Assembly (NCBI GenBank): GCA_013265495.1
Contig: MU057637.1
Location: 1-64,000, forward strand
Length of the DNA stretch: 64,000 bases
Reading direction: 5' to 3'
Origin: Vicugna vicugna
Taxonomy: Eukaryota
Shown: positions 1 through 64,000 of the stretch, one piece after another
Position numbering within the stretch: the first letter of the stretch is position 1
Layout: each line of letters opens with the position of its first letter
Notes under the pieces: generated by a model
Databases searched by the model: none
Told to the model about the DNA's origin: nothing
What the model saw: the letters and a program-made list of their open reading frames with translations, nothing else
Position numbers and translations under genes: made by a program

Positions 1-1849
1 TTCTGCAACAACTGTGCCCTGAATGGGAGAGAGGCTGGGCACAGCCACCCCACCCCAAACTCTGAGGTGTGGTGCCATCTGGATGCAATATTACACTGGC
101 TTATGGGCATCATGCTCAAAGCACAGAATGGGAAGGTTAATGAAAAAACTATTAACAAGAGCACAGTTTGCAGATGTTTGAGAGCCCCTGTGCTTAAGTA
201 ACTTTATTTCTCTGAGACCTCATTGCTTTCTTTGTAATCAACAGACCCTTCAGCATTAAATCTTCACTTGGACAGTGGCTAATGATTCTGTATCCCATGA
301 AGAACATGCAGAATTTGGTTGGGACATCGGGAGGTCTAGGTTCCCTTTGGGAGAGTGACATCATTGAAAGGATAGACTGTATTCAGCCAGGGCGGTGTCT
401 TAATCTCAGATAATTCTATGAGATCCTTGCTCTCAGGCTTTAGGCTCCACCTTCTGCACTTACAACCTCTACTGCCTGCTCTGTAAAATGGGGATAACAA
501 AGTGTTTCTTATCCAGGTTTGGGTGGAAATCAAGTGACCTGAAGTTTGCAAAGCACTTGGAGCAGAGTCTGGTAAGACTTGAATATTCTATAAATACTTG
601 TTCCTTGTTCAGTATTCATTGCAACCTCAATTGTGTTGTATCATGAAGTCAACCATGGGCTTTAGCACAGCGTGCTGGTAAGGGATGGTGTATTGGTCAC
701 CGTCCCTCTGGTCTTGGCTTAGATATCTTGGGAACTCAGTTTTCTTATTTGTAAAGGGTGAATTTGGAGTTCTCTCAGCTTGTTAGAATTTTAGAAATCT
801 AGGACTCCAGATGCATAGCTTGCAATTGTTTCTCACTTTCTCATTTTCTACCTCCTAGGCTTCACACATTTCTCATCCCAAATTGATCGTAGCTGTTTTC
901 TTTTCTTCTCTCTCTAAAATTGCTGGAATACCTTAGGGGCATGTTTTAGATTACTACACTTTTTGGTTTTGTTTTCGATTACTTTTAAATATAAAGGTAA
1001 TGCGCATATACTTTCTCCTTGTACCAAAATCTCCCTGTATCAAATTTGCATGCACATGGAGTCACCTTTGATTACCCATCGCATACCAGTTCACGGCCCC
1101 TCTGTGCTCAGAAATTATGATTGCAGATTTGGTGTATATCCTTACAGAATCTTTTATTCTATTTGCACACATTTAAATAATTGTAATTAATGAAGTTATT
1201 AAGGTTTAAAACTTGTTCCTAAAACCACACTGCAGAGATCACTCTAACTTGCTGCTTCTTCACATATTTTGGAAAAATAACCATGTTTGCATATATAAAA
1301 TTACCTATTTTTTAAACTTCTGCACAGTATTCCATGACTGTACCAAGGTTTATTTTGCTGTTGCTCTTGTGGACAATATTTATGCGGATTCCAGCTTTTT
1401 TTTTTATCATTTTAAACAATGATGAAGTAGACATCCTTCTTTTTCCATTGTTTTTCCTTGAGGTAGATATTATGTAATGGAATTTGTGAATCATTAGGTA
1501 CTTGCTTTTTCAAAAAAAGTCAAAACAGTGAAAAATTGCCATCCAGAGGCTCCACCCTGCAGCATGAGTGATTGCCATTTTTTTCTGGCTGTCTCATCAG
1601 TGTTTTATATTCTTAAATTTCTTTATTTTGTCAATTTGACAGGTGAAAATAGTATGAGGTTTTTTTTTTTCAATTTGGCTTCCATGATTATTTGCAAAAT
1701 TAAGTTTGTTTTTTTTTTAATTCTTATTGGGACTTTGGGTGTCCACTCTTGTGGCATGCATTATATCTTTTGCCTATCATTACAATGAGTATTTGCTATT
1801 TTAATTGATGATTAACGGTAGTTCTTTGTGTGTTCTGATTTTAATCCTT

Positions 1850-4010
1850 TGTAATATATGTTTCAATATTTTTTCCCAATCTGTGTGTCTTAATACTTAG
1901 AATGCATGTTGGCATACATTCGTTTAAAATTGTGATGTAGTAAAATTTACAACATGTTCTTCATGTGGTTTTTATGTTCTGTTTAAGAAAACCATTGAAA
2001 ATAAATCGTAACACTATTCTTCGCTATTTTCATATAATACATTTATAGTTAAGATTTTTTTAGTTTAAGTGATGCAGAGTAGAATTTTAACAGTATTTAT
2101 TTTCTCAAATGGCCATTCAACTATTGTAACACTTTTTTATGAATATTGACTTGTTGAATCTTGACTTTCCTGACTTGGAATAAAACATTTATTCATAGTC
2201 AGTTGACATACATGCCTAGGTCTGCCTGTGGTTTTTCTAAAGGTTTCCTGTCCTTTTCTATTCATCTCTTTGTTCTAGTAAAAACACTTTACTCTTTTAA
2301 TTATGATAGCTTTAAATCTACATTGAATATGTTTATTTTTTTTTTAGAAACTATATTGGCTATTTTTAAATACATTTTTTCCATAAATTTTTAAAGCAGA
2401 TTGTTTCATTAAAATTATATTTAGATGTTGGTTGAAATTGCATTAAATTAGCCACATAGTTTGGTGAGTGTCCTTGCTCAGTCATCCTAAGACAACCAGA
2501 AACAAGTCTGTAGTTGGACCAAGCCAGCTTTATTGAGACATTCCAATGAGATGATCACACACCAGAAGCACCATGGGTATGTCACTGAGCAAAGAGGAAA
2601 TAAAGTTATTGTGGGATTTTTAAATAGGGTGGAGTTTACATGAAATTTAAATCAAGAAAACTTTGGGAAGCTCAAAACGAAGCAGGCTGTATGTTAAGGG
2701 GGCAATATCACAACACGCCCACAGTGCAGACACAGGGTCCTGTTTCCCTAGAAACTACAAAGTGTAGATGGATGTGGAATGTAGTGTCCTGAAGTCCCTC
2801 CTGTGGAGCTCTGTGCCTGTGCAGGAAATTGAGACTCCTTAGCCATGTCAAAGTGACTTACTTAGATCTTCCTGGTCAGAGTGGCATGTTTCATCTTGCT
2901 GGTATAATTAACAATGAACATTTTTAGCTAGCCTATACTTTTAGAAAATACATTTTCTCATTGAGTGACAAGGCGGTTGTCACTCAGAGAAAGTGTTGTT
3001 AGATGCTGGCAGCTGCGGTGTTATCTGCGGGAGAAGTACTGTGTCCTGTTCTCCTCACAGCTGACTTACCTGTGTCTGCTATTCCCACCCAAAGGATGGC
3101 CACACAAGTCCTTACTCCCTGAGTCTGAGTTAATTTTTACTTTCTCAGGAGGAAATGGATCTTTATAATTGAGTCTGTTTCTGTTTTATACATAAGAAAT
3201 ACGTAAAACACATTTTTTTTCCACTGATTTAGGCATTTCTTCCTTTGCTTCAGTAAAGTTCCACAGTTTGTACTTTTCTTCATACAAATTTGGAAGAGTC
3301 CTTGTTAGGCTTATTTTATTGTTTGTTGATCAGTTTGAGTTGATGAATATGAGATTTTTCATTATAAATCATAAGCAATTGTTATTGAATTTTTTACATT
3401 GATCTTCTAAACTATTTGTTGAACTCTTCAATTTTTTTCTTAGAAAAATCTTATTAGTTGACTCATCCATTTTCTACATGGGTGACTATTTTGCCTGCAA
3501 ACGCTGACTGTATTTTCTTCTCTTTTTTTTACATTCTTATATCTTTCCTTCTTATATGTTAGTGTTTTGGCTGCAATCTCCAATATATTGTTCAATAGTA
3601 TAAATTGTGAGCATCCTTACATAGTTTCTGGCTATAATGGGAATGTTCCTCTTGTTTTACTCTACACATGCTTCCTCTGAAAGCTTCAGGAAGGTTCTTT
3701 CTTACTATGTTAAATAGTTTCCTTTTTCTTGTCCATATTGAAAAGTTTTTTTTTTGAGAGCCACATTTAATCAAATTCTTATAAAAATTTTATTGAAATA
3801 ATACTAATGCTTTTCTTAATATGTAAATATGGTCAATAGTTTTATAGGTTTTCTAATGTAGACCAAATTCTTAGTTAAACTTATAACTTTCTCAACATTT
3901 AAGCCATATTGCCCTTTAGATCTGTAATGTATTTGATTTGCCAGCACTTGATTTGGGCTTTTTTTTTAACACCAGTGTTCCTAAATCAAAAATCTGTAAT
4001 TTCTTTTCTT
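1850..4010 (-). mobile_element. Old, degenerate L1 ORF2-region remnant, interrupted by an LTR-like insert at about 2469-3147
   Basis: T-rich antisense L1-like phrases, e.g. ttggttgaaattgcattaaatt, ttttgcctgcaaacgctgactg and gggaatgttcctcttgttttac. Boundaries are approximate. Confidence 0.6.
2469..3147 (-). mobile_element. Probable solo LTR inserted in the old L1
   Basis: TG...CA ends; tttatt (AATAAA on the minus strand) near 2529; L1-like sequence resumes on both sides. No clean TSD. Confidence 0.45.
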
Positions 4011-4049
4011 GTGTAGATGATTTCTCTAGAGGTAGGAGGAGAAAAGGAA

Positions 4050-6224
4050 AGCATCACATGAAAGGAAATTTCTCATAAACTATCAGCTGTTTTTCAGCAG
4101 AGTCATTGCAGGCCAGAAGGGAAAGCCATGATTACATGCTATTGTAAACATTTAGCAACATTAGTAAGTACTCAAAGAGAAAAATCTGCAACCTAAGGCT
4201 ACTCTAGTCAGAAAAGTTATTAATCACAATTGAAAGAGAGTTAAAGAGCTTCTCAAATGAGCAAAAACTAAGAATCCATCAATCCTAAATTAACCTTACA
4301 AGGAGTATTAAAAGGTCTTTTTTATGTGAAAAAGAAAAATCTGTAACAAGAAATAAGAACGTGTTGAGGGGAAGGTAGTGCTCAGCTGTAGAGAGTGTGC
4401 TTAGAATGCATGAGGTAATGGGTTCAATCGCACTAAAATAAGTAAATAAAACTACCCACCTCCCAAGAAAGTTACCAAGGAAAAGAAGAACTTCTGGGGA
4501 GGGGGAAATCCCAGTTTAAAGGCAAAAATGCAGCAATGGCTGTGAATCAACAACTTAAATAAGCTACTACAAAGATTAAAAAACAAAAATTATAAAAACA
4601 ACTATAATTACAACAAACACAAGAGGTATAGGAAGATGTAAAAAATAAAATCAAAAACAAAACAAAAAAGGGGGAGAGGGAGTAAAACATTAAGTGACCT
4701 TAAATGACAATCGCTTGAAAACAGTCAGATATTGTAACAGAGCAACGTATATGAAACTCATGAAAACCATAAATTAAAAACCTACATTAGATATGCAAAA
4801 ACAGGTGAGAGAAACACAAATACAACAGTAACGGAAATCATCTAACCATAAGGGAATAGACTGAAAGAAGAAGAAAAATACAGAAATGAACCAAAAATAA
4901 AAACATTTGGCAAGGTAGCAGGATACAGATTAAGATACACAAATCGGCTGCGTTTCTTTACATTAACAATAAAACAGGAGGAAAAGAAAGTAAAGAAACA
5001 ATCTCTTTTAAAATCATATCCAAAACAACAAAATACTTAGGAATAAATCTCACCAAGCAGGTGAAACACTTATACATGGAGAACTACAAAACGTTGATTA
5101 AAGATAACTTAAAATGGAAAGATATCCCATACTCTTGGATTGGAAGAATTAATAGTGTTAAAATGATCATACTACCCAAAGCAATCTACAGATTTAATGT
5201 GATCCCTGTGAAATTGCCCAGGACATTTTTCACAAAATTAGAGCAAATAATCCTAAAATCTATATGGAATTGCAAAAGACCCAGAATTACCAAAAGATTG
5301 CTGAAGAAAAAGAACAAAGCTGGAGAAATAACCTTCCCAGACTTCAGACAGTACTACAGAGCTACAGTAATCAAAACAGCAGTGTACTGGTACAAAAACA
5401 GACATATGGATCAATGGAACAGAATAGCAAGCCCAGAAATAAACCCACAAGCTTTTGGTCAATTAATCTTTAAAAAGTAGGTAAGAACATACTATGGAAT
5501 AAAGACGGTCTCTTCAGCAAACGGTGTAGGGAAAATTGGACAGCTGCATGTAAATCAATGAAGTTAGAATACTCCCTCACACCTTACATAAAAATAAATT
5601 CAAATGGTCTAAAGAGTTAAACATATGATAAGACACTATAGACCACTTAGAAGAAAATGTAGGCAAAACATTATCTGACATATACCTCAACAATGTTCTC
5701 TTAGGGCAGTCTATGCAACGAATAGAAATAAAAGCAAAAATAAACAAATGGGACCTAATTGAATTTATAAGATTTTGCACAGCAAAGGAAAGTATAAGCA
5801 AAACAAAGACAATTTATGGAATGGGAGGAAATGTTTGCAAAAGATGAGACTGAAAAGGGCTTAATTTGCAGAATATATAAACATCTCACACAACTGAATT
5901 AAAACAAACAAACAAACAAAACTAGCCAATCCAAAAATGGCAGAACTAAATAAGCAATTCTTCAATGAAGCCATACAAATGGCCAATAGGCACATTAAAA
6001 AAATGCTCAATATCGCTAATTATCAGAGAAATGCTAATCAAAACTACAATGAGGTATCATCTCACACCAGACAGAATGGCCATCATTCAGAAGTCCAGAA
6101 ACGATAAATGCTGGGGAAGCTGTGGAGGAAAGGAACCCTCCTACACCGCGGATGGGAACGCAGCTTGCTGCAGCCATTGTGGAAAGCAATATGGAGATTC
6201 CTCAAAAGACTGAAAATAGACTTG
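4050..6224 (+). mobile_element. L1 fragment: ORF1 3' end and inter-ORF region joined to the ORF2 C-terminal part; 3'-truncated
   Basis: ORF 5061-5480 ([29 protein letters not shown]...[14 protein letters not shown]) and ORF 5965-6213 (CSISLIIREMLIKTTMRYHLTP) are typical L1 ORF2. Frameshifts and stops are present. Confidence 0.92.
4368..4470 (+). mobile_element. tRNA-derived SINE (camelid-like) inserted in the L1
   Basis: GGGGAAGGTAGTGCTCAG...GGGTTCAATC A/B-box-like head and A-rich tail. Similar to the minus-strand copies at 45.2 and 62.6 kb. Confidence 0.7.
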
Positions 6225-6229
6225 TCAAT

Positions 6230-6810
6230 GGCTTTTGATCTCAGGTCAGGCTGACAAGCTCTCAAAGACCTGGGCCTCGCCCATTATTCCGCCCCAGGTC
6301 GCCTGCGCCCTGGAGGGTCCGGGGCGCCACCACTCGCCAGGCAGGCCCACCTGCGCAGGGCGGCTCTGGCCTGAGGCCCAGTCGGAGGTGCTCCGGGCCC
6401 GGCCGGCGCCCTCCCACCTCCCGGGGCTGCACCCGCTTTCCCAGACCCGCGTACGAGCGGCGGTGAAGGTGCGGGGTTCAGTGACTACTAATGTGGGGGG
6501 ACCACGCACCACGCAGCAGGGCGGCGGCCCCGGACCCGCCTCAGGGTCCTAACAAGCAGCGCGGCCCCGGCCTCACCACCGCACCCCGACCTGCGCGCCC
6601 CCACCAGCGCCCCCTTACCTGCCCGGCAGCGGCAGCAGCGGAGGCGACGGCAGGCGGCGGCCCAGACCCCAGGCCGTCCCCCTCCTCTGGGGCCTGGCCC
6701 AGGGGCGCCCGGCTCCAGCCCAGCCCCCACGCGCTCTGGGCGGGCTCCGGCGTCCGCGCGCGCCCCTCCTCCACCCGCCCGCCGCGTGGACGCTCGGGCT
6801 GCAGCTCCTG
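6230..6810 (-). promoter_or_regulatory. CpG island with a putative non-coding first exon on the minus strand
   Basis: Very GC- and CpG-rich. Consensus donor CAG|GTAAGG on the minus strand (last exon base 6619). Gene not recognised. Confidence 0.6.
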
Positions 6811-8069
6811 CAGTACAGGTTGTGGTGTGGGAGGCCAGGCAGGGCCCCATTCCCAATGCTTCCTCTCCCACCACTGACAGGGTCCCGGCATCCATCCAGA
6901 ACAACCACCGGCCCAGGGCCAGGCCACACCCCCAGCCCCACTTCTCCTGCTCACCGCCCCCCATCATTGACACCTACTCCCAGCCAAGCTAGGTCCCCAA
7001 AAAGACCCCCAAGGTGAAGCTTCTCCTCACACTGAGATCCCCGCTCCCACTTTCTGCCCCACCACGTCCAATCTATGGATCCTGAACTCCAAACTGACCC
7101 TTCATACCTTACCCCAGGTCCCCCATCCCAAGATGGTTCCCTCACCCCAAAACTGAAGCCTCAACCCTCAGCTGGGTCACTTCCACTCTGAGCGGCCCCT
7201 CACCACTCAGCCTGTCCCCGCACTGTATGATTCCCCTCACTCTGAGTGCACCCCTAACCCGAGATGACACCCTCATTCTTCACCCAAGGGGGTGCGGCAT
7301 TACAGGCTCCAGTCATCATGGCGACGGACACCAGTCAGAGCTCTGGCGGAGTGTGTGGGCAAACAGCCCTGTATCTGAGGCTTTGGGGTTCGGTGGGTGA
7401 GAATGGAGGTGGTTCCAATTCCCACCCAGGCACCCTGCCGCCCATGCCCTGTGCTTTCTCTAAGCCAGAGGCTCAGGGAGATCCTAGGCTGCATGCCAGG
7501 GTGGTCCTGGGCTGTGCACCACCCACCAGTAGTCCTTGGGTGGGTGATGGCATAGATGGTGATCCAGACCCCTAGGGCAGAGGCGCTGGGCACATGAACA
7601 TGCTAGAGGAAGGATTCAGCCAAGCCTGGCAATGGGCAGCAGGTGGTTGTCTGCATGATCTGGGCTCAGCCCAGGTGGGTTCAGGGGTGTGTTCATTCAT
7701 GCGGCAGAAAAGGGAAGAGGAACCAGAGCTTTGAAAGTGTACTTGTTAGGAGACCAAGGCTCAAGAGCAAAGTGTGAAGCTATTTTGGCTAGGTCATCTT
7801 GGAACCCTCTGCAGTGCTGGTCGCTTGTATCTGGGGAGCCTGATCATTGATGGGCAAGTGAGAAGTTCCCCGCACCCTACATGGTATAGTTTACAGGCAA
7901 TTGAAGATACTTTGACAAGTAATTTTAATCACCAATAATTGTTATTTTCTCTGCTGGAGAGCAGTTCCATCCACAGTCATGGTGAGTCTGGCAGGGTTCT
8001 TGCCGAATCCCTGCCAGGGGCAGAGGAGGACCCGCCCAGAAACATCCTCTTATCTCTCAGCAAAGGCAC

Positions 8070-8606
8070 TGTAATAGAAAAGAAGAAATCTGACTCTATG
8101 CTAGATCTGTTCCTTTGGCTTTAAACCTGTGCCCTGTTTTCTAGGCTTAGCCTTGCTAGCTCGGCACCTTTTGTAAAAGAATGTTGCCTTTAGCCTGAAA
8201 TATACAAGGCAGCCTATTCCCAAGACTCTGACCTTTAAGGATATTCACACTTTTGCACTCATATAAAGATGACAAGTTGCAGAATAGAAAATAATGGGTT
8301 TTTTTTTGGAGGATTTACAGGGGCACAATGACATGAATCATGTGGAGAGCTGCAAGAACAAAGGATTACAAGAACAAATCATTCCTAAACCAAGAAGTTT
8401 GCAACAACCAGTCACACCCCTACCCCTTTCAAGTATAAAAGGAGCCTGAATTCTGGTTGGGGAAGAAGGTTCTCCAGGACATTAGTCTGTCATCTTCTTA
8501 GTCTGCCAGTTTTCCAAATAAAGTCGCTATTCCTTGCTCCAACACCTCATCTACTGATTTATTGGTTTGTCGTGTGGTGAGCAGAATGAGGTTGGATTCT
8601 GTAACA
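8070..8606 (+). mobile_element. Solo LTR (ERV1-like)
   Basis: TGTAA...TAACA termini; 4-bp TSD GCAC (8066-8069 and 8607-8610); TATAAAA near 8434; AATAAA at 8517-8522. Confidence 0.9.
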
Positions 8607-9342
8607 GCACCTCACACCTTCCCAGTACAAGATGACTTTTGTGTCCTGTCTCAGAAAAGAGCCAAACAAAAGAACAGTAAGATACTCAACTCTACTATAC
8701 TCAGAGAAATGCAAATGAATGTGAAATGCTATTTTCACACCTATCAAACTGGTAAACATTTGCAAAGATGTTCCCAGTGTTGGGAACCCTGCTGGGACGC
8801 CTTCAAAGTCTGCCGGTGGTGGTGGTGTGTAAAGGGTACACCTTGGAAAGCATCCATTGTTAGTATCTATCAAAATTTAATGTGCAAACACTCCAGCCAG
8901 CAAATTAAGGTCACAGAGAAACTTTTTATCCCATATATTTCAGTATTGCTTATGTTTTCACACAAAATATATATTTCCTAAGGAATTTTAAAATACATTT
9001 TATAAAAAGAATCCTTAACTTTAGGATTCTGTAAACAGTTTCTTATGCTTTGTAAATTTACTATTCTGGAAAACAACAACAACAACAAAAATCAAATGTA
9101 CTTTCTGTTTTTTTCCAGAAGTAATTATCAGCAAAACTTGAAAATGTAGAGACTCTGAGTTTGTCTTTGGGAGAGGCCTGCAAGAGCCCCAAGGACAGAC
9201 TCAGTGGTTGCAGGGTTAGGGTTAGGGCCTGGGAGGGGCCAAGGAGATGGGTGGGATAAGCCTAATTTTAAATGTCACCTTGAAAACAAGACTGTGTCAA
9301 GAAGCCCAGAAGTCCCTACCTTCCATTCTCAATGAATCACGA

Positions 9343-9913
9343 TGAAGGGGGAATAATAAAATGGTCGCACTTAGGTTAACAGACTGCTTATTCTGATGCT
9401 TGCCCTTAGAATGCTTAAAGAACCTGACCGACCAGTTGCTACCCACAGCTCCAAGCCCAGTGTTTTAAACTACAGCCATTGATCTTACTGTTTCTATTTT
9501 ATTCCAGCAATCGAAAGTCATAATCATGCTTGGTCTCTTTGTCCTTCTCCAGGGAGAAAGTCAAAGGACTGTAACCTTACAAAGAAGGCCACACCTTGAG
9601 TGCTAATGAGATAAAGTGATCTAACCACTATCCTCTATAGAATTGGTCACCTAGAGGCATCATGATGCCATTCTGAGTCTTCTGATGAGAACATGATTCT
9701 GTCAGTTGTTATGAACGCTTCGTTGTTTAAGCTATGGCTATATAATTATCCTGCCCCATTGCAAAGGTGGGTGCACAGTTTTGAAGGGATTAGCCTGCTG
9801 TGAGTTTCCTTTGCCTGGATGAGTAATAAAGCTGCCTCCTTTCTTGTAAGCTCCAAGACCCGGTCTCTGTGTTATTTGGCTCATTAGGGACGGGAGCTGA
9901 TCTTTCAGCAACA
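9343..9913 (+). mobile_element. Solo LTR, same family as 40799-41389
   Basis: The start TGAAGGGGGAATAATAAAATGGTCGCACTTAGGTTAACAGA matches the reverse complement of 41350-41389. AATAAA near 9825; ends in GCAACA. Confidence 0.8.
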
Positions 9914-12900
9914 CTGAGGATCATGAGATGAACATACAGACAATCACCAGGACCTTTGGATCCACCAGGCACCAATATTAAAAACTGATGTAAAACCACA
10001 GAACACCTGCTAAAGAACACTACCAGTGGTATGGTGGGGCGTGGAGCTTGCATGAAGGGGCGTGGCATGAAACAGTGCACGTTTCACAGGCGCACAGGGC
10101 CACCATGAAAGAAAAAATATTAAAAAGAAAACAAAAACACTACCCAGTAGAAATTAAAGTCCTCCTTCTTCATGTGGATTCTGAAGAATGTTAAAAATGT
10201 ATATATGCACACCTTTTCAAAGCAGGTCAAATAAGCTCAGCCTTCTGGGCTGGGGAGGCTTCAGGAATGGAAATCCTGAGTGTCCACATGGCAATGGCTG
10301 GAGCAGGTACTGCCAACACAGGATGAGCCTGTACCCCAGGGACCAGAGGTACTGTCAAAATAAACCCACTGCAAGCACAAACATTGATGAGTCAAAAACC
10401 ATAATGTTGAGGTTACAAAACAAAGCCAAGATCCAAACACAGCCCCCTCAATGTCACTACAAACAAAATGAGGGAAACCAACTCAGAACACTTCAACAAA
10501 TAATGTGGATCCCTTGATTCTCCCAAACACGGCACAGGGGGCCTGTGCCCAGACCACTGGCTTCCTTTAGGTCTGCATATCCACATTCTGTGCTTCGAAC
10601 ATCTCCTAGAATTTAAACTGTAACCCCTTGCATATCCAGGCCATCTTATCTGGATAAAAGCTAAATTCCAGAATATTTAAACAACATTTTGCATTATTTC
10701 TAGAATACAGCAGGGAAGGCCAACAATGTAAAACACAATGCCGGAGGCAATGGGTGGGGGCAGGTGACTGTCCCAGAGCTTCAGGCATTCTGAAATTCTG
10801 AGCAGTTGTCAGGAGTTCTAGGAATGTGACCTTAGTCACTCACTCATTTATGAGTTTTATAAAATTAACTCATGCTTTTATTAAAGTCCATAAGAGGTGC
10901 ACCTTTCACAACACAGTGTCACAGAATTACAACCCTTACACCTAAGAGCCCATCTCTGCATCTAGAAGCACATGGTTAAAGAAACTTCCGTGTACAGAGC
11001 CCTCTTTGGAGGAAGCCACTAACATTAGCCTGAATGGCCTTTATTGGATGAGAATCCTGAAAATTTGCTGGCGTAAATTCTGTGTTATCAAAGATCAAGT
11101 GTGCCATCCCTGTCTGAAGGCTCAGCTTAGTGAGATTTTACTCTGGCCAAGTTAAATTTAAAGGCCACCACATGGAAATTTCTATCAATCAGAGCTGTCT
11201 GAGCTGCCTCAGGAGACAGTTCCTCATCCTCAGTGGGCTGGTATAGAGTTTGATCTGAACAGGGAGGGCAGCCAGACTTGAAATCATATATTTCTGGAAA
11301 GGTGGGCCACAAAGCTAGGTGTATCTGTGTGCTGCTGGTTACACACGCTACAGCAAAGACCCACACATAAATTGCCACACTCCTACAACCTGTCTTTATC
11401 AAAATCAAGGGAGGGGCAATGGTAATATTTGGAGAATGAAGGCAATCTGTAAACTTTAAGATCAATATGGCCTTGAAGATCTAATTTATAACCTGATATA
11501 TTACAATGGTCTCTGTGCCACACTTAACTGTAGGTATATATTAAAATGAAAATGACATTGCATAGCCTTTGTCACTCAAACCCTCTCAGATACCTTCTGT
11601 ACTTACTGTGGTGCTGAGAACGTGTGTCCCAAGTATTCACTGACTGAGCAGCTAATTCCATTTAACAGCATTGATAGAAATGAAACAGGATGATAGCTAA
11701 TGCTGAGTCTTGCTACAAACCAGGCATTCCTTTTATTTTATGTGCATTATCTCATTTCATGGAAAGAACACAGAATTTGGAGCACATTGACCTGGGTTAT
11801 AATTTCAGCTCTATTTAAAAACAACAACAAAACAAACCCAATAGGATTTGCACCAAACTTCGATACTGGTTACACGCAGGAAGTAAGCCCAAGGAACAGC
11901 GTGAGAATTCTCCACTTCGGTCTATGCAGTTATGTACATGAATATTGACACATAGACATTGTAGTATGTATAAATCATATCTAGCGTATACCTAGTGTGT
12001 ATGCAGGTGTTCAAAAAGTATTTGCTGTTTTGAATTTTTAGGAAATTTGCTACTCTATAAAATATAAACAATTTACACATTGCAACAGAGAGGGGATTTG
12101 CAACAACTTCGCAATGTGATTCAATTCACATTTAAATTAAACGATTGATCTCTTCTAACTTATTTACCTTATTTTTCATGTTAAAACCTTACAATGACCT
12201 CAGTGAACATATCATAATGTACGCATAATGATGGCGAATATACCCAAGCTCACGTTCCGGCAGTTAAACATAAGGAACAACACAAACATTACCAACAGTG
12301 ACATGCCTATTTACGGGAAACTTGTTTTCCGTTTTTGAACTTTTCTGTATTGTTCAAATTAACAAGGTCCTTGGCAAACATTAAGAGTTCTGCTCTTTGA
12401 CCTGCTGACCGTGGGGAGCCCTTTGAGTGTGTTGGGCTAGGACTCTCGGGGCAGCAGTAGTGGGAACGCCTCACAGGGGAGATGAGGATGGGAGACTTGT
12501 CTTCAGTATAAAGAAGCAATACACATTCACTCTGAAGCCTTGGAAGAGTTACTTGCCCTTTCTGAGCCTTGGATTTCCAGGTCTCTAACCTTAGCTTGAT
12601 TTCTTATCCACTTACGAAGCCCCCACCAGTGCAGCCTCTAACTCACAGCCTCAGGGCATCTCTGGATACATGCGGTGTGTGAAGCACCTGTTTCCAGGGT
12701 CTGAGTCTGACAGCAGTTCCCCCTGGACAAACAAATTCTCCACGAGGCACACGATCCTTCGCTGACCAAACCTTGGCTCCTCCAGACTCGACCTCCATCA
12801 TCTGACCTTCAGCATCATCCTGCTGGGCCCATGTCACCCAGGCAAGTCCCCTGCTGAGTCAGCTTAGCCAGGGCTGGGATATGACCACCCAAGGGAATCT

Positions 12901-13358
12901 GACCATCTGGCCTGCCTGCAGCAGGAACCCCTTAAGGGCCAGCCAGAGCCCAGACCGTGGATGTTTCCTCTCAGTGAGTTTTCATCCATGACCCCACCCT
13001 GTCCCTGGACTGTAACCCCCACTGGCCTAGGCCAAAGGTGGACTTGGGCCTGGTTCCCCCCAGCCATGTCACCCCTTGGAGAGTCCCTCCTGAATGCAGT
13101 GTTCCATCTTTAGCGCCTGTCGGGTAACTTTCCCTAGGGGGGCGGTGGCTGCCCATGGATCAGGGCACTGTCTTCGTTGCCCCCACGTTCTGAAATGATG
13201 GACACAGAAAAATGGAAACCATCCCATTTGCCACCCAGGCTCCCCTACCAGGAGGGCCCCCCTCAGACATCTCCACCCAGGGTGCTCACTGACCCAGGGC
13301 TGGAGGTCACGTCAGTCTCCAGTCACCAGCCACCCTCTGTGTCACCAGACCAAAGACC

Positions 13359-14226
13359 TGTGGCTTTTCACTAATCCCATTTCCTCCAATGAAAGAATCA
13401 GGTAAATACAATAAAATACTAAGAGGAGCAATGAACACAACCACCACATCTCCACTGCCACAGCACCTTTCTTTTAAAGCACTTTAGCTTCTGCTGTCCC
13501 ATTTGAAACATTCCTAATATCTTAATTAACAAGGTAATATGTATTCTTTTTATTCTATATTTATTGAAGTATAGCTGATTTACAATATTGTGTTAGTTTC
13601 AGGTGTACAGCATAATGACTTGGTGTTTTTGCAGATTATACTCCGTTATACATTATTACAAGATATTGGGTTTAAATCCCCAGGATGCACAGTAAATCCT
13701 GGTTACTTATCTATTTTTTATACAATAGTTTGTACATCTCCTTTTAAAATTACAATCATGTTGAGTTTATACTGTATTTAATAATTATTTTATGTGGCTT
13801 TTCACTAATCCCATTTCCTCCAATGAAAGAATCAGGTAAATACAATAAAATACTAAGAGGAGCAATGAACACAACCACCACATCTCCACTGCCACAGCAC
13901 CTTTCTTTTAAAGCACTTTAGCTTCTGCTGTCCCATTTGAAACATTCCTAATATCTTAATTAACAAGGTAATATGTATTCTTTTTATTCTATATTTATTG
14001 AAGTATAGCTGATTTACAATATTGTGTTAGTTTCAGGTGTACAGCATAATGACTTGGTGTTTTTGCAGATTATACTCCGTTATACATTATTACAAGATAT
14101 TGGGTTTAAATCCCCAGGATGCACAGTAAATCCTGGTTACTTATCTATTTTTTATACAATAGTTTGTACATCTCCTTTTAAAATTACAATCATGTTGAGT
14201 TTATACTGTATTTAATAATTATTTTA
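13359..14226. repeat. Tandem duplication, 2 x 434 bp, apparently identical; each unit contains a short antisense L1 3' end
   Basis: Units 13359-13792 and 13793-14226. Identical ORFs at 13590 and 14024 (offset 434). Confidence 0.97.
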
Positions 14227-15009
14227 GATGTAAAAATGTGGAAAATGAAACTGAAACTCACAAATACATGTACATGTAAATACTAGACGCTGTGGTCACA
14301 GAGGAAATAGAAGAGTTAAAACCCTGATGTTGGGAACGCAGGCTCCACCAGCTACCAGCTCTGTGACCCTGGGTAATTAGGGTCACCTCTCCCAGTGGTC
14401 TCCCGACTGCAGGGCGGAAATAAGGAGCCGTCTCCCTCCTGGGGTGCGGCCTGGTGCTGGGCGGGTGCTCCGTGAGCTGGAGCCCAAGGGGTTGGGACTA
14501 GAGGCTGGCCGGGATGTCCAGGAAAGTGGGGGGGTGATGCACTGAGGGGCAGGACTGATGGGGCAGAGCAGATGAAGCTGCAGGGGGCGGCCCTATGGCC
14601 TCCTTCCCCTCCAGCCCGACACAGGCAGACCCCTTTACCCAGGTCCACATGAACTGGGCTGGAGTCTTTGGCTCAGCCTCTCTGAGGAGCCTCATGACTG
14701 TCCCACAGGCCTTCACTTGGGGGTGGCCCCTTCTTTCCAGGAGCCTGGAAATGATGGGAGCTCCCTCATAGGGAGGTGTCTTGGGTACCAAAGCTGGGAT
14801 CCAAACATCAGGTGCCACCCTGGGTCTGTCTGTGTCCAATCCTCAAGTGACACAGGCCAAGGGCCACCTGACCCATGGGGGCCCAAGGCGCTGTCCCTGG
14901 GGTCTCCACTTGTGGGGGCATGTGTTTGACCTGTGCTCCTCCAGAGGAAGCAGGGACTTGGCCCTTCACTTCTGCAAGGGTCACCCTGCAGACTCAGTCT
15001 GCTGGGTGC

Positions 15010-15135
15010 TACACAAACACACACACGGCACACACCACATACACACCCTACATAAACACACACACCAAACACATACACCCCACACACAAACATACACATG
15101 CAGACACACATCACACGCACATAGGGCACATACTC
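15010..15135. repeat. Degenerate (CA)n low-complexity tract
   Basis: acacaaacacacacacggcacacaccacatacacaccc... Confidence 0.85.
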
Positions 15136-16198
15136 GTGTCTCCCCCTTCCCTGGGGCCATGCAGGGAGCCCAGCAGACTGACCAGTGACAGCCACAAGAC
15201 TTCACTGACTCAAAGTAAATTCCATCTCATCATTAAATTTGTCATTTATTTTAAGGTGTCAAGTGGGAAAAACTATTAAGAAGAAACTCAGCAGGACAAT
15301 GACCGCACGGCCTCACAGAAGCAGAGCCTGAGGAGGAGACCCGGACCAGGGAGATGTGGGTGAGCCAGCAGCGGGGCTTCTGCTCAGGTCAGGATGCAGC
15401 CCTCGTCCTGCCCTCCTTCCCCTCCTCCTTTCTTTCTTCCTTTCTAATAACTGTATTTGGAAAGGTTTCTTCTGCTACAGTTTGCCTGTTCCTTTTCGTT
15501 CCATTTAATAGCAACAGATTTCTTATACTGGTGTGAACACCGTCAGTATCTTTTGAAGTGCACCGTGCTTTTCCTGTTTAGGAGGGTCAGGCACATTCAC
15601 ACAAAGGAACCAGAGATTATCCAATCTGCAGCAACTTTGTAATGAAACCCAGGTGCTAGGTCCTCACCGAAGGTAGGGGAGCATCAGCCCTCCTCACGGC
15701 TCTGCGGGGAAGACAGTTTTGTGGCTCTGGGCTGCCCCTCCAGTGACACAATCACCACCGGATGGGGCAGCCGAGGCCTGAGCTGACAAAACCTGCCTCA
15801 GTCTTCGGGAACTTTCTCACTTACCAAACATCAGCCCCTTCCCCTCCTTTCTTGCCTTTCCATGGACCAGAGAGGACCGGTGGCATGGCTGGGCCATCAA
15901 AATACTACGAGGGGCGCCCATTCTTTCTCCCAGAAATGACTTCCTGGAACCTGTCCAGCTCTTATCCAGCTGCTCCCTAGTGTTTCTGGTCCATCTGACC
16001 CCTGTAAAGTCCATGCGGACGCCCTCCAGGCCTTGAGAAACCCCCAACCCCCACCTGTGTCCACCGCTGACCATAGGGTGCACCTGAGACTGCAGACTGT
16101 TTTTTGGGGACTATATGAAGAGTTGCCAGAACTCAAAATGTACAATCCAGTTTTGCAGTATGTTCTGGTTATATGATCCAGACTTTAGAAGACTGTTG

Positions 16199-16975
16199 GG
16201 ACAGCTCGCAGAGCCGCAGTCCAGTGGGCAGCCCGTGCCCCGAGCTATCCGCCTCCCCCCGCCCGCCAGCCCGAGGCCTCCCGAGCCCCGCCCGAGGCCC
16301 CAGCAGCAGCGCCGGGGAACACCTACATCCACAACCTGCTCGTGGACGGACCGGTCAGGGTGCGCCCGTGGTGTGCTCTAAGGACTCACTCCACATCTGG
16401 GCCGCCAGCCCAGGAAAACCTTTGCTAGCATCACACCAGCTGAGGTTGGTGTCCTGATTGGCAAAGACTGGTCAAGATTTTTCATGAGTGGGTTAAGGCT
16501 TGGGGGCCAGAAATGTTCTGTGATCCAGGACTCACTGCTGCAGGATGGAGAATTTCCCATGGATCTTTGTACCAAGATCATAGGTGGCACACTCACCTTC
16601 AATATCATGGTCACCGTGACTGCCAAGACGCTAGTCCTGCTGATGGGCAAAGAAGGTGTCCACGGTGGTATGATCAAGAAATGTTATAAAATGGCCTCCC
16701 TCCTGTGGTGTTCCCAGTACTGACCTCATCTGTCCCTTCCCCCTACTGCTCCCCACTGATTTTGCACCCCTCTCCTTCTCCCCACATACACCACTTTTAT
16801 TTTTGTGGCCATTACCTCACATCCCTTTTTGCTGCCCAAGCCACATGGTCAGAGGTCAGGGCTGGATGGACACCTCCCTCTTCTCATACCCTTCCTATGT
16901 GTGGTTGGATAACTTTTTTGTTTTTTTGTGAATTTTTCCTGAATAAAAAAAGATTCTACCAAAAAAAAAAAAAAA
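16199..16975 (+). pseudogene. PFN1: Processed pseudogene of profilin-1
   Basis: Intronless. ORF 16484-16723 reads [26 protein letters not shown]...[32 protein letters not shown]. The N-terminal codons lack the ATG and are frameshifted. GC-rich 5'UTR; AATAAA 16942-16947; poly(A) 16961-16975; TSD AAGACTG(T/C)TG at 16189-16198 and 16974-16983. Confidence 0.97.
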
Positions 16976-19900
16976 GACTGCTGATCTGAGCCAAAAATAT
17001 GTAATTCTCCTTTAATGTCAGATGCTACCTTTTCAGTAGCCTTCCCCTAAGTTGCTTTCCATTCAATTGCCTGCTAGCCCTGCCAGCCCTGCCTCCCCAC
17101 TCATGAGATTCACTTACCTGTGGCTCTGCTGCACAGGACTGGGAGTACTCAGACCATCCAACTTTCTCCTCCAGGATGGCAGACATCTCTGACCATTCGA
17201 CTGCCATATTCCGTGATGTTTGGGTTCAAAGTATATTTGTGATGGTGGCGTTTCCAAGCTCTATGTAGGGTCTACCTCCATGCTTAAAGTCATAGCTGGG
17301 TCTGCCATGAATGTCCCCCTAATAAGCCTAAGGTTTCTTCTTAGATTTACACAAAATGTACATTTTTGTTAATCTATGACTTTACTTCTTTATTTCTTGC
17401 AGTGTCCATGTTACATATTTTTAGATAAAAGACTCAATTTCAATTAAAATTAACTCAAACATATCTCCTTTACAATAGTATCAAGAAATTGGAAACAACC
17501 TTGAAATATGGCGGTCATAATCTCATGGGTTTTATTCTCTTTTTTAAGCAAAATAAATCATTATCTCCTCTCTTCCCAGTGGGGACACGGGGAGGGGAGC
17601 ATTAATCCTGAATGTTTACTTATGTCTAAAAAATAGCTTTTCAGAGTGGGTGAACAGACTAAATGTGTTTATTTTTTATAAGAGGTAGGAAATTAAACTC
17701 CTGAAGACAGTTTCTTTACCTTGTTAATTTAATTTATGAAAAAAATGTGGTGAAAATTGCAAATCTTCTTCAGACTTCTCAAAGATATTGGGACAGGTAC
17801 CTCATCACAAAGGTCATCACCAATGGTCTTTCTGATTCTAGAGGAGGAACCTATTATGAAATAGTAAGCAATTAGTCAATATTATTATTTTATTCTGAAC
17901 CTTTGAGAATTAAGACATAAAATGAGAACAATTTCCCTTTGGTGCGGTATTTATCCATAATGAGAAGCAACTAATCCATCCATTTACTAGACCCCTGGAG
18001 GGCGGAGACATGTGGGTTGACTCTGAGCAGCTGCTGAGCTGATGGAAATGATGCTACTGTTCCCACGTGTCTCACTGTGCTCCCCCTAGACATTTGGTTT
18101 TCATGACTCTCTCTGAAGTTAAAGAAAGTCATAATGGATCATCACCGCATTTAGATTGTGATTGTGATTCCTCCCACCTAGAAATAATGTGGCTTCCCAG
18201 GCTCAGGCCAAAGGACTCTCTCTCTCCCCAATACATAGGGGTAGGTTAGTGGGGGAGTGGGACACCATTACCCCATGCATAGAACAATCATTTTAGAAAT
18301 GTTTTAACTTATAACTTAAACCATGAGATAATAAAGTGTAACAGAAACATTAAAGCCAATGGTTTCAACAACTAGCTATGCAACACTGACTAGTGCAAAA
18401 CATCGGTCTGATACAGAAAACTGATAACAACACCCACCCTGAAAGAATTTATGATCTAGTAGGAGAAAGAGAAAGAGCAGGTATTCAACAAGTAAGTAAG
18501 CATATAAGTAAATACACAAATACTGAAAAAATGAATTCTCTACTAGAAAGAGGAGCAAAGAAGAGCTGGCATTTCCAACTTACAGCATCAGAAGGCACGG
18601 AAGGCTTGGGGATATGAGCATGAAATAAAGTTGAATTGAATGTTCTTTTGTCCCTTTTATAGTTTTCCCAAATGTAAATGGATTCCTTCCATAAGGCAGT
18701 GTTGTTATAGAACTAACGCTACTTTTAATATCCCTAATTATCAAATGTGGAACAATGCAGATGGCAGGCTATTCAGGATTTTTCTTCCTTTGGCTTTCAC
18801 CGTGAGAACCAGATCACTGCTCATTAAAACCTCCTGCAGAGGGCAAACAAGGGAGGGGAGGGAGCTGAAATTCCTTTTGGAATTTTTTGGGAAGCATTGG
18901 TGAAAGTTTTGGTGGAATTGTAGAAACAGTCTCTTTATACTGTCTTCTTCTTTCAAAGAAACCTTGCTTCCCATCAGTGAGATTTATATGGAGACTAGAA
19001 AATGGCATGTGTGCTTTGACTTTCTGGATAAAGGAGTCTTCAAAGAAGGACTTCAAGAAAATAAAGTTTTCTCCCATTTCATATCAAATATTAATTTATA
19101 TTTTTCCTCTTGAAATTGATTTTAGAACCGAAAACAAACCAAGATAAAATATTTCTCAACTAACAGAACACATCAGTATTCACAGAACTAGCAGAATCTG
19201 TTTTTATGTTAAAATTGATGGACCTTAAATTTAGTAAAGAAATAAACAAGTGAGAGCAACAAAAAAAATCTAAAAGTAAAGTTAAAACAACAACAACAAC
19301 AAAGAATGACTTTAGAATAGTGATTCTTATCAAGAAAGGGGCATGAATTAAAATGATGAAATCTGTGGTGAAAATTTCTGAAGCCCCAGATGCTAATCAG
19401 CCTCCTCATCCACTGCACCCCCACGGCCATTGCCTGTAACACGGAGAACAGCTTCAGACAGTAGCAGGCTGCACGTGTAAGCAGTATGGGGGCTTCCAGA
19501 ACTTTATTTAAACCCAATAATATAGAACTGATTCAATAAAAGAGGACAAGTGAGGGGAGGAACAACTGTATGGGCATTAGTGATGACTAAGTTTTGGCTG
19601 TTTAAACAAATAGTCCACAAAAATGAATTCTTCTGTGAGATAAAGACTTCTGTTTTTATTACTTTTAAGGCTTTTTGATGGTTGTGACGTTCCTGGGCTT
19701 CCAAGATACATATGAAAACTGTCTTTTTATACACTAGATTGGAAAACAGAACAACTAATAATGATGATAATAATAGGTATTAAATCTGGGTACTACACGC
19801 AGCATACGAGGACGTGCTTCACAACAACAACACGAGAGCTAACGGGCATTGAGCATTGTGATGTACAGTCACCGATGAGCAGTTTTACATGTTTTAATTC

Positions 19901-20059
19901 ATTTATTCCTCACGACAATTTGTTACACTTGTTGGATCAATGAGGAATTTTGGGTGGATGGTGTCACATTTTAATCTAAATTTCTTGTGTAAGTCAAATA
20001 CAATTTCCTCCTACCAGGATTTTGATTGTCTGATGTCAATTTATATGCACAGTATTTTT

Positions 20060-20345
20060 TATCTCCCATTTGAAAACATAGTGGTAAAATACTCATAACA
20101 TAAAATACACTATCTTCACCATTTTAGGTGTACAGATCAGTAAAGTTAATAACAAGTACATTGTTGTAGAATCTTCAGAACTCTTTTCAAATCATCTTAC
20201 AAAACTGAAATCCCATACCCAGTAAATAACGCACAGACCCACCATTTTCCTTTCTGTCTCTATGACTCTGTCTACTCCAGACACCTCATACAAGTAAATT
20301 CACACAGCAGTTGTCTTCTTGTGGCTTCCTTATTTCATGTGTCAC
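20060..20345 (-). mobile_element. Old L1 3'-end fragment
   Basis: gtggtaaaatactcataacataaaatacactatcttcaccattttaggtgtacag... is a typical antisense L1M 3'UTR. Confidence 0.7.
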
Positions 20346-21619
20346 AGAATTTTTGAAAACGTATGAAACTATGATAAGGCAAATATATTATTTTCATGTT
20401 ATAAGAAACATATCTTCATTTTATAAGAAGGTTTTCAAAATTATTACTATCTCCCAAAAAGGGTCATGACAAGTGGTGACTTCTGTGCTTTTTTTAACTC
20501 AAATAATGATTTTAACTTACTGTTATTTTTTTTATTTCTAATCATTTACTTAGAGCAAGAAAGGTTTTAAATCAACACATGCTACCAATAACAAAATATA
20601 TATCAATAGTATACACTTAAATTAAAATTTATTATCAATAAGATATTTGATACACTTTGCATTGTCAGTTTCTCAAATGAAAACTTTGAGACACACTTTA
20701 CTATTCTTTATGAAGTAGATATTATTTTCACAAAGAAGTGTATTCCTAAATATTTCTAAGTGTTAATTTTACTTATTTCCTTTCTTTTTTAATAAGTGGG
20801 AAAATTTTCATCAATTACAGATACCACAAACCCAGCTGAAATAAATATTATATATTCCCAAGGCAAGCAGTCATCACCATTTTGCATTTACAATTTAATT
20901 CTTAAACTAAAATTTGAAAGCACCAAAGTCAAATAAGAACCTCATGTTTTTGTAATCTGTCAGTTAATTTTATTATTAAAAATTAGTTTTCTTCCTTTAC
21001 AAATAAAATTAAGTAGACTGTGGCTCTTCCTTTGTAAAAATAAACAACAAAAAAAAAAACCCTCCAAAAAACTAATAATGTGTCAGTTCAGATTTCAAAC
21101 TTCAGCAAAACTTTTTAACAAAGCTCAAATGTTCTTTTCACCATTTTTCTTTCATGACCTCTGATGTTGGAAATGTAAATTGACATTATAAATATCAACA
21201 GAAATAATGCCACAAATTCCATTTACCTTGTTACTGAAGATCATTTCCCTTCTTTTCATATTTATTTACCTTGAGAATGTAACGTTATCAATTATTCAAC
21301 AATATAGAAAGAGTGTTGGACAATTTCATACTACTTCAAAGCATAAGAAATCCCTCTTATTCACAGTGTATAAATCTCAAAGTGTATGTGTGCACATTAT
21401 ATACAGTAAAATGAACATTTCATTGATATAAAAACTTACTCCTCCGACTACTAGCTTTCAAATGGAAATTGAATAAAGTTTGGCTAAGTTGAAACAATTA
21501 TTTTAATTTACAAAACCATCATTTTTCCTAAATCCTGTACATATGAATCAGGCAGCAAAATTGTATATTAAGATCTGAATTATTTGAATTCATTACTTAA
21601 ATTTAGTTAGTAAGACTAC

Positions 21620-24130
21620 TGTCTTGACATGAATTCCTCCCAAAAAGGCCCCCTCACAGGGAATTTCTCTGGGAATGTGACCCCAAAGAGTAGGAATAAT
21701 GAACAAGGTGGTGAAAACAGGGAAGAATTAAATGCTGAAGTAAGGTTATGTTATCACAATGACCATGGCCGACCTGTGCTGGAGTCCACAGGCTTTCCGG
21801 GAGGCCTCATCAAAGCCAGGAAATGAAGAGAAGGCTTTTCCCACAGGCTTCCACCTGCCGTGGATTTAGTGGCCCTTGGACTTTGACTATCACATAAGGA
21901 CTTGTAGGCCACACATTCCGCATCCTGCATTTCTTGTCAGAAAGCTTCCAGGAAAGGAAAGGAGAGGCTCACACCTTAGCCAGAGTAAGGGACTCCCCAA
22001 TTGCACCTGCAGGAAGCTGGTCAAAGTCTCCAAGAACTGGTAGTAGGACAGGTGCCCGCAGTAGGACACGGGGCCAGGAGGGTGCTAAGTGATGCTCACA
22101 GTGCGTGCTGGTGTACTAGAGCCTTAGCACTCCTCAGACCCACCTTTTCTCTCCCTTAGCTCTAATCTGCCCCTGAGTCTCCTTCCAGGTGCTGGCCAGC
22201 TGCAATCTCCATAAGAGGGTTTGTGGAACATCCCGGTGGCCACAGCTGCTCCCAAAGCCTTGCTGAGAGTCAGCATCTTTCCTCCCCACCACTAATTCTA
22301 AATTTCTCTCATCTTTGGCCAGTGTCTCAGCTGATCTAAGGTTGCCTGCCTGGTAGAATGAGCCAGACCGTCTTCATCTAGGTTTGATTTGCTTTACCTC
22401 CATGAGGACATAGTTGCTGTCAATGCCAAGATACCATTATCACCTGGCACAAAACACCAGGGGAAGCATCAGTGAAGTTTGTGGCTATTCCTTCCTGCCT
22501 CCACTATACAGCAGTGATCCAGGTTCTTCACGTTAATAAGGGCAAGTTAATCTTGAAAATATATTAACATATTAATTCTCTTTTGCTTGATGATCCAGGA
22601 ATGAGAAGGCCAATCACTGGAATCAGGAGCCCAAAGTGGCTAGATGATAGTCAGATCCTGTGGAATGCTTATGTTGTCCTCTGGTGGAAGTGTTTTCCTT
22701 CTTGGGAACCAAGACCTCCAATCCAGCAGAGCCTAAAGCTTCAGACACAGGAAGCATAAACTTTGAAAGTGAGTCACTAGGTGTAAGGGTAAATGGGGCC
22801 ATTTGTACTCCCACCTCTTGGTTCCTGACAGGACAGCACCATATGTCAGCCATCGATACAGCACACATAGCACACACTTTCCCCAACCTGAAACTTGAGC
22901 TGAGCCATCAACAGCTCATCCAACCACTGTATCAGATCAACTCCTTCTAGGTGATGAGACAGATGGTAATCCCAGTGGAATCTGTGCTCATGCACTCCTA
23001 GTTTCACAACTTTGTCATAAATTAATCCCTCAAACACAGTGTTGTAGAGGATGTTGTGCCAATAAATAAGGCATTTTGTAAGCCCCAAATTCATAGTGCT
23101 GGTGGAGGCTTTGCTGGCAGAGAATTAAAATGCATTACCATTGTAGGTTTACATTCTAGCAAGGATGAACTGTTGCCATCTCTAGAGTGGAAGGGATCCG
23201 ATAAATTTAATCTGATAGCAAATGGCTGGCTGGTCTTCTTGTGGGATAATATATCACAGACTCAGGACCAGGCTTTACTGTTGACAAGCTGGGCACTCAG
23301 AAAGGAGCAGGGTCTAGATCTGCATTAGGGATAGGGAGCCCAGTCTGCTGTGCCCACGGCTCTTCCCAGCCATGGTGTCATATCTGTTCATGCGCCAATC
23401 GTCCAAACAGGGGTCTTCTAAAGGTTAAGGATGTAGTATAGTTCACATTCACAGAGCAAACTAAGCTGTCCAGTTGATTGCTGAGAGTCTTCTATTCAGA
23501 GAGTGCTCTTTGGTGGGCACTAACACGAGACAATGGTCTGCATGCTATACTCTTTCCCCTTCCTTTTCTCTGTTTTCTTTTTTTTTTTTCCCCTGGCTTT
23601 ACCAAAGCCCCTGACAAAAAGTCATTTGTTACTTCCCAGTAGTCTATACATATCCATAGCTCAGGCCACTTCTGCCTTCATATACTGTAATGTATGAATT
23701 GTTCTGTTTGGAGCTCTTCCCACTGGAAGGATCTCCCTTTAGGGATGCGTTCCTTTAGGGCGAGCTCTGACTGCAGCTGTAGTGTGACAACAGTTCATTT
23801 ATGGCTGCCATCAGTATGCCACCCTAACCCACATGTTGAACCAGGCCAGCATTTTTTTTTCCTCTTTAATCAGCACAGCTATTTCTAGCTACCATCATAT
23901 CTGCTGGTTCACATGGCCTGATATTCCAGGAAACTTGCACAACTGCCTGGGCCTCCTGAAGACCTTTTTATTTATCTGGGCATCATTTAAGTCCAATAAG
24001 TGGTTGGTACAGTTTTCTCATAAGGCCCTTGGTAGAAGGGTAGGTAGAATGTTTATAATTATTCTTATGTCATTACAGAGTCCTTCCTCACGGGCATTCA
24101 CCCTCCATTTTAGCCAATGATATCTAGGTC
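21620..24130 (-). mobile_element. Degenerate ERVL provirus remnant: pol/integrase and dUTPase-like region (about 22160-24130), with a probable 3' LTR (about 21620-22138)
   Basis: ORF 22846-23094 (GLTKCLIYWHNIL...FHWDYHLSHHLEGVDLIQWLDELLMAQL) resembles ERVL integrase (GLTECLIHRHGIP...IHWSYHVPHHPEAAGLIERWNGLLK). ORF 22623-22886 contains LPVSEALGSAGLEVLVPK. Purine tract GGGAGAGAAAAGGTGG on the minus strand at 22140-22155. Confidence 0.8.
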
Positions 24131-25068
24131 TGTTCAAATTAAATAAATCCAGAAATTGGGTGCAGGCCCTGGGTTTTGCATTGTGACAGTTGATGTTAGG
24201 AATCTGCTCACCATGTATTTACTGGGGAAAAATCTGTGTATAAATAGACCTTCACAGTTCAACCCCTGTTGTTCAAGGGTTCAGAGTATTGACAAAAGAC
24301 CACTGGAAGGATGAGAGAATGGAAGTTGGATAAGCAAGGGGGTGAAAACAAGCTTTGAATTCTGATTCACCCACGACTTTGAGCAAGTTACTTAATTTCT
24401 GTGCTTCACTTTATCTGTCTGTAAAATTGGGGGATAACAGAGACTTTATGCAGCTATTCACATGGATTTTTCTCACTGAAAGTGGCTGGTTTCTCTTCAT
24501 CAACCTTTGCTGCCTCATCCTTTAGGTGCTTTAGGTCAAATTTAGCCTTTATTTCCTCTAGGAAGCTTTCTCCGTCGTCCCAGCGGTTGAGATGGCTTCC
24601 AATGTCTTTCAGCCACATGTGCCTCTCCTACAGTAGCTGTTGTCATACAGAATTGCAATTGTCAGATCACTTATCTATCTGCTCCACTAAGACCAAACAC
24701 TCTACTGGAGCAGGGATTATGACTATCCTAGCCCATTTAGCACGTATTGGAAAAAGTATATAAATTTCATTGAACTCTCTTGTAGATTGTAAGGATTAAG
24801 TGAAGTAATGTGTGTACAGCTCCTCGCAACTTAAGTGCTCAGTGAATAGTAGCTTTAAAACAGCTCCATTATTTTTCACATCTTTATCATAGGGCACAGT
24901 TCCTGGCTTGTACACATTTGTATCTCAATAAACACTTGCTGAATGAGAAGTTCAGGACAGACATGATGAGATCCTTAAGTATGTCTGCCAACAATGATTT
25001 CAACTGCTGTCAATTTTCCTTTCAGTATCCTAAATGCTGTCCTCTGAAACTCCAGCGTGCATTAAGTT

Positions 25069-25129
25069 NNNNNNNNNNNNNNNNNNNNNNNNNNNNNNNN
25101 NNNNNNNNNNNNNNNNNNNNNNNNNNNNN
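25069..25129. other. Assembly gap
   Basis: Run of N. Confidence 1.
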
Positions 25130-25579
25130 TAAAAATCCAATAATTGTAAGATGTCACTGTAGAATGGAGAAAAAGGAGAGGTAGCGGGAAACCACAGAGG
25201 TGCTGTGAGGTAAGTAGGGCTTGGGGTGTCTCTCTGTATTTTCTTTCTTCCTTTCTTCCTTCCTCCCTTCCTTCCTCTCTTTCTTTCTTTTATTTTTTAA
25301 CTTTCACTTAATTTTATTTTGTTTCGGAGTTCTACTGAGTTGTCTTCAGACACCTTCCTTTCATATCTTAAAAATTGTATCACAAGGATGTTAGGAGAGA
25401 ATTCAACAGCCTAGGGGGTCGCAATAAAATAAAGCACATAGTTCATATGATACGGAGTACTTTCTGAATTTAGACGTTATCCCTCCGGGTGAATGGAGGA
25501 AAACTTACACTTGAGGGTCCCTTTGAATAAATGGAGTTCAAAACTTCCCAGTCCCTCCGTCTTTGTTCCTCTTTTCCTG

Positions 25580-26372
25580 GGTTCGGAGGCCGCCTCTACC
25601 GCGGGGCGCACCTGCCACTCTCACCGCCGGCCAATCGGCGGCTCCAGCCCGCAGGCGGCTCCGCGGAAGGAAGAAGGGAGGGGCTCGCAGCAGCCAGCGG
25701 GCGGGGCGGGGGGTGCTGGGGGCGGGGCCAACGGGCGCGGGTGGCTGCGCGCGCTGCCGCCGCTACCGCGTCACCGGAGTGCAAGTGTCCGTGTTTACGT
25801 CCTAGTGGAGCCTAAGTCAGCAGCCGACTGGCGGCATTGTGCCAATACTGAGGCACAAAGTTTAGGAGACACGACCCTCCGTCAAGCCAGCTCCTGGCTG
25901 CCGGGAAGAGGAGGAGGAGGGGCGGGGAGATCGGCCTCGGTACCAGCGGTGGAGACACACACACGGTTCCCGACCACCTGCCTGGCCCCACGGAACCGCG
26001 CCTCACCTCCGGAGCCCCGCAGGTGCAGCACCGCGGCCTCGCCCCACGGGGTGGCTAGGGCGGGCGCCAGGCGCTGCGGCAGCTCGGGGCTTGTAAACAG
26101 ATGCCCCCGCACGTGACCGTGTGAACTACTTGCTCCTGGGGGCGTGTTCTCTTTCCCGCGAGCTGCGCTACAAAGGAGCGGGGCGGTCGGAGGGCAGAGA
26201 GGCGGGCGAGCAAGCAGGCAGAGCCCCCCAGCGTTTTAGGATGGCTGAAGGCGCCTGGCGAGGGTGAGCGGTGGGGGGCGGGGGTGCTGTTGGGCACGGC
26301 ACAGCCAACGGCTGAGTCCGTTGGCGGGCAGGGCTGGTGACCCCTTCCCCGGGGCCTGGCTCTGGAGCCACC
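25580..26372 (+). promoter_or_regulatory. CpG-island promoter and JMY-like 5'UTR
   Basis: High CpG content; CCAAT 25631-25635; GC boxes 25699-25706 and 25719-25728; FOX-type TGTTTAC 25792-25798 and GTAAACA 26093-26099; E-box CACGTG 26110-26115. Ends in Kozak GAGCCACC|ATG. Confidence 0.85.
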
Positions 26373-27459
26373 ATGTTTTTGGCGCTCAAGGAGAGTCTCC
26401 AGTTGGACTGGGTGGCCTGGAGCTGCATGTGTTCTACAAGCAGAAGAAGCACAAGTTCATCTTCATCAACTCCTGGAATGAGATTGAGGGCAGTTTTGCC
26501 ATAACCTGCTACAACCGGATGGCCCAGAGGCAGAGGAGCGGCACCAGCGGTCAGGTGGGTGCGGGATGGGGCGCCAAGCCTGGCACACCCATGTCCAACA
26601 GGACCTGCAGGCTGTATAGCCCAGCAGGCAGGGGTTGGCCTGAGGCCACTGCCTCAGTGACTCAGGACAGAAGCCCTGGGCCCAGAGGCTCCCGTCCTGG
26701 ACCCATAGGCTCCCATCCTGGACGGAGGGTGGCTCTCCATGGAGCATGTGCAGCCTTCGAGGGGACCTGCTGCCCTGAAGTTTGTCTGGAAAAGAGGTGG
26801 GAAGCCCTATCTGGATCCTGGTGTGGGCCAAGTCCAGCCCGATCCTGAGCACAACTGCAGGTAGAGATGTGCCGCTGTGGCAGCCCTCTTGGCGCCTATG
26901 GAGGCCCAGGTGTCCTCAGTGCGGGTAGTGAGCGCCTGCAGGATGGTCACCTAGATTGAGGTGCTAGAAATGGTGAGGGAGGGTGAGGCGGATCCGGCAT
27001 ACCTGGGACTCTCGGTCACGAAGCTTTGGACGCCCGCCGTGGAGCTGGAGTCCCCGCCAAGGCGTGAAGCTGGGCCGGGCACTTCTTCCAGGATCTGCGC
27101 TCAGTGCACCAGCAGCCAAGCCCCGTGAACTCGCAGCTGGAGCCGTGCTTGCTGGTATTCCTCGAGGAGATCTTGGGCATGTGGACAGTGCTATTTGGGG
27201 GCGTCCCGGAGGTGACTGAGCAGGAGATCGCCACTGTTACTGGGAAAAGGGAAATAAGAATTACCTCGTTTCTTAGTCACCCCTCAAAGAAAGAATTTTT
27301 AACGAGAGAAAGAAAGTGTGATATAAGTCAGATTTTTATTAGTAAAATAAAAAGGTAGTAAAAATTCGTATATTCCCAAGAATTTGGAGCTGGCCAATCC
27401 AAGAGGGGAAAAATGGCGCTGCTTCTTTGTTTTTCTGTCTTACATCCTGGCTTAGGGGC

Positions 27460-27492
<33 letters not shown>

Positions 27493-28048
27493 TTGATTGA
27501 TTGATTAATGGCTCAGGTTCTTTGAGTGAACAAGCTGATTGACAACTCAAGTTCCTTATGCTCTGGTTGACAGCTCAGGTTCCTTGTGCTCTGGCATGCC
27601 CATCCCCTTTTGGGCAGGTTTTTACCCATGAAGCACATAGAGAAACCAATGGGAGGGGGCTCAGACTGTAATGTTAATTACATTACAATGAGCATTGATT
27701 GAAGTTATGCCGGGTCCTTGTCTTATATGCAGCCGCAGCATTTTGATTTTAACTGGCTTCTTTTGCTGGCCCTCATTTAGAGAAAGTAAAAATTTCTGGA
27801 AACCCTAATCCTGAATGCATACATACTGTTATTTCCTGGATTGTTCCTTCCCCCTTCCTCTCCCCCTGCCCAATGCTCATTTCTATCTAACTACCTACCA
27901 TCACCGAATTCAGGTCTACTTGGGCCACGACCTGGACACCTGTGGCTGGAAGATCCTCTCCCAAGAATTCTTCATGGAAACCCACGACCGGGAGTATTAT
28001 GAACCCTTAGCAAGCTGCAGCAGGAGGGCCAGGAAAGGTATCTAGGAG
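26373..28048 (+). pseudogene. JMY: Non-processed, disabled copy of JMY coding exon 1 (junction-mediating and regulatory protein)
   Basis: Translated pieces are colinear with recalled JMY N-terminus: MFLALKESLQLDWVA / HVFYKQKKHKFIFINSWNEIEGSFAITCYNRMAQRQRSG / SPAGRGWPEATAS / EAQVSSVRVVSA / VNSQLEPCLLVFLEEILGMWTVLFGGVPEVTEQEI / QVYLGHDLDTCGWKILSQ / RARKGI*E. It ends at donor GAG|GTAAGG (28048/28049). It carries frameshifts, stops (e.g. TAG 28043-28045) and an LTR insertion. Confidence 0.95.
27235..27900 (-). mobile_element. Solo LTR inside the JMY exon, containing (TG)n and (GATT)n microsatellites
   Basis: TGTTAC...TACCA termini; imperfect 4-bp TSD CCAC/TCAC; AATAAA on the minus strand near 27335-27340. 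JMY codons stop and resume at the two ends. The minus-strand start (TGGTAGGTAGTTAGATA) resembles the LTR at 41578. Confidence 0.88.
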
Positions 28049-28366
28049 GTAAGGACCTAGTCTGGGCTCCAGTCATAGCTTTTGGTTACTCACTGCCAAA
28101 GGCTGGAGCCTAGGTCTAGGCTGTGCGCTTCTGGGACACTTGTTTTTCTAGACAAGGGAAAAGGAAAACCTGCTTGTGTATTTTCAATTTCTTGTCCGAT
28201 GGTGGATCACAGTCCCTTATCCTAACAACAGAGTTCTTTCTCACAGGTTTGCGTTTCTCTCACAAAGCCCACACTGGGCTTTACACATGGAAAGTGCAAA
28301 TTGGAAACCATCCAATAAGTTATTTTTTTTCCCCAGGCTTCCCCTTGTAAAGCAGAAAGCTGAAAG

Positions 28367-28437
28367 NNNNNNNNNNNNNNNNNNNNNNNNNNNNNNNNNN
28401 NNNNNNNNNNNNNNNNNNNNNNNNNNNNNNNNNNNNN
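28367..28437. other. Assembly gap
   Basis: Run of N. Confidence 1.
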
Positions 28438-29385
28438 ACTTCCCAGGATGGGTGGGCCCACCACACCTGTCACTCCTGCTTAGGCTCTGGTGACCTTGTT
28501 GTCACTGCGCTGCTCCCAGGAGCACAGAGGAGAAGGCCACGGAGCCTCCACCAGGGCAGCGGTGACTGCTCCTACCCACCAGGTTGTCCTGGGAAACAAC
28601 GGCCACTCCAACCTGTGCTCAGAGAGGTGAAAAGACACTAACCACTGTCCCCGGTGTCCGTGAATCACGTGACCATAGTGGGTCATGTGACAGCCTGGGG
28701 GCTGAAGTCCACCCCTTAGACCTTCTGGGAAAGCACGAAATTCAGAGGCAAAAGTAGGTGAGGCCTGGATGCTCACTTCATGTTTGGGACAGCAGGGCCG
28801 AGACTGTCCTCAGACCCGCTCCTCAGGGCTTTAAATTTGGGGTCACTCCCCTCTGCTGCCCCTGCTCTGCTGCGGGTGTGCCTTTTTCCTCCCACCGCCT
28901 TGAGAAACTACACTTCCTGGGGCAGGGGACAGTTTGCATGAGTTCTGCCTTTGGCCCAGAATTTGGGGCCAAGACCTTAACTGCCCCCACCCAGAACAAC
29001 AGAAATGCAGATGATGGGGGTTGTGGGGTGGGGGAGGAGCTATTGTGCAGATCTGGCCAGGTATAGTCCACGTCTCCACACCTCCCACCTCTGAGAAAGG
29101 GAGCTAGGGTTGGAGCTGCCTCAGGGAACTACAGTCAGGTTGGTAACTTAATCCCAAATGGGAGTTCAAGATTAAAAAAAAGTTCTTTACACTCTAGTTG
29201 CAGTTTTCTGTAAGTTTCAGATTGTTTTAAACTAAATAAAAAATAATTTGTGGTTTTAAAAGAGAAATTAATCATTCTTACACGGGTCTATAAAAAGAGC
29301 TTTAAATGTCACTAATATGATGTGTTTTGCAATGATAATGTAAGAAATTAAAACCCAGTCATCTAGAGATCACAAATTCATTTAT

Positions 29386-29721
29386 TAAAAATGATCCTGG
29401 AATTATATAGCTAGAAGTTTTAAACTTTAAGAAGCCAAAAAGAAAATTCTACATGTTACCAATATTTGCATACCGAATTTGTTATAAATTGCTATTTAAA
29501 ACAAAAACTATGGTAGAAATTTCTGTGGTTTATGACACTGGCATTTCATCTCTAAAAATGATCCTGGAATTACATAGCTAGAAGTTTTAAACTTTAAGAA
29601 GCCAAAAAGAAAATTCTACATGTTACCAATATTTGCATACCGAATTTGTTATAAATTGCTATTTAAAACAAAAACTATGGTAGAAATTTCTGTGGTTTAT
29701 GACACTGGCATTTCATCTCTA
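29386..29721. repeat. Tandem duplication, 2 x 167 bp, one visible mismatch
   Basis: taaaaatgatcctggaatta(t/c)atagc...catctct starts at 29386 and again at 29553. Confidence 0.95.
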
Positions 29722-29758
29722 GGATAGACAGGCTTCTTAAGAAAAACATCTTAAAGAG

Positions 29759-30045
29759 TATTATGGACTGAATGTTCACACGTTCAAATTCTATTCTGCC
29801 CCTCCACCCCCTTCCTTTTCCTCCTTATGAGATGCTCAGAGGTACTAAGAGGTGAGGCCTTCGGAAGGTGATAAGGATTAGATGAGGTCGCGAAGGTGGA
29901 GCCCTCCTGAATGGGATAAGTGTCCTTATAAGAGTCATCAGTCTGCACCGCTTTCCTTCCGCCCTTCGTTCTGGAGTGAGGCCAGACCCAGGCACTGAGC
30001 AAGCAAGACTGCGAGCTGAGATTCTGGAGCTGCTGCCACCACCGC
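29759..30045 (+). mobile_element. MaLR (MLT1-like) LTR fragment
   Basis: tattatggactgaatgtt...ggtgaggccttcggaaggtgataaggattagatgaggtc...gtgtccttataagag is typical MLT1 wording. Confidence 0.7.
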
Positions 30046-30049
30046 CAGC

Positions 30050-30760
30050 ATGACAGCGAGGGAGCACCCGAGGGACCCAGCCCCTGTGCGCTGGCCCAGC
30101 CGAGACCCGCGCCCAACCTGGGGCCAGCGGGAGCCCCGCCCCCGTCTCCCCCTCCCCTCCCCCCGGCAGCCGCAGCTGCACAGGCCGGAGCCCGAGCCGG
30201 CGGCCGGGGGCCGGGAGGCGGCTACCTCGGGCGGGCCTAGTCATCGGCTCCGTGGTGAGAGGGCGCTGAGAAGGGGCCGGAGCTTCTGTCTCATCCTGGG
30301 GCGTGGGGCAAGGGACCCCCAAGGTGGAGGGACGGGGTCCCAGCCGCAGCGACACCTGTGGGAGCCGGAAGCCGGGGCGGCGCCAAGCGGAGCTGGCTGG
30401 ATCCCCCACCTCGGTGCCATCTCCGCCACCCTCCTGCGTCTATAGCATCTCGACCCTGAGTATATGAGCCGGGACCCCAAGTTCGGCCAACAGTCCCCAG
30501 CCAGGGGTGTGGGCGGGGACCCCAATATGAAGTAGTGGCCCGGGCAGCGGGATCAGCAGGACCGGCGCCGCCATCCTTTCCTTCTCTCCTACTCCCCTCT
30601 GCCCCCTTGGGGGTCTTCTCCCTCAACCAGTCACTGGACCCTGACTCCTCGGCAGGACTCCGGGAGGAGGTCTTAGGGCCCCACCCCCTACCCCAGCCCC
30701 GAGGGCGGCGGGTTTGGGGGGACCTGGAGGGCCGACTGCAGCCTTCGCCCAGAGGGAACT
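30050..30760 (+). promoter_or_regulatory. CpG island, probable promoter and first exon of an unidentified gene with a long first intron
   Basis: CpG-rich with GC boxes (ccccgccccc near 30133). Candidate donor GTG|GTGAGA at 30254/30255. Downstream DNA is T-skewed and most L1/SINE inserts are antisense, as expected for a plus-strand intron. Confidence 0.6.
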
Positions 30761-33700
30761 TTATTAAAATCAAAGTACAGAGCATCCCAAACCTGACTGT
30801 CCAGGGACAAGTGGACCAGGACCGGCAGAAGACCCAGCCTGAAGAGGCCCAGAAAGAGAAGAGGAGGGAAGTGGGGCCGCTGCCTCCTCTGCTCTGTCGG
30901 TGATGAAAAGACCTGGGTGGCTGCCCGGCTTAGCGGTACCAGCCCCGCTTATTCCTCAGTAAGGCGCAGGCCCTGCCGCAGCTGCCGCCTCCATCCCGAG
31001 GAGGAAGGGAACCAGCCCACTTACAGCGCTCTGGCTCTTCTGTAAAGTGTGAGTGGCTCTGGGAAGGGGAGTCGAGGGATGGGGAGGAGGAGGGTGCCTG
31101 TGCATCCTGCGGTGTTTTGCCGATGTTTTCCTGGAGTGTTGGGATCATATAGATGAGCCGGGGTACCTGAGTCCTCACTATGGGCAGAAGGCATCAGGCA
31201 GTCCCATGTTTTGTAACATTTTAGTTCTCTGTGGTGTGATACGCAAGCCTGCAGGTTTCTTTTTGTGGAGTTCTGACTTCTGCAGAGTGGACACTTGCAT
31301 GTTTCTGGCCATTAATTGGTAAAAGGAAACTGAGGAAGCCAGAGCATATGTGCGCACAGAGGACATCTCTGTGTATGTAGCTTTTCCTGGTACATCGGGT
31401 GGGAAACAGCGCTGTAGGTTTTGTTTCTGGGCAACTATTACTTGGGTCCCCAAATGGAAGCCTCTGACTCTGTGAGGCCCTGAATGTAAAATTTATTTTC
31501 TTTTCTGCAGTCTTCCTTGAGAGTTTTCATTTCGGCACAGGAGCTTTTTACCTTCTCATTTCCTGGGTGCAGTTCCTGTGTATCAGCAGGACGTGGTAAC
31601 AGAGATCAGTTACTCAGGAAACTTGGGGTTCTTAGGAATCATAACTGATTTGGGGGAGAGCATTTTGTACTTTAACCAGTTTATTAAAGACGTATTTCAT
31701 TTTTCCGTAGCCAAATTTTTTTTTCCTGAGTAGCATATGTCCTAATCGACAGCATTTTTTAATTGGTGGAATGACTTGTGACTTGTTTCAGTTGTCTTCT
31801 CTATCAAATGAGAATGATTTTTTATCCCCTTTTGTTACTTTAAAGGAGAAGCCTACAGAATCTTTGATTTGTATTTTAAGTATCCTCTCAGAGTGCCAAA
31901 TTAAGGTGCAGGAAGATAATGAATATTTTGTATATTTATGCAGAATTTAAGTGTTAGGCATAGGTGGAATTTTACATAACAACGCAGACAGTGCCATACT
32001 GAGGATCACAGGCCCCCGGAAAGCTGTGTGGGCTGAGTTCTGAAGCCACTGCTGAGAGAGGCTCTGTGGAGTGAATGCAAGCCTGGGTCATCTGTGTTAA
32101 CTTTTCCATTCAGGACCTTGATCAAACTTATTTAAAACTTCCTCAAACACTTTTTAGCCTGTACTTTTTTCTTCTAAAGTGACAAATTCTACAAGTTTTT
32201 TAGCCCTCGATTAGCAATTCATTTATGTATCCGAAACCTGTCTCTTTAAAGTTCCAGGACAAGTCCTGAGCGTGTGTTTTGAGAAATGCTAAAATGAGCT
32301 GGAGTTCATCTTTTCCTGGTTTTGTAGATTTTCATTATTCCTCTTTACCATCATCATTCCTGACTGTTTTTGTCTGTTTTACAATCACTTTGCCCTCCCC
32401 TGGAACTTCTCCAGCTGTTTTATTCTTCTTTATATGCCTTGTTCTTGTTATGCCTTTGTTATGAACCTTAAATTCTGTCTATTTTAAATAGATGCTGACA
32501 TTAAATTATTGTGTAATGGATGTAATGTTAGATGTGAGATCAAAGACAACTGTTGCTGGACCTGTTATTTTGTGACCATGAGGAAGTCATGTATCCCATG
32601 TTCCACAAAGATAGGAAGAGAAATCTAGTCCTGCATAGGCTGCTTTTGGGGGGTAGGAAGGGAGGACAAACCAACAAAATAGTTTGAGTGTAAATTATAC
32701 TCCATCAGAGTTTCTTAGTAAATTTAAGACTTTTACTGCTTTTACTATAGATTGGTTAAAACTCATGTCAGTGTTTTATTGCATATTTATTTAGGAGCAA
32801 AGAAACAACAAAGTAATTGGGGGTCCCTGCCTTTGAGATGCTTTTACTTATGAATAGCAGAGACAATGATACACAGATTGCACAAAACTGTAGGGAAAGG
32901 GAAATGAACCAGTTTTTAATCTATGACCACTATATGCCAGAAAGTTTTTGGTATATTATAGATGTAAGTGTGTTTGTACATTTTTCATTGGGGAAATGTT
33001 GATATTGGACTACACAGAACATATTGGAGTGTCTGAGCCAGTGGAAGAAAAGAGCAGCTGGAGATAGTGTTGAAGACTTTTGGAACTGGAGGATGTGGGG
33101 AGCAGAGGTAATTAGGAAGATGGTTGATGGGAAATCACAGGGAAGTTGTTGAGTAGCTTAGGGTCAGTTTGTGCTTGTGTGGGTATGTGTTTACAGCTCA
33201 AAGAATCAGTTGAGAACAATGTTCCTGAAAGGGTAGCTTAAAACCATAGAGAAATTGTATTTTAAACCAAGACATTATACTTGGATTAGGATTTTGTTTT
33301 TCTAGGGAGCCAAGATTTTTATACCATGGTCACTGAAGAGCAATACAGATGGAGGAGTGAAAAAGGTGTTTCCAATATATTAGCATGGTGCTAGTGGTTT
33401 CTGATACAAAGTAATTCAGAAATGGGGCAGTGGACTTTGTTTTGGACAATAAATTTTCGAGTTGAAGTTGGATACTGATGAAATCTCAAGACAGTAAAAT
33501 AATGAGCAATATGCTGAAAATGTAGAATTGGAAGTCATTATCAAAGTATTAAAGTTTCTCAAGAGTGCTGATGGAGAGCAAAGAGCTGACAAATGGGTAT
33601 TTTTACTTGGGAGAGGAGAATCTGTTAAAGTTAGCAAAGGTACAGTAAGAACAGAGATGGATGAGACTCTCCCTAAAATAGATATTTCTAAAGTGAGTAA

Positions 33701-34254
33701 AACTTGAAGTGGAAAAGGAGGAACAGCCAGTCTCAGGACACATGATTATTTTTGAAACTACTGGCAAGCTTTTTGTAGGGTATGTCTCTTGAGGTTAAGT
33801 TCAAAAGAATATGTAGGGTTTCAATGTTAAGGAACTTACACATAAAGGACAGATCTGTTTCACCAAATTCATGTTTTTAAAATTTGCCTTTCATTATCAT
33901 ACTGAGTTTTGTCCCCAACATGATGAAGTGGGGCTAAAATAGCTGGCAAAGAAGGCTGCTTCTCCTGCTGGCAGGTGGTGTGTGTATTTGTGTCCCATAC
34001 AGTGGACGGGACAGCCCTTTGCTGGCATAGCATTGCTGAAAATGCCTTTAAAAAATCTTTTTATTAAAAAACTAACAAATAAAACCAACTTGACACTTAA
34101 AAACTCCTTACATTTTTGAAGCATAAGATGCTGGAAGACTGATTTTTTAAAAATTTAAAACAATTTAAAAATTTTCATTGTGAAGCATGGAATTTACTGT
34201 TGATGCCAACAAGGATTGAGGATTGTGAGGTAGGGAATCTCTATAGCCACACTA

Positions 34255-34334
34255 TCTTGTGTTCCTTAGTTTGAATTCACCACCTCCTTTGTAGTCTTGT
34301 GTTTCTTAGTTTGAATTCACCACCTCCTTTGTAG
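34255..34334. repeat. Tandem duplication, 2 x 40 bp
   Basis: tcttgtgtt(c/t)cttagtttgaattcaccacctcctttgtag occurs twice. Confidence 0.95.
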
Positions 34335-34787
34335 CTTCTTTGGCCTTTTCTTAGGAGTGACTGTTCCAATGGCAGAACTTCCAGGTAAGATCTATTTAGA
34401 TGGGGAGCTAGATGTAAGGTGGTTCTGGAACAGATGCCATATGGGCACCTTCCCTCCTCATCCTCTATCTTCCACAACATTTTTATGCAAGTGAAATCAT
34501 GGTTTGATGAACTTTAAAGGGCAGTCTTTTTGGGTTAACATAATTTACTAGTAAAGGCAGTGGGAAGGGTGGGACTCTGGTAGTTGGAAATGGTAACGTC
34601 ATGTGCTTTGCCCTGGCAACTTTGGGATTGATATGAGATGATTAAAAAGACTTAGGAGTGTGCATTTGTGTTTGACACCAGATGAGCTAGCAGCCCATGA
34701 CTAGGCTAGCAGCAGCCCAATGCATGTACATTGGAGATGGTACTTGGAGAAGTCTTGTGCTGCCTCTGACATCTCGTTGTGTAGAGG

Positions 34788-35015
34788 AGGGGTTGGCCAA
34801 CTTTTTTTTTTTTTTTTGGTGATGGACCAGTTAGTAAATATTTTAGATTTTGTGGACCACATGGTCCTGTCACAATGATTCAGTTCTGCTCTTGTAGTGC
34901 AAATACAGCCGCAGACAATCTGTAGGTGAATGAAGGTGACTGTGTTCTAATAAAACCTTATGCATAAAACTGGAGGCAGGATGGGTTTGGCTTATAGTTT
35001 ATGGACCCCTGATGT
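34788..35015. mobile_element. MER58-like (hAT-Charlie) DNA transposon remnant
   Basis: aggggttggccaactttt...ccagttagtaaatattttagattttgtggaccacatggtc...ggacccctg, with an imperfect terminal inverted repeat. Confidence 0.7.
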
Positions 35016-35514
35016 AGACAACTGCCAAGTCCACCTGCATGCAGTCTGAGAATCCCTCTACTGCAAAGCTGAGATTGGCTATTTCAGGTGGCCTCTGTTT
35101 TCTAAGTGAGATGTGTTCCTTGGGGGCTGTCTTAAAATGATTCTGCAGAGTCTACTGTTCAAGTTACTTTTGCCTCCATAGTAATGAAAACCATGGACTG
35201 AGGAACAGGGGCAATGCCATCTATGAAGGGATGCAGCCAAAAAGTAGGGACACTTGCATTTCTTGTTCAAAGATACCATAATATATAAGGTAATACATAG
35301 TGATGTAATGGCTGTGCATCATGGCCAGAAGTGTCTTTGGAGTATCTGAAGAAACTTCTGGGTATAATTTTGAAAGATTCTGAAAATACGTTGTAAAGCA
35401 CTTACTTTAGAAGTGAAATTAGAAGTGCTTATGGTCTGTTTGAACCAGATGGAAGTATTCGTCAAACTGTAAGAACACTGAGGTTTGATACTTAAGGCGT
35501 CTTAGAGCCTTAAC

Positions 35515-35667
35515 CTCCTGCAGCGCCCGGCGCAGCAGCGCGCGGAGTCCCGCTCCGCCGCCCGGTCCTGCTACCGGCGGCTGCTGTTTCCTAGGCGCCC
35601 CGCACAGCGTGTGCGCGTGCGCGTTAGAGCGCTGCCGCAGCCTGGGGTGACGGCAGCGCGGGGCCAA
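35515..35667. promoter_or_regulatory. Small isolated CpG-dense element with an NRF1-type motif
   Basis: About 150 bp, GC/CpG-rich, in AT-rich DNA. TGCGCGTGCGCG at 35612-35623 matches YGCGCAYGCGCR on the minus strand. Confidence 0.55.
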
Positions 35668-38524
35668 TTATTTCCTAAGTGACTCTATCTCACAAGTGTT
35701 GTTTAGAAAGGATAATTCACCTTGGTCAATTTTACATCATAGCTAGCACCACAGCACTCGTTTCATATGTCAACAAATAGCTGCGTTGGATGATGGTATA
35801 TTTTTGCCTGGTTTCATAAATCTTATTTATCTTTGGGTTCCCCAGTTTCCCTTAGGGGAAAGGATTACTCTTCCAATAGTGACACTTTTTAGTTCGTGTC
35901 AAGCCTGCTTTTACTTTACATAGTATTTCTACACATGTAATAGATACTTCAATTCCTCTTCCTTTAAGAAAGGTGCCTGACAGTTTTATATAAACCGACA
36001 TTTTTAGTATACCTTTTAGAAAGAAGGTCACTGTAAAGTTACTTTCCCATTCATTAGGAGATGATTCTTTCCTTGCTGTTTTTGAAGACTTTCTTTTATT
36101 TATTTATTAATTTTTTTGCCTTTTTAGGTAATTTGTCATTCTCAGGCTTAAGGATGGGTGGCAATTTAAAAGACACAAGGTGTTCCTCTCATATCTGCAA
36201 ATATCCCAAATAGAAATGTTCCATATTGTTGACACATTCAGTGGACCAGGGAAAAGAGTGGAGCATTGGTTTATTTTTCCTTTTTAGTGTAGTTGAATTT
36301 TCATTACAAACAGATGAGTAAAGTTGTTTTCAAATAATGAACTCTTGCTGTTCAACCTTTCTCCTTTGAGACTTTTTCCCACTAAGCAGAAAACCAGCCT
36401 GTCTTATTCCTTCATGTAGTTGTAGGTTTTCCTTGCTTTCTCCTGACCCCTCCTGGGCACATTCTCATGCTCCCTTTCATATGTGTTTAGAGTGTATTTC
36501 CTTAATCAACATGACATTTCCTGAACACTATGGGATATATATTTTCTAATAATTATACTTTTACCCACAAGTATATTTAAAATTTCCTCCTATTCTACCT
36601 TCAGAATTTATGAATTATTTGAGGGAACATCTGTCCTTGATCTGGATACTGAGAGACAGACCAATGTATGACAGTTTTTCTAAAATATTCCCTTAAAAAG
36701 TTTTGAGTAACAATTGATTTCTCTAAAATTGTAAGTTGATACAAGTAAATACAAGATCCTATGTTTGTGTTGTGCTATCCTGCAATGCAGACTTTTGAAA
36801 AATAATACAAATGCACAAGAGTCCTTACTGCTTGAGTATCTTATATTTTGCTTTTCCCCCATCACCTTAGGGACAGCTGGCAGATCAGTCAGATAGCATG
36901 AAGTGTCTGTTGCTTTGCTGTGTGGCCTCTGCCCCCTCTTTTTCCAGCTGAAGGTTGGCTAATGGAGACCTGGGTGGCTTCAGGCAGGAGGCAGCATGTG
37001 CTGAGCTTGTGTCTGTGGGAGCCTGAGTCATGCTGGATGCTCCTTTCTGCATGACGGCTATGAACTTAGGGAATATTAATGGTGCAGAATATTTTTCTGT
37101 CACTTAGCCTTTCCTCTGAGATGATCACCCTAGGATAATACATTGAATGCATCAATATTTTGGGCCAAATATGAAGTAGCAAGACACATTGCTGGTTTGT
37201 TTTTGGAAGAATGTATGTATCTTATGAGGCTTTTAAAATGTCATGCTTTTTAGGTTGGTTAAGGGTCTAATAATAGACCTTTGCATGACATCCTCTATGT
37301 CTGAGAAGGACTTGCCTCACTAGTAGTAGTGGGTAATTTGCAACAATCTCATGTTTGGAAGCACTATGCGTATCTGGAGCCAGCACCGTGTTGCTAGTTC
37401 ACTTCTCATTTCCCTCATAAAATATATTCACACTGTGGAGGCAGAAGATTCATTAGTAAGGCAGTGTCATTCTTAGCTATGTGGCCTGGAATGAGTTACT
37501 TACCCTTTTTCGCTATGGGCCTCATCACATGTGGATGGAAAACCATGTCCTTCCCAGGGCTGTTAGGACTAAATGAGATAATATAAAGCACAGGCAGAGC
37601 TCTCCCAGCCCCACGCATAGGTCAGCGTGGCCCCGCACTATTAATGTGAGTTAAAGGTCATTTACAGTGTGCCGCAGACAGAAGGCTAAGGTCAGGCTTT
37701 ATGTTGCCCAACACTTAAACTCAGCCCTGGAGTTTGACAAATAAAACTGAAATAATTCTACAGTGTTTTCAAAAGCATCTGTACTAGTGTGTGATTCATT
37801 AACATATTATTTAAAAATCTTAAAAAGTAGAGAAATGACAGAACTACTGTGCTTATTATTTACAGAAAAGAAAGACTAATTTGAACATAATTAGAGTTTG
37901 AATTCATCTCCAAAGACCTCCGTAGTGCTTAGATCAGAAAGAATGTTTTTGATGAATTCATTGATTAGCTCTGAAAGTGACTTTGGTTTAAATTGTCCGT
38001 TTGGAAATATCTATTTTTTTAAACATCCTTTGGTTTAATGCTTCGAAATGAAAAGCTTAAAAAAATACAGGAAGAAGTTTAATAAGTTTAATTTGTATCA
38101 TTACATCTCAAACTATGATTGATGGAATTTTATTCAGGTGGTTTTGTTGTAACTGAATTTTGATTTTCTCCTTTTCCTAAAATGATGTGAAGGTGGGGTG
38201 GACATTCCCTTTTCATGCTTAATATTTATTAAATACAGGATCCGTTTTCAGAAATAATTTTCCTTTCCTTCCTTAGATTTGGCATAATCAGTGTTCAGCT
38301 GACAAATTCAAGAAATAAATGCTTCTTCTTCTTTTTTTTTTTTTGTATTTGGGAAGTATTTCTACTTTGAGAGCAATATGAATTTGCTTTCATAGTCTGT
38401 TTATTTAATAGAGTTCTATATTTAAGACAAGTGTATGAAAAAAATCCAAAGGCAGAAAGAAAAGATTGAGATATGTTTCTTAGTACTTTTTATCTTGCCA
38501 ACTCTTGTCCTCATTCCCTGACTG

Positions 38525-38897
38525 CTTTTTTTTTTAACATTTTTCATTTTTTATTGATTTATAATCATTTTACAATGTTGTGTCAAATTCCAGTGTAGGG
38601 CACACTTTTTCAGTTATACATGGACATATATACGTTCATTGTCACATTTTTTTCTCTGTGAGCTACCATAAGATATTGTATATATTTCCCTGTGCTACAC
38701 AGTATAATCTTGTTTATCTATTCTACAATTTTGAAATCCCATCTATCCCTTCCCACCCCCCACCCCTTTGACAACCACAAGTTAGTATTCTATGTCTATG
38801 AGTCTATTTCTGTTCTGTATTTATACTTTGTTTTTTAAGATTCCACATACGCGAGATCTCATATGGTATTTTTCTTTCTCTTTCTGGCTTACTCTTG
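38525..38897 (-). mobile_element. 5'-truncated young L1 3' end
   Basis: Poly(T) head and L1 3'UTR wording. TSD GACTGCTTTT at 38520-38529 and 38898-38907, followed by AA (TTTT/AA endonuclease site). Confidence 0.9.
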
Positions 38898-40798
38898 GAC
38901 TGCTTTTAAGGCACATTTGCTTTAGATTTTGGTGTAAATGCAGAAGTTAAATTAGCTTATGTATTAGTGCATCTCTAAGTAGTTAATTTAATGAATATTC
39001 TAGTTTTTTAAGCAAATTCAATATTTTAAATATTTTTGCTTGTTGGTAACGATTGCAATCATGCTTCTGGAGTTACACTTCTTTCCATTGTAGAGATTTT
39101 CAGAACTTTGCAGTCATGGATGTGTTACTGGACTGAAGGGAGAAGAGCAGAGTCTGTCTAGTGGGTTTAATTTCCTCCTGTGTAGTTACCATGTGTGTAA
39201 CACCAGAAGGCTACATAAATATATATGTGGGATGTCAGTTTTAATTTGTTTGATTGGTGGTCTCTTTAGTGACTACTGTGTGAATTTGATAATGTGCCCT
39301 TTGGACTGATGCTGCAACATGCAGAGAACATTTTTCTACCTGTCTACAGGTAGACTTCTTTTCATTAGAGAAATATTACAAATTTAACTTACTAGATGAG
39401 AAATTTAGAGCAGGAAACAAAAATTTTCAGAGTGTTTGTGAAGGCCATTTAGTGGGAGAGGGGAGGTGCAGAGGTGGGGAGAGACACGCAGGGCACAGGA
39501 GGGAGGGAAGAGGCAGACACGGAGAAAAGGGCTTGAGAAGGTCTGAGGTCAGCCTTAGTCTGAGTTCACAGCCATCATTCCTTCGGGCTGTGGCCCTGGG
39601 GCATTACCACTTGTTATCTACCGCTCTTTGAAATGTTGATTAGATGCTTGATTCTAGTTCCTGCTTTTCAGCATCTGGATTGTTTAAACCACTGAAGTTG
39701 TGCTGGGCATGGGTTAGTCAGGGTACCCAGGCAGGGAGATTCTACAGCAGCTGCTATAGGAGAGGGGTGGACCAATGGTTTTTGACTACATTGGAGTTTC
39801 TATTTTGCTTTGTTTTGCTGTTTTCTTTCCTCATTGGCCACTTTTCCCTAGCCTTGCCTAAGAAGGATACTTGTAGTTCTGTGCATGTGACATAGTATTT
39901 GAGAGGCAAGCCTTGGAGTTGACAGACCCAGCTTTCTCCAGCTGTGCTGCTTTGTGACCTTGGGCAGGTTATTTATTCTCTGTGTTAACCTGTAAACCTG
40001 GGATCATAAGAATACTACCTACCTCTGTCACAGGGCAGCTAAGAGGATTGAGATAATATATCACAGTGTCTGCTCAGAGTTAGTGCCCAGTAAATGTTAG
40101 CTGTTGCAATAACGTTGAATAAGACAATAGTCTTCTTATTTCTGTGTGTGTGCTTGCTGGGATTTTTGTTGTTGTTGTTTGTTTGTTTGTTTTTTGTTTT
40201 TTGAATGCTGAATACATTTGTGGCCTTAGTTTCTGAATAGGTGAACTGTTTTGAAAACTGCCTTTATTCAGCAGCAGACATTTACTGAGCACCTACTGTG
40301 ACAGGGATTGACATAAGTGAACAGGACATAAAGCCCCCTACCCTCTGGAAACTTACATTCTGCTTGGGGGAGACAAAATACATAAAGCAAAGTAGATGAC
40401 CCATCACCCATCTTATGAATTTTGGTGTTTGACTCCATATGTCTAAGCTTCCACTAACAACCATTAGTCTTCACCTTCAGCTCTTTTGATTTCATTCCTG
40501 TAGTTATGCCTGAGAGTGTTTGTGACAGGAGCACCCTAAAAGCACAGAGCTAGTCTCATCACCAGCTACTGTTCCATCTGAATTCTAAGGCACATATCAC
40601 TCCTCATCATTTCCCTGAGTTGCTGCTTGCATTGGCTATCACAAAGTTTACATTTCAGTCCCCAAACTTCTGTTTCTTGTTTTAAGATGTGTTGCTCCTC
40701 CTCAGTTTATTACAATTTGCTCATGCAATTTCTTTCCTAAGAAAGGATACTAGAAACCCTTTTTAAGAAGTATTCCCTGACTAATCTAACTGTATACT

Positions 40799-41389
40799 TG
40801 TTGCCAAAAGATTGGCCCCCGGTCCCTGACAAGCCAAAGAATTCAGAGACTGGATCTTGGAGCTTAGAAGAAAAGAGGCAGCTTTATAGCTTTGTCAGGC
40901 AAAGGGGATTCACAGCATGCTAGTGCCTTCCAAACTGTGTACCCACCTTGGGGATGGAGTGGGTGGGGGTGGTTCTAGAGCCATAGCTCAAACAATAAAG
41001 CATTGATAACCATCAACACACTCATTTTCTCATCAGAAAACTCAGAATGGTGTTATGATGCCTTCAGGTGATCAGTTCTATGGAGGACAGTGGATAGATC
41101 GCTTTATCTCAAGGTGTGGTCTTCTTGGTAATTCAGGGTACTTTATAAGGTGACAGTCCTGTGACTGGAATTTCTTCTTGGAGAAGGACTCAGAGACTCA
41201 GCATGATGATGACTTTCAATGACTGGAATAAAGTAGAAACAGTAGTAGGATCAATAGCTTCAATTTCAACAACAGGCCTGGAACCGTGAGTAGCAACCAG
41301 TCAGTCAGGTCAGTTGACTGTTTTAAGGGTGAGCATAAGAATAAGCAATCTGTTAGCCTAAGTGCGGCCATTTTTTTAATCCTCCTTCA
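40799..41389 (-). mobile_element. Solo LTR (ERV1-like)
   Basis: TG...CA ends; 4-bp TSD TACT (40795-40798 and 41390-41393); shares its 5' end with the LTR at 9343. Confidence 0.9.
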
Positions 41390-41577
41390 TACTTCTGCTC
41401 ATTTGTATTTCTCACCCTCTGTGTGTTGTTAACTGAGATACTTAACTTATTCTGTGTCTTAAAAAAAAACTTTTTGTGTGTGTGTGTGTGTGTCTCTTCA
41501 ATTGAGTTGTAAGCATTCTTAGGTCAGGGACTACCTTTCTATTCTCAGCCTTAGCTTCCCCATTTGAAAAAGGGTAA

Positions 41578-42222
41578 TGTTAGAGCAGGCAGATAGCTAG
41601 ATATAAGCAGAGAAAGGGGAACACAGACCAAATGGCAGCAATTGGGCAGAAAGGAGGGGCACAAGCCAAATGCAGGAAACCACGTATCATGTAAGCACCA
41701 GGGGTCCATTGGCAGAGAAAGAAAAGCAGGAATCTTTGAGCTCATAAGTGGTCACACATTTGGGGGTGATCAGTGGCCTGGAGACAAATAAAGAAAGGTG
41801 AGAAAAGGCAGGAATTTCCAGTGTCTGAATGAAACTTTTTCTCATTATGCCCTCATTTCATTAATATTAGCCTTGCAGATTAGAAGTATCCATCATGCAC
41901 TGATGCCACACTTCTGACCCAGGCTAAATAAGGACAAAAATCCCTTTTCTCTTTGGGAATGTGGATTTGGGATGATACTCAGGGAATCCCAAACCGTTCC
42001 TTCCCCAATGAATAATCCACTCATTCACTTTTACACCCTATGTAACTAACTTGCCAGAGAAACAGGGCAGCTGCTCATCTGAGCCTGCTAACTCTCCCCT
42101 TGAGAGTGTACAATCCATCCCTTAATAAGTTATCACTTAACCTTTTTTAACCACTACATCTTTTCTCAGAATTCTTTCTGCGATGGGACAAGAACCTGGT
42201 ACACTGGTTACATCCACCGACG
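41578..42222 (+). mobile_element. Solo LTR inserted in a MIR
   Basis: Starts TGTTAGAGCAGGCAGATAGCTAGATA. U5-like end gaattctttctgcgatgggacaagaac. Flanks catttgaaaaagggtaa and taatacctacctcacagggatg join into a MIR core. The 3' end is approximate. Confidence 0.75.
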
Positions 42223-42754
42223 ATATTAATACCTACCTCACAGGGATGTTGTGAGACTTCAGAGAGGTAATGTGTGGAAAAGGTCTTGAGCCAAATCCTT
42301 AATAAATGTAGTTTTTTTTTTCTTTGAATCACTCTAGTTCCTAAAGTGGGTACTGGGCATACATACAGTCAGTGCTTAAAAAATACTTGTTAGTTTATCC
42401 TGAATTGAGGTTGGGAGTCTTTTAATTTAAATTCCTCTTGTGTGGATAATTTTATTTTTTTATTTTCAGATAAGATTCAAAATATTACTTTTCCAGTGTC
42501 AGATGAAAAAGGCTGAGGCATTAATAAGAGACAACAGAACGGTGACTAGAGCAGGGACTGAAGCCCCATTGTGTGGGTTCGGTACGGGCTGCCACACTTG
42601 TTGGTTACATGACTCTTGGCAAGTTGTTTAATTTTCTTGGCCTTAGTTTCTTTATTTGTTGAGCTGGGGAAATAAAAAGTATTTCATGGACACTATGTTG
42701 TTAGGTGAAGTGAGATAACCACCGAGCAGCGCAGCACGTTGCCCGCATGCAGCA

Positions 42755-42945
42755 GTGGCCGCAGGGGGGCATTTGGCAACATCTGCAGATGTTTCTGATG
42801 GTCACAAGTAGGGGAACGTTGTGTGTGAGGGTGCTTCTGGTGTCTAGTTGGTAGGGGCCAGGTGTAAACCTTGTACAGGACAGCACCCCATGATGAAGGA
42901 TGATCTGGTCCAAAAGGTCAATGATACCAAGTTTGGGAAACCTTG
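42755..42945. mobile_element. MER20-like DNA transposon remnant
   Basis: caggggggcatttggcaacatctgcagatgtttctgatggtcacaa...gtttgggaaaccttg. Confidence 0.7.
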
Positions 42946-45194
42946 CTCCATCATTAAATTCTCTGTTTCTCATTTGATTACTTCCTTTGTAGTATAAGGT
43001 ACTTTACCAGTTAGATTTTGTATAAATACTGATTATTGTTAAAGATAAAGCTTAGACATGGATAAGCCTCTAACCCACATTTTAAAACATAGACATAAAG
43101 GAAAATGAACAGATTTCATGATTTTTTTTAAGATGATAAGGCAATTACTCACAAAGTAAAAGTATTTATACTTATTATTCAGAAGCTAGGAAGGGTTCCC
43201 AGGTAGATTTTACTAATTTTTATACAATTTAAAAAAAATTTATTCACCCCATCTGCCTGAATTTAATTTTTTTAAATGGCAAACTATTCATGGGAAAGTA
43301 TAGCAAGAGTTAGGGGGCTTACGAAATGTGAGTGCCATGATATGTAAATATTTGTAAAGTCAAGTAGACACTAATGGAAAAAGCAAGTATCAATGTTAAT
43401 AGAATGATCATTGGGAGAAACCTTGCATCATGTCTGATTTCCCTTTCTTCCTTCAAGTTTTATTACTCACTAAGGAATTAATTTTTTTCCTACTGTTTAA
43501 AATTGAACCCTGTCCATTTAAGGAGCTTCTAATTTGATCCCGTTGCTCTTTTCCTTTATTTTCCTACCTGAATTGATACTTTGCTTAAGGGAGAGCCTTT
43601 TCTAGTCCAGATTTAATCTAGCATTCAAACCTCCCTTTATTTCAGGGAGAGATTTAAGTGCTAATGCTCTAAGGCTGGAATTGGAAGGAGCTAACTTTTC
43701 CTTTATATATATATATATTATTAGCTGTGTACCATCTTTGGGAGAATTGGAAAAGTAGTCAATTGCATCATTTTCTGTGTTGTAATTCAAATGACTGCTT
43801 CCATCTGAAAACTGACTGTCTATCCATTTGTACGTAACATGTATATATTTAATGCAGTTTGTGTGTGTGTATGTGTGTGTGCATGTATATGGTTTCATGT
43901 ATGTGTCTGCACCTGGCTATTTCCTCTGTCTGGAGTACTTTTTTCCTTTCATCTGTGAAACATTTATCCCTTAAGACTCTATTTAAATACCATCTCCTTT
44001 AGAAAGCCTGTTCTGGTTAATGTGAGTAGAGTTAGTTGTTTTTCCTCCTGATTATGCACAGTATCTATGTGGCTTTCGTAGCACTTAACATAGGTATTTG
44101 TATTTTTCTCTTCTACTAGCCTGTCAATTCTTTGATGGCAAGGGTTCTATCTTATTTATCTTTTTAGTAAATCTCTTCTCCCCCAAATGCCTAACATTTG
44201 CTGCCACAGAGTGGCATATAGTAAGTCAACCAATGAATGAGATAGAAAAAAAAAGGAAACGATTTTCTAATAGGCTCTGCAAGAGGAGAATATTATTATC
44301 TTGTCACTTTTGTATCCAAGTGCTTAGTGTAGTGTCAATCCAGACGTGTTCAAGAAATATTTATTAAATGAATTAGAAGGCAGTCACAAAAGTTGATAGA
44401 GATTTCATGTGAACTTTTCCCTTCATTTCTAGGAAGTATAAAACAGCCTATACTTTTGGCACATGTGATGCATTAAGTTGACCTTCTTCTTCTTGACTCA
44501 GCAATGAGACTTTTGATCCAACAGGCACTTCCTGAAAGATGCTTTTGTTTGATTTCTTTTCCACCTAAGTGCCCATTCTTATGTTGAGTGTGTTGGAAAA
44601 ATGAATGTACGGTATCAGTCTTACACTGTGGGTGAGCTATCATTAAGTACAGGTGTTAAATATGGCCTCTGATCTCCTCTGCCCAGTGTGAGCAGGTCTT
44701 TATTCTCAAGTTTGGATAATGACTAAGGCTGTTGAAACATGGGAGAGAACAAGGATGAGGAAGGTGCCTGCTAGGTCTCTTTCTTTTGATGATTGATTGT
44801 ATACCTCTGAGCTGCCCCTAGTTATTTATAAAGAATTAACTAGGAGAGGGCTGAGGATCTACAGGATAAAAATGCAGATTTGATCATTTGATAAATTAAT
44901 AATTTGATCATTATTTGTTTTGATTATCATTGTTACCACTTATTGAATGTTTGCAATGTATCAGACCCTCTACTAAGGATATTTACATGCATTACTTATT
45001 TCTCACAGCAGTCCCTATGAAATAGATACTAACAAGCCTGTTTTATGGCAGAAGAACTGATTCAGAGAATTGTCTAAGAATGCATAGCTAGGAATTTGAA
45101 TTCACAGAACTAGGACTCAAATCCAGATCCATCTGACTGTGGTCTATGCTTTTAGTCACTGTGTTGCTGCCTCTTAAGTTTCAGTGGAGGAGGT

Positions 45195-45365
45195 GTTTTT
45201 TGTTTTTTTTTAATTTGTGTTTTTATTTATTTATTTATTTGGGGGGAGATAATTAAATTTATTTATTTATTCATTTATTCCTTTACTTAAGGAGGTACTG
45301 GTGATTGAACCCAGGAACATGTGCATGCTAAGCACACACTCTATCACTGAGCTATGCCCTCTCCC
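45195..45365 (-). mobile_element. tRNA-derived SINE (camelid-like)
   Basis: ggaggtactggtgattgaacccagg...gcacacactctatcactgagctatgccctctccc with T-rich tail; TTCAGTG on both flanks. Confidence 0.85.
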
Positions 45366-46354
45366 TTCAGTGAAAATTTTATATTGAAAATTGTAGTACT
45401 GAAATAGGAGGGGAAATAATCAGATTTCATCCTATACAGATGTTAGAAGATTAACAGACTCTTGAAGAAGCAGTTTCCACGTTTATTTTCTTATACAAAA
45501 TAATTATGAAATTTAAACCTGTAATTTAACCAACTTGCAGTAATTTGCATTTTTTAAATTAAATTCTGTCTTGCCCTTGGTATCACCATCAGGACAGGCG
45601 TCCCAGATACATCTTTAGCAGTAGAAGAAGCCTGTCTAGGTCAAATCTAAAGGCTTAGGGAGCAAAGTGATGTTTATAAATAATTATTTTCTATCTGTAA
45701 AATGTGTTTTGTCATTAGAGTTAAATCTTTTGAAAGAGATTCTTATTTAGGAGACAAGCCTCAGAAATATATTATTTAGATTTGGAAACGTGTGGTTTGT
45801 CATGCTGGGAAGGGGTAGCAGAAAATTTGGGATGCAGCACTTGTTAGTCTCTAAGATATACAGTAAGTCAGTGGGTACAAGCAGCATGTTTTTCTTATGT
45901 GGTTTTTTAAAACTATTTTTGTTTGCTGAGATAGTGTTTGTCATTAGGATAACATTCATTTTTCCTTCCTCCCCATACTTTGTATGGGACTACTCCTTAA
46001 TTAGTTTATTTATAGTTGTTTTACATTGAATAAATATAGTGAGAACATAGTTTTGACGTCTGTGCCCTGTTATTTTATTTGTTCATTAGGAGATTTAAAT
46101 AGTTTTGAATTTTATTTTGTTACCTTAAAAAGAGCTAACCCTGAATATTGGTCTTTAAAAAGTCTCATAGAAGATTTTCTCTTTCCTCTTGGTTGTGTTT
46201 TAAATACTGTATTTCTAACTGTAGTTATATACATTTGAACTTTGCTCCTTCCAGAATTATAATTCAAAGCCTTTGAAAATTTTATCAAAAGTTACATGCA
46301 GACACTAAAAGCAGTGTGCTGAATGATGGTCTATTAAAGATTAAAAGTATCTGA

Positions 46355-46485
46355 ATAGCTCACAGTGGAAAAGAATGCGACAATGAATATATGTATGTTC
46401 ATGTATAACTGAAAAATCGTGCTCTACATTGGAAATTGACACAACATTGTAAACTAACTATAACTCAATTAAAAAAAAGAAGAAA
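46355..46485 (+). mobile_element. Very short L1 3' end with poly(A)
   Basis: gaatatatgtatgttcatgtataactgaaaaat...aacattgtaaactaactataactcaattaaaaaaa. Confidence 0.75.
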
Positions 46486-46967
46486 ATGCCTGAATGAAAT
46501 AAATTGTGGTAAATAGGAATTTATGGCTGGTGTATAGGGAGTCAGATAATCCTGTCAAGACCTCAGGATCCTGTCTTAGGCACCTTACTGTTTTTTCACA
46601 TTACCTATCTTTATTTCCCCCCACCCCCATCAACCAGGCAAACAGGTTTTATTTCTACCATGTAAGCTTGCATACTTAACAGTTTTGTAAAAAGTTTAAG
46701 GTTATAGAAAATTTATAAATAATTCTTCAAACATACATAGTAGACAGTCAAGTAAATGTGCAGTAACTTTGAATTATATCAGCTTTAAATCACACAATTC
46801 TATATAATTGGTCATAGATGCACTTATTTGCAGGCATACATGTTGGGTTTCCTTATTTTAGTGTCCTATTTCCAATATTCATACATTTTCATACTTGACC
46901 AGGCAGAATTGCATTCAAACTAGTGATGAAAAACTCAGCATAAATGTACTGTGCCTGAACCACTATT

Positions 46968-47150
46968 CCAGTAGTTCCCACAATTTAGCAAGAATCAGGA
47001 TCGTCTGGGGGCTTGTAGGACCATAGATGCTGGTCCCAAATCCTGGTATTTGATTCAGCAGGTCTGGGGAGAGACCCAGGAGTATAATTCTTACGTGTTT
47101 ACAAGTGATACTGATGGTTGGGGGCCCAGAATTTGAGAACCAAAGTACTG
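46968..47150. mobile_element. MER5A-like remnant (a second copy lies at about 58398-58548)
   Basis: tgattcagcaggtctggggga...ggggcccagaatttgagaacca; the second copy begins gtggttctcaaagtgtggtccc. Confidence 0.65.
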
Positions 47151-48842
47151 TACTAATGAGGCGATGCAAACCACTTATTTCAGAAGTTCAAGTACTTGTG
47201 TATAAAGATTAAGGCTTTGAACTTGTAACCTTAATTAGCAATACCCAATCTTAGATGTCAGTTTTTCGTGTTGCATTGGTTACCTACTTCTGCTTCTTGG
47301 CTTGCACTGTTTTGGGCTATAAAGCATCAACATGAGCTTTAAAGCAACATTTATTTGGATTTGAATATTGTCTCCTAGTATCAGATTTCCATAAAAGTAC
47401 ATTTGTAAAAGTCTTCTATGGCCTAGATAATGTTATTTGATTTTTAAAATATTATGAAAAATAGTGTTGCACCTGCTATAAAATGACTGAATAGCATCCG
47501 GGAGCCTTACAGGCACAGAAAAGGAAGTACTGAGTATTAAAAGAAGAAGAGAAAAGCCTGAGACACTATCCCTCCCATGGAAAAGAAACATAAAGTATAT
47601 TGGCCAAATGTACTGTGTCTTCTGGGATTGTTCATTTTTAACAGGCAGCTGGGGGATGCTGAATTGGTGGTCCTCAAAACTATTTTGCATAACAAAGCCC
47701 TAGAATGTCAGTGTCTAATGTTTCCGTATAAGTTTCAATTAGATTTTTAACACAGAAATAGATACAGTACTTGAACCCATAAACATTTCACTAAGGTAAA
47801 AAACACAGTAGCAAATTTTAACAGTGCCCTGGCAAATTCATACAATAAAAGTAAAAGCCATCCCAGGAGGACAGTCCGGTAGTATCCTCCATAGATGCAC
47901 AGTTTGCCTTTCTTAGAAGTGAATATTAATGTGGCATTATTATGAAAACAATATTGATGTCAGCGTTTGAATGCTTAATATGTGCCCAGCATTCTTCTGT
48001 GTGCTTTGTATATATTAACTCATTCAATCCTCACCGCAGCCCTCAGAGATAAACATTGTCCATGTCCCTGTCTTACAGCTGAAGGTTTGGCACAGGGGGG
48101 CTAGACATGCCCAAGACCTCGCCTTCAGTCAGTGGTGGGCCCGGGGCTGCGGCCAGGCCGACTGGGGCTGTGGCTGGAATCCCTAACCACTATTCTATAT
48201 GATAGTCCTTGTCTGTACACTTCATATATCACTTACAGACCAGTGCCTGGCACACAAGAGCTATTGAAGTGCAGGCCATTTGCAATGGATTTAATTCTAC
48301 ACTGTATAATTTTGGCAGAGCATGTCATTATCCATTTATGTCTGTATATATGTCTGTATATTTTTCTGCTATTAATTAGACTCCAGACTTGACTTAAATT
48401 TCCACTAGTCCTTTTTTTAATAGCTGAGTTCCCTGAAGTTCTTAGAAACTAGATGATTGCCTCAAATTATATGGCCTTGCTAGATCTCAAAATTAGCTTT
48501 TCTCACCACAGATTCAACTTTATTTTCATTCCTTTTGAAATGGATAAGGACTAAGATGGTTACTTATTTATTTATTTTTGGAATGATATTGGTTTAGACA
48601 GAGAGAGGCAAATATGCTAAATCGTATGCCCAGTTGCTGGAGGAAACAAATTATTATATGTTCTAAAGTTTTTTACCTATAAAATTTTGAGAGTAGTATT
48701 ACCTCATCCTGCTGCTTTGTGAAATTGGATCACATCACTCATAATAATGTGAAGTGTGAGAAATTGTACTGATGATGGAGCATATCAGCAGCCTTTAAGA
48801 GAAATAATGTAAACCATATTTCCTCAAACCTAAGAAGTCTTC

Positions 48843-49388
48843 TGTGTTAGTTTTCCATTGCTGCTTTGGCAGCTCACCTCACAGTCACCGTCCATCAGGA
48901 GTCTGGGCGTGGTTAGTAGGGTCCTGTCCTCTGAGTCTTACCAGACAGAAATCAAGGTGTCAGCCAGTGCTGCGAGCTCATCTGAGGCTCACAGTCCTCT
49001 CCCAGGCTCACTTGGTAGTTCACAGAATTCAATTCTTTGCATTTGTAGGAATGGCATTCCTGTTTGCTTGCTGGCTGGGAGTCACAGACACTCCCCTAGA
49101 GGCTCCTGGAGGCCACGCTTAGGTTCCCACATGGCCTTCTGTATGCACAGCTCACAGCGTGGCTGTTTGCTATTTAAGGGTACTGTTCTCATAAGTACTG
49201 ATTTTTTAGGTCAGGCCAGCCTACAGTAATCTCACTAACTTAAAGTCAGCTTATTAGGGATTTTAATTACATTGATAATATCCCTTCACAGCAGCATTTA
49301 GATTACTATTTGGTTGAATAACTTTGAGAAGGTGTGTAAACCAGGGTGTTAAAATCTTGGGGGCCATCTTAGAGTTCTGCCCACTATA
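48843..49388 (-). mobile_element. MaLR (MLT1-like) LTR
   Basis: tgtgttagttttccattgctgct...aatcaaggtgtcagcc...tcttgggggccatcttagagttctgcccac. Confidence 0.7.
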
Positions 49389-50682
49389 TGATCAATTATA
49401 AGACAAATTGTTAATTTATTTGTCACTAAGGAAGAATAATGCTGGCTTAAAGTATGACAGAGTGCATTATTAGCACTTGGATATTGCCTTGTCCAAAAAA
49501 AAAAAAACAACCAAACAAACAAAAAAATAGAATTGTGGTTATTCATCTAACCACAAATATTTGCTTCATGAATATCAAACTTAGTCCCCACTGCTGCCTT
49601 TCTGTGCTTTTTGCAAGCATCAATTTTTGTTTTAATGCTGAATCATAGTGTAATCTTTTAAAGGATATTAAAAATTGGGTCATAAATGTGACATGTATGT
49701 ACATAAAGTACACAAAATTCAGCAAAACTTACGATGATATAAACTGTCAGTGACCAAATTTGCACATGCCCAGGGAATGACAGCTACATTGTGACTGCCA
49801 CAGGGCAAATGGTGATTGCTTTTGTTTGTTTCCTACTTATTTACAATCAGCTTTATTGAGATATAATATGTACAGTAAACTGCACCCATGTAGGGTTTCA
49901 TTTGATAAGTTTGGCAACTGTATTCATGGAACCACTACCACAATGAAGACATTTCCATCAGCCTCAAAAGAGTCAGTTCCTTCACCCCGGGCAATTATAG
50001 ATTTGGTGGTGGTTGTTGTTATTGTAGAGTAGTTAGCATTTTCTGGTATTTAAGTGAGAAAAAATGGTTATGGAGACAGTATTGTTAATTTTGGGGTTTT
50101 CTCCAGACCCCCTCATTCTTAGAGAAATAATTTCGTTTGTAGGTCTGAGGCTTATCCCTTCAGTGTGGGGGTAAAATGATTCTCCGTGAAGCTTTCTGGA
50201 CACTACCGTGGGCTACCCCTGACTTCTACTTTGCCTGGGCATTGTTCACCACCTCTCGGAGTTGGCTCTCCTGCCCCACACGTGTGCGTGCGTGGCTTCC
50301 TGGCACACTGCTCTGTTTGCTGTCTGTGTGAGGCCCAGCAACAGCAGCGGCTTTCAGCTGGGAGTTCCAAGCTCCTAAAAAATTTCACATCATTGCTGTC
50401 TGAGGCTGTTCTCCTGTTACTTAAGGCAGTCTTACCCCCCAAGAGAATCTCCATTTTTCTTGTTCAGATTCATAGTACAGTGTGGATCTTAGGAACTGTA
50501 AGAGATTTCCCTCCCAGTCACATCTTAGGGTTATTGCTTGTTTCATGTTGCTTGCTGTGTGCAGCGGTTTCCAGTGCAGGAAACACTCTGGGAAAAGTCT
50601 TACTCCTGGAGCACAAAAAAAGGTAACCAAGGGAGGACTCATGAAGCTCTCAGAAAGCTTTTTTGCTGCCACTTAACACAAC

Positions 50683-50980
50683 ATTGTCCAATAGAAGTAT
50701 AATGCAAGCCAGATATATAGTAGCCATATAAAAAAAAAAAACTAAAGAGAAACAGGTGACATTAATTTTAATCCATTTTATTTAATATATCACAATATTA
50801 TTATTTCAACATGTAATCAATATGAAACTATGGAAACTTATAAATGAGATATTTTAGATTATTTTTCTAGTACTAACTCTGAGATCTGGAGTGTATTTTA
50901 TACTTACACCATGTCTCAGTGTAGACCTAGCCACATGTCAAGTGCTCACTAGCTTTTGGCTGGCATATTGGACAGTGAAG
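50683..50980. mobile_element. MER33/MER3-like (Charlie) non-autonomous DNA transposon
   Basis: Inverted termini cattgtccaata ... tattggacagtg; internal tagccacatgtcaagtgctca. Confidence 0.75.
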
Positions 50981-51597
50981 ATGCAGATTATGAACTTTAT
51001 TTTTCCCATTAAGACAATAGTATATAGATTCCACCAGAAATTGGCTTTAACTATGCTTGACTCTCTAGTAGGTTAGGGCTTGAGTATTTCAGAATGGTTT
51101 CTATGGTTGAGATATAAAATATTTTGTTAATAAAGACAAACACATTTTTATACATTTTCCTCCTTATACAGGTAATCTTATTGTTGAAAATTTGACAAAG
51201 TCTGGGTAAGAGACTACAGATTGCCTTTATTTCTCAATCCAAAGATGGTAAGTATTGGATTCTGTTGAACTTCCTCTTTGTGAATGTTTCATTTTCAATT
51301 AAAGAGAAAAGAGATTTATTTTTGTCTTATTTCCTTGCTCCTCATATTCATATATTTATTGTTATTGACAGTCCTTTTGCCCCTTTGCTTACACTTACTC
51401 ATTCAGAGTCCCAGGCTGTATTCCCCATGGGGACCCTGTGAGTGGTCCTCTGTGGAGTCTGGTTATCTGAGTGGTGCTCCCTAGATGGGCTTAACAATAG
51501 AAGCCCTGATGGCCTATTACGTACTCATTGCTAAACCAATATGGTTGCTTTCTATTTTTCTTGCCTGTAGTATTTTACACACACACACACCCCTTTG

Positions 51598-52060
51598 TGT
51601 TGTTGTTGAGTTATAATTCACATGCCAGAAAATTTACCCTTTCAGAGTATACATTTTAGTGGGGTTTAGTATATCCATGAAGTTTTGCACCCATCACTAC
51701 TATTGAATGCTTTATCATTCTCATCACTTCAGGAAGAAACCCCAATCCTATTAACAGTTCCTTCCCATCTCCCCTCTTCCCAGTTCCCTGGCAACCGCAA
51801 ATCTACTTCCTATTTCTATGGATTTGCCTATTTTGGACATTTCATGTAAGTGGAATCATGTGATATATGGCCTTTTATATTTGGCATTTTCCACTTAGCA
51901 TAATGTTCAATGTTCTGTACGTTGTACCATGTATCAGTACTTCATTCTTTTAGGTTTGAATAATATTCCATTGTATAGTGATACCACATTTTGTTTATTC
52001 ATTCTTCAGTTGATGGTCATTTTGGTTTTCTCCAATTTTTGGCTATTATGAATAATCTCC
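51598..52060 (-). mobile_element. Old L1 3'-end fragment (L1MB-like)
   Basis: ccctggcaaccgcaaatctacttcctatttctatggatttgcctattttggacatttcatgtaagtggaatcat. Confidence 0.8.
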
Positions 52061-53304
52061 TAGTTTTTGTGATTACATTCATTCTTCAAAAACATTACTT
52101 TCTTCATATTATCTCCCATTCTTGTCAAAACTTTCAGTGGCTCCCTATTGCTTGTACAACAAAATAGAAGATGCCTAGTTTGCATTAAAAGCCTTTGCTA
52201 CTTTCGTTTCCACCCTTCTTTTCCATTGTGTTGTAATTTATTATTTCTAAAATATGTGCTACATATGAATTTAGATTATGTAAACAATATATATAATTTC
52301 ATCAATTTCATTCACTTTAAAACGATCTAAATTTTTAAGGATAAAGACTTTATTTACAAACCAAAGAGTAGATTGAAGGTAGATAGATAGTCTGGAGAAT
52401 TAGAACAGAGTAAAGTGAAACATTATAGAAAAACAAAAAACTTTTCTGGATTTGACCATAATGTCAAACAGAGATATTTCATATCATACAATGTGAAAAA
52501 GCACCTTATTTGAGTCAGCCTTTGATAGGTGGAACTCATTCAAATCATTAATTTTCTGGTTAGCACGGTTATTTTTTTTCTGGGGCCTCAGTTTTTCTGT
52601 TTTTTTAAAAATCCAGATAGAGTCAGTCTTTTTCTCCTTTTGACATGTCTGAAATTGTTAAAAAGGAAATATTTTTACATAAACTTAAAAATTATTTCCC
52701 GACTATTTTCTGCATATACACATACAGATATAAATGTATAGTGGCATTTTTCTCCCATTATATGGAAAAATAGAACATAGTATATAGACAAAAAAATCAC
52801 AGTATATCTTAGAAATATTTTCATAACAGTAGATTGAGGACATTCTCATTTTTTTTTTCTTGAAGGATAATTTCTTTAAAATGTGTATCCACTTGAAATG
52901 TGATTACCTCTACTTAGAAAAAAGAGATAAGGGGATATAAATGGGAAAAAGGAAACAATATGCAGATGTTTGGACTTTGTTTATAGGTGAAAACAATGGA
53001 AGATCAGAAAATTTAAGTAATTGCCCAGGATCATGCAACCAGCGCAGTGTCCTGATGCTAATCTAGGTGTTCCAAGTTCATGGCCTCCCTGCTGTATCCA
53101 TGTTGCATTTGATGAAAAAAAGGGGAGAGAAGTCATGCCAAATTCTTTTTCAACAGAAATAATAGAATTCCAGACTTTATTTTCTGGATTAGTCCTTTAA
53201 GAAGCTTTGCATTCTGAAGCCTCTAGGTGTGCTTTTCAATCTTCAAAAGGACTATTTCTGATATAAAAAAGTATCATGAAATGATAGTAAATAAAACACT
53301 TTAG

Positions 53305-53928
53305 CTCTTTCCCTTCTGCGTGCTACTGAATATCCTGGTGTCACCATGGGCCGCCACCCCGCCTGGTGTTACCAGTACTGTAAGAACAAGCCACACCCAA
53401 AGCCATGCTTCTGCGGAGGTGTCCCTGATGCTAAGACCCGCATCTTTGACCTGGGGCGGAAGAAGGCAAAAGTGGATCAGTTTCCACTCTGTGGCCAAAT
53501 GGTGTCAGATAAATATGAGCAGCTTTCCTCTGAAGGCTCCAGACAGGTATGCGGTGTGCCTTTGGAAAGCCCCAGGGCACGTTGGCCAGGATCCACATTG
53601 GCCAAGTCATCACGTCCATTCGCACCAAGCTGCAGAACAAGAAGCATGTGATTGAGGCCGTGCACAGGGCCAAGTTGAAGTTCCCTGGTCACCAGAAGAT
53701 CCACACCTCAAAGAATGGATTTACCAAGTTTAACACAAATGAATTTGAAAACATGGTGGCAGAAAGGTGGCTCATCCCGGATGGCTGTGGGGTCAACTAC
53801 ATCCCAAATCGTGCCCCCTGGACAAATGGCAGGCCCTGCACTCATGAGAGCCTTGGTGCTGTCCCCTCCTTCCACAAAACCACCAATAAATCCTACTTTC
53901 CTGTCAAAACAACAACAACAACAACAAC
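53305..53928 (+). pseudogene. RPL10: Processed pseudogene of ribosomal protein L10 (uL16), copied from an exon-skipped mRNA
   Basis: 5'TOP CTCTTTCCCTTC at 53305; ATG at 53346. [16 protein letters not shown]...YEQLSSE is followed in another frame by [27 protein letters not shown] 53885-53890; (CAA)n-converted tail; TSD AACACTTTA at 53295-53303 and 53926-53934. Confidence 0.97.
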
Positions 53929-54044
53929 ACTTTATGATGAATTGAGTAAAGTACTGAAAAAGAGACCCCAATATACATAGGTATTTATCGCAGGCAGCAT
54001 TTCAGATTGGTGAGGGAAAAGATGGATGATCTGAGGATTTTTTA

Positions 54045-54172
54045 AAAATTTATTTATTTATTATTGGTTTACATAAGTATTTTTTATTTTGGTGGGAAAG
54101 GTAACTAGGTTTCTTCATTTTTAGAGGCGGTACTGGGGGTTGCACTCTACTACTTGAGCTGTACCCTTCCCC
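54045..54172 (-). mobile_element. Internally deleted tRNA-derived SINE
   Basis: ggtactgggggttg|cactctactacttgagctgtacccttcccc, same family as the 45195 copy. Confidence 0.7.
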
Positions 54173-54408
54173 ATGCTTTGGTGACTTACGTTGCAACAAA
54201 TTTCTAGTCATTTGACAAGACAACAACAACAACAACACCTGTTCTTTGCTTCAGTCTTTACATAAAAAATAATTTACAAATTAAACAAAAGATAATAAAA
54301 AAGGACTTTGTGAGGTTAGCCTTCTTACTAAATAGACTAAACTGAGTGAGTACAGCCATGAAAATTTCATTTTTTTCTTGATCACTATATTTTTGTGTGA
54401 GTTCTGTT

Positions 54409-55296
54409 TGTCATGGGTTTTGTCCAGCAAAAGTTCCACCATGGGAGAATGAATTTTCTCAAGACTTTATCAGGTCAAGGGAGTGAGAGGGAGCCAGAGA
54501 CCGACTCCCAAGCTGCTCCAAAGCTCTTATATTTATTGCGAATATTCAAAAAGAAATCAAAGTGAAATACATCATAGGAATGAGTAAGGGGTATGTGGTA
54601 TGTGCAGGGATGCGGGTCAGCAGTTTCAGATCATGAAAAACAAAAACATTATAATCTTAATTTATACTTAGAGGGTTACAATATTGATAATACAAATGGT
54701 TATTTTACGCCTCAAACAATCATGAGCAAGGTTACAGTTTTCTGAATAATTGATAATGAAACCCCAGGCCACCACAGAGTCTCCATACTATGATCAGAAA
54801 TCATCTAAGCACGTGTAGCAGCCCAGCTGCCCCCAGCTGAGGGCTAAGTCAGTTTTCTGTGAGCAGGAGTGACCTACACTATCCACCTGCGCCTGGTAAG
54901 CCAAGCACGTCCTGCAGGTTAGGGCGAGGGATGAGCTATGGTTTTCCATAAGCAGAAGCAGCCCTGAGTCTATGACCTTGAACTAAGCAAAGTGAGCAAA
55001 GCATGTCTATGTCTCTGCTTTTCACGGCGAGGAGACAGTTCGTAGCAGGTCCCTGCTAGCACAGCAGCTTCAAGGCAGCTGAGCGAAGTCCCGCAGTTAC
55101 GGCGGTGACTGGTACTGAGAGTTCAGTCTTTCGTGCTTTTGGACATCTTGCTTTGAAGGAGCAGTATAATGACAAATATAGAAAGCAGGGGTTTTGATTA
55201 TACATTTCTTATGTGTTTACATAAAGGTGAGAATATGATTTGGTTAAACAATCATTACAATATCAAAGTTTGTTAACCCAAGCTTGTGCTCCCACA
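54409..55296 (-). mobile_element. Solo LTR, related to 61534-62139
   Basis: Shares both ends with the 61.5 kb copy (ccagcaaaagttccacc vs ccagcagaagtcccacc; ttgttaaccca...gctcccaca). tttatt near 54532. Confidence 0.8.
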
Positions 55297-56539
55297 GTTT
55301 TGTATTTTCTGTAATTGCTCCTTAACGCCATCTTGGGGCAGGCTCACAGCTTTCCTGATGTGCTTTAGTTACAAAAGCTGTAGTTCTGCTCTCACCCTTA
55401 CTGGGCGTGACCTGTGACAGGAGGGACCTGTCCTACTCTGTGCTCTTTCACTCCTCTCTCCCCATTGCTAGGAGTTGTACATTTATGCAGCCTTTTTTGG
55501 ATTATCTGTTGAAGTAAGGTGTAGATACCCTGTGACTCAGGAGCTGTACCTCCAGGAACTGAGCGCTAAAGATGTACTCATACAACCTTATCTGAAAGGT
55601 GAGTCCTTTAGAGATGAAATTTTTTTTTCTGATAGAAATTCAACACAGCTGCAGCCTGTGACTTAGTGTTTACTAACAAGACAGCTGTTAAACCTACCCC
55701 AGCTCTCCTGGCACAGTGGAGGTATGTTATAATTTACCTACTGGATGTTTAACTTGTTTCCAGTGCTTTTCAATATAAAAAATGCTGCAGTGAGTATCTT
55801 GGTGTACATGCTACACACTCATGGGTGCCGAAAGTGTCTTACCTGCTGTAGCTAGGAAAGTCTTCTGCTTTACGTTTTCCCTCCTCGTACTTCAAGGAGC
55901 ACAGGAGAGCTCAGTTTAAAGTCACAGCTGATTGCCTGCAGGGGTGTGTGACTGATGGCAAGCCCTTGGCCCTTCCTGATCAGGAGATTCTGCAGATCTG
56001 GGCATCTCAGACTGACCTGGGACAGTGGTAACAAACGCGCTATTCACTGTTGCCCACGATCAAATTCTCCACCTTCCTTTAGGGGTGTGTGTCAGTCAGG
56101 GTGCCATTAGTATTTGTTTTGGACAAGACAACCCATTGGTGAGGGAGCCCCATGCTTTTCTGGTCCCCTACTCCACTGTGATACCATTGTGCTACAATTG
56201 TGTATAGTTACTGACTCACAAAGCATCTTCAACTGTCATTAAGAGGGTAATACTGCAGCCAGTTTAAAACTATTATAAAAATATTGGCAGAAATTGTATA
56301 AGGTTATTTCTGATTTTCTTGGCTTCTCTTTATCTTCTCATTCCTTTAGCCAGAAGCAATAGTAGTTTAAGTTGCTTAACTTGAATATCTGCTCTAGCAC
56401 ATGTCATTTTTTTTTATTATCCCAATGAAAGTCTGGGTCAACATTAATAGTTTCTTCACAGGTACAGAAATAACTTGATATGATATAAAAGCAAGAGTTT
56501 ATTCTGATTTATTAGCTTTTTTTTTTGGTGGTTTTACTT

Positions 56540-57640
56540 TTTTTTTGGTCAAACTCAGGAAAAAACTACCAAATATTACAAAGATTTCCCATGTAGTCTT
56601 CATCGAGGTTCCCCAAATGTTAACAGCTTACACAGTGACAGTGTAGTTATCAAAATCAGGAAACTAACACTGATACAGTACTGTTACCTAGTCTCCAGGC
56701 TGTATTCAGTTTTCACCGGTTGTCTCAGTAGTGTCCTCCCTCTGTCCAGGATCTGATGCAGTTGCGTTTTAGTTGTCATGTCCCCTCTTAGTTTTCTTTA
56801 ATCTGAAACAATTCCAAAATCTTTCTTTGTCTCTCATGACTGTTATACTTTGAAGAGTACTGGTCAGTAATTTTGTAGAATACCCCACAATTTGGATTTG
56901 TGTGGTTTCCCCATGAGTCAATGAATGTTAAACATTTTTGGTTAAGAGAACTATGCAAGTGACGTTATTAAGCTTACTAGGAGGCACGTGCTACTGATTT
57001 GTACAATTACAAGTGATGCTAATTTGTTCACTTGGTTTAGGTGATACAATCGGGCTTGTCTGCTGTAGTTGTGCTTTTCCTTTGTAATTAAAAAGTGTTC
57101 TGTAGGAAAACACTTTGTGACCAGGTAATTATCTTATTTTTCATCATACTCTCTAATTTTTATTTTCATTGATGATTCTTACCTGAAATGATATTACTAC
57201 TATGCTGTTTGCCAAATGGTGACTTTCTGTTTCCGTCATTTCTTCTGCATTTATTGGCTGGATCTCCTATAAAGAAAAGATTTCACCACCAAGCCCATAA
57301 AAACCAGCAACACAGTGCCTTCACAGCCACCCCTCTCTCCCTCTTTGGAGACAGCCCGTATTCTATCTATGGAGTGTGTACCTACTTTTAATCTGAGCAC
57401 CCAACCCCCACACCTCATGGCCTTTCTCTTGCCTTTCAATGTATCTCTNNNNNNNNNNNNNNNNNNNNNNNNNNNNNNNNNNNNNNNNNNNNNNNNNNNN
57501 NNNNNNNNNNNNNNNNNNNNNNNNNNNNNNNNNNNNAGGATGTCCCAGGCTCATCTTGTGCATTCTCTGCTCTAGCCCTGGAATTAGCCATTTCACCAAG
57601 GAAGATTAGCTGTCTTTATTGAAGATTGGAATTCTTCCAT
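56540..57640 (-). mobile_element. Old L1 3'-region remnant (L1MC/ME-like) spanning an assembly gap (57449-57536)
   Basis: caaaatcaggaaactaacactgatacagtac, tgaagagtactggtcagtaattttgtagaat and ccctggaattagccatttcaccaagga. Confidence 0.65.
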
Positions 57641-58669
57641 GCTCTTTCCCTTATACTTGTATCTCACCATCTTTTAAAACTCTTTCCAATATAAAGCCAC
57701 TTTGGAGGATGTGGGCATGTAACTGCTGTACAGAAGTTAGTTTATATCCAGTAATTCCCTTTGTAATATATTCTGTTTAGTTCCCAGCAGATTCATCTTG
57801 CACTAATTAAAGTGGGAGGATTTCTGCACAGGTTCCACTGTGCCAAATATGTTATTTCATGGAAACATGGTTGAAGATTTTCTTTGGTTTCATTGAGTAT
57901 TTGATAATAACAGTTTTGAAAACTTTTCCAAGAGCTTTCTTCCAGTGCTTATAGTATAGAAATATTTATATTCTCCATATTTTTAGTATAGCGGTCTCTT
58001 TTTTTTCTTAAGAAAATTCTTGACTTTGCTTTAAGTTCTTTCTTGGCTCACTTCCAAGAAGGTGGGTTGGCCATCTATCCAGAGTACAATTTTGATTAGG
58101 CTTTACACTATCTACAAAAGATTTCAGCCTTTTCTCCTTATTTATCATCTAAAACACAACTTTGCTCTTAATATACAGTATAAATTAGTTCCCTGTCACA
58201 AACTGTAACTTCTAATTTGCAGTCTCTAGAATGGTGGAAAAGAGAAATTATGAAGCATTATTTACAAGTCATTAGTTCCTAGACACTTGAACTTAAAACT
58301 AAGGGAGGCATTAGAACCCCATGTTCTTAGACTGAGTTGTTTTGGCACCACAGATTTCATTCATACTCTTCATTAATTTATCTGTAAATTATCCTTACTA
58401 GTGGTTCTCAAAGTGTGGTCCCCTACCACTAGTAGTGCCAGCCTCCTGTGGGAACTAGTTAGAAGCGTAGCCTTCTCGGGCAATACCCAGAGGAGGTAGT
58501 GTGGGTTAACATGCCCTCAGGTGATCCTGATGCAGGAGAAACATTGCTGTGTCCATTTCCTGTAAATTGTTTCCAATTACTGGTGGAGGTACAGAGTGCC
58601 AGTTTATCCGTTTGCCGTTTTACATTATCTGTTTTTACCTAGTTTGTAGGGGTAGTGAGTTATTTTGAA

Positions 58670-59950
58670 GATTAACTCTCTGTTCTCTCCTCCCCTTGAA
58701 TCTGGTAGCCTCAAATTTCCTTTCTGTCTCTATGAATTTGTTCATTTTAGGTATTTCATACAAGTGGAGACTCATACAATATTTGTCCCTTTTGCCTTGC
58801 TTATTTCACTTAACATCATGTTTTCCAGGTCCATCCATGTTGTAGAATGTGTGTCAGAACGTCATTCCTTTTCATAGTTGAATAATAGTCCATTGTATGT
58901 ATACATCATATTTTGTTTATCCATTCATTTGTTAATGCACACGGGTTATTTTCACTTTTTGGCTGTTGTGAATAAGGCTTGCGATGAATGTTGGTGTATA
59001 AATGTGTTTTAGAGACTTTTTTCAAATCTTGTGTATATATCTAGGAATGGAACTTGAGGGTCATGGTAATTCTGTTTTTATCTTTTTTAGAAAATACCAA
59101 ACTATTTTCCACAGTGTATGTATTGTTTTTATTACCACCAAATAAGCTACAGTTTCTTCATATCCTTGCCAGTGCTTATATTTTGTTTTAAAAAAAGTAT
59201 TAAAATCTTAACATAATTATGGCTATCCCAGTAGGCGCAAAGTGGCGTCTCAGTGTGATTGATTTGCATTTGCATTTCTCTAATGGCTGATGATGTTAAG
59301 CATTTTTTCATATGCTTTCTGGTCACTTACACGTCTCCTTTGAAGAAATGTCTATTCCAGACCATTGCCCATTTTAAAATTAACTTGTCTGTCTTTTTGT
59401 TGTTGTGTTATAAAATTCTTTATATATTTTAGATATTAAACCCTTATCAGATATATGGCTTACAAATATTTTTACCCATTAGGTTGGCTATCTTTTTACT
59501 TTATTGATAATATATTGATGTACAAAAGTTTTATTTATTTATTTTAAAGTTTTACATTTGATGAAGTCCAATTTATCTACTTTTTCTTTTGTTGCTTGTA
59601 CTTTGGTGTCTAAGAGCTTACTGCCATGATCATGGCAATCCACGATCATGAAGGTTTACCCCTGTGTTTTTGCATAACAGTTTTGTGATTTTAGCTTTTA
59701 TATGTAGATTGTTGATCCATGTTGAGTTAACTTTTGTATATGGTGTGAGGCAGGGTCAACTTCATTCTTTTATGTGTGGAAATCCAGTTGCTCCAGCACA
59801 ATTGGTTGAGGAGACCTTTCTTTCTCCATTGAATGAACTTGGCACCCTAATCAAAATCAATTGGAAATAGATTTATGGCTTAATGTCTGGACTTTCAGTT
59901 CTGTTCCATTGGTGTATATGTCTATTCTTATGTACTATGTTGTTTTGAGT
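58670..59950 (-). mobile_element. Old L1 (3'UTR and ORF2 end) fragment
   Basis: gatttgcatttgcatttctctaatggctgatgatgttaagcat, tttgatgaagtccaatttatc and cttggcaccctaatcaaaatcaattg. Confidence 0.88.
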
Positions 59951-60742
59951 ATACATTCCCCATGCTGTTTTATATACTTTTAAAAATCTTCTTTAGGCAC
60001 TTTAAGTGCTATTTTAACTTTTTGTTCTTGATAAGACTAAAATTATGAATAACTTTAAACATTTAAAATATTGCACTTAGTAAATTATAAAGAAGTAACT
60101 TTAGTATTATGTGGTATGTACACTCCTGGGCTTCTGAGGGAAGCATGAAAATGCACAAGACTTGTTTCTGTTCTCTAACAACTTGCAACTCCATTCGTTT
60201 ACTTTAAAAGTACTACACTTTTGCTTTGCCATTCTATTTATTCATGTGAGTCCACCCTTATGATGTTGTTAGTATAGTATATGAGACGCTTATCCCTGTT
60301 GCAGCAAAGTTGTAAAATTTAGATATTATAGTTTTTTTTTTTTGCTGTTGTATAGTTTGTATCTTTACTTTAAGCACCTAATTTTATTACTCTTGTTATG
60401 TTTGTATAATTCATTTCTGTTATATTCTGCAACTAGTTTCCTAGAGTATGGGTCTTTCATGTTTTAGTTTGTTATGAAAGACACTTTAAGCCATTATACT
60501 ACTGAAGTTTGCCTCCTTCTGTATGGTTTTACCCATCCATCTGCAAATACGGAATCTTTCTGGGGCAAATTTACATTCTGGTGCTGAGACTTTTTCACTG
60601 TGTGTTGTGCAGATAGTGAGATGGGCTATTGTAATGTGAACTTCCAGGGTAAATTTTTAGTAGTTGATAGCAATGTTCTAAAGCATGTGCTCCTCTTGCA
60701 AGAACTTAATTATGTTTATCTTTAGTTACTCTTGCCTAGAAT

Positions 60743-62480
60743 AGCACTGTGTGTTAGAAATATAATTTGAGCCACATATGTTATTTAAACATTTCTAGTA
60801 GCCTCATTTAAAAGAGTTAAAAAGGGCTAGATATAATTTTAATGTATTTTATTTAATCTGACATATCCAGGATATTATCACTCTAACATTTAAACAATAT
60901 AACAGGATTGAGATACTTAACATTTTTTTTAAACTTTTTCAAGTTTTTGGAACTATGTGTTCACTTTATATTTATTAAATAATTTTTGTATATATATTTT
61001 TTAAATTATCTATTTTACTGTTTTAAACCAATTCCTTGAAACCTAGTAGATCTTTTACATCTTGATTGGATCAACAAATTTTCATCAAAATGCTTGATCT
61101 TAGTTGGGACTTCAAACAATTTATGGTTGAAAATGTAGATTCACATGACTAAGTTGTTCCAAAGAAACTTATACTTTTCAATATCTGAATTAAGTGCCAA
61201 AAATTTTTCTTTTGAGTATTTTTATTTATTATGATAAAACTTGTTCATGCTTTTTTAGAATTTGAAGCAAAAATTTAACAGTTTCAAATCTGTGCTTCTT
61301 AAATTAAGCAAATTCACTAATTCTTGTGTCAACAGTGTTATTAACATCATTTCCTAAGAATATTGCATAAGTTGAACAACAACTTTAAACTCGATAAAAA
61401 CAACTAAGTGTTCAACTATTTCTGATTATTTTTGCAGCCAATTTTTACAACACTCTGCATTGTAAATAAAATATTCTGCATATTGATTCATGTTAGGGAA
61501 CAGTGTAAAATCTTTATTATCAAATCATATTATTGTAGGTTCGTCACCAGTTGTGGGTTCTGGCCAGCAGAAGTCCCACCGAAACGGAATAAATTACTCA
61601 AGACTCTGGAAAAGTCGAGAGAGCGAGAGGGAGTTGGGAGCCTTGAGCCTCTCAAATCTCCCACATTTATTGAGTGCAGTCAAAGGAGGAATGCAGGAAT
61701 TTAGTGAAGGATAGGGTGGGATCACACTGAGTACAAAGGCTTTGTTTACTGTTGGTCTTTGGCTCAAGGTCAGAAGACCCTTTTTGGTGAATCATGTTCG
61801 TGGGTGTTGAGCCTTTCAGCTTATCAGGGCGGAACATCTGAGAATCAGCTGCCTAACAACTTGGACTCAGGTGGCTGTGCCTGTCTTAGGTTGCCCCCCT
61901 CAGGGGATCTTTCCCGTCATTGGCTACCCAGCCTTCTCACCTCTGAGTCTGCAGCTCTTTATCATTCCAGCCCAAGGCTGTTTTGGGGATAGAAGACTAA
62001 CAGCAGGCACACCCAGCGTTTATAGCCAGGGACTTGGGTCATTGTTAAAACCTCAAGGCAGTTACTAAGCACATCTTCTTTAAGGAGATAAGCGGCTGGG
62101 ATCTGTTACAATTTGTTAACCCAATCATGGGCTCCCACAATTATGAAAGCTTTCAATCTCAACATAAATGTCTGTACCTGTGTAACTAGGTAATAGGTAC
62201 AATTTCTCTTTCTTTGGTACTTCAGGCCATGCTTGTCTACCTGTACTGAGATAAAAGTGATAAAACATGAGCACTGCCATTTTTGTCTTTGATTATTGAA
62301 TATTGAAAAAAATACTTTCTTGATCAGCGTTAATAATACAGTAAATCTTTGTGAAATTCTTCCTCTACTCAACCATTGAGCAAGGAACACAAGATTCTTA
62401 AATGTATTGTTTTCCATTTTTTCAATAGTTTTGTAAGCTGGCTAGGATTCTGATTATTTTCAGGTACACACATCAGTTTT
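60743..62480. mobile_element. Charlie1-like hAT transposon remnant, interrupted by an LTR
   Basis: The left end resembles the 50683 element (gccacatatgttatttaaacatttctagtagc) but continues into a longer internal region. The right boundary is uncertain. Confidence 0.5.
61534..62139 (-). mobile_element. Solo LTR
   Basis: TG...CA ends; 5-bp TSD ATTAT (61529-61533 and 62140-62144); homologous ends with 54409-55296. Confidence 0.8.
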
Positions 62481-62539
62481 AACAACTTAATACATGCTAC
62501 TTTTCATAGCTTTAGAATGCTGAGCACAAATATTTTTCA

Positions 62540-62670
62540 TTCTTTTTTTTGAGGGGGAGATAATTAGGTTTGTTTGTATGTTTGTTTGTTTTGATGATGG
62601 CACTGGGGATGGAACCCAGGACCTTGTGCATGCCAGACACACACTCTATCGCTGAGCTATACTAGCCCCC
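62540..62670 (-). mobile_element. tRNA-derived SINE (camelid-like)
   Basis: ggcactggggatggaacccaggaccttgtgcatgccagacacacactctatcgctgagctatac. Confidence 0.85.
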
Positions 62671-64000
62671 TCACAAGTCTACTCTATGTATATCATACAG
62701 TGGAGCAGAGCAATAAGAGGAATATCAGTTTCTTCTTTTAAAAGTCCAATAAGTGTAGGTTTTTAACCTAACATGGCTGGAGCTGTCTATTGAGATGGAG
62801 ACTATTATTTTAATATATAGCTGAAATTCTTTGGCTGTTTAAAAGGTGAAAAATAATCCATGCTACAATTTTGATTTTTTTAAGGTACATATTTGACAAT
62901 TCTCCTTAAGTTTGGAAGTTCTTTCAAACAAAATGTGTCTAAATTTGTACTTTGGTAGTGTCTCTTGTATCACATGATTTATCTAAAGCTAAAAGAAAAG
63001 TAATTTCTCATATTTTGAATCTACTGATTTTTGATACTGTTAGACAGGTCTTCCATATGATGGACAGTAAATTGGTGGCTTAATTGAAGGCCTTCTACTT
63101 TTTCTATAATATCTGTTTTAGTATTCCTCATAATTTTATAATAAAATATCTATAATTGAAATAATTTATTTACCATCTCTCTACTTAAATATGGTTTCTT
63201 CCCTATTTCCTTCCTTCCTTCCATCCTTCCTTTCTTTCTTTCATCTCTCTCTCCCTCCCTCCCTTTCTTTTTGCAAGAATCCATGCCATTCTATAGCTCA
63301 CGAGAGTAATAAGCTCAGATCCTTTAAAAATCTTTTAAAAATGTTTGTTGGACATTTAATTTTGATCTCAGATGAATAACTTTGTTGCTTCTATTTTGAC
63401 TTAGGAAACTTCTTATGAAAATGTACTATGTATTTCCTGAAAAATGTCTCCTAATATTGTCTACATGCTGTTTAAAATATTTTTATGTAAGTCATAGTTT
63501 TTAAATTTTGCTCTACCAAAGCTAATTGTGATTATTATTCATGTTAAAGTTGGTGCATTGTTTTCTTCTAGTCTCACAACACTGTGCCGGTGGCAGCGCT
63601 ATCTTCACTGCATCTCCACTTGATTCTGCTTGGGTAGAATGCCTATGTTTTAATTTAGAAATTTTGTTATACCCTATCCCCTTTTGCCCAGACCAAAAAG
63701 TTAAAGAAAACAACTTAATTCAAAATACGTTAAAATTAAAAATTTCAATAATAATTAAAATTCAAATAGTATCTCTGGTTATCAGTTATGATTTACATAG
63801 GGATCACTGTAATTGTGTACTTTGCAAAAAATTCAATAAATGATTTACTCTATTATTACATTGATGTGTAGAGAAAATTCATTTTAGTTGATTAGTTAGT
63901 TGATGCTGACTAGATAAAAACAATAAATGTTTCTTTTGTAGATAGATATTTTACATTGCCTCAGCTTTTAAATTTAGATAAAATTAATTATAATTAAATA

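Follow-up and report, generated by a model that had tools for sequence, protein, structure and literature searches.

The 64,000-nt stretch of vicugna DNA analyzed here (contig MU057637.1, hereafter the window) carries a copy of the front end of JMY in which, on our reading, a promoter that stayed active, CpG decay of the coding exon, and insertion of a long terminal repeat (LTR) together led to a new intron and a chimeric non-coding RNA. We give this whole scheme a probability of about 0.72.

Origin of the locus and its sister copies

Sequence comparison identifies the locus as a DNA-level, 3'-truncated JMY duplicate comprising exon 1, the beginning of intron 1, and, probably, the promoter region. 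The decayed exon 1 runs from the ATG at 26373 to the exon-1 donor at 28048 and is interrupted by a repeat at 27235-27900. Positions 28049-28281 (plus strand) represent the start of JMY intron 1, as they match the read-through tails of the intact JMY exon-1 ORFs P0036 and P0223 as well as record 15 of run X18, an LTR-free DNA contig with 28 differences from the window over 28040-28281. Because the exon-1 donor and intron 1 sequence follow exon 1, a processed pseudogene (retrocopy) was rejected in favor of a DNA-level duplicate. Homology to the JMY 5' UTR covers only ∼27 nt before the ATG (P0174), and the rest of the promoter was assigned by contiguity. A metagenome scan with cattle JMY exon 1 (551 candidate stretches) returned two loci only and no mammalian JMY promoter; L001 is a distant vertebrate JMY piece without a promoter, 74-76% alike to the window and with a CpG observed/expected ratio (o/e) of 0.87 over its first 600 nt, and L002, a weak match, was set aside.

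Four of 24 public runs (X4, X15, X18, and X21) were aligned on 25140-28360. X18 is a DNA run; X15 is not recorded as RNA and may lack independence from the window; X4 has coverage in the intron and upstream DNA as well and may contain DNA; and X21 contributed 116 placed reads from the ∼1% of the run that was read. No camelid full-length JMY was present among the matches listed (best 120 of 361) or in the cluster look-ups, and cattle JMY was therefore used as the reference. Two LTR-free DNA contigs (X18 records 11 and 15, depth 45-57) are 82-88% alike to the window and join 27226 directly to 28040, from which we infer that an intact JMY parent lies elsewhere in the genome; the DNA distance to this parent is ∼17% in the single stretch measured. 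The main look-alike contigs in the same run have depths of 220-250 versus 45-57 for the parent-like ones, which suggests a duplicate family of 4-5 copies, a rough figure because contig depth does not equal copy number.

When 90 residues of the remnant served as a protein query, the matches fell into two RefSeq clusters, whose models come from Camelus bactrianus and C. dromedarius. The camel models listed (25 of 29) disperse the copies over at least six Bactrian and at least four dromedary contigs, and the window matches the camel models at 55 of 61 first-exon residues. The duplication would have taken place in a camelid ancestor, with later multiplication on several chromosomes. The main sister-copy contigs are not equally distant from the window along their length: the difference is ∼3% over 25328-27263, 0 of 203 letters at 27568-27770, and 3 of 314 at 28047-28360, which suggests gene conversion or mosaic contigs. 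Three further ORFs, all unnamed (P0180, P0181, and P0202), resemble a decayed JMY exon 1 but lack the camelid junction; P0181 has His47>Tyr and Ala96>Val in common with the window. A JMY front-end duplicate, either separate or related, may exist in other lineages.

CpG island, transcription starts, and decay of the coding exon

The preliminary description of this DNA had pictured a CpG-dense, probably active promoter beside a coding exon decayed by CpG loss. Both the dense stretch (25580-26330, 77 CpG, GC 0.71, o/e 0.83) and its contrast with the coding part (26373-27230, 32 CpG in 858 nt, o/e 0.41) were borne out. A sliding scan placed the island at 25451-26360 (910 nt, GC 0.67, 82 CpG, o/e 0.80), where it covers the bidirectional promoter and the 5' UTR of the duplicated front end; it passes the CpG-island criteria (at least 200 nt, GC >0.55, o/e >0.65), and the 500-nt bins of the window mostly have o/e values of 0.0-0.4. 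Intact CCAAT, GC-box, FOX, and E-box motifs had been claimed for the promoter. When 25580-26372 was compared with 1000 dinucleotide shuffles (nine motifs tried, P uncorrected), CCAAT (2 vs 0.30 expected, P 0.03), the GC box (7 vs 3.0 expected, P 0.03), and the FOX-type motif (2 vs 0.013 expected, 0 of 1000 shuffles) stood above the shuffles, but the single palindromic E-box (P 0.17) is within chance; no TATA motif occurs in this stretch. The predicted CCAAT box at 25631 and GC boxes at 25699, 25704, and 25720 (25631-25725, plus strand) lie 173 to 84 nt before the RNA 5' ends.

These 5' ends form a sense transcription start cluster at 25804-25807 (plus strand) defined by 15 + 7 raw X21 reads with tagged ends, and first-mate plus-strand depth in X21 rises there, at 25804/25807, from 1.4 to 23.9. 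The tag is one that we take to be the 10x 5' template-switch oligo. The barcodes at 25804 and 25807 agree at 0.96 and 1.0, and being near-identical they reduce the 5' ends to perhaps 2-3 molecules only. The starts fall inside the island, at the level of the family and for few molecules; depth in X15 is zero upstream of 25896. On the minus strand, one X4 contig reveals a divergent spliced RNA with its first exon at 25509-25673, a GT-AG intron at 18834-25508, and a next exon from 18833 leftwards, the 29-letter loose end of the contig mapping to 18804-18832. The tagged 5' ends at 25804/25807, the splice joints absent from the DNA run, and the splicing into non-JMY exons support, at the family level, the view that the promoter is active and has been co-opted. 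Sister copies account for most of this 5'-end and splice evidence, which is not provably that of the window's copy. When the window is compared with the main sister copy over 25956-26372, 3 transitions fall on 76 CpG bases versus 7 on 341 other bases (P 0.4), a weak test on a small sample with a ratio of ∼2 that uses 23 of 24 differences found in X15 record 1. This result fits an unmethylated island, and CpG density together with this small paralogue comparison suggests that the promoter may be preserved relative to the parent.

To characterize decay in the coding part, the window was compared with cattle JMY (P0221) over 288 codons conserved in at least three of six other mammals, leaving out non-conserved codons, the tandem duplication, and the LTR junction; 187 of these codons are unchanged. 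C>T changes at position 2 of Ala, Thr, Pro, and Ser codons have G as the next base in 14 of 17 cases versus 10 of 45 unchanged codons (P 2e-5), first-position G>A changes are preceded by C in 11 of 14 cases versus 8 of 76, and the pooled CpG-context changes (25 of 31) exceed a generous null of 0.45 (P 5e-5) in a test that is blind to synonymous CpG losses. Arg codons became TGN or CAN in 7 of 23 cases. An estimate of CpG transitions by nearest codon (31/133 vs 17/377 sites) was partly circular and is superseded by these context tests. Among the examples given previously, the change to NRMAQ from NRTAQ was confirmed, as was the clean R>W in GGSPWSMCSL, but cattle JMY already has Cys at the C of that peptide and Ala rather than Thr before it.

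The CpG-deamination signature is strong, but the loss is uneven and lies mainly in 26373-26900, whereas 26901-27234 keeps its CpGs (25 visible CpGs lost and 8 kept vs 6 and 13, P 0.003). The most depleted part of the old coding sequence is 26555-26900 (plus strand; o/e 0.23, 18 visible CpGs lost, 5 kept), compared with an o/e of 0.62 for 26901-27234 (plus strand). Retention in this second segment does not fit a simple distance-from-promoter model. The segment adjoins the LTR and is farther from the promoter than the depleted part; one idea is that a leftward antisense LTR promoter may be involved. The window also carries a 21-nt tandem duplication near 26695 that is not in the main sister copies.

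A new intron and its splicing routes

The locus is a case of intronization, shown for its sister copies: a 1359-nt GT-AG intron at 26555-27913 (plus strand), present in the DNA and with canonical ends, takes in JMY codons 62 to ∼291 plus the LTR and leaves the frame intact with a Gln|Val junction. Its non-LTR part, 26555-27234, aligns codon by codon with JMY exon 1, which is uninterrupted in cattle, bats, and primates. The joint 26554|27914 was found in three RNA or RNA-like runs from two organisms (depth 34.4 in X15 and 76.7 in X4, one read in X21) and was absent from the DNA run X18. The corresponding protein junction, TSGQ|V(Y/C)LGH, which skips 26555-27913, occurs in all 25 camel models listed (of 29) and in 8 of 60 library representatives. 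The RefSeq XP models are automatic predictions, whose RNA support is suggested by isoform variety and the run data. Intron depth in X15 is 15-44 versus 34 for the joint, and intron retention is thus substantial.

On either side of the intron, JMY sequence is kept as exon. The first exon piece, 26373-26554 (plus strand), holds JMY codons 1-61 with a 1-nt frameshift near 26421, and the same CpG decay made an ATG at 26519 (Thr50>Met), 36 nt before the donor, at which 10 of the 25 camel models listed exclusively start. Exon 2, 27914-28048 (plus strand), is the 3' end of JMY exon 1; it ends at JMY's own donor GAG|GTAAGG and has a TAG stop at 28043 in the window's copy. The donor AGG|GTGAGC (26261-26269, plus strand, exon end 26263) had earlier been proposed to splice out the dead coding sequence and the LTR. 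This donor is present and used: an 11-letter loose end in X4 equals 26252-26262, a unique exact match, and joins 27914, and the unnamed predicted protein P0162 implies a joint of 26263 with 26368. The route is a minor one, however; the dominant donor, missed at that stage, is 26554|26555, which keeps the first 61 codons.

From 28048 the RNA exits to 30805 (X15, P0165), ∼29990 (P0169), 55519 (camel models), 61539 (P0164), or 63572 (P0161), and with 58829 and 63405 also among the downstream exon starts there are at least six different downstream exons. The captured exon at 30781-30900 (plus strand; acceptors 30781 and 30805; P0162 and P0165) lies at the edge of a second CpG island, and the X15 loose end behind 28049 maps to 30806. 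An exon at 55519-55598 (plus strand), which has stops in the window's copy, is part of all camel RefSeq models listed (25 of 29). Further alternative exons within 58829-63634 (plus strand; starts 58829, 61539, 63405, and 63572) were located by tblastn of the camel models and unnamed proteins, and AG precedes each. The second island itself (30041-30570) contains a donor-like GTG|GTGAGA at 30253 and is probably another duplicated promoter with 5' exons, into which JMY-derived RNA splices. Exon-like pieces flanked by AG and GT were noted at 33306, 34355-34384, and 51172-51246. In X4, a 111-letter loose end that starts with GTGAGT joins at 26457 and has no match in the window; it is possibly a fragment of JMY exon 1 in another context.

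The new donor sits on the JMY Gln61-Ala62 codons and reads CAG|GTGGGT. Over 43 JMY rows, residue 62 is Ala in 34 (one misaligned, and 15 belonging to a near-identical bat cluster), Thr in 4, Val in 1, and a gap in 4. The simplest path to the GTG would be GCG>GTG, a CpG deamination, and all six second-position C>T-type changes in 26555-26900 have G as the next base. An approximate weight matrix places this donor second among the 122 GT sites in 25804-28100, with only JMY's own donor scoring higher. The residue change alone makes no intron, since the one JMY with Val at residue 62 is an intact primate gene. The acceptor AG was already there, because it belongs to the Gln codon (CAG|GTC) of a QLQ(V/I)Y motif that is invariant in 43 of 43 JMY rows. 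It lies 13 nt beyond the end of a solo LTR-type repeat inserted antisense in exon 1 (27235-27900, minus strand), where DNA contig depth climbs from ∼300 to 1100-10000 and loose ends fall at 27235 and 27890-27897; the orientation was read from TATA-like and poly(A) motifs that come in order on the minus strand. The LTR end supplies a pyrimidine tract (∼27840-27886) and a branch-point candidate, CTAAC at 27887-27891, 23 nt upstream of the acceptor, and 125 nt before the acceptor (27787-27911) are free of AG. A 4-nt target duplication (TTAC/TCAC) can be read with 6 extra letters of the sister copies. The donor GT and the LTR occur together in all copies seen at the junction.

These observations suggest the following course. 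In a camelid ancestor, a segment reaching from the JMY promoter region through exon 1 into intron 1 would have been copied and then multiplied. Its promoter kept firing both ways, which probably kept germline methylation away from ∼900 nt around the start, and the coding sequence, freed from purifying selection, would have become methylated and lost CpGs. One C>T change may then have turned CAG GCG into CAG|GTG, a good donor, and the antisense LTR, landing 13 nt before the old Gln codon, would have brought the pyrimidine tract and branch point with which CAG|GTC could act as acceptor. The resulting intron takes out the decayed middle and the LTR, and the RNA leaves through JMY's own donor into exons from flanking DNA.

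It must be asked whether this applies to the window's own copy, which could be silent or yield unspliced RNA only, with the start and splice evidence stemming from sister copies or parental JMY and the island being an undecayed leftover. The X15 junction contig shows 7 mismatches to the window in 140 letters (5%), and we attribute it to a sister copy on that ground; the X21 reads over 26100-26420 all carry sister-copy letters, only 9 of 116 X21 reads are at least 99% alike to the window, and the donor is crossed unspliced by the window-like RNA contig (X15 record 3, 26527-26853, 3 differences). Against this, X15 contigs at a depth of 22.6 match the window's private letters, including the frameshift, with the zero depth upstream of 25896 already mentioned, and both donor and acceptor are intact in the window. 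Parental origin can be set aside for most X21 reads, because only 9 of 116 are <90% alike. We consider a silent window copy unlikely, and it would not remove the family-level result.

Coding potential, known systems, and neighboring features

The product of the locus is most likely a family of non-coding, loosely spliced chimeric RNAs. The window's copy itself looks non-coding: the full WHAMM-JMY_N, JMY, and WH2 domains do not lie in one open frame, which is disrupted by the frameshift and stops. The frameshift near 26421 recurs in X15 record 2 (0 differences over 26389-26499), which makes an assembly error unlikely. In the main sister copies of organism B the frame is open at 26421, but TGG>TGA has occurred at codon 13 (26411, 24 of 24 X21 reads). 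Conservation in the kept exons does not exceed that in the intronized coding sequence (38 of 57 and 30 of 44 vs 72 of 98 conserved codons). A bolder extension of our scheme, that methylation-driven CpG decay itself wrote the gene structure, by creating the donor and the new ATG and so permitting, with a branch site from the LTR, in-frame removal of the dead coding sequence, and that the rescued transcript spread on camelid chromosomes for a function, as a short JMY-N-terminal protein or a regulatory RNA, appears quite unlikely; if true, a camelid-specific gene family was born by a two-step, base-resolved intron gain.

It also appears unlikely that a short functional protein (JMY residues 1-61, the exon 1 end in frame, and a new tail) is made, at least in Old World camels, and that the intron was selected as a rescue from the LTR. 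Its appeal is that the junction is in frame, that 15 of the 25 camel models listed are open from the JMY ATG for 148-261 aa with the frame kept across the junction, that the splice sites are common to two camelid lineages and several copies were kept, and that Pfam detects WHAMM-JMY_N (PF15920) in 26420-26554 (E 5.5e-9, 46 bits vs a cut-off of 27). This match, however, covers only profile positions 8-53 of 162, and 17 of 61 residues had changed before the window and camel copies split. The N-terminal LC3-binding motif of JMY requires W and V according to the part of the source consulted (PMC4532831), and the W-x-x-V at residues 13-16, which by our own reading of its position fits this motif, has gone from WVAV to WVAW in the camel models. 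Furthermore, both copy types of organism B have lost the frame by codon 17, two upstream ATGs occupy the 5' UTR, and the tails vary freely. We also consider it unlikely that the promoter owes its preservation to the divergent minus-strand RNA or to a regulatory role for neighbor genes, with the sense RNA as a by-product, for although a spliced antisense contig does run from the island to 18833 and the window has further CpG islands at 6261-6920 and 30041-30570, that RNA is a single contig from one run, and comparison between copies gives no sign of selection on the island (5' part ∼4% different vs 0-1% for the LTR end and intron).

Several known systems resemble parts of the scheme. The segmental duplicates SRGAP2B/C, ARHGAP11B, and NOTCH2NL are likewise 3'-truncated, keep the ancestral promoter and start, and are transcribed and spliced into downstream flanking exons, and ARHGAP11B also gained a splice-site mutation, as stated in the portion of the source used here (PMC6169893). 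The locus differs from them in having copied exon 1 only, in carrying a whole new intron inside it, in the broken frame of many copies, and in being camelid and older. Mammalian intronization has been described, in the sections of these papers available to us, for RNF113B and DCAF12L2 (PMC3002245), for human retrogenes (PMC3565874), and for CYP21A2, RPGR, and HELZ2 (PMC12124190). There too, a base change or the recruitment of a cryptic site converted exonic sequence into a GT-AG intron, the frame was kept, and retained and spliced forms coexist; in those accounts, unlike here, the substrate was a retrocopy or intact gene rather than a DNA-level duplicate with a presumed CpG-deamination-type donor and LTR-derived 3' signals. 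The term CpG is absent from the main text of PMC3565874 and PMC12124190. According to the consulted part of PMC2394776, Alu insertions in 3' UTRs trigger intronization in CWF19L1 and other genes, and as in our case an exon-inserted repeat activates splice sites and leaves with the new intron; the present repeat is instead an LTR in first-exon coding sequence, and both splice dinucleotides lie in host-derived codons outside it. CpG decay is suppressed around active start sites, hypomethylated promoters keeping their CpGs by mutation bias with no need of selection (PMC11323403, in part); the locus shows this pattern within one duplicated exon, with a second CpG-keeping patch by the LTR as a departure from it. 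With JMY (PF15920, PF15871, WH2) the locus shares codons 1-61, the last 45 exon-1 codons, the start codon, the exon-1 donor, and the start of intron 1, but exon 2 onward was not found in the tails of the models, which lack a coiled-coil or WH2 domain, and it is not a working JMY.

In the literature searched, which leaves out most subscription journals, we found neither a CpG-type donor combined with LTR 3' signals in a multi-copy DNA duplicate nor a paper describing the camelid JMY-duplicate family, which is present in RefSeq annotation; JMY is absent from the main text of PMC7830431 and PMC13751797, whose supplementary gene lists could name it. Intron gain in mammalian coding exons is rare, one survey counting 3 intronizations among 342 human intron gains (PMC12124190, from the part seen), and the locus is a rare traceable intron birth that apparently took one methylation-type mutation and an LTR. 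Both enabling changes can be followed at the single-base level, an intact parent is indicated, and several copies in at least two camelid lineages are natural replicates; for these reasons the family is an inexpensive system in which to test how donor mutation and transposon combine and to what extent a duplicated promoter protects CpGs. Camel RefSeq proteins labeled JMY-like or uncharacterized are explained as probably products of non-coding RNA, and if the family proves functional it would constitute a new camelid gene family.

The rest of the window yielded several minor observations. The CpG island at 6261-6920 has a minus-strand donor at ∼6619 and abuts an L1-like fragment (4890-6230); a Pfam scan of five ORFs at this island gave no match. 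A short CpG-rich patch (35401-35760, 27 CpG, o/e 1.02) lies in AT-rich DNA. Processed-pseudogene-like remnants of profilin (16100-16980, Pfam E 1.6e-7, poly(A) at 16961) and of ribosomal protein L10e (53300-53910, Pfam E 2.4e-9) were identified, and among 16 other ORFs scanned Pfam reported nothing but the profilin and RPL10 remnants. Perfect or near-perfect tandem duplications at 13359-14226, 29386-29719, and 34255-34334, with spacings of 434, 167, and 40 nt, respectively, may be assembly artefacts. Rfam returned two tRNA-like matches only (45290-45361 and 62595-62666), none in the JMY locus, and both look like tRNA-derived SINEs, presumably the camelid SINE.

Follow-up and report, generated by a model that had tools for sequence, protein, structure and literature searches.

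An antisense JMY RNA as the probable template of a dead promoter-and-first-exon copy in Vicugna vicugna

The stretch of DNA analysed here (hereafter the window; 64,000 nucleotides of Vicugna vicugna contig MU057637.1, coded C565 in the assembly coding used for copies) carries a dead copy of the first coding exon of JMY, together with the promoter and 5'UTR of the gene and the beginning of its first intron. It is probably a retrocopy made by L1, whose template would have been a polyadenylated RNA of the antisense strand reaching from intron 1 across exon 1 and the promoter. The inserted piece was later duplicated, and the subgroup to which this copy belongs seems to be transcribed in the sense direction. 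That the copy arose through RNA of one kind or another, either a trans-mobilised antisense RNA or an orphan 3' transduction, is considered highly probable.

A search with the full-length JMY protein placed all ten coding exons on contig C5010 (minus strand, 11,683,896-11,735,443), with stops solely beyond the exon edges and no Ns in the stretches examined. The match to exon 1 is an open exon of 347 codons with a WHAMM-JMY_N domain, and its best named relatives are all JMY. BHMT-family matches (11.80-11.84 Mb) and a WH1-domain gene (11.585-11.589 Mb) are its neighbours, and BHMT-JMY-HOMER1 is the gene order in other mammals. The preliminary description of the window had entertained an actual loss of JMY and had proposed a TBLASTN search of the assembly as the check; the intact ten-exon JMY in its BHMT/WH1 neighbourhood excludes this loss and removes a false lead. 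A unitary pseudogene at the syntenic JMY position is rejected on the same grounds. Exon 1 alone was found at at least seven further places (C565, C9331, C1200, C11569, C4042, C10661 and C9958), and a search of the assembly with a stricter first pass returned no JMY exons 2-10 beyond C5010 and the WHAMM paralogue on C10346. The latter (7.895-7.959 Mb) also adjoins a WH1-domain gene, mirroring the arrangement of JMY on C5010.

The element in the window is composed of the following features:

25235..25243, minus strand: copy of the target-site duplication (TSD) beside the tail, with a 9-bp exact core and about 12 bp against the empty site
25244..25298, minus strand: decayed poly(A) tail, T/C-rich on the plus and A-rich on the minus strand, present in neither the JMY parent nor the empty site
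25299..26372, plus strand: copied JMY upstream region with CpG-island promoter and 5'UTR (parent -1046 to -1), 83% identical to the parent
25313..25318, minus strand: poly(A) signal AATAAA, separated from the tail junction by 14 nt, the sole antisense A[AT]TAAA in the 2209-nt copied piece
26373..28048, plus strand: dead JMY coding exon 1 with remnants of the WHAMM-JMY_N domain, interrupted by an LTR, from the alignment to the parent and a domain match
27235..27900, no strand assigned: solo LTR of 666 bp, TG...CA, in subgroup A only (C565, C9331 and C1200)
28049..28169, plus strand: start of JMY intron 1 (121 nt), including the parental GTAAG donor, 92.6% identical to the parent; 28169 would be the 5' end of the antisense RNA copy
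28177..28185, minus strand: second TSD copy, the same 9-mer as at 25235-25243, reading with the next bases TTTC/AA, an L1 endonuclease-type site

The alignment between the copy and the intact exon 1 of C5010 (1041 nt, 347 codons) runs from end to end at 81.6% identity (801/982 columns). It bears out the earlier description of a whole JMY first exon with Kozak ATG, 5'UTR, promoter and GTAAG donor (26373-28048, with 1046 nt upstream), and the donor, GAG/GTAAGG, follows 28048. The multiple stops and frameshifts then reported are equally real: in the frame of the C5010 parent there are four stops (codons 129, 192, 230 and 346) and, the LTR aside, six frameshifting indels (-1, +20, -10, -1, -4 and -23 nt). 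The ORF from the Kozak ATG at 26373 comes to 43 codons and the mismatches are spread almost evenly over the codon positions (64/59/70); the JMY reading frame is dead in this copy. Also confirmed were the 666-bp LTR, the N gaps on either side (25069-25129 and 28367-28437) and the absence of JMY exon 2 or any later exon, for which tblastn covered the whole 64-kb window. WHAMM identity, which a better match to WHAMM would have favoured, is rejected, as the same frame is 68% identical to JMY and 41% to WHAMM. The full extent of the copied element is 25235-28185, and the earlier bounds of 26373-28366 were too narrow.

Every copy loses its homology to C5010 at the same two points, -1046 relative to the ATG and +121 of intron 1, and the junctions are the same in all copies that show them (left 5/5, right 6/6). 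Beyond these points, the flanks match C8256 and not the JMY locus. The left flank of C565 (to about 25249) and its right flank (from 28175) are contiguous on C8256 with an overlap of a few bases. C8256 therefore represents the empty site and the JMY piece an insertion, 2.2 kb long (copied parent piece of 2209 nt) and later enlarged by the LTR. Contig C917, considered as an empty duplicate, was rejected, as it has part of the right flank only and does not cover the site.

The TSD 9-mer is single in the empty site on C8256 (L036 1744-1755). In C565, 9 bp are exact and seven extra letters stand ahead of the right copy, an aged signal; the target reads TTTC/AA in the filled copies and now TTTC/CA in the empty site. 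The tail tract, 55 nt long, 63% T and pyrimidine-rich, is similarly aged. It ends in a T run in 5/5 copies showing the left junction, is shorter in C11569 and C4042, and in subgroup A is now a CTTC-type repeat. The spacing between AATAAA and the tail is 16 nt in C11569 and C4042 (subgroup B), where it ends on CA, the usual poly(A) cleavage dinucleotide. In the parent, T/GT-rich sequence lies behind the antisense AATAAA, and an AATAAA at such a spacing exists for 4.6% of the positions in a 27-kb stretch around the parent. In the minus-strand direction, the element begins with one TSD copy, followed by intron 1 from +121, exon 1 and the promoter in reverse, the AATAAA, a spacer of 14-16 nt, the A tail and the other TSD copy. 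A TSD, a poly(A) tail and an endonuclease site are described as hallmarks of L1-mediated retroposition (PMC7692494; PMC4859970), and TTTC/AA is given for several L1-driven insertions (PMC4859970, Table 1). The copy shows a TSD with a single empty-site counterpart, a non-templated tail, a poly(A) signal and an endonuclease-type target.

The preliminary description had argued from the genuine splice donor that the piece is not a retrocopy. This was wrong, because the TSD, tail and poly(A) signal are found on the opposite strand and an empty pre-insertion site exists. A classical processed pseudogene of JMY mRNA is nevertheless rejected, given the antisense polarity, the retention of the promoter and of 121 nt of intron, and the lack of exon 2. 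Likewise rejected is a segmental duplicate of the JMY locus itself, since homology stops at -1046 and intron +121 and the flanks come from C8256.

Three further pieces of the window surround the insertion or continue from it:

17000..25234, plus strand: left flank, a duplicate of C8256:13.875-13.887 Mb, 71-88% identical in blocks and 83.4% beside the junction
28186..29139, plus strand: right flank, a continuation of the C8256 sequence, contiguous with the left flank in L036, 79-82% identical
29135..39000, plus strand: next duplicon, from C11790:3.16-3.18 Mb (CpG island and 5' part of a gene), 82-84% identical

When 26373-28366 served as the query of a DNA search, 40 candidates were scored and 43 matches obtained. 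Near copies were C9331 (96%) and C1200 (93%), older matches were C5010, C11569, C10661 and C9958, and many matched in the LTR part only. Three supported subgroups were resolved in the tree (bootstrap 99-100), i.e., A (C565, C9331 and C1200), B (C11569 and C4042) and C (C10661 and C9958, which are possibly alleles). Identity to the parent is 82-85% for the copies, or about 86% when CpG sites are excluded; identity within subgroups is 95-96.5% in A, 95% in B and 98.8% in C, and that of A to B or C is 76-81%. Since the junctions are identical in all copies showing them, a single insertion was followed by duplication, giving 6-7 copies. The segmental duplication proposed earlier was therefore right for these 6-7 copies, which share flanks beyond the JMY piece, and mistaken for the seed, which is an insertion and not a plain DNA copy of the JMY 5' end. 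The C11790-derived piece to the right of 29135 is also found in C1200, C9331 and C10661, making the region a duplicon mosaic. The flanks are 79-84% identical to their source loci, so that the flank duplication, the insertion and the A/B split would be close in time; by the usual mammalian rates we take all three to have occurred tens of millions of years ago.

The reading frames of the other copies are also short. ORFs reach 170-188 codons in subgroups B and C before running out of frame, and that from the true ATG of C1200 has 12 codons. The 188-codon ORF from the Kozak ATG of C11569 (L012 5119-5682, minus strand; 121/182 identical to JMY) is identical to the database record 'JMY-like [Vicugna pacos]', and the history of the copies suggests that this annotated 188-residue protein could be a remnant. 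Protein searches for other short JMY-like copies yielded a single named record, that of a sister copy; the remaining matches, as far as listed (120 of 239), were ordinary fragments of JMY.

Several other details of the mosaic were observed. In C4042 the copy breaks off within exon 1, where a later junction joins it to A/T-rich sequence of unrelated origin (L037 3854). The decayed CpG island and apparent non-coding first exon of the C11790 gene lie at window 29934-31050 (L035 1364-2490), and about 9 kb upstream of that CpG island are missing between window 29380 and 29934. On C8256 a GC-rich, promoter-like stretch containing two CACGTGAC/CATGTGAC-type boxes (L036 2020-2700) lies some 270 bp away from the insertion point; its decayed counterpart is window 28455-29139. 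Another GC-rich duplicon (window 6220-8500; L012 2012-3060; L040 113-1708) stands beside an L1-like fragment (4890-6219) and is common to C11569 and C917 in another arrangement; promoter-like pieces recur in this duplication family. Pfam matches revealed a decayed, retrocopy-like profilin at about 16330-16720 and RPL10 (L16p/L10e) at 53400-53980, both on the plus strand. A search with window 39000-57400 returned repeats alone, the self match being missing too.

The LTR has about 30 dispersed relatives at 74-83% identity among the 40 candidates scored. At its left edge (window 27229-27240), C9331 and the runs X1, X15 and X17 contain an additional six letters, with which the LTR would acquire a TSD-like flank of 4 bp; the window and C1200 are without them.

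Transcription of subgroup A was assessed from sequencing runs, four of the 24 listed being aligned to 24300-29380 as contigs at 90% likeness. Among them, X1 is a DNA run and X15, X16 and X17 are RNA runs from three studies, X15 being RNA by guess. Fifteen of the 41 joints were listed; the splice joints among them have short sides of only 22-27 letters in contigs of 90% likeness, which is flagged as unsafe. The introns found in the RNA-run contigs are:

26264..27913, plus strand: introns with donors after 26263 and 26554 and acceptors at 26390 and 27913, all GT..AG

The joints were 26262>26390 (X15), 26262>27913 (X15 and X17) and 26550>27910 (X15, X16 and X17), and no GT-AG joint was among those listed for the DNA run X1; the other listed joints fall inside the LTR or at a gap. 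Loose ends beside the joints carry subgroup A letters, not parent letters, and the diagnostic letters in the RNA contigs are nearer to C9331 or C1200 than to C565, so the C565 copy itself may be silent. The donor after 26554 is GT in subgroup A only and GC in the parent and in subgroups B and C, and the acceptor at 27913 draws its pyrimidine tract, with a branch-point-like CTAAC, from the end of the LTR. In the three joined forms, followed up to 28366, the longest ORF has 55 codons. In X15, X16 and X17, the promoter and 5'UTR have greater RNA depth than the left flank, this being contig depth, which is unfit for ranking the parts, and the RNA runs X17-X20 contain only small shares of the words of the segment. 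On these joints and diagnostic letters, it is quite probable that subgroup A yields a sense, spliced, non-coding RNA.

Given transcription, a start from the copied promoter is slightly favoured. In C565, 50/98 parental CpGs are kept in the -750..-1 part versus 25/97 in the exon (p = 0.0004). The excess is also seen in C1200 (p = 0.03) and at the borderline in C9331 (p = 0.05), these copies being non-independent, and no such excess was found in subgroup B (p = 0.38 and 0.23). The transcript is most likely a neutral by-product of a captured promoter, without a selected function. The fuller reading, that a retroposed antisense RNA moved a working CpG-island promoter with a first exon and that this promoter still drives a newly spliced non-coding RNA family in this lineage, with a donor made by CpG decay and an acceptor from the LTR, is put forward tentatively, at somewhat less than even weight.

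The events could have proceeded as follows. In the germ line of an ancestor, Pol II would have made an antisense RNA over the 5' end of JMY that began 121 nt or more into intron 1 and crossed exon 1 and the CpG-island promoter. Its 3' end was presumably formed by cleavage and polyadenylation 14-16 nt beyond the AATAAA, which lies 1.05 kb upstream of the ATG. L1 proteins acting in trans would then have nicked a TTTC/AA target in a copy or allele of the C8256 locus and reverse-transcribed the RNA into it, leaving a TSD of 9-12 bp and an A tail. The filled site and its flanks were duplicated soon afterwards, giving subgroups A, B and C in mosaic duplications, and subgroup A gained the solo LTR before its own round of copying at 95-96%. 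The reading frame died, and at least one copy of subgroup A seems to have come to be transcribed in the JMY sense and spliced into a non-coding RNA. Of the two donors used, one is inherited and the other is new (GC to GT), and the LTR assists the acceptor. The promoter and the sense-strand donor, which ordinary retrocopies lose, would have been kept owing to the antisense direction of the RNA, in which splice sites of the sense strand are not used. That an antisense JMY RNA served as template is the most likely explanation of the structure of the copy.

Other explanations have to be weighed against an L1-made retrocopy of an antisense transcript. In an orphan 3' transduction, an active L1 in intron 1, antisense to JMY, would have read through its own poly(A) site into exon 1 and the promoter as far as the same AATAAA and inserted a 5'-truncated copy devoid of L1 sequence, the source element being lost or never fixed. 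The same TSD, tail and downstream AATAAA would result, and intron 1 does contain one L1-like fragment in the fitting orientation (L039 2065-2961). However, this fragment is short and very decayed (33% amino-acid identity to an L1-like frame of the window) and lies about 18 kb from the copied piece, and compared with the L1-like pieces at hand there is nothing L1-like in 4.3 kb or the next 10 kb of intron 1. Reading the whole intron against those pieces likewise revealed no young or full-length L1. Because the only L1 fragment recognised in the intron by this comparison is old and distant, a trans-mobilised cellular antisense transcript is favoured, and orphan transduction is regarded as unlikely. 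A DNA-level event, in which break repair or template switching copied the 2.2-kb JMY 5' piece into a break and a microsatellite accounts for the tail-like tract, would agree with the collinearity of the piece with genomic DNA without an exon-exon junction, with the abundance of DNA-level duplications in the region and with the present CTTC-type repeat of the tract in subgroup A. However, four coincidences would be needed, i.e., a TSD, an endonuclease-type site, a one-ended non-templated A tract, and a boundary lying 14-16 nt beyond the one antisense AATAAA, and such an event is considered improbable.

The least probable explanation, to which almost no weight is given, is that the window holds the syntenic JMY in a lost state or an assembly artefact between the two gaps. 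Gaps do stand on both sides, C565 is only 92.6 kb long, and tandem duplications at 13359-14226 and 29386-29721, exact or near-exact (434 bp at 100%, 169 bp at 99.4%), would be local faults; C1200 has the second unit only once, and they are probably assembly artefacts. Loss is contradicted by the ten coding exons on C5010, with stops solely outside the exon edges and BHMT-family and WH1-domain neighbours. As for an artefact, the gaps are occupied in C9331 and C1200 by 36 and 72-75 nt, and 14 DNA runs of four coded organisms, among the 24 runs listed, hold at least half of the words of the segment. Sequence order is preserved across both gaps in the paralogous contigs and at the empty-site locus, and the second gap (28367-28437) is spanned by contigs of X1, X15 and X17. 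The doubt raised earlier about the placement of the segment is largely removed by the collinear paralogues and the empty site, except that the piece between the gaps could still be a swapped paralogue of subgroup A.

Pieces of exon plus intron are known to be moved by L1. An ATM exon with intronic flanks was reportedly moved by the L1 machinery without L1 sequence (Ejima and Yang 2003), and CFTR exon 9 with its intronic flanks is said to have been moved by L1 and later multiplied by duplication of the new locus (Rozmahel 1997). Those are internal exons, whereas the JMY copy contains a first exon and a whole CpG-island promoter and is apparently transcribed and newly spliced. WHAMM-like copies reportedly occur in mosaic segmental duplications of human 15q11-q13; in both cases partial copies of the JMY/WHAMM family have been spread in duplicon mosaics, but the seed of the JMY copies is a retroinsertion that duplication merely multiplied. 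With L1 retrocopies in general, including those of non-coding RNAs, the copy shares the TSD, the 3' poly(A) tract, the endonuclease-type site and the decay after insertion, and like them it records how the parent locus was transcribed (PMC7692494). It differs from them in that its template is antisense to a coding gene, lacks an exon-exon junction and carries a promoter and an exon-intron boundary. Inheritance of the parental promoter is stated for about 3% of expressed retrocopies (PMC4772013), and in the Pgk2 type the promoter lies inside a retroposed RNA, the sense transcript coming from a start further upstream (PMC5470649). In these cases, as in the JMY copy, the promoter reaches its new site within the retroposed RNA. 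That RNA is in the sense direction, however, and an antisense promoter-spanning RNA is not among the routes given in the available text of these sources (PMC4772013; PMC5470649). A literature search outside subscription journals, weak as evidence of absence, found nothing on JMY retrocopies, JMY antisense RNA, camelid JMY copies or an antisense route. The movement of exon-plus-intron pieces by L1 is already known; the proposed antisense route with promoter and first exon, of which no account was found, is what appears to be new here.

Based on these results, the combination of promoter, exon and splice donor is no proof of a duplication at the DNA level, as an antisense RNA mobilised by L1 can carry all three. 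Some partial 5' copies of genes in mammalian genomes may therefore be misclassified, and a scan for a TSD and tail on the opposite strand provides a test for them. The copy would also date and map a germ-line, antisense, polyadenylated JMY transcript. If true, the origin argued for here would be a route to promoter duplication that mimics a DNA duplicate, and the copy in the window would be the fossil of an unannotated antisense JMY transcript.
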